The notes beneath the pieces are model-generated. The model was not told the origin of the DNA, did not search any database, and was given only the letters and a program-made list of their open reading frames with translations. A DNA stretch of 59,357 nucleotides from a virus. Location of the stretch: the IMG/VR virus record IMGVR_UViG_3300005836_000010; one strand, written 5' to 3'. Numbering within the stretch: the first letter of the stretch is position 1; each line of letters starts with the position of its first letter. The translations under genes were made by a program, and so were the position numbers. Shown here in pieces: positions 1 through 59,357 of the stretch.

Positions 1-120
1 AGCTCGACGCGATGGTGGCCGATGGGCTGATCAAGCCCGAGCTTCGCGATGCGCTCAACCGCAAGTACAAGAACTACGTGCCGCTGAAGAGCCTCGAAGA
101 CGAGGACGCGCACCTGGGCA
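1..120. repeat. Terminal overlap copy 1 (identical to 59238-59357); circular closure of a 59,237-bp genome
   Basis: Read directly: agctcgacgcgatggtggcc...gcgcacctgggca is present at both window ends; both copies lie in the same open frame. Confidence 0.95.
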
Positions 121-2144
121 TCGGGCAAGGCTACTCGATGCGGCCCACCGACATCAAGGAAGCGCTCGGCCGGCGCAGCCGCTCGAGCAGCCCGATCGCC
201 GCCAGCATGATGGACGCCGCGCGCGGCATCGTGCGCGGTGAGAAGGCGCGCGTCGATCAGTCGGTGTGGGAGTACGCGCAGAACAAAGACGCGCACGACT
301 TCGTCAAGCCGTACGACGAGAACAAGCCGCCACCCGAAGTGATGAAGAACATCAAGGGATCGGACGGCAAGGTAAAGTCGGTGGTCGACCCGAACAAGGT
401 GCGCGACTACACGCTGGATCTCATCGTCGATGGTGAGCCCAAGAAGGTCTTCATCCCTGATCAGCTGCTGCGCGATCAACTGAAGAAGATCGCGCAGACC
501 AATGACGTCGGTCCCTGGTTGGCGAAGATCGGCAAAGTCACCGGCACGGTTGGCCGGATGCTGACCGAGTTCAACCCGGCGTTCGTCGTGCCCAATGCTG
601 CGAAGGACGCGATCACCGCGGGTCTGCGCGCGAAGGCGCACGGGATCTCGCCAGCCAAACTGCTGGCCGACATTCCAGTGGCGTGGGGTGAGATCACCAA
701 CTACAAACTGGGTCGCAACACGCCGGGAGCGAAGGCCTACGAGGAGTTCCTGACCGCGGGCGGCAAGACGGGCGCCTACGGCGTGACCGACCTGAGCGAG
801 ACGCTGAAGAAGCTCGAGCACATGGGCGCCGACATCAGCGACACGAAGCACGCGTCGGGTGTCGTGGCGCGCAAGACCAAGCAGGCTTTCGGTGCGGCCG
901 CGCACCTCATCTCGAACATGAACGAGGTGATGGAGTACGCCACCCGCTTCGCTGCGTTCAAGCAAGCCCGAGCCACAGGCCAATCCGTCAAAGAGTCGGC
1001 GCGCATCGCGAAAGAGATCACGGTCAACTTCAACCGCTCGGGCGAGGAGAGCCGCAAGCTCAACGCCGTGCTGGTGTTCGCCAATGCCGCGCTCCAGGGC
1101 GCGCGCAACACCGTCGTCTACATGAAGCATCCGGCTGTGGTGAAGGGCATGCTCGGTCTGACAGCGCTCGGTGCGGCCGCACAGGCGTGGAACGAGAACA
1201 TGGGCGGCATGGACGAGGACACTGGCGAGTTGAACGCCAACACCCAGAGTGATGTCGTCGCCGACAAGAACCTGTCGCTGATGATGCCGAACTCGCGCAG
1301 CGGGCTCAAGATCCCGATGCCGCCCGAGTACGCATTCCCGTTCACGCTCGGACGTCGGCTGTATCGGTTGTTCTCTCAGGGCAACGTAGGCCGCGAGGCT
1401 ACCGGCATCGTTGGCGCTGCGCTCGATGCTGCACTCCCTGTGCGCCTGCCCGAGATCGGGCCACAAGGTGCGACGCTCTCGTCGCTCAAGGCTGTGGTGC
1501 CCACACCGGTGGCCCCGCTCGCAGATCTGTTGACCAACACGAACTACTTCGGTCAACCGATCGTGCCGGATCGGCATGACACGACGAGCCCTGCGCCGTA
1601 CTTCCGCTCGAGCCGGCGCACGACGTCGGAGTTCGCCAAGGACTTCTCCGAAGCGTTGAACACGGCGACCGGCGGCGACAAGATCAAGCCGGGTGGTTCC
1701 GAAAAGTATCTCGGTCCCATCGTGTCTCCCGAGGGCATGGAGTACCTCGTGGGCTACTACACCGGTGGCGTCGGCCAGATCGCGATGCAGTCGAAGAACC
1801 TCGTGAACGCTGCCACCAAAGGGGAAGACCTCGACATCAACAAGGTGCCGATCGCCAACCGCTTCGCGTTCCAAGAAGCGAAGAGCTACACGAGCCGCCG
1901 GTACCAGGAACTCAAACCTGAGTTCGAATACGCAATCGATTACGAGAAGAACGACCAATCGGCTAAGGTGGACCCGAAGGTCATGCGCGCGCTCGATGCC
2001 TACAAGGACTCTGAGCACGAGCTTCGCGGCCTGTTCAAGCAACTGAAGGGCGCCGAAGGCAACGAGCGCACGCAGGTAGAATCCGACATCAAACGCGCGC
2101 AATCCCGAGTCATTCGCGCCTACAACGGGCAACCGTCGCAGTGA
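1..2144 (+). CDS. C-terminal part of the ~1816-aa giant virion (polyvalent/ejection-type) protein; continues from 55931..59357 across the junction
   Basis: Track ORF 12..2144 is open back to base 1. The frame is continuous with the 55931 frame: (59249-55931) is divisible by 3, and 59249 corresponds to base 12. Confidence 0.85.
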   Translation, partial: LDAMVADGLIKPELRDALNRKYKNYVPLKSLEDEDAHLGIGQGYSMRPTDIKEALGRRSRSSSPIAASMMDAARGIVRGEKARVDQSVWEYAQNKDAHDFVKPYDENKPPPEVMKNIKGSDGKVKSVVDPNKVRDYTLDLIVDGEPKKVFIPDQLLRDQLKKIAQTNDVGPWLAKIGKVTGTVGRMLTEFNPAFVVPNAAKDAITAGLRAKAHGISPAKLLADIPVAWGEITNYKLGRNTPGAKAYEEFLTAGGKTGAYGVTDLSETLKKLEHMGADISDTKHASGVVARKTKQAFGAAAHLISNMNEVMEYATRFAAFKQARATGQSVKESARIAKEITVNFNRSGEESRKLNAVLVFANAALQGARNTVVYMKHPAVVKGMLGLTALGAAAQAWNENMGGMDEDTGELNANTQSDVVADKNLSLMMPNSRSGLKIPMPPEYAFPFTLGRRLYRLFSQGNVGREATGIVGAALDAALPVRLPEIGPQGATLSSLKAVVPTPVAPLADLLTNTNYFGQPIVPDRHDTTSPAPYFRSSRRTTSEFAKDFSEALNTATGGDKIKPGGSEKYLGPIVSPEGMEYLVGYYTGGVGQIAMQSKNLVNAATKGEDLDINKVPIANRFAFQEAKSYTSRRYQELKPEFEYAIDYEKNDQSAKVDPKVMRALDAYKDSEHELRGLFKQLKGAEGNERTQVESDIKRAQSRVIRAYNGQPSQ

Positions 2145-2151
2145 GAGGTCC

Positions 2152-2469
2152 ATGGCAACGGCGAAGAGGAGTCCTCGGGTGGTGCGTGAAAAGTCTGGCT
2201 TTGAACGCCATGCACAGACAGTGCTCGGCGTTGTAGTCGCAGCCGGGATCATTTGGCTTGGCAACTCAAACGTCGACCTGGGCAAAGAGTTGGCCAAGGC
2301 GACAGTTTCCATTTCGCAGCTACGCGAGGACATGCGTTCGATGCAAGATCAGATCGTGCGTGCGAACGCCGATCGCGTCACGACGAACGACTTCAACCGT
2401 GAAGTGCAGCGCCTCAACGAACGTATGGCGCGCATCGAAGCGCACAGTGAATCGAAAGGGCGCCCGTGA
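2152..2469 (+). CDS. Membrane-anchored coiled-coil protein, unknown function
   Basis: 105 aa; hydrophobic helix VLGVVVAAGIIWL followed by a heptad-like charged region; 7 nt after the giant gene's stop. Confidence 0.6.
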   Translation: MATAKRSPRVVREKSGFERHAQTVLGVVVAAGIIWLGNSNVDLGKELAKATVSISQLREDMRSMQDQIVRANADRVTTNDFNREVQRLNERMARIEAHSESKGRP

Positions 2470-2750
2470 AAGAAGGTCTTAAGCGGATCCTCGAGGCTCT
2501 GTCGCCCACCGATTGGAAACGTGGGATTGCGATGATCATCTTGTGGGCATACGCCTACCAGTTGCTTATCTGGCCACTTTGGTTCAACATCGTCACGTTC
2601 ATCAATGCGGTTCACGGAACCTCTCTGCCCGCTCCGATCATCGTGCCGTGGGAACAGCTGATGGCTGGCACCACAACGCTTGCGACCATCGGCGGCATCC
2701 AGGCATGGCGTGACGGGAACGCAACTCCTGACGGAGCACCACCTCAATGA
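2466..2750 (+). CDS. Small multi-pass membrane protein (holin-like candidate)
   Basis: 94 aa, GTG start overlapping the upstream stop (GTGA); hydrophobic segments GIAMIILWAYAYQLLIWPLWF and TTTLATIGGIQAW. Confidence 0.55.
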   Translation: MKEGLKRILEALSPTDWKRGIAMIILWAYAYQLLIWPLWFNIVTFINAVHGTSLPAPIIVPWEQLMAGTTTLATIGGIQAWRDGNATPDGAPPQ

Positions 2751-3472
2751 AACGGCTACTCGTCCTAGCGCTTCTGCTCATCGCGCCGCTGGCGCACGCA
2801 TTCGACTGTCTACCCAAGACGGTCATCACCCCGAACGCCAGTGGCACGGTGCTGCGCTACGCGCAGGCCGACACAGGCATCTGGGTCAACTGGTGGTGTC
2901 CAGTTCCGCCGACGGGCACGCAGGATCCCACGAAGACGTGGTGGCGGCAGCAAGCCTGGGCTGCGCTGACGAAGTACCAAGCTGCAAACCCGAACCCGAT
3001 CAGCGCATTGACAACGATCGCGTCCGCCGCGGATCCTGTCGGTGCATTGACCGCAGCCGACAAAGCCAGCGCCGTGGTGCCGGCTGCTGGATCGGTGGAC
3101 GAGTACAACTACAAGACGCTGCTGTGGTCGGCCTGTCAGGCCCTAATCACTGCGCCGGTGGACCTTCCGAATCCGGATCCTATTTCTCCGACATATTGTG
3201 GCACGCAACCTGTGCAGCCGCCACCCGGTACCACCGACACTGTGTACATCGTATCGACCAACGGTTCATTGCCTACGCGGCAAGCTTTCGCTGCAACGCA
3301 GAACGCAGACGGTAGTTGGGCGCGCTCGATCACGAGCACAGGCAACGCAACAGTTGGCTCGACCTGTGACTGCCAAGCCATTCAGATCTTGCAGTTTGGC
3401 GCGAGGTTCTGTAAGGTCGCTGTTCCTGGCGCCACGACTCCGATGGTTGCCGGGTGTGCAGCCAAGAAGTGA
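2747..3472 (+). CDS. Secreted Cys/Trp/Pro-rich protein with Sec signal peptide, unknown function
   Basis: N-terminus MKRLLVLALLLIAPLAHA|F is a classic signal peptide; ATGA overlap with the upstream gene. Confidence 0.65.
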   Translation: MKRLLVLALLLIAPLAHAFDCLPKTVITPNASGTVLRYAQADTGIWVNWWCPVPPTGTQDPTKTWWRQQAWAALTKYQAANPNPISALTTIASAADPVGALTAADKASAVVPAAGSVDEYNYKTLLWSACQALITAPVDLPNPDPISPTYCGTQPVQPPPGTTDTVYIVSTNGSLPTRQAFAATQNADGSWARSITSTGNATVGSTCDCQAIQILQFGARFCKVAVPGATTPMVAGCAAKK

Positions 3473-3475
3473 GAG

Positions 3476-3820
3476 ATGACGATCACGGTCAACATCAGTG
3501 TCACCGGTCCGGTCTACGTCCAGCAACTCTCGGACGCTGATCGAGACTTCATTCGGGTGAGCCTTCAGGCTATCATGGATGGCCAAACCAACGTTCTGAA
3601 AGGACAAGTGAAAATGAGTGCTGAACTGGACAAACTGGAAGCGGACGTCGCCGCCGAAGCGACCGTCGTCGACAGTGCGATCGCGCTACTGCAGGGCCTG
3701 AAGGCTGCGCTCGACGCCGCCGGCACGGACCCGGCGAAGCTCGCTGCGCTGTCGGCTTCGATCGAAGAGAAGACCGCAGCGCTGGCCAGCGCTGTAACGA
3801 CCAACACGCCAGCCGCCTGA
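3476..3820 (+). CDS. Hypothetical Ala-rich coiled-coil protein
   Basis: 114-aa ORF 3 nt after the previous stop; followed by a strong terminator. Confidence 0.55.
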   Translation: MTITVNISVTGPVYVQQLSDADRDFIRVSLQAIMDGQTNVLKGQVKMSAELDKLEADVAAEATVVDSAIALLQGLKAALDAAGTDPAKLAALSASIEEKTAALASAVTTNTPAA

Positions 3821-3851
3821 CCGAGTACCATCGGTCTAGCAGTTGAACACG

Positions 3852-3875
3852 GGGTGGCCAACGGCCACCCTTTTT
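3852..3875 (+). terminator. Rho-independent terminator closing the structural operon
   Basis: gggtggcc-aac-ggccaccc (8-bp GC stem) followed by ttttt. Confidence 0.8.
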
Positions 3876-3889
3876 CGTTGGGGAACCCA

Positions 3890-4504
3890 GTGCTGACCTT
3901 GACCCAGTTGATCGCGTGCGAAGTGAACCCATCCATCGCGCGCACGTTCGTCGATCCGCTCAACGCGACCTTCGATCGCTTCGAGATCACGACGGCACGC
4001 CGCATGGCAATGTTCCTGGCAGAGGGTGGTTTCGAGTCGGTCCACTTCACGCACCTCGAGGAGAACCTGTACTACAGCACTCCGATGCGGATTGCCCAGG
4101 TCTTCGGGTCGAAGTTCACCGGGTTAGCCGACGCAGCGCGATTCACCAAGAACCCACAGGGGTTGGCCAACAAGGTCTACGCCAACAAGAACGGGAACGG
4201 CGATGAGGCCAGCGACGACGGTTGGAACTACCGCGGCCGCGGGGTGTTCCAGCTGACCGGCAGAGCCAACTACAAGGCTGCTGAAGATGCGCTTGGAGTG
4301 GCGTACACTTCGACCCCAGAACTGGTGATCGAGCCCGAGCACGCATGCCTGACCGCAGGTTGGTACTGGACGTCGCTGAGACTCAACACGGCGGCGGACC
4401 AGGGTGATGTCGACTGGGCTACTCGATCGATCAATGGACGCGCGATGCTCGGGAAAGAAGAGCGCCGACTCGCGTACAGCAGCTACCTCACCGCTCTAAC
4501 CTGA
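3890..4504 (+). CDS. Glycoside hydrolase family 19 (chitinase-like) endolysin
   Basis: GH19 signature NYRGRGVFQLTGRANY. I moved the start to GTG 3890 (RBS ggggaa upstream) because the track start 3854 lies inside the terminator stem. Confidence 0.85.
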   Translation: MLTLTQLIACEVNPSIARTFVDPLNATFDRFEITTARRMAMFLAEGGFESVHFTHLEENLYYSTPMRIAQVFGSKFTGLADAARFTKNPQGLANKVYANKNGNGDEASDDGWNYRGRGVFQLTGRANYKAAEDALGVAYTSTPELVIEPEHACLTAGWYWTSLRLNTAADQGDVDWATRSINGRAMLGKEERRLAYSSYLTALT

Positions 4505-4513
4505 AAGGCAATC

Positions 4514-4783
4514 ATGGACACCCTTCTCTCCTTCCTGAACCTGAACGTCATCGGATCCCTCGGGATCGGTGGCGCCGTCGGCTTTGCCATCCGTGGCCTG
4601 CTCGACGCGCGCAAGGCCAACGAGGACCAGATCCTCATCAAGGTGGCCAGCGAAGCCCTGTCCAAGCTGGCGAAGAATCGCAAGCCGAACCAAGACCAAC
4701 TCGACGCCGCAGCCGCAGCCGCAGCCGCTGAAGAAGCGCAGATCAAGGCCCTGCAAGCGAAGGCCGCGTCGCTGCTGTCATGA
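4514..4783 (+). CDS. Single-TMD protein, holin/antiholin candidate
   Basis: 89 aa; N-terminal TMD VIGSLGIGGAVGFAI, charged C-terminus with an Ala8 run; sits between endolysin and spanins; ATGA overlap with the next gene. Confidence 0.5.
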   Translation: MDTLLSFLNLNVIGSLGIGGAVGFAIRGLLDARKANEDQILIKVASEALSKLAKNRKPNQDQLDAAAAAAAAEEAQIKALQAKAASLLS

Positions 4784-5232
4784 CGCTCGAGATCCGGTTG
4801 ATCCTGATCGCAGTCCTCGCAGTGGGGCTGCTGGCTGGGTTCAACCGTTTCATCGCCAGCGAGCGCGCAGCCGGTGCAGCCGAGTGCCGCGCAGCCCAGG
4901 CGAAGGTCGATGCGGCTGCAGCCGACCGCCACGAGAAAGCAGCACAGGAGATCACACGTGAGTCAGCAAAGATGGAAGCGAAGCGTGTGGACGATGCTCA
5001 GTCCCTCGCTGTTGCTGGTAGCAGGCTGCGCGACCGATATGCCGCAGCCATCCAGCCAAGCAGCAATCCCGCCTCTGCCGCAGTCGGCGCGCCAGCACCC
5101 GCGGCCCCCGTACTGTCAACCGACATGTTCGGAGCAGCTGAAGAAAGACTTCGATTCCTGGCTGCAGAAGCAGACCGCAGCCGAGACGAAGGAACCGACT
5201 GCGAGCGGCGTTACGACTCGCTGAAGGAGTGA
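4780..5232 (+). CDS. Inner-membrane spanin subunit (Rz-like i-spanin)
   Basis: 150 aa; N-terminal TMD LILIAVLAVGLLAGF, then a long Ala/Glu/Arg-rich periplasmic helix; contains an embedded lipoprotein ORF. Confidence 0.8.
   Translation: MTLEIRLILIAVLAVGLLAGFNRFIASERAAGAAECRAAQAKVDAAAADRHEKAAQEITRESAKMEAKRVDDAQSLAVAGSRLRDRYAAAIQPSSNPASAAVGAPAPAAPVLSTDMFGAAEERLRFLAAEADRSRDEGTDCERRYDSLKE
4994..5224 (+). CDS. Outer-membrane spanin subunit (Rz1-like o-spanin), embedded in the +1 frame of the i-spanin gene
   Basis: Internal ATG 4994 of track ORF 4874..5224 gives MLSPSLLLVAGC..., with a lipobox (LVAG|C) and a Pro-rich mature part; 76 aa. Confidence 0.8.
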   Translation: MLSPSLLLVAGCATDMPQPSSQAAIPPLPQSARQHPRPPYCQPTCSEQLKKDFDSWLQKQTAAETKEPTASGVTTR

Positions 5233-5235
5233 ATC

Positions 5236-5418
5236 ATGGCATCAGGAAAGAACTGGATCGAAGGCCTGAAGAAGGGTGGCTTGCACAAGAGCCTGGGCGA
5301 GCCCGCCGGCAAGACCATCCCGAAGTCGAAGATCAAGGCCGCGGACAGCAAGCCGGGCAAGGTCGGCAGGCAAGCCCGCGCTGCTGAGACCCTGGCCAAG
5401 CTCAGACCGAAAAAGTAG
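5236..5418 (+). CDS. Small basic protein, unknown function
   Basis: 60 aa, Lys-rich; 3 nt after the spanin stop; its 3' end overlaps the convergent gene 5402..6130 by 17 nt. Confidence 0.5.
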   Translation: MASGKNWIEGLKKGGLHKSLGEPAGKTIPKSKIKAADSKPGKVGRQARAAETLAKLRPKK

Positions 5419-6130
5419 GCACGCCAGCCCGGCGCGCTGCGTCGAGCCAGACGTCATCGTGGGGCGCACCGCGCCAGCCTGGGAGCCATGGGCCACCCAG
5501 CGTGAAGTGCGCGATGCCGCGCCCCGCGTTTTCCAGCGCGCATTCCTGCTCACCGACGAGCCAGTTCCATCGGGCATCGAGCCTGCCGATCTCGTTGTCG
5601 TTGAGCCAGTAGAACCCATGCAGGTCGCGGCCAGGGCGCTCGTTGATGTCGCGCAGTGACAGCCGCCAGTTGGCTGGGTGCAGGCAGTCGAAGAGCATGA
5701 CGCTGGACCAGTTCTTGCGTCGATAGGTGGTCTGCTTCTGGTTGACCATCTTGTACTCACTGCTCGGTCGGTACTCGAGGTGCTGCACCACGTACACCGC
5801 GGCCCCAGGTTCGATCTCGTCGAGCATTCGTCGTGGGTCCTCTAGGAACACCACATCGCAGTCGGTGAAGAGCGCCCAGCGCTCCTGGCACAGCAATGGC
5901 ACCAGGAACCGGCTCACAGCGAACTCAGTTGACTTGGGCGCGTTGCTGACTAGGTCGTAGGCTTGCCCACCCCGCTTGTCGGTCACGCGCGTCAGTAGGC
6001 CCTGCGCCATGAGCTTGGACGCCATGATCAACTCAGATGACGTGGGCCACGCGACTATTCGATTCAGCGAGTCTTGAGCGACCATCGTGGCCGCATGCTC
6101 GTTGTGGTCGTACCCGATATAGATCTTCAC
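5402..6130 (-). CDS. GT-A fold glycosyltransferase, GT8-like (DXD)
   Basis: GTG 6130 start overlaps the upstream stop (GTGA); KIYIGYD...SRFLVPLL...ALFTDCDVVFLED layout resembles GT8/LgtC-type enzymes. Confidence 0.7.
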   Translation of the reverse strand: MKIYIGYDHNEHAATMVAQDSLNRIVAWPTSSELIMASKLMAQGLLTRVTDKRGGQAYDLVSNAPKSTEFAVSRFLVPLLCQERWALFTDCDVVFLEDPRRMLDEIEPGAAVYVVQHLEYRPSSEYKMVNQKQTTYRRKNWSSVMLFDCLHPANWRLSLRDINERPGRDLHGFYWLNDNEIGRLDARWNWLVGEQECALENAGRGIAHFTLGGPWLPGWRGAPHDDVWLDAARRAGVPTFSV

Positions 6131-6897
6131 CGTGCACCTTTCCAATACGCCTCTTCCCGGCGAAACTTCATGTCGATCCGGCGCGAGCGACCCATCCGCT
6201 TGCGCTCGTTTCCCTTTAGGTGATCCATCACCGAGCCGAGCGGACCATTGACGAATGGGTGACCGGTGTAGTGGAAGGCGCCTGACAGCGACGTCCACGG
6301 TACGTGCATGCGATCGACAGCTGCAGCGAGGGCATGGCAATCGGTCCAGTGATCCAGCTGGAAGAGCATGTCCTGGGTGTAAAGAGTCTCCCACGCTGCG
6401 AGCAGCCCAGGCGTCGATGGGTGGTTCATCTTGAGCATGAAGAACCCGGTCTCCGGGTACTTGTGGGAACGCCACAGCCACGCCAGCGCAGCGTTCTTGT
6501 CAAGCCACAACCGATCAAGGAACTCCTCGGTGACCGGTGAGTGCGTGATGACGTCAGCATCGATCCAAATCAACACATCGGCGGTGGTTCGCCGCGCTGC
6601 GTCGATGAACGCGGCGACCTTGTGGCTGAACCGCACCGCATCGAACAGCATGTTGTAGGGCTTGCCGTGGTCGATGCCTCTGCGCTTCGGGGTATCACCA
6701 TTGCGCGCTTTGAACTCCGTCAACCACTTCGGCAACTCACGTGCCTCGCTCGTCTGGAGATCGGGTTTGAACCCATCGTTGTACAGCACGAGCGGAATGC
6801 TGGCAGGCCAGAAGCGCTTGAACGTGAGAACCATCTTGCGACCATAGATCGCCCAACCCGTACCGTGGCAGGTGGTCACCACTTGGTGTGTCGTCAT
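6127..6897 (-). CDS. Putative nucleotide-sugar glycosyltransferase (DXD-type)
   Basis: Internal ATG 6897 overlaps the upstream stop (ATGA); motif VLIWIDADVI; 256 aa. Confidence 0.5.
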   Translation of the reverse strand: MTTHQVVTTCHGTGWAIYGRKMVLTFKRFWPASIPLVLYNDGFKPDLQTSEARELPKWLTEFKARNGDTPKRRGIDHGKPYNMLFDAVRFSHKVAAFIDAARRTTADVLIWIDADVITHSPVTEEFLDRLWLDKNAALAWLWRSHKYPETGFFMLKMNHPSTPGLLAAWETLYTQDMLFQLDHWTDCHALAAAVDRMHVPWTSLSGAFHYTGHPFVNGPLGSVMDHLKGNERKRMGRSRRIDMKFRREEAYWKGAR

Positions 6898-7583
6898 TGG
6901 GGAACCATCACGTAGTCGCCAGCCAGTATGTCGGCTACACGATAGCCGAGACTTTTTAGATATTCCACGCCACCCTGCGGCTTGAGACCGAACTTGCACG
7001 CCATGTCGCGCTTCTGCTCGATCACGATCGTCGGACGCCACCGCCGGATGGTTTGTTCAGCACCACGTGCGATCAACTCTTCGTAGCCCTCAGCGTCGAG
7101 CTTGATCAGATCGACGTCGCTGAACTCGAAGCTGTCGATCGTGCGACGCTCGACATTGGCGTCGGCGAACTCAGCCACGTGACCGGCAATATTGCGCCGG
7201 TCCTTCGCTTCGCTCAGGTAGCTGTCACCTGAAGCGTACAGGTTGCTGAGCATCGAAACGAAACCCGGCTCGTTACCGAGCGCCATTGAGTACAGACGAA
7301 CTCGCTCGTCCATCTCGACATTGCGCATCCAGCATTCGCGCAGTCGACCGACAGGTTCGAAGCACTCCACGTAATCGAAGCGATCCTGCAGATGGGTCGT
7401 CCACAGACCGATGTGCGAGCCCTGCTCGACGCAGCGCCGGAAGCTACTGCAGTTACGCAGCGTCGCTTCGATCTTCGGGTACTGGTAGGTGCCCTTGCCG
7501 TTGACGAAGTGAGCGTTCCTCGACATCCAGTCGATGAGTTCCTGCTCGGTGTCGGGCATCCAGATGCCCTGAAAATCCTTCAT
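6894..7583 (-). CDS. FkbM-family methyltransferase
   Basis: 229 aa; C-terminal VDLIKLDAEGYEELI...G is the typical FkbM motif region; ATGA overlap upstream. Confidence 0.7.
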   Translation of the reverse strand: MKDFQGIWMPDTEQELIDWMSRNAHFVNGKGTYQYPKIEATLRNCSSFRRCVEQGSHIGLWTTHLQDRFDYVECFEPVGRLRECWMRNVEMDERVRLYSMALGNEPGFVSMLSNLYASGDSYLSEAKDRRNIAGHVAEFADANVERRTIDSFEFSDVDLIKLDAEGYEELIARGAEQTIRRWRPTIVIEQKRDMACKFGLKPQGGVEYLKSLGYRVADILAGDYVMVPQ

Positions 7584-8104
7584 GGTGTCTCCACGAGAAA
7601 GAAGGGTGTCTCCAGCCCCATGCTGGAGCGCACCTCAGCGAACTTTTTTTCCCACCAAAGCACGGGGTGCAACGTGACGTGCAGGTTCACATCGCTGTCG
7701 GTGAAATTTTTCTTGGCAGGCCGGCTGCACACCGAAGCCCACACGGCTTTGCCGGCGAACATGAACAGTTCGCCGATGACGTCATCCACTTGGTCTTCGG
7801 GGATGTGCTCGAGCACATCACTGCACACGACCAGATCGAACTTCCCGTGCGGCCGCTCGTCGTGCGTCGGGAACGCCGGATCGTAAAGTCTGATATGCCA
7901 CCACTGCAGACCCCACGCACGGTGGATGCGGTGCGGCGCACGGTACTGATCACCTCGACCGCAGCCATAGTCGAGCACGCGCTGGACAGCGAACTTCTTG
8001 ATCAACTGCTTGATCTCGTCCACGTGCTTGAGGATGGCGAATCCAGGGAAGTGAATCCCCTCGGCAGCCATGGACACATACAGAGGGATCAGAGATTCAG
8101 TCAT
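7580..8104 (-). CDS. Class I SAM-dependent methyltransferase
   Basis: Motif I VLDYGCGRGD and DLVVCSDVLEHIP; ATG 8104 overlaps the upstream stop (ATGA). Confidence 0.75.
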   Translation of the reverse strand: MTESLIPLYVSMAAEGIHFPGFAILKHVDEIKQLIKKFAVQRVLDYGCGRGDQYRAPHRIHRAWGLQWWHIRLYDPAFPTHDERPHGKFDLVVCSDVLEHIPEDQVDDVIGELFMFAGKAVWASVCSRPAKKNFTDSDVNLHVTLHPVLWWEKKFAEVRSSMGLETPFFLVETP

Positions 8105-8676
8105 GGCGTGACTCTCCTGTAGTACCCAACCCACTCATCTTTGTACGCGGTCTCTGTGTGGTAAAGCTCGAATCCAACGCGCCCCATGGCAACGCCGATC
8201 TTGTGCTTACGCATATTGGAGCGCATGTCGAGGACGATGGGCAGAAGCTTGTCACATTGTGCTTGCGGTGGAAGCTTGATCACCACGTAAGTGGCGCAGG
8301 CAGCGAAGCGACGACACGAGGTGGTGGGATCACTCAGCTTGTGCAAGAAGGACAACATCGCGACGATGTCGTAGTTGCGTTTCGGCTCCCACACGTTGCC
8401 GTCGCCCACCTCGAAAGTGATCGGAAGGTCGCCTCGCAAAACGTTAGCGACCTCGACAGCCTGTGGTCTGATCTCGACACCGTGCACTGCGACGGCACCT
8501 GCTTTCGCCATCTCCACAGCTATAAGCCCCTCAGCACACCCCAAGTCAAGAACGGTCTTGCCCTTCACTAACGCCATGAGAGAGGTGAGCCCAGTCATCT
8601 GCTGATCGAGTGTGCGATCACCGGGCCGCGCTTCGTCTACGTGGTGCCAATGCTTGTGCGGTTTAGCCACGCCCAT
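8101..8676 (-). CDS. Class I SAM-dependent methyltransferase
   Basis: Motif I VLDLGCAEGLIAVEMA and acidic loop HGVEI; start uncertain (ATG 8676 or 8598). Confidence 0.7.
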   Translation of the reverse strand: MGVAKPHKHWHHVDEARPGDRTLDQQMTGLTSLMALVKGKTVLDLGCAEGLIAVEMAKAGAVAVHGVEIRPQAVEVANVLRGDLPITFEVGDGNVWEPKRNYDIVAMLSFLHKLSDPTTSCRRFAACATYVVIKLPPQAQCDKLLPIVLDMRSNMRKHKIGVAMGRVGFELYHTETAYKDEWVGYYRRVTP

Positions 8677-9410
8677 GCTTTCCCCTGCTTGATTTCGTCC
8701 AAAGTCCACTGATTATCCGCCAGGACGCGCAGTGCGTGTAGCCTTTGGTCCTGCGTCGGATCGGAAGAGAACATCCAACCGGCCAAAGCGTGCTGAGAAT
8801 CTGTGACCACGCTCACCCCTGCGACAACCGCCGTGATGGCGGCGGCTGAGGTGTGGGTCACCAAACAGGCAGCGCCTTCGAGGTCTTGCGGTAGTGTCTT
8901 GGCAAGCTCGGGTTTGTTGGACGACCATGGCCGGATCTTGATTTCTCGGTCCGGCCATGTTCTGGCACACAGATGCACTGTCTCGGAAATCCAGTCGCCT
9001 GAGTAGCCGATCGTCAGGTTCATGTGGGCATCCGACTGCGGCACGATCAGAACGTAGCCGGGATCATCGGTGCTTCGCCATGGCTTGATATCGGGATTCC
9101 CCCCGAAGATGGCGCGCAAGCGCTCACCGCTGGATGCTTCCTTCCCGTGATACTGCACAGCATTCCTAGTCACCCGGAAGTGGGTTTCGCGTGACGCGTC
9201 GAAGTACGAGTTGTCGATGAAATAGAAGGGATCCCCGCCGAGTCTCAGCTTGGTGTTGACGCTGCGCCAAGTGCCGACGTTCATTGAACCGATACCATAG
9301 AACACTGAAGAGTGTTCCCTGGCACCCATCTTTTTGGCGCCGTCGATGAAAGCTTGACACAGGTCAAGAGACTTGCGTTTGCCAGGAATGGGGTAGGCTT
9401 GCATCACCAT
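8637..9410 (-). CDS. KpsC/KpsS-like (Capsule_synth-like) single-domain glycosyltransferase candidate, paralogue A
   Basis: YVLIVPQSD...CLVTHTSAAAITAVVAGVSVV pattern; shares a C-terminal QW(T/H)(L/F)DEI motif with 9404..10213. Confidence 0.45.
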   Translation of the reverse strand: MVMQAYPIPGKRKSLDLCQAFIDGAKKMGAREHSSVFYGIGSMNVGTWRSVNTKLRLGGDPFYFIDNSYFDASRETHFRVTRNAVQYHGKEASSGERLRAIFGGNPDIKPWRSTDDPGYVLIVPQSDAHMNLTIGYSGDWISETVHLCARTWPDREIKIRPWSSNKPELAKTLPQDLEGAACLVTHTSAAAITAVVAGVSVVTDSQHALAGWMFSSDPTQDQRLHALRVLADNQWTLDEIKQGKAWAWLNRTSIGTT

Positions 9411-10213
9411 TTCGCATCTCCCAGGTTGGTCAGCATGCGAGCCAACGGCTCACCGGTGGCGATCTCATCGAAGTGCCATTGACCGTGTGATATCGTTTGC
9501 AGGGTTCGATACCGGTCTTCGATACCGATCGGTGGAGGGGCTTTCATCAGGCCAACATCGAACCGCCACGCCGCGCTCGAGCCGATCCAGTGAGGAGCGT
9601 CGTAGAAGACCGGCAGTCCTTCAACCAGGGCACGCACACCCGAACCGCTCGACCAGATGACGCAGGACGATGCTTTCTTGAAGTCGTCCGTCAGTGGTAT
9701 CTTGGCTGCAAAGTTGCCAGGATGCTGACGCAGCTTGGCCGCCATACCGGCGGCACTGATCTTGCGCCCTGTGCGCTCGGCCCACTGCGATGGACTCGCC
9801 ATCAAGGGGCTACCGATGCCGCGCTGCCCGCACACCAGAGCGTAACCATCGCGCACGACACGTGGCTGGATCTCGTAGCCGAGCTTGGTGAAGCGGTCTT
9901 CGTCACCGACAGGGAACCAGCCCGAGCCGTTGTGACCGTGCAGGCTCAACGCGTAGTAGGTCTTGTCGACCTTCTGCAGGTATCCGTTCTCGGCGACGAG
10001 CACGCTACCACCGCGGGCTTCCCACTCGGTGGCAGCGTTGTCGTCGGCGCCCTTCTTCCGGTTCCACAGAACCAGCAGATCTTCTTTGGTCAGGTTGATC
10101 TTGGTGCTACCGAACGGTTCGATCTTGTAGCCGTGTTTGGCCAGCATCTTCTCGAATGCGTCACGCCGGTAGAACGGTTCCTTGCGAATCGTCAGGACTG
10201 CTCTGCGGCTCAT
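9404..10213 (-). CDS. KpsC/KpsS-like (Capsule_synth-like) single-domain glycosyltransferase candidate, paralogue B
   Basis: YALVCGQRG...LRQHPGN...CVIWSSGSGVRALVEGLPVFYD resembles the GT-B nucleotide-sugar half of capsule Kdo transferases. Confidence 0.45.
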   Translation of the reverse strand: MSRRAVLTIRKEPFYRRDAFEKMLAKHGYKIEPFGSTKINLTKEDLLVLWNRKKGADDNAATEWEARGGSVLVAENGYLQKVDKTYYALSLHGHNGSGWFPVGDEDRFTKLGYEIQPRVVRDGYALVCGQRGIGSPLMASPSQWAERTGRKISAAGMAAKLRQHPGNFAAKIPLTDDFKKASSCVIWSSGSGVRALVEGLPVFYDAPHWIGSSAAWRFDVGLMKAPPPIGIEDRYRTLQTISHGQWHFDEIATGEPLARMLTNLGDAKW

Positions 10214-10844
10214 GGTTGGTCTCCAGGCAAGAGGTGAGTGAGGCTCGGGGCCAGCAGGTGAGTGCAGTGTCCACCGAGCAGTTGATGACTTCGCATCCGT
10301 GCAGCTTCAGATCCTTGGCGAGTGTTGCCGCCTTGTGGATCCACTCAGCGAACACCTGTGCCTGCACGCACGGTGATGGGTGATCGGGATGCCAGTGCTT
10401 CTCTTTCTTCGGTCCTAATTTCATATCGAATCCAACGAGCAGGATTCGACGGCTCCCGAACAGGTAGGCCATGTTGATGGCTTGGAATCCACTGTTGCCG
10501 TTGTTGTGAACGACACCGTCGAGTCCCAATCCAGGTCTGTTGGTGTTTTTGATCCAGCTGGTCTGGTACTGCTGCGCGATGGTTTGATGCCCACCCCACT
10601 TCTCACCTTTGAATGTCCGCTTGACTTCGAGGTGGTGGGCGCGCCACCAGAGGATGTCACCGGCGTACAGGAGATCAGCCCAGGGAAACAATCTGAACGT
10701 CGTGTTCACCGCGATCAGCTGGAACGGCTTACCGCGTACTCGTAGATGATTGAGATCGCCGACCGACGCCGACAGGCTCGGTCCGCTGGCGGCGATGACA
10801 GCTGTCTTGCCACGCCAGCGATTTAGCCACGGGAACTTGATCAC
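10161..10844 (-). CDS. DUF115 / MptE-like / Maf-like protein (putative glycosyl- or pyrophospho-transferase)
   Basis: AVIAASGPSL...LIAVNTT...NSGFQAINMAYLFG..ILLVGFDM matches the DUF115 layout as recalled; ATGA-type overlap with the SNF2 stop. Confidence 0.55.
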   Translation of the reverse strand: MIKFPWLNRWRGKTAVIAASGPSLSASVGDLNHLRVRGKPFQLIAVNTTFRLFPWADLLYAGDILWWRAHHLEVKRTFKGEKWGGHQTIAQQYQTSWIKNTNRPGLGLDGVVHNNGNSGFQAINMAYLFGSRRILLVGFDMKLGPKKEKHWHPDHPSPCVQAQVFAEWIHKAATLAKDLKLHGCEVINCSVDTALTCWPRASLTSCLETNHEPQSSPDDSQGTVLPA

Positions 10845-12268
10845 TCTCCCCTCCGCTTCATCGCGTCCATCAGAACTTCCTGAACCGATTTCTTAGTGTC
10901 GACCCGAATGATGACGTCTTCGTCGATCGTGTCTTCGGCAACGATGTGGTAGATCCAGGTGTTGCGGTTATGTCCGGCTTGGATCTGCCGGACGGGACCG
11001 ATGCGTTCGAAGATTTGCTGGCGGGGCTCGAGCGCCCACCAGTGGCTGAAGTAAACCAGGATGTTCCCGCCGTCCTGAAGATTAAGACCGTGACCAGCCG
11101 ACTGCGGGTGTGAAAGAAGTATGCTGATCTCTCCTCTGTTCCAAGCCGCCACTGTCTCCGGGTTAGTGTCCAACACCCGAGCTTGAGGGAATGCACGTTG
11201 TAGGCGAACCAAGTCCGATTTGAAGTGGTATGAGACCAGGACAGGCATGCCTGCAGCCTCTTCCACAACCGATCGGAGAGCTTCAATTTTTTCATCGTGC
11301 ACCTCTACCCAGCGCTTGGCCTTGGGGTGATCGTCGCTATTGACATCGGGATCGATGTACATCGCGCCGCTAGCAATCTGCAGGCATTTCAGATCGCGGC
11401 CCGCACTGCTAAACGCTTCAATGCCGTGCGTCTTCACCTCAGTGAAGAGTGCTTTCTCCATCTCACGGTAGTGCTTCCGGGCTTGCGGTGGGAGTGTCAC
11501 CGTGACCGTACGCACGATCGGTTCCTTTAGATCGAACCAGTCCTTCGGATCGAGTGTGAGGCATATGTCCTTCAGCAGGCCTTGAATCTCGGCTTGCGAA
11601 TGTGGGAACACGATGCGCTGGATGAACTTGCTGTGGTGACCCAGTGCTTGCGACACGCGCTGGAAACCGAACCAGCGGTTCTCGAACATGGAGTAGCTGT
11701 CACCAAGCCGGTGACCAGCATCGAGGAAGAACGTCTGACCCCACAGATCCTGCAATCCGTTGGGCGCCGGTGTGCCGGTGAGGTTGATCCAGCGGCGCGT
11801 CTTGCCCAGCGTGGCGTCGTACAGCGCGCGGGCACGCTTGCCGCCTTGCTTCGTGCGGAACGACTTGAGCCGTGTCGACTCGTCGGCAACCACAATGTCG
11901 AAAGGCCAGCGGCCCTCCAGCGTTTCCACGAGCCACTGCATGTTGTCGTAGTTGATGGCGTAGATGTCGGCCTTCTTGTTTGCGAGCGCGTCCATGCGCT
12001 CCTGCTGCGTACCGACGATCGGTTGGATCTTGAGATGAGAGAACTGTCGCCACTTCTTCACCTCATCGGGCCACGTGCTGCGGGCCACGCGCAGTGGCGC
12101 TAGCACGAGCGGCCGACGGATAGACCCCGACATCGACAGGCCATCGAGTAGGTACAGCGACGCACTCGTCTTGCCCATGCCCATGCCAGCCCACAACGCG
12201 CATCGCGCGTTCGCGATAGCGTGGCTGACCATCAACCGCTGATAGGGGTGGGGAACGAAATCACGCAC
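10841..12268 (-). CDS. SNF2-family DEAD/DEAH-box helicase
   Basis: Walker A GMGMGKT, DEAH-like VVADEST, LTGTP, C-terminal helicase motifs; 475 aa. Confidence 0.9.
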   Translation of the reverse strand: MRDFVPHPYQRLMVSHAIANARCALWAGMGMGKTSASLYLLDGLSMSGSIRRPLVLAPLRVARSTWPDEVKKWRQFSHLKIQPIVGTQQERMDALANKKADIYAINYDNMQWLVETLEGRWPFDIVVADESTRLKSFRTKQGGKRARALYDATLGKTRRWINLTGTPAPNGLQDLWGQTFFLDAGHRLGDSYSMFENRWFGFQRVSQALGHHSKFIQRIVFPHSQAEIQGLLKDICLTLDPKDWFDLKEPIVRTVTVTLPPQARKHYREMEKALFTEVKTHGIEAFSSAGRDLKCLQIASGAMYIDPDVNSDDHPKAKRWVEVHDEKIEALRSVVEEAAGMPVLVSYHFKSDLVRLQRAFPQARVLDTNPETVAAWNRGEISILLSHPQSAGHGLNLQDGGNILVYFSHWWALEPRQQIFERIGPVRQIQAGHNRNTWIYHIVAEDTIDEDVIIRVDTKKSVQEVLMDAMKRRGE

Positions 12269-12584
12269 GGGGCGGTAACCAATGATCGAGTTGTTCGAAG
12301 GTGCTGATCACGAGCACGATGTAGCCTGCCTGCACCATGCGCCCGTGTTCTCGCAACTGCGCAGGAGTTGGTTTGCCTCCGGGTGCTTTTGTTTCAACTA
12401 CCGGATGAAGTTCATGTAGCTGCAAAAAGCGCGACCGCGGGAGGAGTGCGTACGCCGAACTGATCGTGAACAAGCAGAACACATCAGGCGCATTGCGTCG
12501 ACCGAGCCACGCGCCTGCTCGGATTTCGCCGCCATACTCTTCGACGCGCTTCTTCAGTTCCTTGCGTACGTCACGTTCGGGCAC
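12261..12584 (-). CDS. VRR-NUC domain nuclease
   Basis: PD...(E)xK core: NAPDVFCLF ... VVETKAPGGKPTPAQ; typical partner of SNF2 in this replication module. Confidence 0.75.
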   Translation of the reverse strand: MPERDVRKELKKRVEEYGGEIRAGAWLGRRNAPDVFCLFTISSAYALLPRSRFLQLHELHPVVETKAPGGKPTPAQLREHGRMVQAGYIVLVISTFEQLDHWLPPRA

Positions 12585-12903
12585 GTTCCCACCTCCGAAT
12601 ACTGTTGACCGAGCGCGTCACGCACTCCAGATGGTCAGGGTTGCAACAGGCCTTCGCAATGCAGCTGCGATGATCGAGCGTCATGCCTTCAGGCAGCGGT
12701 CCGTAGATCGCTTCCCAAGTAATGATGTGACACCGGCGTTGCCGTGGTGTGCGCACCCCAGGGATGCGCCGACTGACGTAGCCGTAGCCATCCTTATCGA
12801 GGTTGCCACCAAAGAGCCAACACCCGTTCTCGTTCTGCCAGTCGAGCATCCCGACCTTTGACAGGACGCGCTCAACGAGACTGTGGTATCGGCGCAAGGC
12901 CAT
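12571..12903 (-). CDS. HNH endonuclease
   Basis: LDHRSC...CCNPDHLE...SVN HNH/Cys-box pattern; 110 aa. Confidence 0.8.
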   Translation of the reverse strand: MALRRYHSLVERVLSKVGMLDWQNENGCWLFGGNLDKDGYGYVSRRIPGVRTPRQRRCHIITWEAIYGPLPEGMTLDHRSCIAKACCNPDHLECVTRSVNSIRRWERART

Positions 12904-13225
12904 TCTTCACCCATCTGTGTATCGTGCGCTCCGGTACCTTCAACTCGTGCGCGATCGCTACACACTTCCAACCTTCACTGTGTAGCTTGACCACCCTGAT
13001 GCGCATGCTGTCGCGCTCGCGTGCACGCAGCCACTGTGCCATGCGATCGTTGCCCCAACCTTGGCTGTTGATGCCTTTCCATACTTCGATCGGAACCTCG
13101 ACCGTCTTGAACGTGGACCCGTCATCGCGGCGGTAGCGACGCATTACAAGACCGTGAGCGAGCACGCGCGTATCGAGGCATCGCGCACCGGTGCGGACGC
13201 GCAGCATACTGACGTTGCGGCTCAT
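12872..13225 (-). CDS. HTH DNA-binding protein
   Basis: ATG 13225 overlaps the upstream stop (ATGA); C-terminal GWKCVAIAHELKVPERTIHRWVK is helix-turn-helix-like. Confidence 0.6.
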   Translation of the reverse strand: MSRNVSMLRVRTGARCLDTRVLAHGLVMRRYRRDDGSTFKTVEVPIEVWKGINSQGWGNDRMAQWLRARERDSMRIRVVKLHSEGWKCVAIAHELKVPERTIHRWVKNGLAPIPQSR

Positions 13226-13461
13226 TCCGGCACCGCTTCGAATTCGTCGGGGATCGGGCAGACGTGCAGTTTGCCGGGCTCGAGGCTGAACAGCACCCAC
13301 TGTCCACCCTGCTGGCGCCAGCGCACGTCGGTGCTGTAGCAGCGATTGCACTGCACTGCCGGTGCTTGGTAGTGAGATCCTTCTTTACGTCGAGTGGTGT
13401 AGGGTTGGCCCTCCCCCTCCCAGTCGTTGTACAGATCACCGTCGAATTGGCTCTTGCGCAT
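13222..13461 (-). CDS. Hypothetical small Cys-containing protein
   Basis: 79 aa from internal ATG 13461 (1-nt TGATG overlap with the upstream stop); CNRC...VC pattern. Confidence 0.5.
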   Translation of the reverse strand: MRKSQFDGDLYNDWEGEGQPYTTRRKEGSHYQAPAVQCNRCYSTDVRWRQQGGQWVLFSLEPGKLHVCPIPDEFEAVPE

Positions 13462-13709
13462 CACACGTCCCTCGGCAAACGACCGGCGCCCCCGGCGAGG
13501 CTGCGCACCACCAGCTTGAACCAAGCTTCCACTCTCACCTGCGAGCGCACCCACAACGTGGGGTCTTCGTGTTCCCAAAACCGCTGGTACAGATACGCGG
13601 GCTCGCCAGTCTCTTCGATTTTGACACCATCTTCTGGCGTCAAGATCACCATGTAATGGTCCCCGTTGCGGTGGCGATGCTCGATGCGATCATGCCGTTG
13701 GAACTTCAT
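13461..13709 (-). CDS. DUF1653-like protein
   Basis: FQRHDRIEHRHRNGDHYMVI...AYLYQRFWEH..TLWVRS resembles the DUF1653 consensus; ATG 13709 overlaps the upstream stop (ATGA). Confidence 0.55.
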   Translation of the reverse strand: MKFQRHDRIEHRHRNGDHYMVILTPEDGVKIEETGEPAYLYQRFWEHEDPTLWVRSQVRVEAWFKLVVRSLAGGAGRLPRDV

Positions 13710-13918
13710 AGCCTCTCCAACCAAAGGATCGAACCATCTGTGCAGACCACCGCCTCGTTGCCATCGGGCATGACCGCGAGCGTGCGCTTCCAGTGGCTGT
13801 CGTACACCTGCACCATAGATTCGTTATCAACGTACTCACGGTGGTTTCGCACGTTGTCGGGTGCACGCACACAGCAGTTATACTTGTAGCGCGGTTTCAA
13901 TTGGCGTGTCATGTTCAC
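13706..13918 (-). CDS. Hypothetical protein
   Basis: 70-aa ORF; GTG 13918 overlaps the polymerase stop (GTGA); alternative ATG at 13912. Confidence 0.5.
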   Translation of the reverse strand: MNMTRQLKPRYKYNCCVRAPDNVRNHREYVDNESMVQVYDSHWKRTLAVMPDGNEAVVCTDGSILWLERL

Positions 13919-16149
13919 TCCTTGTGATACCGATCAGTCTCGAAACCTGCCGCAGCGAGCGGACACCCACGGTTCCAACCGAAGTCGGCAGTGATCATCT
14001 CAACAACTGCGTCGACTGAATAGTCACTCGTATCGGGGACTTCGCACACCACTTCGTCATGTACGTCGAACACGACCGAGTACCCGCTATTCTCGATCAA
14101 CTCCTCACCATCGAACAGCTGATCGCACGCGATCGCCTGGACGATGTTCTCGAAGAGCTTCCCACCGTAGGTGCTGATGCGCTCCCACTTGCGGGTGTAC
14201 TGGTTGAATCCGGTGCACGTGATGTGCCCGTCGGCTTCGATATTGGGGTTGAGGTAGCACAGAAACCGGCCGCTGGGCAAGCGGATGCGCAGCCATGCAC
14301 CATCGCGCCGGATCTTCACGGCACGCGCTTCGTAAGCTTCGCCTGGGTTGTCGATCGCAGCACGGAACGCCTGCTCGATCTCAGGCCAGTAGCTCGTGAT
14401 CATGGGATGCGCTGCGCGCCACAAGCGCTTGATCGCATCGCAGGTGATCCACGTCTTCTCGGGGAGCCCGAGCCGCGCCTTGACGCGCTCCGCTTCGAAC
14501 AAGTCGCTGGCCTCGAGCGCATCCATGCCGCGCTTGCGCCGCTTGCCGTAGCGATCGACCAAGGGCTCATAGAGTTTGTTCAGGTAGGCCTGCGCTTCAG
14601 CGACTGCCCACACCGGCAGCGTCGGCCACACCGCTTCCGTCATCTTGTCGAGGTCGATGCCGTAGGTTGCGGCCCCGGTGATCCAGGCGCCGACGCCACC
14701 ACCGTACTGGAACATCAACTCCTCGACCTTGCCGATCTGGCGCTCGGGGCTGTTCTTGCCCACAGTCTTCGGGTCGACGTTGAACGATGCAGCGTAGGCC
14801 TTGATGTACAGGTCTGGACCCTTGCCATCGTCGTAGTCCTTGAACGCCTGCAGCTTCCACGATTCGCCCGCGGCCCACGCAGCCTTGCGGCCTTCGATGT
14901 TGGCCAAGTCGACAACGATCAGTTTGTGCTTGGGCTTGGCGATGATTGCACCGCGGATCGCAGTGCGACAGAAGTCCATCACCTCGGGCACTACGAGATC
15001 GGCATGCCCTCGCTTGAGCGCACGAATGCCCTCGTTGATGATCTTCTTCAACTCGGGATTGGGACGTGGCAGGTTTCCATGCTGGAAGAGACGATGCCCC
15101 GTGCGACCTGTGCGGCCTGCACCGCGGAACTGCGCACCACCACGCAGACGATGGTCGGAGTTGACGCCACGCTCCAGGCGTTTGTACTTGCTGACGCTGT
15201 TCATGCTCGATGCAAGCCGAACGCGCAACAGTTCCTTCACGGTCTCTGGCAGATCGGGATCGTCGAGCCGGCGGTCGATCGTGTCGGACTGCAGGTTAGG
15301 CATCTCGACGTTCCACACCTTGAGGATGTGCTCGATCAGCGCATCACGCTGAGTGGCTGCACCGACGGCGCCGTTGGTCAGTTCCTTGGTCTTGGCAGCG
15401 AGTGCACCTTTGGCGCGGTCGGATGCGCTGATTGCAGCGCGCACGAGATCCATGTCGATCTGGAAGCCGCGCTCGTTGATCTTCCAGTTCAGGTGGCACA
15501 GGTCGACTTGGTGATCGCGGTAGTTCCACATCGGCACCTGCTTGTGCGCCGTGCGCATGGTGACGATGTCCTGGGCAGCGTACTGAAGGAACTCCCACCA
15601 CTCAGCTGGGTGCGTCTGCTTGCTCGCGCGACGCGTGCCCCACTTCTTGAGGAAGTCATCGTTCTGTGGTTTGCAAAACAGGTGGATCAACTTCTTGCCG
15701 CTGTTCAGCTTGACTTCGTCGTCCTTCAACTTGAGCACGGCGCCGATCTTCTCGAGAGATCCAGGCAGGCCATGTGAGAAGAACTGCACCATCGTGTCGC
15801 GCCGCCGCGCCATCGGGATCATGGCGGCAAGCCTCGGTAGCTGGCGATCGATGACGGGGAAATCGAACATGCCCCCGTTCTGGAACCAGACGAGCGCGTC
15901 GCTCTTGAGGATCTGGTACAACTCGATGGGAATGCTGTTGTCGAGAGGCATGCGCTTCCACCGCACAGTGCCCGCTAGCTCATCCTCTTGCTGCCAGTGG
16001 AAATCTTGGTTGACGAGATCCCACACGCAGACTGGACCGTCCTCCAGCGCGAAGGACCACACCATCACCTCGGCGTGCTCAGCGTACTTGAAGCTCCCAT
16101 CCTTGATGGGCACTTCGCTGTACGTCTCGGTGTCGTGGTATGAGTCCAT
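13915..16149 (-). CDS. Family A DNA polymerase with N-terminal 3'-5' exonuclease
   Basis: 744 aa; exo I HDTETYSE, motif C FDVHDEVVCEV; canonical position beside DUF2815/DUF2800 genes. Confidence 0.9.
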   Translation of the reverse strand: MDSYHDTETYSEVPIKDGSFKYAEHAEVMVWSFALEDGPVCVWDLVNQDFHWQQEDELAGTVRWKRMPLDNSIPIELYQILKSDALVWFQNGGMFDFPVIDRQLPRLAAMIPMARRRDTMVQFFSHGLPGSLEKIGAVLKLKDDEVKLNSGKKLIHLFCKPQNDDFLKKWGTRRASKQTHPAEWWEFLQYAAQDIVTMRTAHKQVPMWNYRDHQVDLCHLNWKINERGFQIDMDLVRAAISASDRAKGALAAKTKELTNGAVGAATQRDALIEHILKVWNVEMPNLQSDTIDRRLDDPDLPETVKELLRVRLASSMNSVSKYKRLERGVNSDHRLRGGAQFRGAGRTGRTGHRLFQHGNLPRPNPELKKIINEGIRALKRGHADLVVPEVMDFCRTAIRGAIIAKPKHKLIVVDLANIEGRKAAWAAGESWKLQAFKDYDDGKGPDLYIKAYAASFNVDPKTVGKNSPERQIGKVEELMFQYGGGVGAWITGAATYGIDLDKMTEAVWPTLPVWAVAEAQAYLNKLYEPLVDRYGKRRKRGMDALEASDLFEAERVKARLGLPEKTWITCDAIKRLWRAAHPMITSYWPEIEQAFRAAIDNPGEAYEARAVKIRRDGAWLRIRLPSGRFLCYLNPNIEADGHITCTGFNQYTRKWERISTYGGKLFENIVQAIACDQLFDGEELIENSGYSVVFDVHDEVVCEVPDTSDYSVDAVVEMITADFGWNRGCPLAAAGFETDRYHKE

Positions 16150-16186
16150 GAGTATTTAAGGCAGTCCCCAATTAGCGAGGTTTGTC

Positions 16187-16229
16187 GGGCTGCTGCTCCC
16201 CAGCCCTTCTTCGGAAAGGCCTTTCCGAA
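16187..16229 (-). promoter_or_regulatory. Two adjacent hairpins between the SSB and DNA polymerase genes
   Basis: Perfect 20-nt palindrome ttcggaaaggcctttccgaa (16210-16229) plus gggctg...cagccc (16187-16206). Confidence 0.6.
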
Positions 16230-16233
16230 TTCT

Positions 16234-16821
16234 TTACGAGAAGTCTTCAGCGTCGGCGCCGTCCTCGACTTCTTCGAAGTCCTCGTCACGCGGACGCGTG
16301 CCACCGCCGAAGGCGTCACCGTCGCGTACGCGCTGCACGCCCAACAGCGTGGCGCGCAGGCCCTTACCGTTGGAGTTGTCTTGCGCCCAGAACTCGACCA
16401 GCAGGTTGATGAAGCACCCGCTGTAGATGCGGCCTTCCTTGCCTGGGTAGATCTCGCCATCGACCTTGTAGATTGGCGACGTGTCGTTGTCCTTGATCAG
16501 CGGCCGACCCTTGTCTTGGTACCGGTGCGCCGTCAGGGCGAAGTGGCCTTCGTAGCCGTCGTATTCCTTCAGCTTGCCGTCGGTGTAGCAGCAGGCCTTG
16601 CGGTCGGCCATCGCGATCTCGAAGGCCTTCTCGGCTTTGCCACCCCATTTCTCTTTGGCCGCATCGAGCAGGCACTCGCGCACCTTCTTGTCGAGGGCGC
16701 TGTTGTAGGGTACCAGACCGGTCGCGCTCCAACGGAACGGACCCTTGCCCTGGTACTGCTCGGGCTTGCCCAGCACGAGGAACGACCCGCGAACCGCGGG
16801 CAACATCAACTTGATTGCCAT
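16234..16821 (-). CDS. DUF2815-type (T7 gp2.5-like) single-stranded DNA-binding protein
   Basis: 195 aa with an acidic C-terminal tail DEDFEEVEDGADAEDFS; located between the nuclease and the polymerase. Confidence 0.75.
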   Translation of the reverse strand: MAIKLMLPAVRGSFLVLGKPEQYQGKGPFRWSATGLVPYNSALDKKVRECLLDAAKEKWGGKAEKAFEIAMADRKACCYTDGKLKEYDGYEGHFALTAHRYQDKGRPLIKDNDTSPIYKVDGEIYPGKEGRIYSGCFINLLVEFWAQDNSNGKGLRATLLGVQRVRDGDAFGGGTRPRDEDFEEVEDGADAEDFS

Positions 16822-16849
16822 GACGCTTTCTCTCCTAACGGTTGGTGGA

Positions 16850-17188
16850 TCAGAACGATCCGGGCTGGGCCACTGCGCGCGTCAGCGCCATCAGCCCTTC
16901 TTGGAAATGGGTGCGAGCGATCGCGGCCCAGCGCTCAGGCTGCGCCGCTTCGATGCGAGTCTGCTCGGGATCGACGGGGCCTTCTTCACCGGTCTCGTGG
17001 ATCGATTTGGCGCGAGCCTCCATGTCGTGCATGCGCGCCGCAGCCTTTTGCTCGCGAATGTGGTTGTTGACCACGATGCACAACGCCTGGAGATCCATCC
17101 CTTCGGACTTGATCTCGTTCATGAGCATGGCTTCCGACTCGCTGAGTTGCCGGTAGCCGATGATCTTGGGTTGCTGGAACGTCTCCAT
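16850..17188 (-). CDS. Hypothetical protein
   Basis: 112 aa from ATG 17188 (1-nt overlap with the upstream stop); the longer track ORF 16850..17692 is an out-of-frame extension over the nuclease gene. Confidence 0.6.
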   Translation of the reverse strand: METFQQPKIIGYRQLSESEAMLMNEIKSEGMDLQALCIVVNNHIREQKAAARMHDMEARAKSIHETGEEGPVDPEQTRIEAAQPERWAAIARTHFQEGLMALTRAVAQPGSF

Positions 17189-18582
17189 CACGAAAAGTCC
17201 TCTCGCTCTTCCACGGCGCTGAAGTCGCTGTCTTGTGGCAGTTGCGCGCGCGGGTCGTAGGGAATCCCGATCTTGCTCTTGGGCTTGACCGAGGGCTTGG
17301 GGTCGCTGCGCGAGATCTCTTCCTGCAGCGCAGCCCACTGGCGCGGGCCAATGATCGATGGTTGCGGCTCGGGCGCCGGCTGACCTTTCTTCTTGCGCTT
17401 GGGCGGGGCCTTGGGTGCGAGTCGATCCTCCACCTGCGTGGGGCTGATCAGCTTCATGTTGTAGGCGTGCTCCATCGGCACGCGGAACTGCTCGCGCAGG
17501 ATCTTCTCGGCCTTCTCCGGATCCTTCCACTTGCGCATGCCCTTGCGGCCAAGCTCGAGCCCGAACAGATCGGAGTGCCCACCGTTGAGCAGGTGCGCTT
17601 CCATCGTGGCACGCACGGCGCGGATGAAATCCTCCATCTGGTCGCACGCTGCCATCGCAGCGTCGAGCTTCGGGCCGGGTACCGGTATCCACGACTTGAT
17701 CTCGTCGACCGATGCATCAGCGACGATCCCGAACTCGTTGCCCAGCACCTCTTCCATCCGGGCTTGCGTGGTCGGGCAGATGCCTTGCGCCTTGCAGAAC
17801 TCGCAGCTGGACTCGGTGGGCTGTTGGTTCAGGTACTTGTCGCACCACGCTTCGAACTCATCCCCGTTGCTGCACGCTGCCAGGGCGCGCTCGGCTTCGA
17901 TCGTGCGGTGTGCCGCGGGCTTCAACACTTCCTCGGCCCAGCGGTACAACTCCTTGGGCGTGGTGTCCCACGTCAGGCCACCCTTGCGCAGCTGTGGTTG
18001 ATGGATGCCCAGGCGCACCTTGCGGATGTCGTGCGACATCTCCAGCTTGGCCAGCATGCCCAGCGCATAGACCTTCAGCTGCGAGTTCTCCTCGGCGCCC
18101 ACTGGCATGTAGCCGAACTTCGCATCGCGCACGTCAAGCATGAACTCGCGGCCATCGTAGGTGGCGAAGTCCATCGTCCCGAACTGATCCGGTACGTCGA
18201 TGTACTGGCTGAACTTCACCCGCTGCTCGACCCACATCTCCTGGCCGATCGCCAGGAACCGCACCTCGTCGACGTACTGCTGCGTCTTCTCGGCGCGCTC
18301 TTCCGTGAACTCGAGCAACCGCTCCTCTTCGATCGGGCCATTGACCTTGAAGTCCTTGCCGATCCAGTGCGAGGCCGGGCGATGCTCGGTGAGGCACAGC
18401 GCCGCGACGATGTGGCAGCAGGTGCCGTCGTCGGCTGCGGCCGACGTCTTGCTGGGCACGTGCTGCTCCAGCGCGATCGAGCCCGAGCAGGAGAGCCACT
18501 TCTTGCTGCCACTGGGACTGAGCTTCGCGTGCTGCGTGTAGTCCTGCTGGACCTTGGCGATTGGAATGATGGTGCTCACCAC
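17188..18582 (-). CDS. DUF2800-type PD-(D/E)XK (Cas4-like) exonuclease
   Basis: 464 aa; N-terminal SPSGSKKWLSCSGS, D...DAKFG core, C-terminal Cys cluster CEFCKAQGICP. Confidence 0.7.
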   Translation of the reverse strand: MVSTIIPIAKVQQDYTQHAKLSPSGSKKWLSCSGSIALEQHVPSKTSAAADDGTCCHIVAALCLTEHRPASHWIGKDFKVNGPIEEERLLEFTEERAEKTQQYVDEVRFLAIGQEMWVEQRVKFSQYIDVPDQFGTMDFATYDGREFMLDVRDAKFGYMPVGAEENSQLKVYALGMLAKLEMSHDIRKVRLGIHQPQLRKGGLTWDTTPKELYRWAEEVLKPAAHRTIEAERALAACSNGDEFEAWCDKYLNQQPTESSCEFCKAQGICPTTQARMEEVLGNEFGIVADASVDEIKSWIPVPGPKLDAAMAACDQMEDFIRAVRATMEAHLLNGGHSDLFGLELGRKGMRKWKDPEKAEKILREQFRVPMEHAYNMKLISPTQVEDRLAPKAPPKRKKKGQPAPEPQPSIIGPRQWAALQEEISRSDPKPSVKPKSKIGIPYDPRAQLPQDSDFSAVEEREDFS

Positions 18583-18741
18583 TTGCGTCTCAATTTGATC
18601 TTGTTGGTGTGGCTGGCCAGGGAGTAGATGAAGGTTTCAACCGACATCCATGTTCCCCCTAGCCAGCGCGGACTCGACCACCACCTCAGATTCTTCAAGG
18701 CGGCGGCGATCGGTGTCAGCGTTGCGCTGACTCGATCTGGT

Positions 18742-19170
18742 TCAGCCAAGCGGTTCCTCGGCGATGATCTTCTTGAGCAGGTCCTCGGCCTTGTCGAAGT
18801 CCTCGGCCTTGATGAACGGGCCTTTGACCTTGGTGTTGTCCGCCGGATCGAAGGCCTTCAACTCGGTCAGCATCTTCTTGACCGCCGGGCCCTTGCCGGC
18901 GTCGACTGCGTCGTTGATCAGCTTGGCGAGATTCGTGTCCTTGTACTCACGCGCCTTCGGCTTGGCCGGCTCGGATGGCGCAGTAGCAGGCGAAGGGGCA
19001 CCGGTCTCGGGGGCAGAGCCGGTGGTCGAAGACGCAGAGGGGTCTTTGCCCTTCGTCGGCTTTGGGGCCTGGAGGCCTTCCGCCTTGGCGACGAACGCTG
19101 TGAGTTCGGCCAACGTGGCGAACTCGAGGGTGAGTTTCACAGTCATGTGCATATCCTCGTGGTTGGACAA
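18742..19170 (-). CDS. Hypothetical protein with a Pro/Ala/Ser-rich linker
   Basis: 142-aa ORF; start ambiguous (MSNHEDMHMTVK); weak hairpin 18715-18731 downstream. Confidence 0.5.
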   Translation of the reverse strand: MSNHEDMHMTVKLTLEFATLAELTAFVAKAEGLQAPKPTKGKDPSASSTTGSAPETGAPSPATAPSEPAKPKAREYKDTNLAKLINDAVDAGKGPAVKKMLTELKAFDPADNTKVKGPFIKAEDFDKAEDLLKKIIAEEPLG

Positions 19171-19226
19171 AAAGAAGAGCGAGTTCTCACCCGCTCAGCA
19201 AATGTAGCATACGCTACGTGGAACTG

Positions 19227-19451
19227 TCAAGAACTTTTTTGTGCCAACGAACGGACTTTCTCTTCCAGATCCTTGACCCACACCGGCCACTCGCGTGGCT
19301 CGAGTGTGCCGTAGGCGCGATCGATCATCTGCTGCACTTCAGCCATCTCGTTGGCTTCCCACACCACGTGCAGCCGGGGCTTGTCCTCGGGCGAGCGGTG
19401 GTGCTTGGCGCGCAGTTCTTCGGGTGTGTCCCAGGTCACGTCGGCTTGCAT
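19227..19451 (-). CDS. Hypothetical protein
   Basis: 74 aa from ATG 19451, 1 nt after the upstream stop at 19453-19455. Confidence 0.5.
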   Translation of the reverse strand: MQADVTWDTPEELRAKHHRSPEDKPRLHVVWEANEMAEVQQMIDRAYGTLEPREWPVWVKDLEEKVRSLAQKSS

Positions 19452-19452
19452 G

Positions 19453-19653
19453 TCATTCCCTCCAGCGGTAGACCCGATCGCCTGTGTCGAACTCATCGCA
19501 GGTGATGAACAGAGTGCCAGTCGTGACATGAGGGAACAGGCCACCTTCCACAGGGACACCTGCTTCCTTCAACTTGATCATCACCCAGTTAGCGATGTGC
19601 ACGTCGTGCGCGAGTTCCCGCAGTTTCGCGGCGGTGAGACGGACTTCAACCAT
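19453..19653 (-). CDS. Hypothetical protein
   Basis: 66-aa ORF overlapping the DUF4406 gene's 3' end by 8 nt. Confidence 0.5.
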   Translation of the reverse strand: MVEVRLTAAKLRELAHDVHIANWVMIKLKEAGVPVEGGLFPHVTTGTLFITCDEFDTGDRVYRWRE

Positions 19654-19963
19654 GGTCGGTTGTCCGGAAGAAGTCGTTCCACGTGATGATCTTGATGCCG
19701 ACGCGATGCGCGACGTGCATCTCGAGGTGAGCGCCAGACGACACTTCCCACCCAGGCAGCATCATGATCGTGTCGCAGTCGAGCAGCATGCGCAGGTCAG
19801 CCTTCAGGCATTCCTGCCATGGCGTGCCGACGTCCGGGTTGATGTCGACCGGGTTCACCACCTCGAAGCTCAGGCTGCGCAGCTTCGCGGCGCAAGCGTT
19901 GAACAGAGGGAAGTTGTGGTCGGGCATCCCCGACATCGCTCCACTGATGTAGATGCGCTTCAT
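19646..19963 (-). CDS. DUF4406 (nucleoside 2-deoxyribosyltransferase-like fold) protein
   Basis: MKRIYISGAMSGMPDHNFPLF...VVNP...CDTIMMLPGWEVSSGA..E matches the DUF4406 pattern as recalled. Confidence 0.65.
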   Translation of the reverse strand: MKRIYISGAMSGMPDHNFPLFNACAAKLRSLSFEVVNPVDINPDVGTPWQECLKADLRMLLDCDTIMMLPGWEVSSGAHLEMHVAHRVGIKIITWNDFFRTTDHG

Positions 19964-19964
19964 A

Positions 19965-20390
19965 TCAGTAGGCCTTCCCACCCTCGGCGTTGCGCGCCTC
20001 GGGCTTGTGATCTTCACGCACCTTGTTGTACGCCATCTTCTCTTCGATGGCGCCGCCCAGGTCCAGCTGCAACGCGCCGGCCAGATCACCGATGCGGATG
20101 ATGGCATCGGCCAACTCCACCTCGATCGACTTGCGGTGCGGTAAGTGGTCGTCCATCTTGTTCTTGCGGTGGCCTTCGAGCGCCTCGCTGATCTCGCTGT
20201 GGACCAACGCGAGTTTCTCGGCGACGAGCGCCTTGCCGAAACGCGTGCCGGCACGAGCTTCCTGAAGGTAGAGCGGACCGTTGTCGGTGTATCCCGCAAC
20301 GAACTTCGGGGCCCACCACCCAGCATCGAACGATGCTTTGTGGCAAACGTCTTGGATGATGTTGCCTGCTTCTCTGACGAGAGTCGTCAT
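19965..20390 (-). CDS. MazG-like nucleotide pyrophosphohydrolase
   Basis: LVHSEISEALEG...EVELADAIIRIGDLA...KMAYNKVR: EExxE/D-type all-alpha NTP-PPase pattern; ATGA overlap upstream. Confidence 0.65.
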   Translation of the reverse strand: MTTLVREAGNIIQDVCHKASFDAGWWAPKFVAGYTDNGPLYLQEARAGTRFGKALVAEKLALVHSEISEALEGHRKNKMDDHLPHRKSIEVELADAIIRIGDLAGALQLDLGGAIEEKMAYNKVREDHKPEARNAEGGKAY

Positions 20391-20818
20391 GGTGTGTCCT
20401 CGATGGTCCAGTGCTTGGGTTGGGGATTGATGCCCGCGTACTTGTCGATGAGCATCGCGGCGTGGGCGTTGAGTTCCGCCATGTCGGTGGGCGCACGGGG
20501 TGGCCGATCGTCGACCCAGTTTCCCTGCAGTATGGAATCGCGCAGCACTACGAGACTGGCGATTCCCTTGTCGATATGGTGCAGGCTGCTGTCGGCATCG
20601 ATGTCCTCGCCTTCCCACCAACTGCCGATGTGACGCTGCGTTGCATCGAAGTAGACCGACGCGCGCACACCGACACCGCGGTAGTTGTGCCGGCCGTACT
20701 TGCACGCACCTTCGAGCATGGCGAGACCGACGCGCCACAGCACGCGCCACGGCAGTGCGGACATCGGCGACTTGCGAGTGCCGATCGCGTCCTTCGGGTT
20801 GCTGTCCTTGGTACTCAC
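20387..20818 (-). CDS. dATP/dGTP diphosphohydrolase N-terminal-domain-like protein
   Basis: KDAIGTRKSPMSALPWRVLWRVGLAMLEGACKYGRHNY...ATQRH...GE..D resembles the dGTP_diPhyd_N family as recalled. Confidence 0.55.
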   Translation of the reverse strand: MSTKDSNPKDAIGTRKSPMSALPWRVLWRVGLAMLEGACKYGRHNYRGVGVRASVYFDATQRHIGSWWEGEDIDADSSLHHIDKGIASLVVLRDSILQGNWVDDRPPRAPTDMAELNAHAAMLIDKYAGINPQPKHWTIEDTP

Positions 20819-20924
20819 GAGATCTCCGGGCGAGGAAGAAAGGTGGGTCGTGCGCCGTTACTGCGACACCCCGGCGTGAAAGGAGGCCGGAACCGCTGGC
20901 CATGCCAGCGCACTTCCCATTGAA

Positions 20925-21698
20925 CTAGATGCGACAGTCCCTCTTGCTGTTGAAGGCCAGCACCGGCGTCATGGTGTACAGGCCTGCGATCGCCGGCTTG
21001 ACGTTGGACTTCACCGGCACGATGACACCGCGATCGGCGGACTCGGGCTCTTCCATGGCCATGCAACCGTAGACATCAGAGGGCCGCACGTAGCTGCATC
21101 GCTTCGCGATCTCGTCGGACGACACGGTGTTGATGTTCTTGTTCTGCGGAGCAACGACGCGCGGCTTGCCGAACAGCGCGTCGAACAACTCGTCGGCCAG
21201 CGGATTGTCGATGGGCGACTCGACGATGTCGGCCCGTGCGATCTGCAGTATGGCCTGCACTGCCGTCATGTCGGCATCCGGCGCAGCCAGATCGACGCCG
21301 ATCTTCTGCATGACGAACATCCTGGGTGGGACGCCCATCGCTCGGCGCAACTCCTCGAACGCTTTCTGCTGCTGCTGCTGCTGCTTCATCAGCAAGTTCA
21401 TGCCCGACGCAGTGAGGTTCTTCTCGTCTTGCTCGCGCTGCCGGTGACGCGCCATGAAACCGCTGGCGTGGATCTGGCTGATCCCTTCTTGCCACTTCGT
21501 GAGTTCGCGAACGCGGATGTCGGTCGGGGCGTAGTCACCCAGACGATGGGTGGAAACCGGTGTCTCACGATCACCGATGCACTTGGTGACGAGGATGTCT
21601 CCAGCCCGCAAGTTGAAGCACTCCCGCTCGAGAACATCGTGCGGTTCGAGTTCCCACGCAGTCTGATGCCTGAGTGTAGGACGCTTGACCATCTTCAT
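20925..21698 (-). CDS. Hypothetical protein with a Gln6 tract
   Basis: 257 aa from ATG 21698 (ATGA overlap with the Cro-like gene's stop); (ctg)6 at 21366-21383. Confidence 0.6.
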   Translation of the reverse strand: MKMVKRPTLRHQTAWELEPHDVLERECFNLRAGDILVTKCIGDRETPVSTHRLGDYAPTDIRVRELTKWQEGISQIHASGFMARHRQREQDEKNLTASGMNLLMKQQQQQQKAFEELRRAMGVPPRMFVMQKIGVDLAAPDADMTAVQAILQIARADIVESPIDNPLADELFDALFGKPRVVAPQNKNINTVSSDEIAKRCSYVRPSDVYGCMAMEEPESADRGVIVPVKSNVKPAIAGLYTMTPVLAFNSKRDCRI

Positions 21699-21922
21699 GA
21701 CTTCCTCGCTTTCTTTGCCAACTCGCAGCCACCGCAGGCTGCGCACAGGGACTCGCGCTGGATGGGGATGCCCATCCGCAAGGCGGCGCGCTCGATCTTG
21801 ATTGCCATCTCCGCAGAGGCGCCGCGGTGGCCCGATGCGATGTGCCGCAGTGCGTCGCGGTTCATCTTCATCTTGTCGGCCAGAGTGTTGCGCACCTTCG
21901 GAGAGAGTTCGTTTAGCTTCAT
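21695..21922 (-). CDS. Cro/YdaS-like HTH transcriptional regulator
   Basis: 75 aa; LADKMKMNRDALRHIASGHRGASAEMAIKIERA HTH; first gene of the leftward module, next to an inverted-repeat operator. Confidence 0.7.
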   Translation of the reverse strand: MKLNELSPKVRNTLADKMKMNRDALRHIASGHRGASAEMAIKIERAALRMGIPIQRESLCAACGGCELAKKARKS

Positions 21923-21935
21923 GACGATCGGGGTT

Positions 21936-21969
21936 GTACCAGTTGACCAGATGTCGTGTCAAGTGGTAC
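21936..21969. promoter_or_regulatory. Candidate operator in the divergent promoter region
   Basis: gtaccagttgac-N10-gtcaagtggtac (12-bp arms, 1 mismatch) overlapping a possible TTGACC-N18-TACGCT rightward promoter. Confidence 0.55.
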
Positions 21970-22002
21970 GCTGCGATTTCCAACTACCAAGGGGTTTCTA
22001 CC

Positions 22003-22245
22003 ATGGGAAATATTCTTGACGACATCATCGCCTTTATTCTCGGGGGCGCCTGCGTCTTCAGCATCATGACAATGAACGCTGACCGAGCCCGGGTCGATGC
22101 CTTGATCAAGAAGATCGAGATCCCTGTCGTGGCGCCCCTGCCCTTGCCTGTCCCCGCGGCCAAACTCCCGCAGTTCAACATCGTATGCCAAGCAGCAGGT
22201 CCGCAGACGATGGCCTGCGTCGCGACGCCCGAGGAGTCCAAGTGA
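22003..22245 (+). CDS. Small membrane protein
   Basis: ATG 22003 gives MGNILDDIIAFILGGACVFSIM... (80 aa); the track start 21934 would lie in the operator region. Confidence 0.5.
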   Translation: MGNILDDIIAFILGGACVFSIMTMNADRARVDALIKKIEIPVVAPLPLPVPAAKLPQFNIVCQAAGPQTMACVATPEESK

Positions 22246-22436
22246 AGGACTTCCTCTATTACTGGGTGCGCGGTTTCGCGGTGTGCCTGGGGGCCGCGCT
22301 CTTCGCCGACATCGTCGAGGTCGTCATGGACGCGGACGTTCTCGAGTTGTGGGCGCAAGCACTGTTCGTGGTAGGGGTGCCGGCGGTCTCTGCCGTGGCA
22401 TGCATGGCAATGGAGGCTATCTTCGACCACATGTAA
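22242..22436 (+). CDS. Small two-TMD membrane protein
   Basis: GTG 22242 overlaps the upstream stop (GTGA); 64 aa, hydrophobic. Confidence 0.45.
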   Translation: MKDFLYYWVRGFAVCLGAALFADIVEVVMDADVLELWAQALFVVGVPAVSAVACMAMEAIFDHM

Positions 22437-22493
22437 CCGGAGCGCCCACGCTACAGTACGTGCCCCGTCCACCTCTCTCGACCCACTACACGC

Positions 22494-25259
22494 ATGTCAG
22501 ACGACAGTGGCGTTGCCGCCCTCGCCGCAGCCCTTCAGCCCCTGGTCTCGCGCGTCCGTACCGATGTCACTGCGGTCAAGAAACCGACCGGTGAGCAGGC
22601 ATGGACTCGTCAGCCACTCACTCCCGAGAGGCTGGCCCGCCACCTGAACGGGGGTCCACCCCGTGGTGTCGCCCCCCTCAAGCCGGGTGAGGACGTAACC
22701 CTGGTCGCGATGCTCGACTTCGACAGCCACGGCGGTGAGGTCTCGTGGCTCGAGATGAGCCGAGTGGTGCACCGGGTCTCCGAGCATCTGGAACTGTTGG
22801 GCTACGACAGCACGATCTGGCGATCGAGCGGTGGTCGCGGTGTCCACCTGTACCTTTTGTGGGACATCCCCCAACCGGCGCGTGCAGTGCGCGCGTTCCT
22901 CACCGACTCGCTGCGTGCGCTGGGCCTGAAGAACGGCACCCGCGGAGTGGGCGAGAACACCGTCGAGATCTTCCCCAAGCAGGACAAGGTTCCGGTCGGT
23001 GGGTTCGGCAATCAATTCATCCTGCCTTTCGCGAACAAGTCCGAACTGCTGCGCTGGGAGGACATGCTCGATGAGTACGTCCCGGTGCCTCGGAGCAAGG
23101 TTGCGGCGGCATCGTGGGTCTGTTCGCCACCAGTACCCACACGTGATGATTCCGGCAGCACGATGCCGCCGCCAGTCGATGCTAACACCGGCGAAGTGGT
23201 GTGGCGGGCAGCGCTCGATGCCATCCCTAATTCAGCAGCCAACGATCTGGACTACGACGCTTGGCGCAACGTCATCTTCGCCATCCACCACGAGACAGGA
23301 GGCTCGGAGTCCGGCCGCGCGATCGCGCACGAGTTCAGCAAGCGCTCGCCCAAGTACGACGCGGAGTTCCTAGACAACCGGGTGTGGCCCTACATCACCA
23401 GCGAACGCGGGGGTCATGTCGTCACCGGTCGGACGCTGATGTCGATAGCATCTCGGTACGGTTGGTTCGTGCCGATCGAGGACGAGTTCACTGCCATCCC
23501 TGACCCGGATTCCGATCATGACCCCGACGATACTGCTGATCAAAGCGATCCTGTTCCTGGCGTCGTTGCTGCTGTGGGCAGCGGTAGCAGTGATGTGGTT
23601 GCTGGAAGTAGCGGATCTAGTGGCGCGCGCGTTGGTCAGATTCCTCAAGCGCAAGGGATCACAAGCGATCAAGCCAACGCCAATCGTCTGGCCCGAGCCT
23701 ATGGACGAAAGCTCTTTGCATCAGCTGGAAGATGGTATGCCTACGATGGGCGACGCTGGGCACCAGACGAATCGCCCGCCTACATCTTCGGGTGCAACCT
23801 TGGGCGATTGATCAGCGAAGAGGCTGCGGAGCGCGAGCGTGCGGCTGATGTACTTCAGGCGGCGGTGGACGAGAAGATCACCGAGAGTTTGAACATCCAC
23901 AGCCAGATGGAAGCGCTCGACAAGAACGATGCGCGCCGCTCCGAGTTGAACCAGAAGTCCGTTGACGCGATGCCTTCCCCAGAAGAGCGCGAGGCTGTCG
24001 TTCTCGAGTATCAGGTGGCAGAGAAACTGCACAAGTGGGCAGCGAAGTCTGAGATGAAGGGCACGATCGAGGCAGCGCTCACACTGCTGCGCAAGATCGT
24101 GACGTTGGATCCTGATGCGCTCGACGCTGACCCGATGTTGTTCAACTGCATGAACGGTACGATCGACCTGATGTCGGGTGACCTGCGACCACACCGCGCG
24201 AAGGACTACCTCACGAAGCTGTCTCCGGTGGAATTCAAGGACGTCGAGAACTTCGACTGCTCCGACTGGGAGAACATCGTCGCCGCGATCACAGGCGAGG
24301 ATGCGCTGGCGTGGGGTGACCGGCACATCGCAAAATTCCTGCAGCGCTGGTTCGGCTACTGCGCCACTGCCTCGATCAAGGAGCAGGTGCTGGTCGTGCA
24401 CTGGGGCACAGGCCGCAATGGCAAGTCCACCATCCTCGAGACCGTGATGACTGTGCTCGGTGGGTACGCCAGCACCGCGGCGCCGGGCCTGCTCACCAAC
24501 GATGGCAAGGGATTCGATCGGCACCCCACCGAGGTGGCGTCGCTGCTCGGTAGCCGCATGGTGGTGGCGCACGAGAGCGAGGACGGCGCCGCGCTGCGCG
24601 AGGGCTTCGTCAAGCAGGCCACCGGTGGCGATCGGCTCAAGGGCCGGTACATGCGCGAGGACTTCTTCGAGTTCATGCCCAAGCACAAGCTGCAGCTACT
24701 CACCAACCACAAGCCCCAGATCAAGGGCACCGACCCAGGCATCTGGCGCCGCGTGATTCTCGTGCCCTACACCCAATCGTTCGGGACACACGAGCAGTTC
24801 GAAGCCGGCATGGTCACGCACGTGGCCGACAAGAACCTGGGCGAATCGATCAAGCGAGATCCCCACATGCTCCAGCAGGTGCTGGTGTGGATCGTGCGCG
24901 GTGCTATGGAGTGGGCGCAGCGCGGGCTCGGTGCGCCTGACTCTGTCCTGGCTGCATCGCGCAGCTATCAGGAAGAGCAGGATCGCGTCGGTCAGTTCGT
25001 GCGCGAGTGCTGCGAGGTGGCGCCGCCTGACCAGCGCTCGGTCTGGATGGAACCGCTCACGCAAGGGATGTCGGGCCTGTACCCGGCGTACCAGTCATGG
25101 GCCAAAGACAGCGGGCTGCACCCGCTGGGCCGGCAGAAATTCATCGAGTCTCTGCGTTCGACCGTCCCTGGTTGCGAGATCAAGGAAGGCCATACAACCG
25201 GCGAGCGGCGCCGCAAGATCACGAAGGTGTTCGGTATCCGCTTGCTGCAGGAGGAATGA
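22494..25259 (+). CDS. Primase-polymerase / PriCT-2 / D5_N / P4-type helicase fusion (replicative primase-helicase)
   Basis: Prim-pol motifs MLDFDSHGG and GGRGVHLYL; Walker A GTGRNGKST; 921 aa. Confidence 0.88.
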   Translation: MSDDSGVAALAAALQPLVSRVRTDVTAVKKPTGEQAWTRQPLTPERLARHLNGGPPRGVAPLKPGEDVTLVAMLDFDSHGGEVSWLEMSRVVHRVSEHLELLGYDSTIWRSSGGRGVHLYLLWDIPQPARAVRAFLTDSLRALGLKNGTRGVGENTVEIFPKQDKVPVGGFGNQFILPFANKSELLRWEDMLDEYVPVPRSKVAAASWVCSPPVPTRDDSGSTMPPPVDANTGEVVWRAALDAIPNSAANDLDYDAWRNVIFAIHHETGGSESGRAIAHEFSKRSPKYDAEFLDNRVWPYITSERGGHVVTGRTLMSIASRYGWFVPIEDEFTAIPDPDSDHDPDDTADQSDPVPGVVAAVGSGSSDVVAGSSGSSGARVGQIPQAQGITSDQANANRLARAYGRKLFASAGRWYAYDGRRWAPDESPAYIFGCNLGRLISEEAAERERAADVLQAAVDEKITESLNIHSQMEALDKNDARRSELNQKSVDAMPSPEEREAVVLEYQVAEKLHKWAAKSEMKGTIEAALTLLRKIVTLDPDALDADPMLFNCMNGTIDLMSGDLRPHRAKDYLTKLSPVEFKDVENFDCSDWENIVAAITGEDALAWGDRHIAKFLQRWFGYCATASIKEQVLVVHWGTGRNGKSTILETVMTVLGGYASTAAPGLLTNDGKGFDRHPTEVASLLGSRMVVAHESEDGAALREGFVKQATGGDRLKGRYMREDFFEFMPKHKLQLLTNHKPQIKGTDPGIWRRVILVPYTQSFGTHEQFEAGMVTHVADKNLGESIKRDPHMLQQVLVWIVRGAMEWAQRGLGAPDSVLAASRSYQEEQDRVGQFVRECCEVAPPDQRSVWMEPLTQGMSGLYPAYQSWAKDSGLHPLGRQKFIESLRSTVPGCEIKEGHTTGERRRKITKVFGIRLLQEE

Positions 25260-25260
25260 T

Positions 25261-25322
25261 GTTTCGGAATTCCAAGTCTTCTAGCCGATCCTCACGCTCG
25301 GCTAGCTGTAGTTTCGGAATTC
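25261..25322. terminator. Hairpin flanked by 12-nt direct repeats between convergent genes (possible bidirectional terminator)
   Basis: gtttcggaattc at 25261-25272 and 25311-25322; stem ctagccga/tcggctag at 25281-25305; no clear U-run. Confidence 0.5.
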
Positions 25323-25328
25323 AATGAA

Positions 25329-26636
25329 TCACTCCTGATCGCCCATGCGGTCGGCGTGCTGCACGTCGCCGCTGTGCGACCAGCGGTTGTTGTAGTAACC
25401 CTTGACGAAGTAGTTGAAGAACTCGGGCCGGCATGCCGTGATGGCGCCGGTGCGTGGATCCTGGCGCAGCTGGCAGATGCCGCCGCCCACGTGGGCTGGG
25501 ATCTTCTTCTTGCGCATGAACGGAGTCTGGTCCTCGGTCGTGCCCGTCTGGATCGCGTGCACGTTGCGCACCATGTTGTAGGACATCTTGTGGTAGTGCC
25601 CGGCCAGCAGCACGCCGGGTTTCTCGCCACCGTCGTAGCCCTCGACGATCTTCTGCACTGTGTAGCTGATCGCATAGGCCGTGCCACCGCCAGGATGCAT
25701 CAGGTGAAGCACGGTGCTCTCGCCTGAGTCGACGTGCACGAGTCGCACGAACGACTCCATGAACCCCATGTCGACCCAGTCCTTGCGGCCTGCGTCCTGC
25801 ATCGCGCGCTCCGCGTAGCGGCCGATGTCGACGCCGGTGTTGTTGCAATACCAACCCTCATGGTCGTCGCCGGTCACAGCGTAGGTCACGATGCCTGGGC
25901 GCTGCGGGTAGTTCTTCACGAGGTACTGCACCTGCGCATCCATGCCGTGCACCAGCAGGTCGTGCATGTTGAAGCGCGCCTCGCCATCGATCCAGTTGCC
26001 GGCGTTGAACACGCGATCGACACCTTGCTCGGCGAACTTGTCGTACAGATCGTTCAGCACATCCTCGCGCGCGTACTTGCTGCCCAGGTGGTTGTCGCTG
26101 GTGAACCCGAAGAGGTACGTGCCATCGGGCCGGCTCGTGTACGTCGGCAGATCCTTGCTGTCGAACGCATGCTTCGGTGCGGGCACGCTGTGCACCGTGA
26201 ACTTGCCGCTGAACTCCTGCACGTTGATGCCGGCTGCAGTGAGCGCATCGAGTTGATCGATCACGGCACCGCGGGTGGTGTGCAGTTGCTCGGCTAGCTC
26301 GGCCGGCGTGAACGTGCCCTTGGCCAACAGCTTGCGCAGCGCATCGGGCGACGCGACCGACGCGAGGGCTGCTGCAACTGGAAGAGTGGAATGCGCGGGC
26401 TTGCGCTTCGCGGTCTCCTCGCTCAGATCGTGGTGCGCGATGTAGCCGAACCTTGCGGCCTTCGACTCGACAGCCTTGAGCATGGAATGGACAGAACTGA
26501 AGTTGACTTTGAGAGCGCGCGCGGCTTCGCGCATCGAGCCCTTGTCCGCCACCATCTTCAAGACCTCAAGCTGCCGCGGTGTCGCCCACCGTGGATCGAG
26601 CAGCATCGGATCGACGCGAATCATTGGTGCACCCAT
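25329..26636 (-). CDS. Two-HTH N-terminal region fused to a calcineurin-like metallophosphoesterase
   Basis: HTHs ATPRQLEVLKMVADKGSMREAARALKV and FTPAELAEQLHTTRGAVIDQL; MPE motifs SDNHLG, AGNWIDG, TGDDHEGW, LAGHYH. Confidence 0.75.
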   Translation of the reverse strand: MGAPMIRVDPMLLDPRWATPRQLEVLKMVADKGSMREAARALKVNFSSVHSMLKAVESKAARFGYIAHHDLSEETAKRKPAHSTLPVAAALASVASPDALRKLLAKGTFTPAELAEQLHTTRGAVIDQLDALTAAGINVQEFSGKFTVHSVPAPKHAFDSKDLPTYTSRPDGTYLFGFTSDNHLGSKYAREDVLNDLYDKFAEQGVDRVFNAGNWIDGEARFNMHDLLVHGMDAQVQYLVKNYPQRPGIVTYAVTGDDHEGWYCNNTGVDIGRYAERAMQDAGRKDWVDMGFMESFVRLVHVDSGESTVLHLMHPGGGTAYAISYTVQKIVEGYDGGEKPGVLLAGHYHKMSYNMVRNVHAIQTGTTEDQTPFMRKKKIPAHVGGGICQLRQDPRTGAITACRPEFFNYFVKGYYNNRWSHSGDVQHADRMGDQE

Positions 26637-26645
26637 ACGACTACC

Positions 26646-27092
26646 TCACTTGGTTGAACGAAGTTTCTTGCCGACGGCGACAACGTCGTCGTGGCTATAG
26701 CGGTCCTTCAAAGGCAGGCCCGTCTTCTTCTTGATCAGTGTTGCGTAGGACATGAACCTCTCGCAGTGCGTCTCTGTGCTCCCGTACGTGTGCTCGTGCG
26801 CCATGACAGCGTGAACCATCTCGTGCACAAGCACGGTGAGGAAACCGTAGCGGCTCGTCATCTCACCGTGGAACGTCAGGTGCAGGCGCGTGCCCATCGG
26901 ATCAGGCCAGTGGCACGCAGCCCATTCGATCGTCTGCTCGCGGATCTCGACAGTGAGTGGGATCAGCGATCGCAGCTTCGGGTACCCGAACACCTCGGTC
27001 AACATCCGGCCCCACCAGTGTCGCACCAACCGTGGGGTTGGGTGGATCAGCTGGAATCCGTACCTGTCGAGGTGCTGTCGGATCGTGAGCAT
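26646..27092 (-). CDS. SprT-like zinc metalloprotease domain protein
   Basis: 148 aa; HExxH as LVHEMVHAVMAHEH, with the upstream pattern typical of SprT-like proteins. Confidence 0.7.
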   Translation of the reverse strand: MLTIRQHLDRYGFQLIHPTPRLVRHWWGRMLTEVFGYPKLRSLIPLTVEIREQTIEWAACHWPDPMGTRLHLTFHGEMTSRYGFLTVLVHEMVHAVMAHEHTYGSTETHCERFMSYATLIKKKTGLPLKDRYSHDDVVAVGKKLRSTK

Positions 27093-27111
27093 TGGGTATG
27101 ATCATACCCAA
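27092..27111. promoter_or_regulatory. Perfect 20-bp palindrome abutting the SprT-like start codon (operator or translational hairpin)
   Basis: ttgggtatgatcatacccaa is its own reverse complement; it contains a TATGAT -10-like hexamer on the coding (minus) strand. Confidence 0.6.
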
Positions 27112-27176
27112 CCTGGGCATTTCCTGTTGCGAATCAAGCACTTGTAACAGCCCCTCGGATCAGGTGGTACAAAAGA

Positions 27177-27198
27177 AAACGCCCCCGAAGGGGCGTTT
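27177..27198 (-). terminator. Rho-independent terminator after the lipoprotein gene
   Basis: aaacgcccc-cgaa-ggggcgttt; on the minus strand it is followed by TTTCTTTTG. Confidence 0.85.
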
Positions 27199-27218
27199 GT
27201 CTCAAGCCGGATAGGGGA

Positions 27219-27947
27219 TCAGGTGTAGTCGTTCGGGATCCACTTCCAGAAATCATCGCTGCTGAAGTCCTCGGAACCCGGAGACTTCAACCCGATGTTG
27301 GGCATCCATTGGTAGGCGGGATTCCAACCGCCAGACCACGACGCGCCACCTGTGTAGTACGACTGACACCACCACGTGGGTGGGTCGCCTTGCTGATTGC
27401 AAGTCGTGTACCCCACATAGAGCGGAGGAAGGCCATCGTTGTTGTCGAAGTAGTGCGACCACTGGATGAACGGCGGGCTGTCGTTCTTCGAGTAGCACAG
27501 GATGTGCTTCTTGCCGCCAAATTCTCGGCTCGTGCACTGCTCGCCCTGGCCGCTCGGGTCAGCCGGGAACCCCCGTATGTAGCCGACGTTGGCGCCCGAG
27601 TTGCCGATCGTGGTCTGGTAGCCACTCTGGAAGTAGAAACGGTACGAGCACGCGTAGGTGCCTGGGTTGCACCCGGCTGTCTGCAGCACGACGTTCGTGC
27701 ATGGGTTGCTCGACGAGCCCCAATTGACGCAAGTGTCCCAGGCAGCTTCCTCGTGCGTGGTGAACCGGTAGCCCGAAGGCGCCGGCTGACCCGACATCGT
27801 CCACAGGATCATCGTGCCGCCCGACTCTGCGTGCGCACGCGCTTCCTCGGGACTGGCCTTGTCACCGCCGCCACCACCGCATCCGGCAACAAAGAGGGCC
27901 GCAAGAGCGACCCGCAAAAGAGACAACAAAGATCGTTTCACTTCCAT
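27219..27947 (-). CDS. Cys/Trp/Gly-rich lipoprotein (moron-like)
   Basis: Lipobox LFVAG|C at the N-terminus; own RBS GAGGAG, -10-like TAAAAT upstream and own terminator downstream. Confidence 0.75.
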   Translation of the reverse strand: MEVKRSLLSLLRVALAALFVAGCGGGGGDKASPEEARAHAESGGTMILWTMSGQPAPSGYRFTTHEEAAWDTCVNWGSSSNPCTNVVLQTAGCNPGTYACSYRFYFQSGYQTTIGNSGANVGYIRGFPADPSGQGEQCTSREFGGKKHILCYSKNDSPPFIQWSHYFDNNDGLPPLYVGYTTCNQQGDPPTWWCQSYYTGGASWSGGWNPAYQWMPNIGLKSPGSEDFSSDDFWKWIPNDYT

Positions 27948-28036
27948 CTCTCCTCAGTCAGTGGCGAAATTGCCACCGGCAAAAGCTAGTTGCCCTTGCC
28001 GCTAGCCTCTCATTTTATCAGCAGGACGTTCATGGC

Positions 28037-28303
28037 CTAATCTCCAGTTCCTTGGCCGCGATTCTTTGAATGATTTGTTGCAGCGAACATCAGGAAATTG
28101 GCGGCGTCGGCACACTCGCTCGTGAATGACATCGGCTGGCCTACCACGTCATAAGCCTCGCCGATTTCCTCTAGGGCTCGCTTGAGGCACCAAGTCGGAC
28201 GGCAAGTCACCCATCCGCTCTTGTGCGAGTTCCCACGCATCTGACGTTCCATCTCACGCGCGAAGGCCATGATTGCTGGCCGCGGTCTGATTCCTTGGGT
28301 CAT
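28037..28303 (-). CDS. Small MazG-like/all-alpha NTP-PPase-fold candidate
   Basis: 88 aa; FAREMERQMRGNSHKSGW...LEEIGEA...ECADAANFLMFA pattern. Confidence 0.45.
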   Translation of the reverse strand: MTQGIRPRPAIMAFAREMERQMRGNSHKSGWVTCRPTWCLKRALEEIGEAYDVVGQPMSFTSECADAANFLMFAATNHSKNRGQGTGD

Positions 28304-28325
28304 GGCTCACTCTTTCTCAAATAGA

Positions 28326-29117
28326 TCACTTGATCAAAAACGCGCCGCCCACAGACATGCGCACGAACCGCTTCGGCCTGTAGGCTTGCACGAACTCATC
28401 GACCGCCGCGGTCGCACCGGGGAACGACTTGTAGCCATAGTCGTCGAGGAACATCGCGCCGCCCTCGATCAACTTGGGATAGACGAACCACAGCGCATCG
28501 CGCGTCGGCTCGTACAGGTCGACGTCGATGTGCGCGAACGCAACCCTGCCCACGTCGACATCGTGGAACACCTGCGGGATCCAACCCTTGTGCAGAACTG
28601 TGCGAGCCGGGTTGATCTTCTTAGCAAGTTCGTCGAAGTTGGATCGGAACGCGGCACGCACTTCCGCTTCGTGCGCGTTGCTGCCATCCTTCTCGGTGAA
28701 CTCCGACAGGCCTTCGAACGAGTCGAACACGTGCAGCTGCCCGGTGCCCCACTGGTACAGCGTGTCCTCGAGAATCAGCGTCGAGTGACCGTGCCAGCAG
28801 CCGCACTCCACCACGTTCGCTCGCGCCGGTGCAAGACAGATCGAGTCCGCTGCCAGTTGCTGCATGGTGAAGTACCGCATGCGCTTGAGTTCGTTGTCGT
28901 GCAGGCCACCCTGCGCAGCCTGGATGGTGTTCTTGTACTGCTGGTTCAGCGGGTCGGACGGATCCTGCGCGTCGATCCATTCCTTGTCGAGGGCGATGTA
29001 CTTGCCCACCGGAATCACACCATCGATGATCTTGTCGTACATCTCTGGCGGCAGATTGCCGCCGGCTGCTTTCACAGCGGCCTTGACCAGGGCTCGGAGT
29101 GGCTTGCGCGGGATCAC
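28326..29117 (-). CDS. TylF/MycF-family (macrocin-type) sugar O-methyltransferase
   Basis: VECGCWHGHSTL, VFDSFEG, AHIDVDLYEPT, FLDDYG motifs; GTG start overlapping the upstream stop. Confidence 0.75.
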   Translation of the reverse strand: MIPRKPLRALVKAAVKAAGGNLPPEMYDKIIDGVIPVGKYIALDKEWIDAQDPSDPLNQQYKNTIQAAQGGLHDNELKRMRYFTMQQLAADSICLAPARANVVECGCWHGHSTLILEDTLYQWGTGQLHVFDSFEGLSEFTEKDGSNAHEAEVRAAFRSNFDELAKKINPARTVLHKGWIPQVFHDVDVGRVAFAHIDVDLYEPTRDALWFVYPKLIEGGAMFLDDYGYKSFPGATAAVDEFVQAYRPKRFVRMSVGGAFLIK

Positions 29118-29383
29118 GGGAGCACCATGTCGATGCTGATGTGATCGGTCTCACCAGCGCCGGGCAGTTCGGCTGGCAACGGTGAGAAACTATCGGGTTG
29201 CCCGATGCGCCGCGCAACATGACGCAGCGCACCCTCGGTCGACTTGATCGCATGGCGCACGGCGATGACTGCCTGATCGGCGCCGGCCCTCTTCAGGTCG
29301 TCGCGCACCATGCGCAGGTCATAGAGCGCACGGTTGATCCGATTGACATCCGCATCGGTGGCGGGTTTGAGTTTGCGTGTCAT
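29114..29383 (-). CDS. Hypothetical protein
   Basis: 89 aa from ATG 29383 (ATGA overlap). Confidence 0.5.
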   Translation of the reverse strand: MTRKLKPATDADVNRINRALYDLRMVRDDLKRAGADQAVIAVRHAIKSTEGALRHVARRIGQPDSFSPLPAELPGAGETDHISIDMVLP

Positions 29384-29568
29384 GTGTTCTCCAATGCCCA
29401 CACCATGCCGGCGACAAGGAGGGCGAACTCAGTGACGGCGCAAGTCACCACCAAAGGCCCACCCCACCAGTTGCGGATGCCATCTGTGAAGTGCACGAGA
29501 GCCGCCCAAAACCAGACGTTGCCGATAAGGGCCGCGAGGACCAGCAGAACGCGTTTGGTTGTGCTCAT
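29380..29568 (-). CDS. Small two-TMD membrane protein
   Basis: 62 aa from ATG 29568 (ATGA overlap); VLLVLAALIGNVWFWAAL and VVTCAVTEFALLVAGMVWAL. Confidence 0.55.
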   Translation of the reverse strand: MSTTKRVLLVLAALIGNVWFWAALVHFTDGIRNWWGGPLVVTCAVTEFALLVAGMVWALENT

Positions 29569-29939
29569 GCGCCGCTCCCCATACCCAGCTTGTACCGCAT
29601 GACGGCACGGATGCGGGTCAGCAAGACTGGGTCCGGGTAGTAGCCGCCGTCCGCTGCGTCCATGAGGATCTGCACGACTTGCCCCACTCTCTGGCGCTCG
29701 TCTCGCTGCACCACCCCGAACACTTCTTTGATGGCTTGCTTCGCCTGCAGAACCATCACCATGCCTGGATCGATCTCGTTGGCGAGGGCGCACATCGGGC
29801 AGCGCCCGTCGCGGTCTCGGATCACACCTCTTTCGCCAACATCCCAACCCCGGTCAGCGACGATCGGGAGAAGATCGAGGAGCACTTGGCCCAGATCCTT
29901 GGGCAAGTTGGCCGAGGGGTTGCTGTTTTGCGTGTCCAT
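29565..29939 (-). CDS. Hypothetical protein
   Basis: 124-aa ORF in the coupled early gene chain. Confidence 0.55.
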   Translation of the reverse strand: MDTQNSNPSANLPKDLGQVLLDLLPIVADRGWDVGERGVIRDRDGRCPMCALANEIDPGMVMVLQAKQAIKEVFGVVQRDERQRVGQVVQILMDAADGGYYPDPVLLTRIRAVMRYKLGMGSGA

Positions 29940-29942
29940 GTG

Positions 29943-30200
29943 TCAGTTCTCCAGTGCGGCCTCTTGCTGGCTCAGTTGGTGGAACCGAGCGGTCGTGATG
30001 GCACCCCCTTGTGCCACTGGGTGATTCTTGAGCAACCAGCGGTGTTGAGTGGCGAGGCACCCGGCAACCCACTGGAATGCCACATGCTCGTCTGAGTCTG
30101 GCGCGTACTGGCCCGATGCCGTGTGCAGGTCGCTGATCGCCTGCTCCAGTGCCCTGGCTCGTGCCTTGTACTGCGCCGGCTTCAGGAACGGGCGCGTCAT
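29943..30200 (-). CDS. Hypothetical protein
   Basis: 85 aa from ATG 30200 (ATGA overlap). Confidence 0.5.
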
Positions 30201-30424
30201 AGTGGGTCGATCCGGCTTATCGAGAGGGCCAACGCATCGAGCCGTCTCTCCAGTGCATCGAGACGTGCGAGCACTGTCTCCATCCGGCTTTCCGGTCCCT
30301 TGCGCAACCACTCCTGGGCTCGGGCCATGTCCCCGTCGCAAGCCACCAGCGCGTGCTTGCACTCCATCATCGGGTGGTCAGACCGCTTGCGCAGTTCGTT
30401 CACCATGGCTACGGTGATTATCAC
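30197..30424 (-). CDS. EF-Ts N-terminal (UBA-like) domain mimic plus short coiled coil
   Basis: [36 protein letters not shown] aligns by eye with E. coli EF-Ts [37 protein letters not shown]; start GTG 30424 (GTGA) or ATG 30406. Confidence 0.65.
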
Positions 30425-30639
30425 GACTGCTTCTCCTCGGGCAGGTAGACCGTGTTCAGCGTCTCGATGCGACCGGTGTCCCGGTCCCACGACAGCACCT
30501 TGCTCGTGATCGCGACGCTCCCGACACCGTTGCGCTGCGTCGGGTGGTCGATCGTTTCGAGCAGCGCGCTCGTGCGATAGGGCAGCGCCATGCCGCGGTA
30601 GCGCACCACGGGCTTGGGTGTGGGTTGGTCGGTGGTCAT
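30421..30639 (-). CDS. Hypothetical protein
   Basis: 72 aa; ATGA overlap with the upstream gene. Confidence 0.5.
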
Positions 30640-31097
30640 GAGTCGCTCCCTTTCACGTGGAGGTGGTTCCTAGATTCCAGCAGCATGTCGTGCATCGAGC
30701 GGCCACTGTTCTGCTTGCGCAGTTCCGCCAAGTCGACCGAGTACCCGAGCGCCGGGTCACCGAGCATGTCCATCAGGAACTGCAGATCGTTCTCGGTGAC
30801 CTCGCCGGCTGGGTGCTCGCGCCGGTAGTAGTCCAAAGCCACGCGGATCATGTTCCGCTCGGCCTTGGTCAACACCAGCGGCACCTTCTCCAGGGATTCC
30901 AAGAACGCAGTGCGCGCGCTCGATACGCGCGTCGGCACCGTGTGCGTCATCCGCTTGTGGGTCTCGGGTGTGGCGCCGGTCAGAACGGCTTGCTCGAATG
31001 CTTCGCGCGCCAACTGGATCAGGAACTTGCGGTGCTCGCCGTAGTGGTCGACCAGGGCGTGCACCTCATCTTTGACATAGAAACTAATAGTTGGCAT
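30636..31097 (-). CDS. Hypothetical protein, possible RHH-type N-terminus
   Basis: 153 aa; a beta-strand-like [10 protein letters not shown] followed by helices; first gene after the large palindromic element. Confidence 0.5.
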
Positions 31098-31159
31098 GTG
31101 GTCTTCCAGTTGCTCTGGATTGAATCGTAGTCTGCTTTAGGGGGTCTGGCAAGGGGTTT

Positions 31160-31290
31160 CTGCACCTTGCACCTCCGCCCCACCCTCCTAGCTATTCCCC
31201 CCGTAAGGTATCCAGTATTTAATCAAATTAAATACTGCATTACAAGGAAGACCAATAGCCAGGAGGGTGGGGGCGAGGTGCAAGGTGCAG
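31160..31290. repeat. 131-bp nested palindromic element: 37-bp inverted arms, AT-rich core with an inner 11-bp inverted repeat
   Basis: Arms 31160-31196 and 31254-31290 (2 mismatches); inner cagtatttaat-caa-attaaatactg at 31213-31237. Confidence 0.9.
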
Positions 31291-31304
31291 GATTAGCTTT
31301 ATCT

Positions 31305-31667
31305 TCAGGCCAAGTCCTCGCCCGGTTTGCTGTTGCGCCGTAGTGCTTTGACGTTCGGCAGGTGGGCGCCGCGGGGGCTGTTTGCCGTTGTCCATTGGAC
31401 GTCGCCGAATGCCGGGTCGCTGGGCTTGGAAGGTGCAGGGGCTCGGGACAGGTGGGTGTTCAGCCACGCGCACAGCGCCGACCGTCCCCCGGACTTGAGG
31501 GGGACGTGCAACGGGGCAGGCCTGAACACTTCAGGCACGTAGCCGCCCAGCTTGGCGTAGTGCGCCCTGATCATGGCAGCGAGGCGCCGGCCATCGATCT
31601 GGGTGGGGGCCCAGGCGTAGCAGGCGCCGAGATCCTCGTCGAGATAGGCAACGCGCCAGACCTTCAT
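31305..31667 (-). CDS. Hypothetical protein
   Basis: 120 aa from ATG 31667 (ATGA overlap). Confidence 0.5.
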   Translation of the reverse strand: MKVWRVAYLDEDLGACYAWAPTQIDGRRLAAMIRAHYAKLGGYVPEVFRPAPLHVPLKSGGRSALCAWLNTHLSRAPAPSKPSDPAFGDVQWTTANSPRGAHLPNVKALRRNSKPGEDLA

Positions 31668-31840
31668 GGTTTGGCTCGCTTGATCCCGAGCGGACCACCA
31701 GGGCGCCACGCGTGAACCAGTCGGGACAGGTAGGAAGCCATTGCCAGGGGCCTATGCGAGGTAGGGGTGCGGAACACACCCCACACGCTCACGTTACCGA
31801 TGCGCACGAGTCGGATGCGGGGTTTGCTAGGCGTAGTCAT
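31664..31840 (-). CDS. Hypothetical small protein
   Basis: 58 aa from ATG 31840 (ATGA overlap). Confidence 0.4.
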   Translation of the reverse strand: MTTPSKPRIRLVRIGNVSVWGVFRTPTSHRPLAMASYLSRLVHAWRPGGPLGIKRAKP

Positions 31841-32070
31841 GGGGCCTGCTCCAGGCGGGTCACATGGCAAATGCGTTTGCAGCGCGTGCCTTGGCTGCGC
31901 CACACGTCGATGGCGCCGCGACTGATGGCATGGCCCACGATCGCCACACCTTGCGCGCCGTCGGCGTATCGCACGAGCCACAGTTCTGTGGGCACCGCGC
32001 AATAGTCCAGCAGGATTCGCGCGCGGGCCAGCTTGCGCAAGCACTCCTCGCGCAGTTCAGGGCTACGCAT
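31837..32070 (-). CDS. Hypothetical protein
   Basis: 77 aa from ATG 32070 (8-nt overlap with the upstream gene). Confidence 0.45.
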   Translation of the reverse strand: MRSPELREECLRKLARARILLDYCAVPTELWLVRYADGAQGVAIVGHAISRGAIDVWRSQGTRCKRICHVTRLEQAP

Positions 32071-32275
32071 AGTCGTGCTCCTTGCGCAGTTCGATCGTGA
32101 TGATGGTGGGCGACAGGCGCCCATCGATCCTTGCCAATCGGGCTTTCGCTTCGGGCAGGGTCTGCCACCGGCCGGGGTCGGTGATCAGGATGGGCGAGCC
32201 AAAGACATGGCTAAGGTAGACCAAGCCAAAGACGTGACCACGCGGGGGCCGATCGGGGTCGTGTGCGCGAGTCAT
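32063..32275 (-). CDS. Hypothetical protein
   Basis: 70 aa from ATG 32275 (ATGA overlap). Confidence 0.45.
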   Translation of the reverse strand: MTRAHDPDRPPRGHVFGLVYLSHVFGSPILITDPGRWQTLPEAKARLARIDGRLSPTIITIELRKEHDYA

Positions 32276-32478
32276 TTCAGCGCCCCCGAGATCATGGCAA
32301 GGGTGCCGACGATCGACAGCAAGAGAGTGACACCGGTCACCCACTTGTGCAGGCGAAAGAAAGTCGGGCGCGAGTAGGGGCCATCGAACACGTCGCCCCG
32401 CCGATTGTGGCTCGGGTCGTCGATTGAGACCCGCTTAAATCGCGCGGTGGTCTCGTCGCAGTTGTAATCGTCGTTCAA
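32272..32478 (-). CDS. Small C-terminally anchored membrane protein
   Basis: 68 aa; TTG start overlapping the upstream stop; C-terminal TMD VTGVTLLLSIVGTLAMISGAL. Confidence 0.45.
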   Translation of the reverse strand: MNDDYNCDETTARFKRVSIDDPSHNRRGDVFDGPYSRPTFFRLHKWVTGVTLLLSIVGTLAMISGALK

Positions 32479-32654
32479 AGGGAATTCTCCTCGGTGAGGT
32501 TCGTGACAGCGCCAACATGTGGCGCATCGAACAGTGAGCCGTCGTCGTTGAAGGTCTCTTCCAGATGATCTCGGGCCCCGTACGCGATGCCGGTTGCCTC
32601 TTCGTGGTTGTCGGCGCGCACGTACAGGGTGAGGGTGATGGCGAACTCAGACAT
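32475..32654 (-). CDS. Small acidic protein (59 aa; below the track cutoff)
   Basis: Read by hand: ATG 32654 preceded by AGGAG gives MSEFAITLTLYVRADNHEEATGIAYGARDHLEETFNDDGSLFDAPHVGAVTNLTEENSL. Confidence 0.5.
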   Translation of the reverse strand: MSEFAITLTLYVRADNHEEATGIAYGARDHLEETFNDDGSLFDAPHVGAVTNLTEENSL

Positions 32655-32743
32655 GGTGTTTGCTCCTGAGAATGCACGAAGGGAGATCCTAAGTGCACAC
32701 GATAGCGGACGGGTCCTATTGCTGGTCCGCTAGGTGTGTGCGT

Positions 32744-33001
32744 TTAGATTCTGCCGGCGAGGGATTGAATGCCCGCGCGCTCGGCATCCAAGTCGGCGCA
32801 GTCCGCGGGGCTTGGCCATGGCCAGCACCCCTGCACGTGCGAGGGTTCGAACCCACTTGCACGACACGATGCGAGCGCTGCAGTCACGGCATCGGCGCGT
32901 GTCGGTCCGGGTATCACGCACGTGTGCAGTGCATCGAATACACCGATCGCACCATCGCGCCGGCATCGGACTTGCGCAGTCCAGAACTCGGATTGAATCA
33001 T
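32744..33001 (-). CDS. Hypothetical protein
   Basis: 85 aa; ATG 33001 preceded by AAGGGGA; ATGA overlap with the ORF upstream. Confidence 0.5.
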   Translation of the reverse strand: MIQSEFWTAQVRCRRDGAIGVFDALHTCVIPGPTRADAVTAALASCRASGFEPSHVQGCWPWPSPADCADLDAERAGIQSLAGRI

Positions 33002-33171
33002 GATGGTGTCCCCTTAAACATGCGCCGTAGGATCCTGCGTGCGCGGTTTGATCGCTCGGGCATTTGGCGATCGCACGTCAAACGCATCAATGTGTCTCGC
33101 AAGTCCGCCCCTTGTGGGTTGCGTATGCGCAGGATCGCGCATGGGTCGCCCGTTGTGGTCTGCTGGCGCAT
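32998..33171 (-). CDS. Possible small Arg-rich protein (weak call)
   Basis: 57 aa from ATG 33171; poor RBS and mixed third-position GC; supported only by the ATGA coupling downstream. Confidence 0.3.
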   Translation of the reverse strand: MRQQTTTGDPCAILRIRNPQGADLRDTLMRLTCDRQMPERSNRARRILRRMFKGTPS

Positions 33172-33224
33172 CCCTGAATTCGCATTGACGATTGTGTCAA
33201 TGCTGATCGTGTGCCTGCGCCGGG

Positions 33225-33827
33225 TCAGAAACGCGGAACGCTTAGGAACGTGCGCCACCCATCCTGATGGGCAATCGCGAATTCTTGTGGATCGTCGACC
33301 GATGCCATGACTAATTCGCGCAGGCGTCGCATTTGCGATGCCATCGCGGGATCAGCGCTGCGCATCTTTGTCCATTGATGGGTGTAGCCCGTGTGCCCGC
33401 TTGAGTCACGAACAAGCCACTCCCAGATATACGCGGGCACTGCAGCCGGGTCGCCGTAGGTGCCTAGGCGCACCATCCGGTTGGCGCCGATCTCAGCGAG
33501 CGCATTGGGGCTATGTTGGCCATCGATGGGCGATCGCAGGTGCGGATAGTTTCCGCGTTTGTAGGCCATGAAAACGCTGCGCGGACCTTGACCTACGTTG
33601 ACGTAACACTTGCCCCCAAACACCGGGCGATGCCTGCACCTACCACAGATTGAGCGATCGTCGCCCGTCTTGAGCGCATGCACGGGATTGAGATCGGCTC
33701 GCAGAATGTATGTCTGCACCATGTTGCCAGTCTTTGCGTTTGCTGAACTGGTGATGGCGATTGCCACGATGGGTTCGCCATCAAGCATCGATGGCCCCTC
33801 GTACAGAATGAATCCATTGGGTTTCAT
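33225..33827 (-). CDS. Conserved-looking phage protein with a Cys cluster, unknown function
   Basis: 200 aa; LYEGPSMLDGEPIVAI...SICGRCRHR...CYVN; ATGA-type coupling with the upstream gene. Confidence 0.6.
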   Translation of the reverse strand: MKPNGFILYEGPSMLDGEPIVAIAITSSANAKTGNMVQTYILRADLNPVHALKTGDDRSICGRCRHRPVFGGKCYVNVGQGPRSVFMAYKRGNYPHLRSPIDGQHSPNALAEIGANRMVRLGTYGDPAAVPAYIWEWLVRDSSGHTGYTHQWTKMRSADPAMASQMRRLRELVMASVDDPQEFAIAHQDGWRTFLSVPRF

Positions 33828-34039
33828 ATGGTTTGCTCCGTGTGCGGGTCGCGCTCTTCAATCAAGCCGGCGCACTGCGCCGCATGCATCAAGCATTGCC
33901 CGAGTTCTGTACAAGCTTGCGCGTAGTCGATGCGCTCGCGCGTTTGTTTGCCGTAGGTGACTGCGAACGAAAGGTCCGCGAATTGCCACAGTTCTACGGC
34001 ATGCTGATGTTCGAACGTGTGCGAAAAGATGGGACTCAC
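33824..34039 (-). CDS. Hypothetical protein
   Basis: 71 aa from GTG 34039, 2 nt after the upstream stop. Confidence 0.45.
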   Translation of the reverse strand: MSPIFSHTFEHQHAVELWQFADLSFAVTYGKQTRERIDYAQACTELGQCLMHAAQCAGLIEERDPHTEQTI

Positions 34040-34041
34040 GA

Positions 34042-34266
34042 TCAGTACCCCGCTTGTGTGATGCGCTCGCAGCGCGCGGCGCACACTTCGATCGTGCGAG
34101 CGAGCTTGAGCCATACCGTACCCGCTTGCGGGTCTTGCCACGCGGATTGCAGGTCTGCAGTGGATTCGCTCAAGCGCTGCGCCGCGTAACGCAGGATGCG
34201 TGCAACGTCCTCGGGGACTTGCGCATCGTGCAGGTCGGAGGACGGGCGATTGAAATCTGTGGCCAT
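34042..34266 (-). CDS. Hypothetical protein
   Basis: 74 aa; RBS AGGAGA; immediately downstream of 50-bp repeat copy 1. Confidence 0.55.
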   Translation of the reverse strand: MATDFNRPSSDLHDAQVPEDVARILRYAAQRLSESTADLQSAWQDPQAGTVWLKLARTIEVCAARCERITQAGY

Positions 34267-34278
34267 GGTGTTTCTCCT

Positions 34279-34328
34279 GTGTAGCGCATGGTGCGCACCA
34301 TAGGAACCCCGCAGGGTCCCTAGGCGTG
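34279..34328. repeat. 50-bp repeat, copy 1 (identical to 34680-34729)
   Basis: gtgtagcgcatggtgcgcaccataggaaccccgcagggtccctaggcgtg; contains the perfect 14-bp palindrome atggtgcgcaccat and an imperfect 22-bp palindrome. Confidence 0.95.
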
Positions 34329-34332
34329 TGCA

Positions 34333-34665
34333 TCAAAGCTTTGACGTTTCGTTGATTTGGCACTGGTTCGCGTACTGCAAACCACTACCGAAAATCCCGG
34401 TGAAAGCTTGCACGAGGCGCAACCGGTTCGCCCGGTCAGCTGCACAGTAGGCATCGCCCAGATACGCCGCGAACTGTCCAAAGTTTCCCTCGGACAATGC
34501 GAGCGCAGCGCGATGCGCATCGTCAGGTGTCGGCGTGGCATCCGCCAATTGCGCTAGCACCATATCAGCGGCTTCGCGGGCTTGGGTGAGTGCACCTTGC
34601 GAACCGCTGGTGCTTCCGCGCGTGTGCTTAACGCGATGCAGGATCAAAATCAGGTTGTCAATCAT
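34333..34665 (-). CDS. Hypothetical protein bracketed by the 50-bp repeats
   Basis: 110 aa from ATG 34665 (MIDNLILILH...). Confidence 0.55.
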   Translation of the reverse strand: MIDNLILILHRVKHTRGSTSGSQGALTQAREAADMVLAQLADATPTPDDAHRAALALSEGNFGQFAAYLGDAYCAADRANRLRLVQAFTGIFGSGLQYANQCQINETSKL

Positions 34666-34679
34666 GGTCAGAACTCCCG

Positions 34680-34729
34680 GTGTAGCGCATGGTGCGCACC
34701 ATAGGAACCCCGCAGGGTCCCTAGGCGTG
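34680..34729. repeat. 50-bp repeat, copy 2
   Basis: Base-for-base identical to 34279-34328; lies about 15 nt upstream of the start codon at 34665. Confidence 0.95.
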
Positions 34730-34733
34730 CGAA

Positions 34734-35705
34734 TCAGGCGGACAACAACGCCAGCGCGCGAGACTTGAGCGTATTCCCTGCGCCCCATTGCGCGCTAATC
34801 AAACGATTCTCATCGTTCGAGGCGCGCACGTGGTGGTCGACATACTCCGTAACTGCGTTCAGCATGCCCCATGCCGTGCCCTGCACACCATCCAGCGACG
34901 AGCCGATGGCGTCGCCATTGAACAGTGCAAGGATTTTCTTGAACGCTGCGGAGTCTCGCGTTGCGTCAACCGTAGCGGGCTTGGCATCGAGAATTGCCAG
35001 AACCGTCGGTTCTGCGTCCGCTTCGACGATCGGACGATTCGCGAGGCGCACGATCGTGTGCCGGAAGTGATCCCATGCCGCGGTGTTAAGTCCCATATAG
35101 TCGCGCACTTCTTCCGGGTCAAACACCGAGCGATGCGAAAGGGAGTAGTCCGCTGCACCCTCTTCCGCGGCCATGGCCAGCGTGTTGGCGCAAACGGCGC
35201 GCGTCGCCCGGCGCGATACCGTGGTCTTAAGCGAACCGTCGGCGCTGGTGACGATCAACAACTGCGAGCGCACCTTGTCGTGCAGCGAGATCGGTGCAGC
35301 TTCGCCAATCTGCGCCGTGCACCAGAACCGCTGCCCGCCGCGAATGGTGCCCGCTGCACTGATCTCCAGACCCCCGGCGCGCACGATGCCGCGGAACAGT
35401 TCGAAAATCTCGGACGGTTGCACCGTCTTGTACTTGGCAGACACCAGACCCAAACGAGCTTTCGTGTCGCTGCGGAACAGAACATGGTTTTCCGTGTCGG
35501 TCAGCGTAGTCCCCGCCGCGTCGACCACGTAGCGGACTTGCGAGCGCTTGACGCGCCATTGCATCCCCGCGTGCGCTTGCCACGATTCGAGCGATTGATA
35601 GTCTGCCTCGGGCACCGGTTGACCGAGACCATGCCACGGCAGACCATGGTCTGCGCGATAGGCGAATTCAACCCGGCCGTTCGTTTCCGTGAGTTCGTGT
35701 GCCAT
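34734..35705 (-). CDS. DUF932-family protein (phage/plasmid-like), first gene of the early operon
   Basis: 323 aa; N-terminal AYRADHGLPWHGLG, VLFRSDT...LGLVSAKY, ...VCANT pattern as recalled for DUF932. Confidence 0.65.
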   Translation of the reverse strand: MAHELTETNGRVEFAYRADHGLPWHGLGQPVPEADYQSLESWQAHAGMQWRVKRSQVRYVVDAAGTTLTDTENHVLFRSDTKARLGLVSAKYKTVQPSEIFELFRGIVRAGGLEISAAGTIRGGQRFWCTAQIGEAAPISLHDKVRSQLLIVTSADGSLKTTVSRRATRAVCANTLAMAAEEGAADYSLSHRSVFDPEEVRDYMGLNTAAWDHFRHTIVRLANRPIVEADAEPTVLAILDAKPATVDATRDSAAFKKILALFNGDAIGSSLDGVQGTAWGMLNAVTEYVDHHVRASNDENRLISAQWGAGNTLKSRALALLSA

Positions 35706-35940
35706 TCTGAGAATCTCCAGTGTGTGAACCGCGATGCCGCGGCATCCCCAAACATGCGAAAACTATGCCATGCGAAAATCAACAGGTTAGCGCCGATCTC
35801 GTGGCGCGTTTTGTCACTTTCCGCGATTCTGTGGCGCAAAACGTCACTTTGCGACAATTCACGCCATAGGCCAGCAGAGTGACACTGTCGCGCAACCCCC
35901 TCAAAACTGACAATCATGCGAGAATTCGCAGACTCAAACC
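35706..35940. promoter_or_regulatory. Divergent early/late control region with several repeat families
   Basis: Tandem 30-bp units 35801-35830 and 35831-35860 (GTGGCGC-N5-GTCACTTT); CATGCGA(A/G)AA x3; 14-bp palindrome gatgccgcggcatc at 35733-35746. Confidence 0.7.
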
Positions 35941-36390
35941 ATGGAGCGAGCCCCAATGGAAACTTCGCAGCTGCAAACACGGATCAGTGCGGACCTGCGC
36001 CCGATTGAAGCGAGCGATTCACGCGTCGGCGGGGCGCACTTAACCACGCCTAGCGGGATTGAGATCGCGGCATTGTGGCGTGAACCCGGATTGATCGGCG
36101 ACACGCTAGCCACTGCCAAGGCCTGCGCAGCGCAACTGCTAGACAAATTGCAGCGCGACTACGCGGGGCGTGACGTTGACCGCATCAATTGGCCATCCGT
36201 GGTCGCTGCGATTCAGGCACTGGTGCAGCAGTGGAACGATGCACGGCGCGCTGCGCTGTACGCGGCGCCCCTCGCGGGCGCGTCGCGCTCCCAGATCAGT
36301 GGCGACGGCGCTGCAGGGGGCAGCGAGGGGCAAATGGGTCCTGGCTCTTCGACCGGCCCCACTGGCGGGGGAGAGCGCCCGCTGCATTGA
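35941..36390 (+). CDS. Hypothetical protein with a Gly-rich tail
   Basis: 149-aa ORF, first rightward gene. Confidence 0.5.
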   Translation: MERAPMETSQLQTRISADLRPIEASDSRVGGAHLTTPSGIEIAALWREPGLIGDTLATAKACAAQLLDKLQRDYAGRDVDRINWPSVVAAIQALVQQWNDARRAALYAAPLAGASRSQISGDGAAGGSEGQMGPGSSTGPTGGGERPLH

Positions 36391-36462
36391 CGGGGGTTAC
36401 CCCCCTCCACCTCCATGCCCGAGCGAAGTCGCAAATAGCAAACCCGATTTGGAAATTTTTTC

Positions 36463-36939
36463 GTGAAAAAAATTCTGAGAATCCGGCCAAAGGCAATCCT
36501 CCACAAGCGATACCCAGGAACCAAGTTCCGCGTCTACCCTGACCCAAATCGCAGAGGGACAATCGAAATCCACATCAACCGCACACGAAGGCAAATGCTC
36601 GAGGACTGCGCCGGGTGGGCACCGCCGGGCTATAAGCCCAACCCAGAAACGATGGGTGAGATGCGCTCGTACATCTACGCCCGAGGAGTACACCGCAACG
36701 CAGGCCGCATCCGGCCCAACGGAGTGGTCGGGCACATCTTCCTGAACAAGCGAGATCTCGCAAACAAACCAAGCGAAATCATCGCGCACGAATGCGCGCA
36801 CGCTGGCATGGCGTGGGTACGACTACACCGCGCGAAGCTCGAGCACATGCATGGTGAAGAAGTGCTGTGCCATGCAGTCGGTCGGCTTGTCCAACAAGTC
36901 AATCGTGTGTGTTACGCAGCCAAAGCTTTCGGGGAGTGA
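36463..36939 (+). CDS. Hypothetical HExxH-motif protein
   Basis: 158 aa; IIAHECAHAG; GTG start sits in the loop of the AT-only hairpin at 36454-36474. Confidence 0.55.
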   Translation: MKKILRIRPKAILHKRYPGTKFRVYPDPNRRGTIEIHINRTRRQMLEDCAGWAPPGYKPNPETMGEMRSYIYARGVHRNAGRIRPNGVVGHIFLNKRDLANKPSEIIAHECAHAGMAWVRLHRAKLEHMHGEEVLCHAVGRLVQQVNRVCYAAKAFGE

Positions 36940-36942
36940 GCC

Positions 36943-37584
36943 ATGTCCAACCCAGTCACCAGCATCGACAAGATCGAACTGTTCGCCCAGACGTACGTGG
37001 CCGGCGGCGCGCGGGCCTCAAGCATGCGCAACGCAGCCGTTGCCGCAGGGCTGTCCGAGGCGACGTCGTGGAACTTCTTCCGGCGCGCCGACGTGCAGAA
37101 GCGCGTCTCGGAATTGCTGAGCGAGCGCTACGGTGAACTGACGATCACGGCGCAGCGCATCTTCGAGGAGATGGGCGCGATCGCGCTGTTCGACCCGGCT
37201 GAGATGTTCGACGAGAACGGGGACCTGCTGCCGGCGCACCTGATGCCGCCGCGCGTGCGCGCCGCGATCGCGAGCTACGAGTTCGACACGACGATGGTGG
37301 GCCGCGGACCGAATGCGACTCCGGTGACCACCGTCAAGGTGAAGATGCACAGCAAGAACGAGATGCTCAAGCTGATGGCGCAGCACTTCAAGCTCATCTC
37401 CGACAACGAGGGGATCAACGCGCTGGCCACCGAGTTGACGAAGCAGCTGCGCGAGGGCCGCGAGCGTGCCCGCGCCGTGCGTGGGCAGGTCGGGATGACG
37501 GCAGTCGAGGATGCGGTCATAATCCCGCGAACCGCGCTGCCGGTTCCAGTCGCAGCGACCCTTGAGCGAGAGGACTACGCATGA
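36943..37584 (+). CDS. terS: Terminase small subunit
   Basis: 213 aa; N-terminal HTH-like region and the ...KVKMHSKNEMLKLMAQHFKL pattern typical of Terminase_2-type small subunits; directly upstream of terL. Confidence 0.75.
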   Translation: MSNPVTSIDKIELFAQTYVAGGARASSMRNAAVAAGLSEATSWNFFRRADVQKRVSELLSERYGELTITAQRIFEEMGAIALFDPAEMFDENGDLLPAHLMPPRVRAAIASYEFDTTMVGRGPNATPVTTVKVKMHSKNEMLKLMAQHFKLISDNEGINALATELTKQLREGRERARAVRGQVGMTAVEDAVIIPRTALPVPVAATLEREDYA

Positions 37585-37889
37585 AAGACGACAACGGCAA
37601 CTTCACCCGTCGCAAGTTCGCGACGTCGCCCATGGACTTCCGCGCGTTGGCCACCGGCTGCGGGCAGACCATGGACATGAGCGAGGACAGCGGCGACGCG
37701 CGTCGGCGCCGGATCATGGCCAACCCGTCGAAGCTGTCGAAGGCCGGCATTGCCTGCGCCCCGATTGCCGAGGGTTGGCAACCGGATCCCGAGGGCATGG
37801 ACCCCGAGGACCTGAACGCGATGAACTACGGCGAGGTCACCGCAGGCGACGAGCCGCCCGAGCCCGACCATCCGTGGCGCCGCGGTTGA
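37581..37889 (+). CDS. Hypothetical acidic protein
   Basis: 102 aa; ATGA overlap with terS. Confidence 0.5.
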   Translation: MKDDNGNFTRRKFATSPMDFRALATGCGQTMDMSEDSGDARRRRIMANPSKLSKAGIACAPIAEGWQPDPEGMDPEDLNAMNYGEVTAGDEPPEPDHPWRRG

Positions 37890-37890
37890 C

Positions 37891-39378
37891 GTGCTGCAGA
37901 AGGCCGCACCCAAGGGAGGCGTCGCCGAACTCCTGACGGATCTGGCGAGCTTCGCCGACGATCCGCTCGGGTTCGTCATGTGGGCCTTCCCTTGGGGCGT
38001 CAAGGGCACTTCGCTCGAGAAGCGCAAGGGTCCTGAAGAGTGGCAGAAGAAGGCGCTGCGGCGCATTGCGCTGAAGCTGCAGGAGGCGCCTGAAGAAGGC
38101 GTCGTCATCGAAGAGGACACGGTCGCCGGCCACGGCGTGGGCAAGTCCGCGTTCGTCAGCTGGATGATCCTGTGGGCGATCTCCACGTTCGATGACACGC
38201 GCGGCGTCACCACGGCGAACACCGAGGGCCAGCTGAAGACCAAGACCTGGGCCGAGTTGGGCAAGTGGTATCAGCTGTTCGTTGGCCGCAGCCTGTTCAC
38301 ACTCACCGCCACCGCGATCTACGTCGCCGACGATCCGGACCGCGAGAAGACGTGGCGCATCGACATGATCCCGTGGACCAAGGAGAAGTCCGAGGCGTTC
38401 GCGGGCCTGCACAACCAGGGCAAGCGCATCCTCGTGATCTTCGACGAGGCCGCGGCGATCGACGACCTGATCTGGGACGTGACAGAGGGTGCGCTCACTG
38501 ACGCCGAGACCCAGATCCTGTGGCTGCGCTTCGGCAACGGCACCCGCACGACGGGCCGCTTCTTCAAGAACTGCACGCGGCCGACGCGCAACACCGTCAC
38601 GAAGGTGGACTCCCGCGATGTGAGTTTCACCAACAAGGCGCAGATCCAAGCCTGGATCGACGAGTACGGCGAGGACAGCGACTTCGCCCGCGTGCGCGTG
38701 AAGGGCGAGTTCCCGCGCGCCGGCTACAGCAACTACATCGAGCCCGAACTGGTGACCAAGGCGCGCAAGCGTCAGGTACCGCAGGCCATGTACATGGCCT
38801 ACCCGAAGGTGCTGGCGGTCGACCCGGCGCGCTTCGGCGATGACATGTCGGTGATCACGATGCGCCAGGGGCTGAAGGTCCACTGGCAACTCAGTCTGTC
38901 GGGCTTCGACGGACCGGATCTCGCGGGCCGGATCTTCGAGTTGGTCCGCAAGGAACCGGTCAGCTGCATCGTGTACGACGCGATCGGCAACGGCGCGGAC
39001 CTCGACTCTTCGCTCAAGCGCATCCCGCGGCTGGCCACGCCGCTGATCCCGGTGATGTGGGGCCAGCCTGCCAAGGACGAGAAGCAGTTCTTCAACCAGC
39101 GCGCGGAGTGCTGGGGCAAGATGAAGGAGTGGTTGGCCACCGGCACGATCCCCGATGACGATGACCTCGACCTGCAGCTGACGTCGCTCGACTATGGGTA
39201 CGACGCGAAGTTCCGGATCCAGCTTCAGTCGAAGAAGGACATCAAGAAGAACGGGGGCAAGTCCCCCGACAAGGCCGACTCGCTGGCGCTGTCGTTCGTG
39301 CCTGAGTTGATCGACCGCAAGGTCACGAACGCGAAGGTGCGCCCGGCGCAACGCCGCACGGTGGTGTGGTCACGATGA
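37891..39378 (+). CDS. terL: Terminase large subunit
   Basis: 495 aa; Walker A-like VAGHGVGKSAF, ILVIFDEAA (Walker B), C-terminal nuclease-like half. Confidence 0.85.
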   Translation: MLQKAAPKGGVAELLTDLASFADDPLGFVMWAFPWGVKGTSLEKRKGPEEWQKKALRRIALKLQEAPEEGVVIEEDTVAGHGVGKSAFVSWMILWAISTFDDTRGVTTANTEGQLKTKTWAELGKWYQLFVGRSLFTLTATAIYVADDPDREKTWRIDMIPWTKEKSEAFAGLHNQGKRILVIFDEAAAIDDLIWDVTEGALTDAETQILWLRFGNGTRTTGRFFKNCTRPTRNTVTKVDSRDVSFTNKAQIQAWIDEYGEDSDFARVRVKGEFPRAGYSNYIEPELVTKARKRQVPQAMYMAYPKVLAVDPARFGDDMSVITMRQGLKVHWQLSLSGFDGPDLAGRIFELVRKEPVSCIVYDAIGNGADLDSSLKRIPRLATPLIPVMWGQPAKDEKQFFNQRAECWGKMKEWLATGTIPDDDDLDLQLTSLDYGYDAKFRIQLQSKKDIKKNGGKSPDKADSLALSFVPELIDRKVTNAKVRPAQRRTVVWSR

Positions 39379-39587
39379 AGCGCAAGTACCACGTCACGGT
39401 CAAGGGGTGTGAGCGCGAGTGGGGGTTCACCGTCGTCGGTGAGCCCGAGCACGCCGAGGACTGGCGCGCCGACGGGCTCGAGGTCGACGAGATTTGCAAT
39501 TCGATTCCCCTGTGGGTGAGGCACGAGCCTATGCTCACGATCTGGATTCTGGCTCAGGACTTCTGGCAATGGCTAAGGCTCTTCTGA
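39375..39587 (+). CDS. Hypothetical protein
   Basis: 70 aa from ATG 39375 (ATGA overlap with the terL stop). Confidence 0.5.
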   Translation: MKRKYHVTVKGCEREWGFTVVGEPEHAEDWRADGLEVDEICNSIPLWVRHEPMLTIWILAQDFWQWLRLF

Positions 39588-39904
39588 TCCTGCTGGTGCT
39601 GCTCGCTGGCTGTGGCGGCGGCAAGGACAGCACCGGTGCGTCGACATCCCTCTCGCTGGCGCTGAACTGGACCGTGCCCACGCGCAACGCCGACGGCACT
39701 GTGCTCACCGACATCGCGAGCTACCGCATCGCGTACGGCTCGAGCCCGGCCAACCTGACCAAGACGATCACGGTACCGGCGAGCCAGACCTCGCTGAAGA
39801 TCACCGGGCTGGGGGCAGGCACCTACTACGCAACGGTGACGACGGTCAACAGTCTGGGCGAGGCCAGCGACCCTGCCGGCCCGGTGTCGGGACCAGCGCA
39901 ATGA
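39569..39904 (+). CDS. Lipoprotein with a fibronectin type III domain
   Basis: ATG 39569 gives MAKALLILLVLLAG|C lipobox; W..P....G..L.....Y.I.YG...L..G.YY..V..VN..GE.S is FN3-like. Confidence 0.7.
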   Translation: MAKALLILLVLLAGCGGGKDSTGASTSLSLALNWTVPTRNADGTVLTDIASYRIAYGSSPANLTKTITVPASQTSLKITGLGAGTYYATVTTVNSLGEASDPAGPVSGPAQ

Positions 39905-40131
39905 TTGCGCACCTCGTCCGCATTGGCCCCTGGTGGCTACGTGCGCCGCTGTTGGTGGTGGCGTTCCCGTTCTTCTACGGCAACTGGCTGTGGGACCACT
40001 TCTGCGGACCGTACCGCATCGAGTCGCTCGACGACATCACGATGGATCCATGGGACTTCTGGTTCTGGCCGCTCGAGGTGTGGTGGGCCGCGATGATCGG
40101 GGAGTTCGTACCGGTTGACGGCGAACCGTGA
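39901..40131 (+). CDS. Trp-rich small membrane protein
   Basis: 76 aa; ATGA overlap; LLVVAFPFFYGNWLW. Confidence 0.5.
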   Translation: MIAHLVRIGPWWLRAPLLVVAFPFFYGNWLWDHFCGPYRIESLDDITMDPWDFWFWPLEVWWAAMIGEFVPVDGEP

Positions 40132-40201
40132 TGTGCTAGAGTGCGGGCACCACGTTGGCGAGAGCGTGGGTTCATGGTGAGTCTCCTTGGTGTGTGGCAA
40201 A

Positions 40202-40236
40202 GGCCCCCGGTGCAACGCCGGGGGCCTTTTGCTTTG
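40202..40236 (+). terminator. Rho-independent terminator after the terminase gene group
   Basis: ggcccccgg-tgcaacg-ccgggggcc followed by ttttgctttg. Confidence 0.85.
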
Positions 40237-40339
40237 TACCCATAGAGTGATACAAAACCTCGGATTTTGTACCGATAGAACCGAGGAAATGTCAGCCCGC
40301 TAGCGTTCCGGCGACAATGTTGCATAATCGGTCCCCAGC

Positions 40340-42625
40340 ATGGTCGCAGCTTCCGCCAGCCCCCTCCCGAATTCGCCCCGCCCGATGACCGGGCGCGCGC
40401 CCGCGACGGGCACCGCGAATGGTGGGGTCAACCCGATGGTGCGGCGCCTGGGTCTGCAGGAGTTGATCAAGCGCGACGCCCCGGCGATTCCGCCGCCCGC
40501 GCAGGAAATCTCCTACGAGCACGACAGCCAGTTGGCTGGCCACGTCCGCATGGCGTGGCAGCAGAACAAGATCTACAAGCAGCGCATCGATCTCAAGCTG
40601 CTGAAGTGTCTGCGCGCGCGGCGCGGCGTGTACTCGCCGCAAGAGATCAACGACATGCAGCAGTCCAACGGTGGCATCAACATCGTGTGGGCACCGCTGA
40701 CCGAAGTGAAGTCGCGCGCCGGCTCGGCCTGGACGCGCGATGTCGTGCTACCGGTGGGCGAGCAGCCGTGGGGTATCGAGGCCACCGTGGTGCCCGATCT
40801 GCCCATGCAGATGAAGAACGCGATCGTCAAGAAGGCGATCGCGCAGGCGCAGCAGGTGATGCAGCAGGCCTCGCAGGCCGGCGGCGGCGTGATCGATCGG
40901 GACGAGTTCAAGGATCTGGTGTTCCAGATCGGCGACAAGTTGCGCACCGATGCCGAGAAGACCCTGAAGAAGTTGGCCGACGACCGTGCCAAGCGCATGG
41001 AGAAGAAGATTGCCGACCGCATGCAGGAAGGCAACTACTACCACGCGATGGACGCGTTCGTCGAGGACTTCACGACGTTCCCCGCGGCCATCCTGAAAGG
41101 CCCGATCTACAAGCGGCACAAGCGCTTGAAGTGGGGTGCGGGCTGGAAGCCCGAGATCGACAACACCCCGGTCCAGTGGTTTGAACGGGTCAGCCCGTTC
41201 GACATCTACCCTGGCCCCGGCGCGGCCACGCCGCAGAAGGGCAACTTCATCGAGCGCATCCGCTTCCAGCGCGATGATCTCCATGACCTGAAGGGTCTGC
41301 CCGGCTACCGCGACGACCAGATCGACGGTGCGCTGAAGGACTACAGCAACGGTCACCTCGAGGGGTGGCTGTGGACCGAAGGCGAACGACAGCGGCTCGA
41401 GCAGGAGACGATGTACCTGTTCCTGTCCCCGCCCGGCATCATCGATGCGCTGAACTTCTGGGGGCGCGTGCCCGGCTGGAAGCTGATCGCCTGGGGTGTC
41501 GATGGTGTCGACCTGAAGGACACCACCCGCGAGTACGAGTGCAACGTCGTGGTCTGCGGCAGCTACGTGCTGTACGCCACGCTGAACCCACACCCGCTGG
41601 GCCGGCGCCCGTACCACAAGGCGTGCTACGACGAGATCGCTGGCGCGTTCTGGGGCCGCTCGGTGCCCGACCTGTGCGAGACCCCGCAGAAGATGTGCAA
41701 CGGCATCGCGTGCGCGACCGCCGACAACCTGAGCATCGCCAGCGGACCGATGTCGTGGATCCACGTGGACCGCTTGGCCGACGGCGAGCAGTCGCTGGAC
41801 ATGTTCCCGTGGAAGCAGTTCCAACTGCGCAGCGACCCGACGCAGGGTGTGAACCCTGGCATCGGATTCTTCCAGCCCGACGACCGCAGCGCCAACCACA
41901 TGGCGCTGTACGAGAAGTGGGAGATCCGCGCCGACGACGCGACGGGCATCCCGCGCTACACGTACGGCAACGAGCGTGCCGGCGGCAGCGCCGACACAGC
42001 CACCGGCCTGCAGATCCTGATGAGCAATGCGGCCAAGGGCCTGCGCCGCGGGATCTCGAACATCGACGGCAACGTGATCGAGCAGGCGATCTACGACATG
42101 TTCGTCAATGAGATGCTCTACAACCCCGACGAGAGCATCAAGGGTGATTGCACCGTGGTGCCCCGCGGCGCCGCGATGATCCTGATCCGCGAGAGCGCGC
42201 AGCAGCGCCGCATCCAGTTCCTGACGATGACGGCGAACCCGTTCGACGCGCAGATCCTGACCGCGAAGTACCGTGCCGCGCTGCTGCGCGAGACCGCGGC
42301 CGCGATGGAACTGCCGGTCGACGACATCGTCCCGTCGGACGAGGCGATCGACGAGCAGCAACAGCAACAACAACAGATGGCGCAGCAGCAACAGCAAGCC
42401 CTGATGCAGGCTGAGCAGACCAAGCAGGACACCACCCTGCAGATCGAACAAGCCAAGAACGACGCCCAGAAGTCGCGCGATGCCTCGATCCAGAACGCCA
42501 ACATCATGGGCACGGTCATCAAGGCCGCTGTTCAGGAAGCGTTCACCAAGGATCGGGAGAACGCGAAGGTCGGCAATCCAGGCGACGCGGAAGCCGTCAA
42601 GGCCCTCACGCCGGCTGTTGCCTGA
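40340..42625 (+). CDS. Portal protein (by size and position)
   Basis: 761-aa ORF between terL and the scaffold/capsid genes; Gln-rich C-terminus; start uncertain (40340, 40385 or 40436; the last has GGTGGGG upstream). Confidence 0.65.
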   Translation: MVAASASPLPNSPRPMTGRAPATGTANGGVNPMVRRLGLQELIKRDAPAIPPPAQEISYEHDSQLAGHVRMAWQQNKIYKQRIDLKLLKCLRARRGVYSPQEINDMQQSNGGINIVWAPLTEVKSRAGSAWTRDVVLPVGEQPWGIEATVVPDLPMQMKNAIVKKAIAQAQQVMQQASQAGGGVIDRDEFKDLVFQIGDKLRTDAEKTLKKLADDRAKRMEKKIADRMQEGNYYHAMDAFVEDFTTFPAAILKGPIYKRHKRLKWGAGWKPEIDNTPVQWFERVSPFDIYPGPGAATPQKGNFIERIRFQRDDLHDLKGLPGYRDDQIDGALKDYSNGHLEGWLWTEGERQRLEQETMYLFLSPPGIIDALNFWGRVPGWKLIAWGVDGVDLKDTTREYECNVVVCGSYVLYATLNPHPLGRRPYHKACYDEIAGAFWGRSVPDLCETPQKMCNGIACATADNLSIASGPMSWIHVDRLADGEQSLDMFPWKQFQLRSDPTQGVNPGIGFFQPDDRSANHMALYEKWEIRADDATGIPRYTYGNERAGGSADTATGLQILMSNAAKGLRRGISNIDGNVIEQAIYDMFVNEMLYNPDESIKGDCTVVPRGAAMILIRESAQQRRIQFLTMTANPFDAQILTAKYRAALLRETAAAMELPVDDIVPSDEAIDEQQQQQQQMAQQQQQALMQAEQTKQDTTLQIEQAKNDAQKSRDASIQNANIMGTVIKAAVQEAFTKDRENAKVGNPGDAEAVKALTPAVA

Positions 42626-42680
42626 CAGATTGTCGTCAGACTTGCGCGCGGACGACAGTTAGCGCATACAATGCGCTCCC

Positions 42681-42947
42681 ATGCGGCTGAGTGCAGAGCA
42701 GGTGCAGTTTTTCGAGCGGTTCGCGAGATCGCCCGAGGCAGCTTTCCTCCGCACTGTGCTGCAGGCTGTTCTTGACGAGAGTCACAAGGACATGCGGACC
42801 CTGGAAGGTGCAGCGATGTACCGAGCCCAAGGCGCCGCGGTCTGCGTCGACGCACTGATCGCGAATCTCAGTGGAAAACTCGTCCAGGCGCAGCCGACCA
42901 AACGTCCAATGCTGGAGTCGCGTCCGGTACCCGCGGAAGTTTGGTGA
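42681..42947 (+). CDS. Hypothetical protein
   Basis: 88-aa ORF between the portal and scaffold genes. Confidence 0.5.
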   Translation: MRLSAEQVQFFERFARSPEAAFLRTVLQAVLDESHKDMRTLEGAAMYRAQGAAVCVDALIANLSGKLVQAQPTKRPMLESRPVPAEVW

Positions 42948-43075
42948 GATGAGGGACACGCGATTGGTCGCAGCCCTCGACGTCAGCGAACCCCAGAGTC
43001 CCTGGATCGTGGAGATTTGAATTGCAGCAACCCCAAGTCACGAAAGAATTGCGTCTTCCCCGTGCTGTCCTGCGC

Positions 43076-44038
43076 ATGTCGAAAGCTGTCGAAGCGCGCT
43101 TGGCAACCGGTGAGATGACTGCTGAACCAGCAGCCGATGCTGCACCCCCGGCGGGAGAAACTCCCCCGGCTGCGGATGCGACTGCCACCCCGAGTCCGAC
43201 CCCGTCGACCCCTGCGGCCCCACCTGCAGACCCGCGGCACAGCGATCCCGAGTACTGGAAGCACCGCTTCCAGATCATGCAGGGCAAGCTGGCGCAAGAG
43301 CGTGATCTGCACAAGGCCGAAATCGATGGACTCGAGACCCGGATTGCCGATCTGGAGACTGCGGTCTCCACGAAGGAGCAGGAAATTTCCTCTCTGAAGG
43401 CAAGCCCTTCACCGTCGAGCAGCAAGATTGACCTCGGGCAGTTCCTGACTCCCGAAGAGATCGAGCGGATCGGTGAAGACGAAGCCACCACGCTGATTTC
43501 AGCGGCGCAGAAGGCAGTCGAGGCGCAAATCGCCAAGCTGTTGCCAGCACCGGCCCCGGCCGCTGCAGCCCCTGCACCCGCAGCGAAGCCAGCGGATCGG
43601 GCGACACGCGAGGCCGAACGGGCAGCGCGCGACGCTCGGACAGCGTTCCTCGATGAGCTACTGGAGTTGGTTCCCGACTACCAGACCATCGACGAGACCA
43701 CTGGGTGGAAGGCTTGGCTCGCCGAGAAGAAAGGTCCGCGCGGTGTCGAACGCCAGGACGTGCTGAACGCGCACATGCGAGTGGGTGATGCCCACGCTGT
43801 CGCAGCGATGTTCGAGCAGTACCGTACCGAGAGCGCTCTTCCCGCCGCTCCGATCACTCCGCACGCTGGTGGCGGGGGTCAGAACGAGGACCCCACACCC
43901 CAACGTAGCACCACGATGCTGCCTCCGACGGAAGCAGAGATCAAGAGCTACTACAAGCGCGCGGCGATCGGCAAGGTGAGCGATGCAGAACGCACGACTT
44001 TCGAGGCAAGGTTGAAGCTCCGCGCTGCCGCAAGGTAG
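43076..44038 (+). CDS. Scaffolding protein candidate
   Basis: Pro/Ala-rich N-terminus, then long coiled-coil-like Glu/Ala/Lys segments; immediately upstream of the capsid gene; start ATG 43076 or TTG 43022. Confidence 0.6.
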   Translation: MSKAVEARLATGEMTAEPAADAAPPAGETPPAADATATPSPTPSTPAAPPADPRHSDPEYWKHRFQIMQGKLAQERDLHKAEIDGLETRIADLETAVSTKEQEISSLKASPSPSSSKIDLGQFLTPEEIERIGEDEATTLISAAQKAVEAQIAKLLPAPAPAAAAPAPAAKPADRATREAERAARDARTAFLDELLELVPDYQTIDETTGWKAWLAEKKGPRGVERQDVLNAHMRVGDAHAVAAMFEQYRTESALPAAPITPHAGGGGQNEDPTPQRSTTMLPPTEAEIKSYYKRAAIGKVSDAERTTFEARLKLRAAAR

Positions 44039-44072
44039 CACCGTTCCAATCCCCTTTTCTTGAGGTCCAATC

Positions 44073-44999
44073 ATGGGCGTTCCACGCAACACAGGCATTC
44101 CGGACTATGGTCCGGGCGGTTTGATCAACTACGACCCGGTCATCTACTCGGGCAAGTTGGTCGAGAAGTTCTACAAGACCACCGTCTTCGGCGAGATCTG
44201 CTCGACCGACTACGAGGGCGAGATCGCGGGCATGGGTGCCCAGGTCACCATCCGCACGATTCCCGACATCACTGTCGTGGACTACGTCACGGGCAATGGC
44301 CTGACGGCGCTGTATCCGTCGAGCAACTCGGTCACCCTGGTGATCGATCAGGCCAAGGCGTTCGCCGTGGCGCTGAACCTCGTCGACATGCGTCAAGCCG
44401 ACGTCGACATGGCCGACGTGTTCGCCAACGATGGCAGCATCCAGCTGCGCATCGCGGTGGATGCCGACGTCCTGCAGACGATCCCGGCGGACGTGTCGGT
44501 GAACAACCAAGGCCTCACGGCCGGCGTCGATTCCAACCTGAACATCGGCACCTCGAGTGTCCCGTTCGGCCTGACCAAGACCAACGTCGTCGAGTTCATC
44601 GTCGACCTGGGCACGGTGCTGGACGAGCAGAACGTGCCCGACGAAGGCCGTTGGTTGGTCGTGCCCCCGTGGGTCACTGCGCTGGTCAAGAAGTCCGACC
44701 TGAAGATCGCATCGCTGGCCGGTGACGGGGTTTCGATCCTGCGCAACGGCAAGATCGGTGAGATCGACCGGTTCACGATCTTCCAATCGCGCAACCTGCT
44801 GACGACCGTCAGCCCCGGCCCCGCGACGTTCCTGATGTTCGGCCACAGCGCCGGCCTCACGTTCGCGGCCCAGATCATCGAATGCCAGATGATCGACAAC
44901 CCGAACGACTTCGGCTACGTCATCCGTGGTCTGATGGTTTTCGGCTTCGAGGTGATCGAGCCGAAGTACGTCGGCACCGCGGTGGTCACGCCGGGTTGA
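44073..44999 (+). CDS. Major capsid protein (HK97-fold type)
   Basis: 308 aa; position after the scaffold; sequence character typical of podovirus coat proteins; strong RBS context. Confidence 0.75.
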   Translation: MGVPRNTGIPDYGPGGLINYDPVIYSGKLVEKFYKTTVFGEICSTDYEGEIAGMGAQVTIRTIPDITVVDYVTGNGLTALYPSSNSVTLVIDQAKAFAVALNLVDMRQADVDMADVFANDGSIQLRIAVDADVLQTIPADVSVNNQGLTAGVDSNLNIGTSSVPFGLTKTNVVEFIVDLGTVLDEQNVPDEGRWLVVPPWVTALVKKSDLKIASLAGDGVSILRNGKIGEIDRFTIFQSRNLLTTVSPGPATFLMFGHSAGLTFAAQIIECQMIDNPNDFGYVIRGLMVFGFEVIEPKYVGTAVVTPG

Positions 45000-45056
45000 T
45001 TCCAGTAGGATGGGGGCCTAGGCCCCTATCCGCTGGGTGTCGCAACTGACAGGAGT

Positions 45057-45260
45057 TTGAAGATGAAGACGAGCAATCCGTACGGCCCCGGCATGCCGGT
45101 CAAGTACACCCCGGAGACCGTCACCGCCGAGATGGCGAAGGACGGTGGCAAGTTCAAGGCCCGCTATCCGAGCGGCATCCCCAGCAACTCGCAGAAGATG
45201 ACGAGTTCTGGCCCCGTGAAGCATCGGGCCTTCACTCCCGGTGGCCCGACCGGTTCCTAA
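45057..45260 (+). CDS. Small Pro/Gly-rich protein (possible capsid accessory)
   Basis: 67-aa ORF between the capsid gene and a terminator. Confidence 0.45.
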   Translation: MKMKTSNPYGPGMPVKYTPETVTAEMAKDGGKFKARYPSGIPSNSQKMTSSGPVKHRAFTPGGPTGS

Positions 45261-45283
45261 GACCGGCTGACCACCTGGGTTCG

Positions 45284-45320
45284 AAGCCGGCATTGCCACA
45301 AGCGGTGCCGGCTTTCTTCC
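45284..45320 (+). terminator. Rho-independent terminator/attenuator after the capsid genes
   Basis: aagccggca-N13-tgccggctt followed by tctt. Confidence 0.7.
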
Positions 45321-45339
45321 ATCAACCACAGAGAGAACC

Positions 45340-45777
45340 ATGATCACTGAACAAACCGAAGCCAAGGTCGCAGATGCCCGCGCCCGTGCTCGGCAGGACA
45401 AAGTCAATCCCCTGCTGATCAGCACTGAAGATGGTCGCCTGCTCCCCAACATTCCGCACATCCGGAAGAACCCCAAGTTCGTCATCTACAGCGGCGACGT
45501 CCAGGCGACGCTGGAAGAGCGCATGCTGTACCTGAAGTCGATGGGCCGCGCGCCCGGTGCACGTCGCGTGGTCAACAACGCACTCGACGACGACAGCAAA
45601 CCGTTCGACGTCGGCGCGGCAACGAAAGCCGAGATCATCGAGTTCGCGCTGATCGAGTATGGCCAGGATCTTGACAGCAAGGTCGACATCCGCACTCTGC
45701 GCAAGACGGTGATGGATTTGGCCGAGCAGCGCGATACGCTGCTGAAGAAGGCCTCGCCGCGCGAGCAGCTGAGCTAA
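45340..45777 (+). CDS. Hypothetical virion-module protein
   Basis: 145-aa ORF. Confidence 0.55.
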   Translation: MITEQTEAKVADARARARQDKVNPLLISTEDGRLLPNIPHIRKNPKFVIYSGDVQATLEERMLYLKSMGRAPGARRVVNNALDDDSKPFDVGAATKAEIIEFALIEYGQDLDSKVDIRTLRKTVMDLAEQRDTLLKKASPREQLS

Positions 45778-45781
45778 AACG

Positions 45782-46423
45782 ATGTTGGCCTCGGAACCCG
45801 TCAATGAGGTGCGCCTGATCCTGCAGGATCAGGCTGTCGATGCCTACACCGAGCCAGATCTCATCGGGTTCCTCAACGAAGCCCTGCGCGCCACGACGAA
45901 CGTCAAGAAGGACCTCTACGTCGTCACCGGTCCGATCCCGCTGATCCCTGGCATCGTGCAGGAGCTTCCCGAAGATGGTGTCGAACTCATCGACATCACG
46001 CACAACAAGGATTCAGGTCAGGTGTGTACGCAGGTTGACCTCGATCTGCTGCAGGAGACCAATCGGTTCTGGCCACAAGATGACGTCACGGTCACCGTCG
46101 AGAACTGGGCTTTCAACCCAAAGAACCCGCGCCACTTCTACGTCACACCACCGAACGCCGGCGGTTCGGGCGTTGCTGTGGAGGGGCTGTACGGCGCCGT
46201 GCATCCCGAGATCATCGTTTCCACAGAAGCGCTGGTCATCAGTTCGGAGAACCAGCACCTGCTGGTCAACTTCATGTTGGCGCGTTGCTACAGCATCAGC
46301 AGCAAGCGGTACGACCCCACCAAAGAGGCGTACTACATGAACGAATGGAAGCAAGGCGTCGGCCTGAAGAGCACTGCTCAACTCGCTGTGGCACCGCGCG
46401 TATCCGAATCGCCAGGGAAGTGA
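45782..46423 (+). CDS. Head-tail adaptor/connector candidate
   Basis: 213 aa; position after the capsid module. Confidence 0.5.
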   Translation: MLASEPVNEVRLILQDQAVDAYTEPDLIGFLNEALRATTNVKKDLYVVTGPIPLIPGIVQELPEDGVELIDITHNKDSGQVCTQVDLDLLQETNRFWPQDDVTVTVENWAFNPKNPRHFYVTPPNAGGSGVAVEGLYGAVHPEIIVSTEALVISSENQHLLVNFMLARCYSISSKRYDPTKEAYYMNEWKQGVGLKSTAQLAVAPRVSESPGK

Positions 46424-46426
46424 TCG

Positions 46427-47113
46427 ATGGAATTCGTTGACACCTTCACCCAGTTGCGCGAGTTGGCGCAGATCGTGCGCAAGTGCCCGACGACGACGCT
46501 CAAGCGCGCCATGATCCGGTCACTGCGCGATTTCTGTGCCGACTCGCACTGGTTGCGCACGAAGGTGATCATGGACACGTCCACGACTGCCAGCGGCCTG
46601 GATGGTGTCTATCCGATCGTGGTCAGCGATCCGCAGGTGGACGAGTTCACCGACGTCATCGCGATCCGTGGCGACATCATCGGCCTGGACAACTCGCGCG
46701 GCGGGTTGATCCCGATCGAGTTCAAGATCCGGCCGGCGGACCCGCTGACGTGGCGCGAGACCGATCCAGCGCGGCAGCCGCGCTGGTATGCCTACCGCCC
46801 AGAAGGCACGTTCGACCTGCATCCGACACCGGACATCACCTACGACTTGGTGCTGAACGCTGTGATCCTGTCGCCCAAAGAGGATGCCCAGCGCATCCCC
46901 CGCGACGTGATGAAGCGGTTCAACACGGTGATTCAGGCCGGCGCGCTGGCCTACCTGTACACGATCCCACAGCAGCCGTGGACGAACCTGCCCGAGGCTG
47001 CGCGCCAGGATCGCTACTACAAGTCGGGCATCCTCGACGCCAAGATCGACGCGCAGCGCGCGTTCAACACCGGATCGCAGCGTGTTCGTCCTGTCCGGTT
47101 CACGCGGTTGTGA
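46427..47113 (+). CDS. Virion structural protein (adaptor/tail-proximal candidate)
   Basis: 228 aa; 3 nt after the previous stop. Confidence 0.5.
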   Translation: MEFVDTFTQLRELAQIVRKCPTTTLKRAMIRSLRDFCADSHWLRTKVIMDTSTTASGLDGVYPIVVSDPQVDEFTDVIAIRGDIIGLDNSRGGLIPIEFKIRPADPLTWRETDPARQPRWYAYRPEGTFDLHPTPDITYDLVLNAVILSPKEDAQRIPRDVMKRFNTVIQAGALAYLYTIPQQPWTNLPEAARQDRYYKSGILDAKIDAQRAFNTGSQRVRPVRFTRL

Positions 47114-47122
47114 GATGAACGC

Positions 47123-50100
47123 ATGCGCATCGCAATCGAGTCTTTCCGAGGTGAGGCCCCGCGAGTAACACCGCGGGCGCTGCCTGACAACGCAGCGCAG
47201 ACCGCGATCAACTCGCGTCTGCAGTCTGGCGATCTCGAGACGTGGCGGCAATTCGCCACCATAAAAAACCTAGCCAACTCTGGTGACGTCAAGACGATCT
47301 ATCTGCTCAACGGCAGCTGGTTGTCGTGGGAAGAGGATGTCGACGTTGCGCGCGGTCCGATCCCGGGCGACGATACCTTCCGCACTTACCTGACCGGGCC
47401 TGAGGTCTACGACCAGCCGCGGTTCACCAACTACGCGCTGGCGACGACAGGGGCCGAACCGTTCCCCGTGACGACGCGGCCCCTGGGTGTACCCAACCCA
47501 GACGCGCAGCCGACGGCTGTCCCTGGCGTGTCGACGCTGTCGAACCCCGCCACCATCGACATCATCGACAGCGGTGATCAGTTCTCCACCGCGTGGAGCG
47601 CCAATTCCCCGGTCAACACGACGTTCACGCGCGCGATCGCTAGCCAGGATGCTGCGGTGGGCAATGGCTTGCCCAGCTACTCGCTGCAGGTGCAGGAGAA
47701 CACCCAATCTCCTTGCTGGATGCTGCGCGACTTCGGTGTCGGCGATTCGCAAGTCCTCGAGTACAGCTTCGACTTCGCGTTCAACGTCGGTACGCAGAAG
47801 CGCATGTGGGCTGGTGTGCTGGTCGATGCGCTTGGATCCGGCCTCGGCGTGCACTGGAACGAAACGGGCGCGTTCCAGATCGGTCTGCTGCCCTCCGTCG
47901 ACATCCGCGGGTTCTCGCCGCTGACGGGCACCATCACCTTCGCTCCTGGCGATAGCGTCTTCTACACCTGCACGGTCCAGGTCATCGCGAATCCGCAGGG
48001 CACACGCACGGTGACAGCGACGCTGTATCAAGGCAGCGGGCAGATCGCCACCATCACCGCGACCAACGCGTTCACGAACCGCGGTGGGTTCATGTCGTTC
48101 ATGAACCAGATCTCCGAATCGGGTGCGCCAGACAAAGTCACGTGGTACGACAATCTGTCGATCCGCGCAACGCCGCCCACCGCGACGATCGAGCAGGTGG
48201 CGACGAGCTACGTCTACACGTTCGTCAACGACTTGGGCGAAGAGTCTGGCCCGAGTCCACCGAGCGCGACACTGCTGAAGGACGACGGTACTGCCATCAC
48301 CGTGACCTCCGCGACTGCTGTGCAGTCGGGGTTCAGCGTCGACTATGGCGTGACGACCAAGCGCATCTACCGAGCGGCCAGCGGCGCCACAGGCACCGCG
48401 TTCCTGTTCGTCGCGGAGATCCCGCTCGGGCAAGCCGAGTACGTCGATGAGTTGACCGACAGCGAACTCGGCGACCCGATCGAAACCGAGTTGTACGCGC
48501 TGCCGCCAGACGATCTGAGAGGCATCCTCGCGCTGCCCAACGGCGTGATGGTGGGCTTCAGCCGCAACCAGCTGTGCTTCTCCGCGCAGAACCGACCGCA
48601 CGCGTGGCCGATCCAGTGGCGGCTGAACACCGACACCGCGATCGTCGGTATCGGCAACATCGACAACACCGTGGTCATCGGGACCGAAGCGTTCCCCTAC
48701 CTCGCTCTCGGCAATGACCCGTCGGCCTACAGCATGAGCAAGCTGGAGAAGCAGCAGGCCTGCGTGGCCAAGCGCTCTGTGGCCCACCTGACGGGCATCG
48801 GTGTTGTGTTCGCTTCACCAGACGGTCTTGTTGCGGTGTCGAGCAATGGTCAGGTGGGGAACATCACCGAGCAGATCTTCACACGCCGGCAGTGGCAGAC
48901 CAATTCCCCGGAGACCATCATCGGCGTTGTTCACGATGAGGTGTACCACTTCTTCACGCAGGATCCGTCGGTACCGAGTGCACTCTCGGTGGCAGAGTAC
49001 AAGAGCTATGCACTCGACATGAAGTCGACCGGTTTCGGACTCATCGAGCTTGGGTACCACGCGCTGGCAGCGTACTCCGACCCGTTGACCGACAAGCTCT
49101 ACTTGGTGCTTGATGCGCTCGATGAACCTTTCGAGCAGTACCTCCCGTTGCCGAGCACGGCACCAGCTGTGGCTACCAGCACACCCGATGATGCGGTGCT
49201 GCGGCTCACTTTCGACAACGCATTGGTCCCGTTCGAAGACACAAGCCCCAATGCACTCGTGCCTGCCGTCATAGGTGCATGGACGCAAGCCAACGGGATC
49301 ATCAGCACGAATCAGGCGAACGCGACGTGGCAGATCCTGTTCAACAGCACTCCGGTACTTGGGTATGACACTTCGCTAGGGTTTACGCTCGAGGTGCGCG
49401 CAGCGTTGACTACGTCACCTGGGATCGGCGGCGACAGCATTTTCCCGGCTCGGTACACACTGCCGGCAGACACTTTCAGTTTTGAATTCAGGACCAACGG
49501 CGCCGGCACAACGGCGCGGTGGTACTTCAACGCCCCTAGCGTATCTGGAGTGCAAGTCGGATCAGACTTTCCGCTACAAACTTTCCAACACGCTGCTATG
49601 GTTGTGCCGCCCGGCACTTCACCAACAGTCAGGGTCTACATCGAAGGCGTGCTGGTCGGATCGTTCCCGATCACGTTGACCGGCGCTGTCACCAGCGCGA
49701 CGATGGAACTCGTTCGCATCGCGCATTCGATCGTAACTGGGTTCTCGGTGGATTACCTTCGGCTCACCGCGGGCCAGCTTTACACCACCGACTTCACCCC
49801 ACCAGAGTTGGGAGCAGCCGGGTTCAAGACGATCTATGAGTTCGATTCGGAGTTCGGCGATGGCGATCTGACACAGCGTTGGAAGGGCAAGTTCAACCTG
49901 CTGGCCTACCCCGCCACGTTTGAGTTCTGCCAAGTCAAGGCCCAGGACTATACGAATCTCCTGATCAACTTCTATGCCGATGGCGTGTTGATCAAGACGC
50001 ATGTCGTGACGAGTGTTCGACCGTTCCGCTTGCCGTTGACGGATCGCTACGAAACCTTCGAGATCGAGGTTGTCGGTACATCGCGCGTACGCACGATCCA

Positions 50101-50131
50101 GGTGGCTGAAGACATCAGGGAGCTTACCTGA
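47123..50131 (+). CDS. Large tail structural protein (nozzle/tubular-type candidate)
   Basis: 1002-aa ORF in the tail region of a podovirus-like layout. Confidence 0.65.
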   Translation: MRIAIESFRGEAPRVTPRALPDNAAQTAINSRLQSGDLETWRQFATIKNLANSGDVKTIYLLNGSWLSWEEDVDVARGPIPGDDTFRTYLTGPEVYDQPRFTNYALATTGAEPFPVTTRPLGVPNPDAQPTAVPGVSTLSNPATIDIIDSGDQFSTAWSANSPVNTTFTRAIASQDAAVGNGLPSYSLQVQENTQSPCWMLRDFGVGDSQVLEYSFDFAFNVGTQKRMWAGVLVDALGSGLGVHWNETGAFQIGLLPSVDIRGFSPLTGTITFAPGDSVFYTCTVQVIANPQGTRTVTATLYQGSGQIATITATNAFTNRGGFMSFMNQISESGAPDKVTWYDNLSIRATPPTATIEQVATSYVYTFVNDLGEESGPSPPSATLLKDDGTAITVTSATAVQSGFSVDYGVTTKRIYRAASGATGTAFLFVAEIPLGQAEYVDELTDSELGDPIETELYALPPDDLRGILALPNGVMVGFSRNQLCFSAQNRPHAWPIQWRLNTDTAIVGIGNIDNTVVIGTEAFPYLALGNDPSAYSMSKLEKQQACVAKRSVAHLTGIGVVFASPDGLVAVSSNGQVGNITEQIFTRRQWQTNSPETIIGVVHDEVYHFFTQDPSVPSALSVAEYKSYALDMKSTGFGLIELGYHALAAYSDPLTDKLYLVLDALDEPFEQYLPLPSTAPAVATSTPDDAVLRLTFDNALVPFEDTSPNALVPAVIGAWTQANGIISTNQANATWQILFNSTPVLGYDTSLGFTLEVRAALTTSPGIGGDSIFPARYTLPADTFSFEFRTNGAGTTARWYFNAPSVSGVQVGSDFPLQTFQHAAMVVPPGTSPTVRVYIEGVLVGSFPITLTGAVTSATMELVRIAHSIVTGFSVDYLRLTAGQLYTTDFTPPELGAAGFKTIYEFDSEFGDGDLTQRWKGKFNLLAYPATFEFCQVKAQDYTNLLINFYADGVLIKTHVVTSVRPFRLPLTDRYETFEIEVVGTSRVRTIQVAEDIRELT

Positions 50132-50577
50132 TGGCGATCAGCAAGAAACCAGGAATCTCCGAGACTCGAGTCTCCGATCGTTCCGCTGCGCTGCAAGTCA
50201 GCAACATCCGTCAGCGCATCGAAGCTATCGAAGCCGCGGTCGATCTCGTCCAATCGCAGGCCAACCAGACATCATTCAGTGCTGCGAAGTCCAACGCGTC
50301 GTTGGCGTCAATCCTGTCTGAACTCAACGAACTCAGGATCGAACTAGACGCGTTGAACAACCTAATGCAGCAAGACGATGGCATCGTCGTGCTGCATGGT
50401 GACGATCTGATCACACGCACGCTCGAGGCGGGATTGGGCATCTCGATCACCTTCCCTGATGGTGCTAGCGGCAACCCGCTGATCGCGTCGACCGGATCTG
50501 TATACCCGTTCATCACGACCGAAGACGACGACGATCTCCTGACCGAATCCGGTCACCGCATTCGAATCGAGGATTGA
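50131..50577 (+). CDS. Coiled-coil tail-associated protein
   Basis: 148 aa; ATGA-type overlap; heptad region IEAIEAAVDLVQSQ...LNELRIELDALNNL. Confidence 0.5.
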   Translation: MAISKKPGISETRVSDRSAALQVSNIRQRIEAIEAAVDLVQSQANQTSFSAAKSNASLASILSELNELRIELDALNNLMQQDDGIVVLHGDDLITRTLEAGLGISITFPDGASGNPLIASTGSVYPFITTEDDDDLLTESGHRIRIED

Positions 50578-50578
50578 C

Positions 50579-51859
50579 ATGCCGCGCATTAGCGAACTCC
50601 CACCAGTATCTAGCGGACCTCTCAACGGTGACGAACTTGTCCCCATCGTTCAAGGTGGTGTGACTGTTCAGGTGCCCGCAAGTGCATTCGGTGATCTGGC
50701 TACCGGCACGGTCACCAGCGTTAACGGACAAACCGGCGCTGTCACGCTTGCTGCATCAAATGTCGGTGCGCTCTCTGACCCGTCGCTGCTGTCTGGCATC
50801 AGCGGCATCACCGGCGCCGAGCAGACCACCGCTGAGCAGGATGGCGTTCAAGTCCAGGTCACGCTGCAGCAGATCGCTGACCTCGCAGCCGCGTCGAAAG
50901 GCATCGGGTTCAACTACACGTCCGATGCCAACAACACTGCCGACGCAGATCCTGGCAACGGGCTATTGCGGTGGAACAACGCAACGCAGACATCGGCAAC
51001 GCAACTGTTCATCGACGATCAGACGTCGACCGACTCAGTGTCGTTGGTGACGATGCTGAATGCACTTGGTCAAGGGTTCTTGTGGATCCAACAGGCTGAC
51101 GTCGAACTGCGTTGGCAGATGTGGAAGTTCACCTCGATCACCGCTGCGTCTGGCTATCACAAGATCGCCGTGTCGTTGATGGCATCGGGTGCTGCCATAC
51201 AAAACAACAAGAACATCCACGTGACGTTCTTCGATGTCGGCACACCAGATCCATCGATCGAGTCTGGGGTCAGCGCGCTGGGTGGCAGTGAGATCTTGAC
51301 TGTCAAGCAGTCGGGCAACTTCGTGCAGGCCACGGCACGCCAGATCGCTGATCTGGCCCTGGGTGTGGGCAACGTCCTGTGGAACAACGCGATCCAGTTG
51401 ATTTCGGCATTGAGCAGCACCAGTGGCCTCGACGGCGATGAGCACATGGTCGTCGAGAAGGGCAGCACGTTCCTACAGGTGCCAAGTCTGTCCGTTGCCA
51501 AGCTCGTGACGCACGTGGTCAATATCTTCAATCGGAACCAGAGCGTGTCGCCGCTGCCGCTGACCGATGGTGCGACGATCAACACCGATGCGTCACTGAG
51601 CAACGTCTTCAAGGTGACACTTGGTGGCAATCGCACGCTAGCCAACCCGACGAACCTGACCGATGGCATGGTTCTGAACTGGGTCCTTCGTCAAGATGGC
51701 ACAGGCGGTCGCACGCTGGCCTACGGGTCGAAGTTCAAGTGGGCCGGCGGCACCGCGCCGACGCTCACCACGACTGCTGGCGCGGTGTGTCTGATCAGTT
51801 CGCTGTATGACGCCGGTAACGACATCCTGATCTCTAGCAGTGTGCTAGACGCGCGCTAA
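50579..51859 (+). CDS. Tail fibre/spike protein
   Basis: N-terminal MPRISELPPVSSGPLNGDELVPIVQGGVTVQV is a common fibre-anchor motif; 426 aa. Confidence 0.65.
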   Translation: MPRISELPPVSSGPLNGDELVPIVQGGVTVQVPASAFGDLATGTVTSVNGQTGAVTLAASNVGALSDPSLLSGISGITGAEQTTAEQDGVQVQVTLQQIADLAAASKGIGFNYTSDANNTADADPGNGLLRWNNATQTSATQLFIDDQTSTDSVSLVTMLNALGQGFLWIQQADVELRWQMWKFTSITAASGYHKIAVSLMASGAAIQNNKNIHVTFFDVGTPDPSIESGVSALGGSEILTVKQSGNFVQATARQIADLALGVGNVLWNNAIQLISALSSTSGLDGDEHMVVEKGSTFLQVPSLSVAKLVTHVVNIFNRNQSVSPLPLTDGATINTDASLSNVFKVTLGGNRTLANPTNLTDGMVLNWVLRQDGTGGRTLAYGSKFKWAGGTAPTLTTTAGAVCLISSLYDAGNDILISSSVLDAR

Positions 51860-52572
51860 TGTTCGCGATCCCCCCGGCATTCCTCCCGGCCGCTTCAGGC
51901 AACGGAGATTCGTTCTACAACAGCACGGTGCTGCTGTTGCACATGAACGGTACGAACGGGGGCACAACGTTCACCGACAACAGTTTTGTCGGGCGCGTCA
52001 CCGCTGCTGGCGGTAATGCTCAGACCAGCACAGCGCAGAGCATCTTCAACGGATCGTCAGGCCTGTTCGATGGCAGTGGCGATTTCATAAGTTGTGGCGT
52101 ATCTGCTGACTTCGACTTCGGCAGCGGAGACTTCACGATCGAAGGTGCCATCAGAGCGAACACGTTGTCCGGCATTGATGCACTTGTGTCCAACAGGCAG
52201 ACAGCGGGAGCGGATCCCGGGTTCATCCTGTACGTGAACGGCGGGGTGCTGAACTTCGTTGCGTGGAATCCCGCCGGCACGGTCGTCGTCAACTTCGCTG
52301 GTCCGACATTCACAACAGGCTCGTGGCAATGGTTCGCTGTGCGTCGGCTGACCAACACGTTCACGCTTTGGAAAGATGGGGCGAACACGGGGTCTGCCAG
52401 TTACTCTGGCGCCATCGCTGCATCGGCCCCGCTTGCGCTCACAACTTTCGTCGGCAAGGACCCATCGACCGCTGGCCGCGAGTACGACGGGCACATGGCC
52501 GAGCTTCGAATCACCAAAGGCGTCGGCCGCACGATCGTCGTGCCGACGTCGCCATGGCCCAACTCCCTATGA
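51859..52572 (+). CDS. LamG/concanavalin-like lectin domain protein (fibre-distal/receptor-binding candidate)
   Basis: GSGDFTIEG...WQWFAVRR...FTLWKDG...YDGHMAELRITKG is the LamG-like jelly-roll pattern. Confidence 0.65.
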   Translation: MFAIPPAFLPAASGNGDSFYNSTVLLLHMNGTNGGTTFTDNSFVGRVTAAGGNAQTSTAQSIFNGSSGLFDGSGDFISCGVSADFDFGSGDFTIEGAIRANTLSGIDALVSNRQTAGADPGFILYVNGGVLNFVAWNPAGTVVVNFAGPTFTTGSWQWFAVRRLTNTFTLWKDGANTGSASYSGAIAASAPLALTTFVGKDPSTAGREYDGHMAELRITKGVGRTIVVPTSPWPNSL

Positions 52573-52967
52573 TCGCAGGTACCACCTTCCAATTCGAAGA
52601 CCCCACCATGGTGGCTCGAGCCTGCCTCGCGCACGGTAGGCAGTTCGGTGTATCGGTTTCCGAGATCGCCGAAATCCAGGCAGAATGCGAAGCTGAGAGA
52701 GCCGTGTGTCTGGCGTGCGAGGATGGGGTGTTGGTAATCACACTCGGTGCCTTGAATGACCCCCACGACGGCTTTGAGATGTACGTGCTACTCGCTGTGG
52801 CCTTCAGCCACGGCGCAGTCGAGCGACAGGACGCCGCGCTGCAAACCCTTGCGCGCGATCTCGGAGCAGATGCCATAGCCTTCCGCGCACGCCGCAGAGG
52901 GTGGGCAAGGCGACTGGGGCCAGAGTGGAAACGCCGAGGCACCGACGAGTTCGTGAGGATGGTCTGA
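52569..52967 (+). CDS. Hypothetical protein
   Basis: 132 aa from ATG 52569 (ATGA overlap). Confidence 0.5.
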   Translation: MIAGTTFQFEDPTMVARACLAHGRQFGVSVSEIAEIQAECEAERAVCLACEDGVLVITLGALNDPHDGFEMYVLLAVAFSHGAVERQDAALQTLARDLGADAIAFRARRRGWARRLGPEWKRRGTDEFVRMV

Positions 52968-52968
52968 C

Positions 52969-53622
52969 ATGGGCGGAAAAGCAGGCAACGTCGCAGAGAC
53001 CCCGCAGCAGCGGGCCATGGCCGATCACGCCGTGAACCTGTATCAGGACTGGAAGCAGCGATGGCTTCCAGTCCAACAACACTTGGCTTCCCAGATCCAA
53101 CGGATGGGCAAGCCCGGTTCGTTCGCGCGCGAGACCGCCACCGGGCGCGCCGCTACCGACACGAGTCTGCAGTTTTCGAACGCCGAAGGCGCACTCGAAA
53201 AGTCGATGTCGAACTCGGGCGCCCAGGTGGGCTCGTCGAAATTCAATCTTGGCATCACAGGGCTCGCCGAAGACAAGGCCAAATCCAGAGGTCTAGGCAT
53301 CACTTCGGCAGATCAGATGATCGACGACGCCTACATCCAAGGACTCGGTGCGCTGACGGCGACCGGTCGCGGTGAAAAGGCTACGGTCACCGATTCGTTG
53401 GGCGCATCGGCTGCGCAGAGCGCGCGGCAAGCTTCGGCCGATGCAGAGGCAGCGCTGACCGAGCGCGCCGGCAACGCCAAGGTGGTCGGTCAGCTGGCTG
53501 GCTACGGTTTGCAGCAGTGGATGAACACGCCAGCCACGCAGCCTGTCGGCTCGGTGCCGGGCGGGTACACGCAAGGCGGCGTGACCTACAACAACCCGTC
53601 TGCCTACACAGCAGGAGGTTGA
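52969..53622 (+). CDS. Internal virion protein candidate
   Basis: 217 aa, Ala/Gly/Gln-rich; precedes the ejection-protein series. Confidence 0.5.
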   Translation: MGGKAGNVAETPQQRAMADHAVNLYQDWKQRWLPVQQHLASQIQRMGKPGSFARETATGRAATDTSLQFSNAEGALEKSMSNSGAQVGSSKFNLGITGLAEDKAKSRGLGITSADQMIDDAYIQGLGALTATGRGEKATVTDSLGASAAQSARQASADAEAALTERAGNAKVVGQLAGYGLQQWMNTPATQPVGSVPGGYTQGGVTYNNPSAYTAGG

Positions 53623-53623
53623 C

Positions 53624-54088
53624 ATGCCGGGAACAATCGCCAACGCAACCCAACTTCTGTCGGGCGGGACCAATCCGAATACCAACGTGTTCGGTGTCAA
53701 CCCCGGCTCGAAGACTTACGCCGGCGACACGTTCGCCGCACTGACACGCTCGCAGTGGGCCGACTATGTCAACACGTTCGTCCCGCTTGAGAACCAACTG
53801 ATCCAGTACGCCACCGATCCGGGCGTGGTCAGCGACGCGATGAAGAAAGCCAGCACGAACGTCAACCAGTCATTCGATGCCACCCAGGCATCCACAGCGC
53901 GCCGCCTGAAGGGTTTGGGTGTCACGTTGTCGCCCGAAGAACGCGACGCGCAGACGCGATCCTACGGACTCGCGCGGTCACTGGCTGATGTGCAAGCACA
54001 GAACCTGTCGCGCGACATGACGATGCGCCGTCAACAATCAGTCCTTGGCAACCCGGCGCCATCAGCGGCAGCTGGTGGAGGTGTGTGA
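53624..54088 (+). CDS. Internal virion protein candidate
   Basis: 154-aa ORF, tightly packed. Confidence 0.5.
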   Translation: MPGTIANATQLLSGGTNPNTNVFGVNPGSKTYAGDTFAALTRSQWADYVNTFVPLENQLIQYATDPGVVSDAMKKASTNVNQSFDATQASTARRLKGLGVTLSPEERDAQTRSYGLARSLADVQAQNLSRDMTMRRQQSVLGNPAPSAAAGGGV

Positions 54089-54366
54089 TGGCAGGCTATG
54101 GTGTCGGTGCGAATCTGGTCAGCGCTGGCCAAGAGCAACTCGGTGAAGCGACCAAGGGGCTGAAAGAGGCTGCCGACGAAGAGTCGAAACGCAATGCTCA
54201 GAACAAGGCGAACGAAGCCGCGCGCAAGGCAGGCAACCAACAGTTGGGTGGAACGCTCGGTGCGCTAGGCGGTATGGCACTCGGTGCTGAGTATGGCAGC
54301 GCGATCGGTCCTTGGGGCGCGTTGATTGGCGGCGCCGCGGGTGCGATCGCGGGAGGGCTCTTCTGA
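54085..54366 (+). CDS. Glycine-zipper membrane protein
   Basis: C-terminal GGTLGALGGMALGAEYGSAIGPWGALIGGAAGAIAGGLF. Confidence 0.55.
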   Translation: MMAGYGVGANLVSAGQEQLGEATKGLKEAADEESKRNAQNKANEAARKAGNQQLGGTLGALGGMALGAEYGSAIGPWGALIGGAAGAIAGGLF

Positions 54367-55949
54367 TGGCAACACTGAGTGTTGGCGGCGGCGCCGCGGA
54401 AGGTATCCAGGCCGGTTTCGGCATGGGTTTGCAACTCGACAGGTTCAACGAAGAGAAGCGCGCCCGTCAATTTGAAGAGACACGCCAGACCGCGGCGGAT
54501 TCGCGCGCGGCGGACGAACTCACGTTGCGCCAGAAGCGCGAGCAGCGCGAGCAGGAGGTGGCCGACGATGCCACCCAGCAACGTGGTGTCAACGCGCTGC
54601 TGGGCCGGCAGAAGGCGATCATCACCGCTGGCCAGCAAGCCCAGCTGAACGGTCAACCGCTCGACCCCACGATGGTCGACGAGTACGGCAAGAACGCAGC
54701 GTTGCTCAAGCAGACGGCGAAGAACTGGGTGTCGCGCCTCCAGACTGGCAAGGTCGATCTGGACGCTGCGCCAGCGCGCGACGTCTACGCCAACATGTCC
54801 GCGGCCACCGGCATGAATCTGGCCGACATGAAAGCGTTGCCCCAAGGCGTCGATGACTGGAAGACCGGCATGGATACCGGCAACCACCAGTTGATGCTCA
54901 AGGGTGCGAACACGATCATGGCGCCGCGTCTGCGCATGGGCATCGGTGACGATGATCCCAACGGCAGCGGTGGCAAGATCGTCAGCAAGCAACTGCTCGA
55001 CATCTCGCCTGCGCGCGATGGCAATGGCGTCGATCATCCTGACAAGTTCATCCCGATCATCCGCACGACGGTGAAGCTGCCCGATGGCAGCACGAAGTAC
55101 TACGACGCCCCATCGACTCTCGGTGGCACGACGGACCCCAACGCGCCGGTGCAACCAGTCAGCATCCAAGATGCGATGGACTTCGTCGGCCACGCCGGCA
55201 ACTTCGCCACCGCGATGAGCCATCCTGCTCTGATGTCGAAGCTCGAGCAGGGCGCGAAGGAACTGGACACCGAGCATGTCCAGGCGCTCGACGAACTGAC
55301 GAACCTGACTCGGCCTACGATGAAGCCGAAGCAGATGATCGTGCACGGCGGCAACAAGAACACGCTGGTCAACATCAACGAGACCACCGGCAAGGTCATC
55401 GGCCAGACCGAGTACGGCGTCGGCGCAACTCCGCGCAACTTCAACCCGAACACCGGTGGCGGCGGGACGCTGCGCGCGCAACTGCGGGCGCTCGACGAAG
55501 ACAAAGCCAACGGTACCTACGATGACGATCCCGACCAGTACGAGCAGGATCGTCACGACATCATCATGCGCGCTGGTCGGACGCCGGCCGGCGCTGGCAA
55601 GGGTCCGAGCAGTGCCGAGATCAACAGCATCGGCAACGACGCTGCGAATCGCGCTGCGAGCACGCAGGGCTTGCACTACGACAAGACGGCTGGGGTCTAC
55701 AAGGACAGCACTGGTACACGTGCCACAGCTGACCAGATGAAGACCATCGATGCTGCGCGGGAAGGTGCTCTCACGGTCGCGCGCAACAACGCTGCGAAGG
55801 GCAAGCGCACGTCAGGTGACGAAGTCACGACCGCTGTCAACACCGCTGCACCTGCTGGCAAGCCCAAGTACCAAGAGGGCCAGACAGCAACCGGTCCCAA
55901 CGGTGCCAAGATGGTCTTCAAGGGTGGCGTATGGCAAGCCCTCAAGTAG
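54366..55949 (+). CDS. Internal/ejection protein candidate
   Basis: 527 aa from ATG 54366 (1-nt overlap with the upstream stop). Confidence 0.55.
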   Translation: MATLSVGGGAAEGIQAGFGMGLQLDRFNEEKRARQFEETRQTAADSRAADELTLRQKREQREQEVADDATQQRGVNALLGRQKAIITAGQQAQLNGQPLDPTMVDEYGKNAALLKQTAKNWVSRLQTGKVDLDAAPARDVYANMSAATGMNLADMKALPQGVDDWKTGMDTGNHQLMLKGANTIMAPRLRMGIGDDDPNGSGGKIVSKQLLDISPARDGNGVDHPDKFIPIIRTTVKLPDGSTKYYDAPSTLGGTTDPNAPVQPVSIQDAMDFVGHAGNFATAMSHPALMSKLEQGAKELDTEHVQALDELTNLTRPTMKPKQMIVHGGNKNTLVNINETTGKVIGQTEYGVGATPRNFNPNTGGGGTLRAQLRALDEDKANGTYDDDPDQYEQDRHDIIMRAGRTPAGAGKGPSSAEINSIGNDAANRAASTQGLHYDKTAGVYKDSTGTRATADQMKTIDAAREGALTVARNNAAKGKRTSGDEVTTAVNTAAPAGKPKYQEGQTATGPNGAKMVFKGGVWQALK

Positions 55950-58900
55950 CAGCCCCGAGCGCGGATCTCCCACCTGGGTTCACCGCTGATCCCGCCGAAT
56001 TGCCGGCAGGGTTCAAAGTCGATGAGCCCGCGGCCAAGCCGGCGGGCTTCATCGAGACGGCGCTACGCACCGTCGCGCAGAGTGCCGCGCCGATCATCCG
56101 CACCGTGGGGCTGGCCGAGTCGACGTTGCAAGGCGCGATCCGCGGCAAGGAAGCCCAGGATCAGGTCATCGCGCGCACCGAAGAGCAAGTCAAACGGCTC
56201 AAGGAAGAGTACGACTGGAAGCCGGGCGAGACCCCGAACACCGCTGGCGAGTTTGCCGGTGGTGTGGCCAGCATGCCCCAACAGTTGCTGGGCCAGGGCG
56301 TGGCCCCTGGCATCAACCGCGCAGCCGAAGTGATCGAGCGCGGCGGTACGGGCGCCGAAGCTGCAACCGCTGGCGCGGCCACGGGCGCTGTCGCCCAGTT
56401 GTTGCAGATGCTGCCCATGGGTGCAGGCAAGACCATCCAGAAAGCTGTCGGTGGTGGCGCTGTACGTCAGACCGTCACCGGCGCCGTGGGTGGCGCTGCG
56501 ACGAACGTTGTCGCGGGCGCGGCAGGGCGCGCTGTCGAGAACGCGGCGCTGCCAGAGGCGCCGTCCGGTGACATGGGTCCTCCCGAGGAGGACAAATACG
56601 CAGATTTGCGTCAGGCCCCACTCGATGCAAAGGCGGCGCTGACTGAGGCCGGCGTGGGCGCTGCGTTCGGTGCGCTCGGTGTACACCAGACACGGAAAGC
56701 TGCGGCCGCGCATGCGAAGGCGAACCCGCCACCGCCGCCCTTCCCTGCTGACAAAATGGAAGACCTGGGTGACGGCACGTTCCGCACGCCCAACGGCAGC
56801 ACGATCACGCAAGAGGACTGGACCAACCGCAGCCAGAAGATCCGCGATGGGTGGATGGAGCCTGCGCCCAAGGAAGCGGAACCACCCAAGCTGCAGGAAG
56901 AGATCGATCGCCTGCGTGAAGAGCACCCCGCCGGTCCCGTGGCTGATGTGCTGACGCAGGTGACCAAGCAACGCGAGGAGTCTCGCCAGAAGAAAGCGCA
57001 AGCCGATGAACTGCGCGCTGCCGCTGACAAGACCACGGACATCGAGATCAAGAAGGCGTTGAACGCGAAGGCCGACAAGCTCGACCCGCGCGAACAAATC
57101 CCCGTTGGCCAAACCAAAGAAGGCCAGCCCGAGATCAAGACCGAAGAGACGAAGAAGATTCCCGTCGGTGAGACGACCGAAGGGCAACCCGAGATCAAGA
57201 CCGAGAAGACGGAACCGATCCCCAAAGGTGAGGTGACCGAAGAGAAGATCCCTGTTGGCGAGACCAACGAGGTCCCCGGCGAAGGCGGGCAGATCCCCGT
57301 TGGTGAAGCCAAAGAGATCACGGGCTCTGGTGTCGAACCGACACCTGAGCCAAAGGCCGGCTCCATCCCGAAAGGTGAAGCCAAGGAACTCTACATTCCA
57401 CCGGAGAAACGCAATGCCGCTGATCAAGTCACCAAGCAAGAAGGCCGTGGGCCAGAACATCCGAACGGAGAAGGCAGCGGGCAAGCCGCAGAAGCGGGCA
57501 GTGGCAATCGCCCTGAACACCCAGCGGAGAGCGGGGGGCGGGGCACCAAGAACGGCGCCAAGCCCGAGGACAGCGGTACCGCCAAAACCAGTCTTGACGT
57601 CGGCACCGGCACCAATGCCGAAGCGCATGGCCCCGAAGGGCGGGTACTGACGTTCCCGAAGATCGAAGAGTCGATGCTCGGGGCGCGCGAGCCCACGGTC
57701 GAAGGGCTCCCGAAAGCTGACGAGCGCGGGATCTCCCATGCGCGCGAGAGCCTGCGCAGTGGTATGCGCGAAGGTACCGTCGACAAGGACGGTGGTGCGC
57801 TGGCGCTGTGGGCGCTTGATCGCAATCCGAATCTGGCGCGCGGTTTGAAAGTCGAGAAGATCGCAGGCGAAGCCGACGACAAACGGTTGGGCAGCTACCA
57901 ACACGCGCAGCGGATCGTCAAGCTCTTCAAGAGCCAAAACGCGCGCACCGCGGCGCACGAAATTCTGCACCACGCCGAACGCATGATGCCCGAGTTCGTG
58001 CAGCGCGCGATCCGCCGCTCGTGGGTCAAGCACATCAACGATCGGATCTACGAATCCAAGGATCCGAAAGAGAAGCAAGCGTTGCGCGACATCATCTCGG
58101 CGTCGCGCGGCGACAGCGCTGCGCACGAGCGGTTGATGAAGCAGTTCAGCGACCGCACGCTCGACGCGAACAAGTGGTACCACCTGACGAACCCCTCAGA
58201 GTTCTGGGCGGTGAACGCTTCGCGTCTGCTGCACGAGCGCTACGCGAGCCGCGGATCTTGGCGCGATCAGGCCAAGCGCTGGATGAAAGACATGATCGAG
58301 CACGTGAAGGATACCGTCGGTATCCGCAGTGACTCAGCCGTGATCAAAGGCCTGAACGAAGTCCTCAACGCGAAGAAGGTTCGCGGTGAGCGTTCGAACG
58401 CGTTGATGCTCTCGGAGGGCGGTGGTCGCACGCCGGCCAAGGTGCCGCGCGATTTCCAACACCTGGGTGACGAAGACCTGAACAAGTTCCGCAAGAGCAT
58501 CGGTGATCGAGTCAAGACGACACTCGAGTATGGAGCGCTACTCGGTCGTCAGCACAAGTGGGATCACAGTGTCGGCGACCATTTCCTGTCCACCCAAACA
58601 GGAAAGACGTACGAGATCACCGGTCGTACGTTCTCTCCAGTGGGCAAGTTGCGAGACAACAACTGGCAAGCTGTCTACGCCTACGAAGGTTCGGACGGGA
58701 GCCGTGGCCAGTTCGTTGAGAGCCGGATGCGGGAATCGGAAACACTCAAGAAGTTGACCGGCCCCAAGGAAAGCCTCGCTGTCGCAACAACGCCAGCGAA
58801 GCGTGAACTCGGTGACGAGACGCGCAGTGAACGCTTCGTGCGCGCGTGGACCGATCGGTTCAACCGTGTGGCCAAGCTGCAGAAGACTGAGGCACCGAAG

Positions 58901-59357
58901 AGCGAGAAGGCCGACATCTATCTGCACGACGTGCTCTTCCAGGGGCGCGCGCAGCACCGCGGCGAACTGCTGGAGAAGGAACACATCAAGCCTTTGGGCA
59001 AGGCGCTCGAGGAAGCCAAGAAGCAAGACCTGACGGTCACCGATGCCGACGACTACCTCACGGCGCTGCACGCGCCCGAGCGCAATCGCGAGATCGCCAA
59101 GATCAACCCGAAGCTGCCCGACGGCGGCTCGGGCATGACCAACAAGCAAGCCGCGGACATTCTCAAGGGCTACACGCCTGAGCAGAAGGCAGCGCTCGAC
59201 AAGGTCGCCGGTATCGTGCGCGGCATGAACAAGGCCAAGCTCGACGCGATGGTGGCCGATGGGCTGATCAAGCCCGAGCTTCGCGATGCGCTCAACCGCA
59301 AGTACAAGAACTACGTGCCGCTGAAGAGCCTCGAAGACGAGGACGCGCACCTGGGCA
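55931..59357 (+). CDS. N-terminal ~1142 codons of the giant ~1816-aa virion protein (zincin HExxH module, IPVGE repeats); runs off the window and continues at base 1
   Basis: Hand translation from ATG 55931 finds no stop through 59357. HEILH at 57956-57970; (I/K)P(V/K)GE repeats at about 57098-57390. Absent from the track because it is open-ended. Confidence 0.85.
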   Translation, partial: MASPQVAAPSADLPPGFTADPAELPAGFKVDEPAAKPAGFIETALRTVAQSAAPIIRTVGLAESTLQGAIRGKEAQDQVIARTEEQVKRLKEEYDWKPGETPNTAGEFAGGVASMPQQLLGQGVAPGINRAAEVIERGGTGAEAATAGAATGAVAQLLQMLPMGAGKTIQKAVGGGAVRQTVTGAVGGAATNVVAGAAGRAVENAALPEAPSGDMGPPEEDKYADLRQAPLDAKAALTEAGVGAAFGALGVHQTRKAAAAHAKANPPPPPFPADKMEDLGDGTFRTPNGSTITQEDWTNRSQKIRDGWMEPAPKEAEPPKLQEEIDRLREEHPAGPVADVLTQVTKQREESRQKKAQADELRAAADKTTDIEIKKALNAKADKLDPREQIPVGQTKEGQPEIKTEETKKIPVGETTEGQPEIKTEKTEPIPKGEVTEEKIPVGETNEVPGEGGQIPVGEAKEITGSGVEPTPEPKAGSIPKGEAKELYIPPEKRNAADQVTKQEGRGPEHPNGEGSGQAAEAGSGNRPEHPAESGGRGTKNGAKPEDSGTAKTSLDVGTGTNAEAHGPEGRVLTFPKIEESMLGAREPTVEGLPKADERGISHARESLRSGMREGTVDKDGGALALWALDRNPNLARGLKVEKIAGEADDKRLGSYQHAQRIVKLFKSQNARTAAHEILHHAERMMPEFVQRAIRRSWVKHINDRIYESKDPKEKQALRDIISASRGDSAAHERLMKQFSDRTLDANKWYHLTNPSEFWAVNASRLLHERYASRGSWRDQAKRWMKDMIEHVKDTVGIRSDSAVIKGLNEVLNAKKVRGERSNALMLSEGGGRTPAKVPRDFQHLGDEDLNKFRKSIGDRVKTTLEYGALLGRQHKWDHSVGDHFLSTQTGKTYEITGRTFSPVGKLRDNNWQAVYAYEGSDGSRGQFVESRMRESETLKKLTGPKESLAVATTPAKRELGDETRSERFVRAWTDRFNRVAKLQKTEAPKSEKADIYLHDVLFQGRAQHRGELLEKEHIKPLGKALEEAKKQDLTVTDADDYLTALHAPERNREIAKINPKLPDGGSGMTNKQAADILKGYTPEQKAALDKVAGIVRGMNKAKLDAMVADGLIKPELRDALNRKYKNYVPLKSLEDEDAHLG
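59238..59357. repeat. Terminal overlap copy 2 (identical to 1-120)
   Basis: Direct comparison of the window ends. Confidence 0.95.

Follow-up and report, generated by a model that had tools for sequence, protein, structure and literature searches.

The analysed window, a sequence of 59,357 nucleotides from an uncultured phage (IMG/VR record IMGVR_UViG_3300005836_000010), harbours a cassette of eight overlapping genes (g1 to g8) at positions 5402-10844, all located on the minus strand directly after the gene for an SNF2-family helicase (Table 1). An earlier note had described this co-directional chain, and the coordinates and overlaps of its genes were confirmed. Overlaps of 4 nt (GTGA/ATGA) were present at the SNF2/g1 (GTGA), g4/g5, g5/g6, g6/g7 and g7/g8 junctions and one of 7 nt at g2/g3, with those at g1/g2 and g3/g4 spanning approximately 40-50 nt, or less if alternative starts are used. 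A bidirectional terminator closes both the cassette operon and a convergent late operon, and genes encoding an endolysin and a DUF2514 protein adjoin the cassette. The cassette genes were considered real, as their GC3 was well above GC2 and dozens of independent viral contigs contained homologs of each, in unchanged order.

Table 1. Features of the cassette and related genes within the window.
Feature	Position	Strand	Description
g1	10161-10844	-	Maf-type (MAF_flag10/DUF115) catalytic domain, predicted CMP-ulosonic-acid transferase
g2	9404-10213	-	beta-Kdo-transferase-fold (KpsC/KpsS/WbbB-like) protein
g3	8637-9410	-	divergent g2 paralog
g4	8101-8676	-	class I SAM-dependent methyltransferase (VLDLGCAEG)
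g5	7580-8104	-	class I SAM-dependent methyltransferase (VLDYGCGRG)
g6	6894-7583	-	FkbM-family methyltransferase
g7	6127-6897	-	putative GT-A glycosyltransferase (IDADVI)
g8	5402-6130	-	GT-A DXD transferase (TDCDVVF, later AHFTLGGPW), GT8/Nucleotid_trans-like
SNF2-family helicase gene (context)	10841-12268	-	Pfam SNF2-rel_dom 3e-14; PHROG 62 2.6e-136
TylF/Methyltransf_24 O-methyltransferase	28326-29117	-	Pfam TylF 2.1e-18
Bidirectional terminator	5419-5437		hairpin, then T-run on both strands

Most window ORFs of at least 200 aa were scanned by Pfam and the rest by PHROGs or PDB sequence search, leaving aside those at 36943-37584 and 55820-59357 (open-ended). No sugar-nucleotide synthesis or export genes were found among the ORFs scanned, and no transmembrane segments in any of the eight cassette proteins, in agreement with the earlier note; all eight are predicted to be soluble.

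The earlier recognition of a DUF115/Maf-like protein was borne out for g1, which matched PHROG 4603 (5.4e-42) and fell just under the cut-off of Pfam PF01973 (32.1 bits against 34.6). The best PDB fold match of its AF2 model (pLDDT 92.5) was Maf (5mu5; E = 9.5e-7, TMq 0.61), with archaeal MptE and human ST8SiaIII ranking next. In common with the Maf flagellin glycosyltransferases (e.g. that of Magnetospirillum, 5mu5), g1 has the central, sialyltransferase-related MAF_flag10 catalytic fold, for which CMP-nonulosonic acids are the expected donors, and it is a stand-alone Maf-type domain predicted to act as a CMP-ulosonic-acid transferase. However, g1 comprises 227 aa compared with approximately 630 aa in Maf and lacks the flanking N- and C-terminal domains to which flagellin binding is attributed, and its neighbourhood contains no genes for flagellin or for the synthesis of pseudaminic/legionaminic acid. 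As these substrate-binding domains are absent, homology does not imply that g1 targets proteins.

No Pfam or PHROG match was obtained for g2. A PDB fold search with its AF2 model (pLDDT 93) returned KpsC, KrkA or WbbB as all of the best 27 matches, and in BFVD it matched Tetraselmis virus ‘capsule polysaccharide biosynthesis’ proteins along with one CcrColossus protein. Comparison of the g2 and g3 families by hhalign (probability 99.7%, E = 6.9e-27) indicates that the two are true paralogs. The previous description of g2 and g3 as paralogous KpsC/KpsS-like transferases thus holds for their paralogy and fold, but not for family membership. In g2, QRGIGS replaces the QxxxD motif, with an invariant Gly at the position of the catalytic Asp, and the HPG motif is kept; g3 retains Q125-S126 but has neither the QxxxD Asp nor the HP motif. 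Because this defining catalytic Asp is absent, g2 and g3 have the KpsC/KpsS/WbbB fold but are not members of that family. The retaining beta-Kdo glycosyltransferases KpsS and KpsC (GT107) and WbbB (GT99) have an unusual modified GT-B fold in common with g2, in which the Gln and HP motifs are structurally equivalent in position, and the N-terminal domain likewise contains a conserved acidic residue. Unlike these enzymes, g2 and g3 are phage-encoded, single-module proteins of approximately 260 aa without a membrane-association region or a Pfam Capsule_synth match, and have no capsule export genes nearby.

The sequence motifs quoted in the earlier note were all recovered in g4, g5, g7 and g8 (Table 1), and its three methyltransferases were substantiated. 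Pfam cut-offs were exceeded by g4 (Methyltransf_23/25/31/11), which is kept in nearly all related loci, and by g5 (Methyltransf_23, 1.9e-9; PHROG 24759, 9e-21), a homolog of CcrPW gp449 and D3 orf13, whilst g6 exceeded those of both PF05050 (1.4e-13) and TIGR01444 (4.2e-17), although this FkbM gene is missing from the closest relative (L004-L006). Of the two proposed GT-A DXD glycosyltransferases, g8 was upheld by its DXD motif and PHROG 28018 (3e-42), but family support for g7 consisted of a weak GT2 match under the cut-off (E = 1.7e-3), the weakest family call of the cassette. Sub-threshold Pfam matches in the g8 family (Nucleotid_trans in 6 and GT8 in 4 of 33 members) suggest a weakly GT8-like enzyme. 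As a core member of the module, g8 has homologs in Caulobacter, Synechococcus, Pelagibacter and Stenotrophomonas phages that carry the annotation nucleotide-diphospho-sugar transferase. Homologs of g7 occurred in a minority of related loci, namely two clusters of near-identical contigs together with L048 and L052, with a GT9-like gene in its place in most others; g7 is thus best described as a putative GT-A enzyme in a variable slot, where the window cassette has exchanged the common GT9 gene for g7. In L039 the g8 homolog is immediately followed by a gene whose product is 49% identical to the TylF-like protein encoded elsewhere in the window, and the L003 cassette contains its own TylF gene; the unlinked window gene is a probable ninth member acting in trans.

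The earlier note did not recognise this gene combination and suggested a synteny search in other phage genomes, which recovered the same gene order in 55 viral loci; the cassette is therefore not unique to this phage. With 833 matches to the g2 family, sequence comparisons indicate that it is part of a widespread mobile module found in hundreds of environmental phages. Related cassettes add genes of three further types: GT9 heptosyltransferase-like (36 loci and CcrPW; probability 80% and E = 1.3e-5 against E. coli WaaC by hhalign), TylF, and Kdo-hydroxylase-like. The last, a KdoO-like 2OG oxygenase family, is present in eight related cassettes and had PF11004 as its sole Pfam match, in five of six distinct members and over the cut-off in one. 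Genomes that otherwise share 92-97% identity were about 73% identical over the segment from SNF2 to g7, and FkbM had been gained or lost, a pattern expected for a diversifying module; the composition of the glycan would differ among closely related phages. The endolysin and DUF2514 neighbours, together with one related 58-kb contig binned with a Burkholderiales MAG, point to a Gram-negative host.

The association with the replication operon emphasised in the earlier note holds in this phage clade, in which the genes for DNA polymerase and the SNF2 helicase immediately precede the cassette and are transcribed together with it, but not elsewhere. The module follows tail genes and precedes lysis genes in CcrPW, and it follows capsid, portal and fibre-like genes in L054, terminase and capsid genes in L050, and a fibre-like repeat protein gene in L046 and L051; in L056 it precedes terminase and portal genes. 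Linkage with replication genes is thus a peculiarity of this clade. Carriers of the module include Caulobacter jumbo phages, with D3, PAJU2 and P1 harbouring reduced versions; the Caulobacter phages CcrColossus, CcrPW and CcrBL9 are cultured carriers. In D3 and PAJU2 a Maf-like gene and a methyltransferase gene are located among head-tail genes (PAJU2 ORF010 being annotated as ‘structural protein’), and PmgO and PmgQ of P1 are encoded in a late-promoter operon.

The earlier suggestion of ulosonic acids gained support from three independent lines: the g2 fold, which matches only retaining Kdo transferases in the PDB; the best fold match of g1, a nonulosonic-acid transferase; and the Kdo-hydroxylase-like and GT9 heptosyltransferase-like genes of sister cassettes. 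Given the GT9-like, Kdo-hydroxylase-like and TylF additions, the chemistry looks similar to that of the LPS inner core, utilizing host CMP-Kdo and ADP-heptose, donors that we infer only from folds and neighbouring genes.

The cassette most likely builds a short, methylated, LPS-inner-core-like glycan from host sugar donors, which is probably attached to virion proteins, one of the acceptors proposed earlier and the one favoured by gene context, given the structural and late genes beside the module in independent lineages. Late cytoplasmic glycosylation of virion proteins is the best reading, with a probability of roughly 0.45. The cassette would be the local version of a mobile module that assembles, in the cytoplasm of a Gram-negative host, an O-methylated glycan rich in ulosonic acid from CMP-Kdo or another CMP-ulosonate and UDP-hexose, with ADP-heptose in the common GT9-bearing versions. 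The Maf-type g1 would begin by attaching an ulosonic acid to Ser/Thr in one of the structural proteins of the phage, and the KpsC-fold paralogs g2 and g3 would lengthen the glycan. As their Asp nucleophile is missing, g2 and g3 would probably act by single displacement in the manner of sialyltransferases, with the HP motif that is kept and with E75 (g2) or D66 (g3) as the acidic base. Branching sugars could then be added by g7 and g8, GT9 filling the g7 slot in most relatives, before g4, g5, g6 and the unlinked TylF-like enzyme methylate hydroxyl groups as caps; the product would cover exposed capsid, fibre or tail proteins.

Chloroviruses provide a precedent for such virus-encoded cytoplasmic glycosylation of virion proteins. 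Several observations count against this reading: the cassette is here transcribed with replication rather than structural genes, g1 lacks the Maf substrate-binding domains, no obvious Ser/Thr-rich tail or repeat was found in the structural proteins of the window, and the GT9, GT8, KdoO and KpsC/KpsS relatives usually use lipid-linked acceptors. Under laboratory conditions P1 does not require pmgO or pmgQ, and we know of no virion glycan in P1. Kdo and heptose have also been found on phage DNA (bioRxiv 10.1101/2023.12.21.572611). Mycobacteriophages offer a second precedent (Freeman et al. 2023, cited in PMC12619734).

It is unlikely, though worth weighing, that the enzymes instead work at the cytoplasmic face of the inner membrane on the lipid A-Kdo2 core or another lipid-linked precursor, adding Kdo, heptose, hexose and methyl groups and so altering the LPS core of the infected cell, which could confer superinfection exclusion or keep progeny off cell debris. 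The toolkit (KpsC/KpsS-fold, GT9, GT8-like, KdoO-like) parallels LPS inner-core and capsule-linker enzymes, and since these cellular counterparts are peripheral and lack transmembrane helices, the missing anchors are no argument against such a role; g1, g2 and g7 are also basic (pI approximately 9.4-9.5), and a gene for a secreted Cys-rich protein lies beside the cassette in the window and L050. However, at least five lineages carry the module within late or structural operons, and in P1 a late promoter and C1-controlled operators precede the homologs, which would thus be silent in lysogens; at so late a stage, hardly any newly made LPS would get to the cell surface. Known LPS-converting phages are mostly temperate and carry membrane-embedded Gtr or Wzy-type proteins, whereas no integrase or other lysogeny gene was found among the ORFs scanned, and an export or ligase component is absent.

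Less probable again is a methylated oligosaccharide built on a modified base of the phage DNA, blocking restriction or other nucleic-acid defences. The replication-linked position in this clade would suit this role, several cassette proteins are basic, and further window genes specify a MazZ-like dNTP diphosphohydrolase domain, a DUF4406 protein and early proteins without an assignment. Known DNA glycan-hypermodification clusters (Pyle et al., bioRxiv 10.1101/2023.12.21.572611; Lee et al., PMC13326640) likewise encode multiple glycosyltransferases, take their donors, Kdo and heptose among them, from the sugar nucleotides of the host, and are frequently located near replication genes; LPS-enzyme-related phage glycosyltransferases attach Kdo, heptose and di- or trisaccharides to 5hmC (bioRxiv 10.1101/2023.12.21.572611) and poly-arabinose to 5hoC (PMC13326640). 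However, these clusters always have a ThyA homolog, or a C5-methyltransferase with a TET-like dioxygenase, to make the hydroxyl handle, and use T4 beta-GT-like or GT-A DNA transferases, hallmarks of which none were found among the window ORFs scanned. Each known DNA glycosylation route requires a ThyA-type, TET/JBP or C5-methyltransferase enzyme, and as no thymidylate-synthase (ThyA) homolog, TET/JBP dioxygenase or C5-methyltransferase was found among the window ORFs scanned, DNA, also proposed earlier as an acceptor, is disfavoured. In other lineages, moreover, the module moves with capsid and tail genes. P1 and D3 are, to our knowledge, not known for glycosylated DNA, and we know of no precedent for O-methylated DNA glycans or for Maf- or KpsC-fold DNA transferases.

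Synthesis of a free methylated oligosaccharide or modified nucleotide-sugar, or the draining of CMP-Kdo and ADP-heptose, could weaken the outer membrane before lysis or disturb host defence, and is in keeping with the lack of an evident acceptor gene, the lysis genes bordering the cassette in the window, CcrPW and L003-L009, and the sugar-donor sequestration idea discussed by Pyle et al. (bioRxiv 10.1101/2023.12.21.572611), but is highly improbable, as a sink would require far fewer than eight or nine specialised enzymes, three or four of them methyltransferases, the combination of a conserved gene order and variable tailoring enzymes typifies the construction of a defined structure, and neither a sink nor a free product has a known precedent.

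No account of a cassette of this type was found in the literature searched. Mycobacteriophages (Che8, Corndog, Myrna; Freeman et al. 2023, cited in PMC12619734) encode soluble glycosyltransferases, joined in some genomes by methyltransferases, that work in the cytoplasm with host sugar donors to modify capsid and tail proteins, and that are accessory and variable among relatives; that system, established by experiment whilst ours is inferred, operates in Actinobacteria through ordinary GT-A/GT-B hexosyltransferases and without Maf-type, KpsC-fold, GT9 or KdoO-like enzymes or ulosonic acids. The enzyme families of LPS inner-core assembly (WaaA, WaaC/WaaF of GT9, WaaO/WaaJ of GT8, KdoO) recur across the module family as soluble or peripheral cytoplasmic proteins, presumably with the same donors (CMP-Kdo, ADP-heptose and UDP-hexose), but the module has no GT30 WaaA, its Kdo-type transferases have the capsule-linker/WbbB fold, and it is phage-encoded, in late or structural contexts, with multiple methyltransferases. 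The reduced modules of P1 (pmgO-pmgP-pmgQ, non-essential), D3 (orf7/orf12/orf13) and PAJU2 (ORF010-012) include g1 homologs, and in D3 also a g5 homolog, in late or structural operons, but lack the g2/g3 pair, g8 and the further methyltransferases. Whilst the chlorovirus PBCV-1 is a eukaryotic giant virus with N-linked neutral-sugar glycans and unrelated enzymes, the cassette may be likened to its A064R and partners, a set of several virus-encoded cytoplasmic glycosyltransferases and methyltransferases by which the virus, without recourse to the glycosylation pathways of its host, decorates its major capsid protein with a heavily O-methylated glycan.

The phage genome (~59 kb, ~61% G+C) comprises a rightward structural module, in which tail-fibre-like genes are also present, and a leftward early module encoding DUF932, primase, exonuclease, Gp2.5-like SSB, DNA polymerase A and SNF2 helicase proteins. 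The reading frame that is still open at the right end of the window and the 710-aa C-terminal piece at the start of the window point to a single giant gene for a polyvalent virion protein across the contig ends, so that the contig probably represents a complete, circularly permuted genome. Megablast of the window DNA against isolated phages retrieved nothing, and a distant blastn search matched the helicase gene alone, the nearest DNA relatives of which were found in Bordetella and Burkholderia phages.

Coordinates of features in the phage genome and of accessory genes in the cassettes of related viral loci
Feature	Position	Strand	Remark
710-aa C-terminal piece	12-2144	+	PHROG 14770; LPD38 domain in L004
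Cys-rich protein, 241 aa	2747-3472	+	adjoins lysis genes
Endolysin	3854-4504
DUF2514 protein	4780-5232
g8	5402-6130	-	DXD GT-A
Hairpin then T-run	5419-5437		end of g8; also terminates convergent late operon
g7	6127-6897	-	putative GT-A
g6	6894-7583	-	FkbM
g5	7580-8104	-	methyltransferase
g4	8101-8676	-	methyltransferase
g3	8637-9410	-	KpsC/WbbB-fold
g2	9404-10213	-	KpsC/WbbB-fold
g1	10161-10844	-	Maf-type
HNH endonuclease	12571-12903	-	between DNA polymerase and SNF2 helicase
112-aa protein	16853-17188	-	between exonuclease and SSB genes
Three adjacent early genes	19646-21983	-	DUF4406, MazZ-like, 352-aa protein
435-aa protein	25329-26636	-	two HTH domains
TylF/Methyltransf_24 O-methyltransferase	28326-29117	-	early region, 17 kb from cassette
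DUF932 protein	34734-35705	-	first gene of leftward early module
Terminase	37891-39378		rightward structural module
Portal	40340-42625		rightward structural module
Major capsid	44073-44999		rightward structural module
Internal virion protein	47123-50131		rightward structural module
Open reading frame to window end	55820-59357	+
KdoO-like 2OG-oxygenase genes	L054:12522-13142; L003:13453-14208		six other loci also
Radical-SAM/SPASM enzyme	L025:13958-14890		in cassette

Several genes of the early region merit separate mention. The HNH endonuclease lies among small genes, and the 435-aa protein is a possible early regulator. The 112-aa protein is 95.5% identical to the product of a gene in the closest relative (L004) that carries a Pfam Acb2/Tad1 hairpin domain; it probably serves as a sponge that takes up cyclic-nucleotide signals of defence. 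The three adjacent early genes encode a DUF4406 protein (nucleoside 2-deoxyribosyltransferase-like), the N-terminal domain of a MazZ-like dATP/dGTP diphosphohydrolase and a protein for which neither Pfam and PHROGs nor the PDB sequences gave a match, and suggest some purine-nucleotide chemistry; the idea that the MazZ-like gene marks a Z-genome (PurZ) was rejected, as no adenylosuccinate-synthetase match was found for the neighbouring 352-aa protein.

The eight cassette genes (g1 to g8) were confirmed on the minus strand at exactly the coordinates assigned by the earlier note, and every motif it had quoted was found in the sequence. The genes are indeed chained behind that of the SNF2 helicase by stop/start overlaps of 4 nt (GTGA or ATGA) or slightly longer, with g1 overlapping the helicase stop codon. 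No sigma-70-like promoter was found within the cassette, which in the window comes last in the replication operon and directly adjoins the late operon where that operon ends. The claim that the eight proteins bear no membrane anchors also held, a hydropathy scan of all eight having revealed no transmembrane segments (maximum 19-residue hydropathy ≤1.7).

The proposed complement of one FkbM and two class I SAM methyltransferases was upheld by scores above curated cut-offs. The g6 product belongs to the FkbM methyltransferase family (PF05050, 51.8 bits, cut-off 22.7; TIGR01444, 62.9 bits, cut-off 37.7), whilst the g4 and g5 products, which carry the GxGxG-type SAM-loop motifs VLDLGCAEG and VLDYGCGRG, respectively, match Methyltransf_23 above cut-offs (g4 also _25, _31 and _11) and are class I SAM-dependent methyltransferases with a Rossmann domain. 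In L039, the g8 homolog is directly followed by a gene whose product is 49% identical to that of the distant TylF-like gene, and the L003 cassette contains a TylF gene; the gene in the window is probably an unlinked ninth cassette member. The g8 protein belongs to PHROG 28018 and has an invariant DXD (D90, D92) and a GT8-like H208-x3-G-G-P-W motif; Pfam matches across its family were sub-threshold only (Nucleotid_trans in 6 of 33 members, GT8 in 4 of 33), and an hhalign comparison with WaaO returned E = 0.08. The weakest call of the eight is g7, which matched GT2 below the cut-off (E = 1.7e-3). NCBIfam yielded no matches for g1, g2, g3, g7 or g8, and sequence searches against the PDB returned nothing useful for g1, g2 or g8.

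The AlphaFold model of g1 (pLDDT 92.5) had as its best PDB fold match the Maf flagellin glycosyltransferase 5mu5 (E = 9.5e-7, TMq 0.61), followed by an archaeal MptE kinase and a human sialyltransferase. The protein also matched PHROG 4603 (5e-42) and, at 32.1 bits, fell just below the 34.6 cut-off of PF01973 (MptE-like/DUF115), a precomputed annotation on many of its homologs; fold, PHROG and near-cut-off Pfam match together identify a MAF_flag10 catalytic domain. With 227 aa relative to the 632 aa of Maf, coverage was only partial (TMt 0.25), and g1 amounts to just the catalytic core of a Maf protein, in contrast to the Maf flagellin nonulosonic-acid transferases, in which this core is flanked by N- and C-terminal domains. 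No flagellin or nonulosonate (Pse/Leg) synthesis genes were identified in the window or related loci. An exact search for g1 in the contig index gave no match, which its GTG start probably explains.

Neither g2 nor g3 matched Pfam, PHROGs or, by sequence, the PDB. Profile-profile comparison of their families (hhalign probability 99.7%, E = 6.9e-27) bore out the suggestion that the two are paralogous and shows them to be genuine paralogs. In the AF2 model of g2 (pLDDT 93), the modified GT-B fold of the retaining beta-Kdo glycosyltransferases (GT99/GT107) was recognized, the top 27 Foldseek matches in the PDB all being KpsC, KrkA or WbbB (E down to 1e-7, TM ~0.5). In a viral structure library, g2 matched four Tetraselmis virus 1 proteins, half of which are named for capsule polysaccharide biosynthesis, and one protein of CcrColossus. 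The earlier description of both proteins as KpsC/KpsS-like is therefore correct at the level of fold, but does not extend to family membership, as the Asp of the QxxxD motif is absent.

Retaining beta-Kdo transferases are defined by this motif, the Asp of which forms a covalent Kdo adduct, together with the His of an HP motif, which protonates the departing CMP, and a conserved Glu of the N-terminal domain that serves as general base (PMC10148158, PMC9587256). In E. coli CFT073, the motif reads QTFND in KpsC-N, QVEDD in KpsC-C and QVYND in KpsS, each 38-42 residues before HP. The g2 family instead has QRG[IV]G[ST], followed 34 residues later by an invariant HPG (H164-P165-G166), and no Asp or Glu was found within g2 residues 130-143 in any member checked, even in the CcrPW homolog (gp452), which is 34% identical. 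In the g3 family the Gln is the only part of the motif kept (Q125-S126, with no conserved acid), and R160-x-W162 stands where g2 has HP, so that an invariant QxxxD is lacking in both families and the HP motif in g3. Alignments by hhalign of the g2 family with E. coli KpsC-N, KpsC-C and KpsS were weak yet motif-consistent, pairing HP with KpsC H194-P195 at a weak score (E = 0.034), and nothing was obtained with WaaZ (GT73). E75 is invariant in the g2 family and pairs with g3 D66, and is a candidate counterpart of KpsC Glu66 or WbbB Glu158. Hence g2 and g3 share the fold yet fall outside GT99/GT107. Without the Asp nucleophile the double-displacement route is unavailable to them, and the natural inference is that they would act by a single-displacement, sialyltransferase-like mechanism. 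A family which has kept the rare beta-Kdo-transferase fold and replaced the double-displacement nucleophile is of enzymological interest.

The g2 family has 833 detectable relatives, nearly all on phage-sized metagenomic contigs. A pattern scan yielded 55 IMG/VR loci, across which the order g1, g2, g3, g4, g5, X, g6, g8 (window proteins mapped on) is conserved; the cassette is thus one copy of a widespread, mobile module. Position X is occupied in 36 loci by a ~250-aa GT9 heptosyltransferase-family protein (hhalign with E. coli WaaC, probability 80%, E = 1.3e-5), in place of which the window and a few relatives carry g7. Eight loci further encode a protein that resembles 2OG oxygenases and has HxD and distal-His motifs, from a family whose sole Pfam match is KdoO (Kdo hydroxylase; five of six distinct members, one above the cut-off). 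Others add TylF/Methyltransf_24 methyltransferases or, in L025, a radical-SAM/SPASM enzyme, and some cassettes (L003, L029) contain inserted HNH endonuclease genes. The closest relatives (L004-L006) share 92-97% DNA identity with the window on both flanks, falling to ~73% across window 6727-13354 (versus L004:6850-12795), a block that takes in g1-g7, the SNF2 gene and the small genes on its far side, and they lack the FkbM gene; both the drop in identity and this absence indicate that the segment has been exchanged between close relatives.

Most loci have the same polymerase-SNF2 backbone as the window, though the module also occurs on unrelated backbones, and linkage to replication genes is consequently a feature of the clade and not of the module. 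The earlier view of a cassette fused to the replication operon hence stands for this clade, but elsewhere the module is placed by late or structural genes, such placement of glycosyltransferase/methyltransferase genes being found in CcrPW, L046, L050, L051, L054, L056, D3/PAJU2 and P1. In Caulobacter jumbo phages (CcrPW, CcrColossus, CcrBL9, CcrSC, Bertelyvirus), homologs of g1, g2, g3, g8 and g5 and a GT9-like gene form one row between tail proteins and lysis genes. The module follows capsid, portal and fibre-like genes in L054, terminase and capsid genes in L050, and the gene for a repeat-containing fibre-like protein in L046 and L051; in L056 it directly precedes terminase and portal genes. 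A reduced set, consisting of a Maf-like gene, a gene for a 275-296-aa protein and a third gene (a methyltransferase in D3), is present in D3, PAJU2 and Klebsiella phage Eowyn, and in D3 and PAJU2, where the second protein is of 275 aa, lies among head-tail genes; the Maf-like proteins of PAJU2 (ORF010) and Eowyn are annotated ‘structural protein’. D3 orf12 was considered as a g2/g3 relative and rejected, since it has no detectable relation to them and only a faint likeness to the GT9-like family. In P1 (79592-82150), the Maf-like PmgO and weakly Maf-like PmgP are encoded in a late operon with PmgQ, annotated ‘glycosyltransferase’, behind a late promoter and under C1-operator control; the three genes are non-essential by CRISPRi.

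As a separate observation, the Cys-rich protein encoded beside the lysis genes of the window has a clear signal peptide (MKRLLVLALLLIAPLAHA) and no family or PDB match. A homolog, 32% identical, is encoded at L050:14375-15118, directly after the g8 homolog on an unrelated backbone.

Across the family, the enzymes comprise a Maf-type and two Kdo-fold transferases, a GT9-like enzyme, a GT8-like GT-A, a KdoO-like protein and several O-methyltransferases, a set that points to a short glycan, for which the donors would be CMP-Kdo or another ulosonate of that kind, ADP-heptose and a UDP-hexose. For CMP-beta-Kdo as the putative donor, the sole indirect support comes from the KdoO-like and GT9-like genes of sister cassettes. 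CMP-Kdo, ADP-heptose and UDP-hexose are available in any Gram-negative host, and supply of the donors by such a host would account for the lack of sugar-nucleotide synthesis genes in the window. One related 58-kb contig was binned with a Burkholderiales MAG; a scan of bacterial genomes found two MAG contigs only, both resembling binned phage genomes, and hence neither cellular homologs nor a firm host.

We favour a virion protein as the target, with a probability of roughly 0.45, given that the module lies in late or structural operons in no fewer than five independent contexts, that the enzymes are soluble, that the diversification pattern fits and that precedents exist. Chloroviruses are a precedent for virus-encoded virion glycosylation. 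Amongst phages, mycobacteriophages are a precedent in the account of Freeman et al. (2023) given by PMC12619734. The structural proteins of the window have no Ser/Thr-rich tails, no structural protein is common to the cassette-bearing lineages, bar a short tail-fibre match in L047, and isoelectric points do not distinguish a DNA target from a lipid or a protein one.

Host LPS or another lipid-linked acceptor is an unlikely target. It gains some weight in that the cellular counterparts of the cassette enzymes are likewise anchor-less peripheral proteins, but the late placement of the genes argues against it. Seroconverting phage systems (Gtr/Wzy/O-acetylase) have integral-membrane parts (flippase, glycosyltransferase or polymerase) and are expressed in the lysogen, whereas the cassette proteins showed no transmembrane segments, no integrase was found among the ORFs scanned, and the P1 homologs are controlled by a late promoter and C1 operator. 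Were LPS the target, editing of its core by lytic phages would be new.

Hypermodification of DNA is more improbable again. Phage glycosyltransferases can place Kdo and heptose on 5hmC (bioRxiv 10.1101/2023.12.21.572611), but all known DNA glycosylation routes need either a ThyA homolog or a C5-methyltransferase with a TET-like enzyme (PMC13326640), and no ThyA-homolog hydroxy(methyl)ase, C5-methyltransferase or TET/JBP dioxygenase was detected among the ORFs scanned. These were the ORFs of ≥200 aa other than 36943-37584 and the open-ended 55820-59357, most searched by Pfam and the rest by PHROGs or PDB sequence search; the proteins at 20925-21983, 27219-27947 and 33225-33827 had no family match. 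A DNA target would imply a new, hydroxymethylase-independent route of glycosylation. Least likely is a soluble product or donor sink, which we regard as very improbable.

In its most specific form, the virion-protein reading holds that the virions of the Caulobacter jumbo phages, and of a large, mostly uncultured group of phages of Gram-negative bacteria, carry a coat of O-methylated Kdo/heptose oligosaccharide that the phages make themselves, an LPS inner-core mimic on protein, by means of a hitherto unrecognized clade of Asp-less, probably inverting Kdo-fold enzymes and a minimal Maf-type initiator. This fuller proposal is doubtful; if true, neither a protein glycosylation system based on Kdo nor virion glycosylation in phages that infect Gram-negative bacteria would have been described before. 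More generally, virion glycosylation by the module would extend self-glycosylation from a few actinobacteriophages to a wide range of environmental phages of Gram-negative hosts, and such a coat might bear on virion stability, adsorption, decoy binding and the way in which therapeutic phages are recognized by the immune system. The presence of the module in cultured Caulobacter phages, and of reduced versions in P1 and D3, renders it directly testable.

Full-text searches turned up neither an account of the module or the g2/g3 family nor any function assigned to PmgO, D3 orf7 or the genes of the Caulobacter phages. To our knowledge, a chemistry of ulosonic acid (Kdo or other), heptose and methyl caps has no earlier sighting on viral proteins. 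Virus-encoded glycosylation is itself of a known kind; what differs here is a new enzyme repertoire and, probably, a new sugar chemistry.
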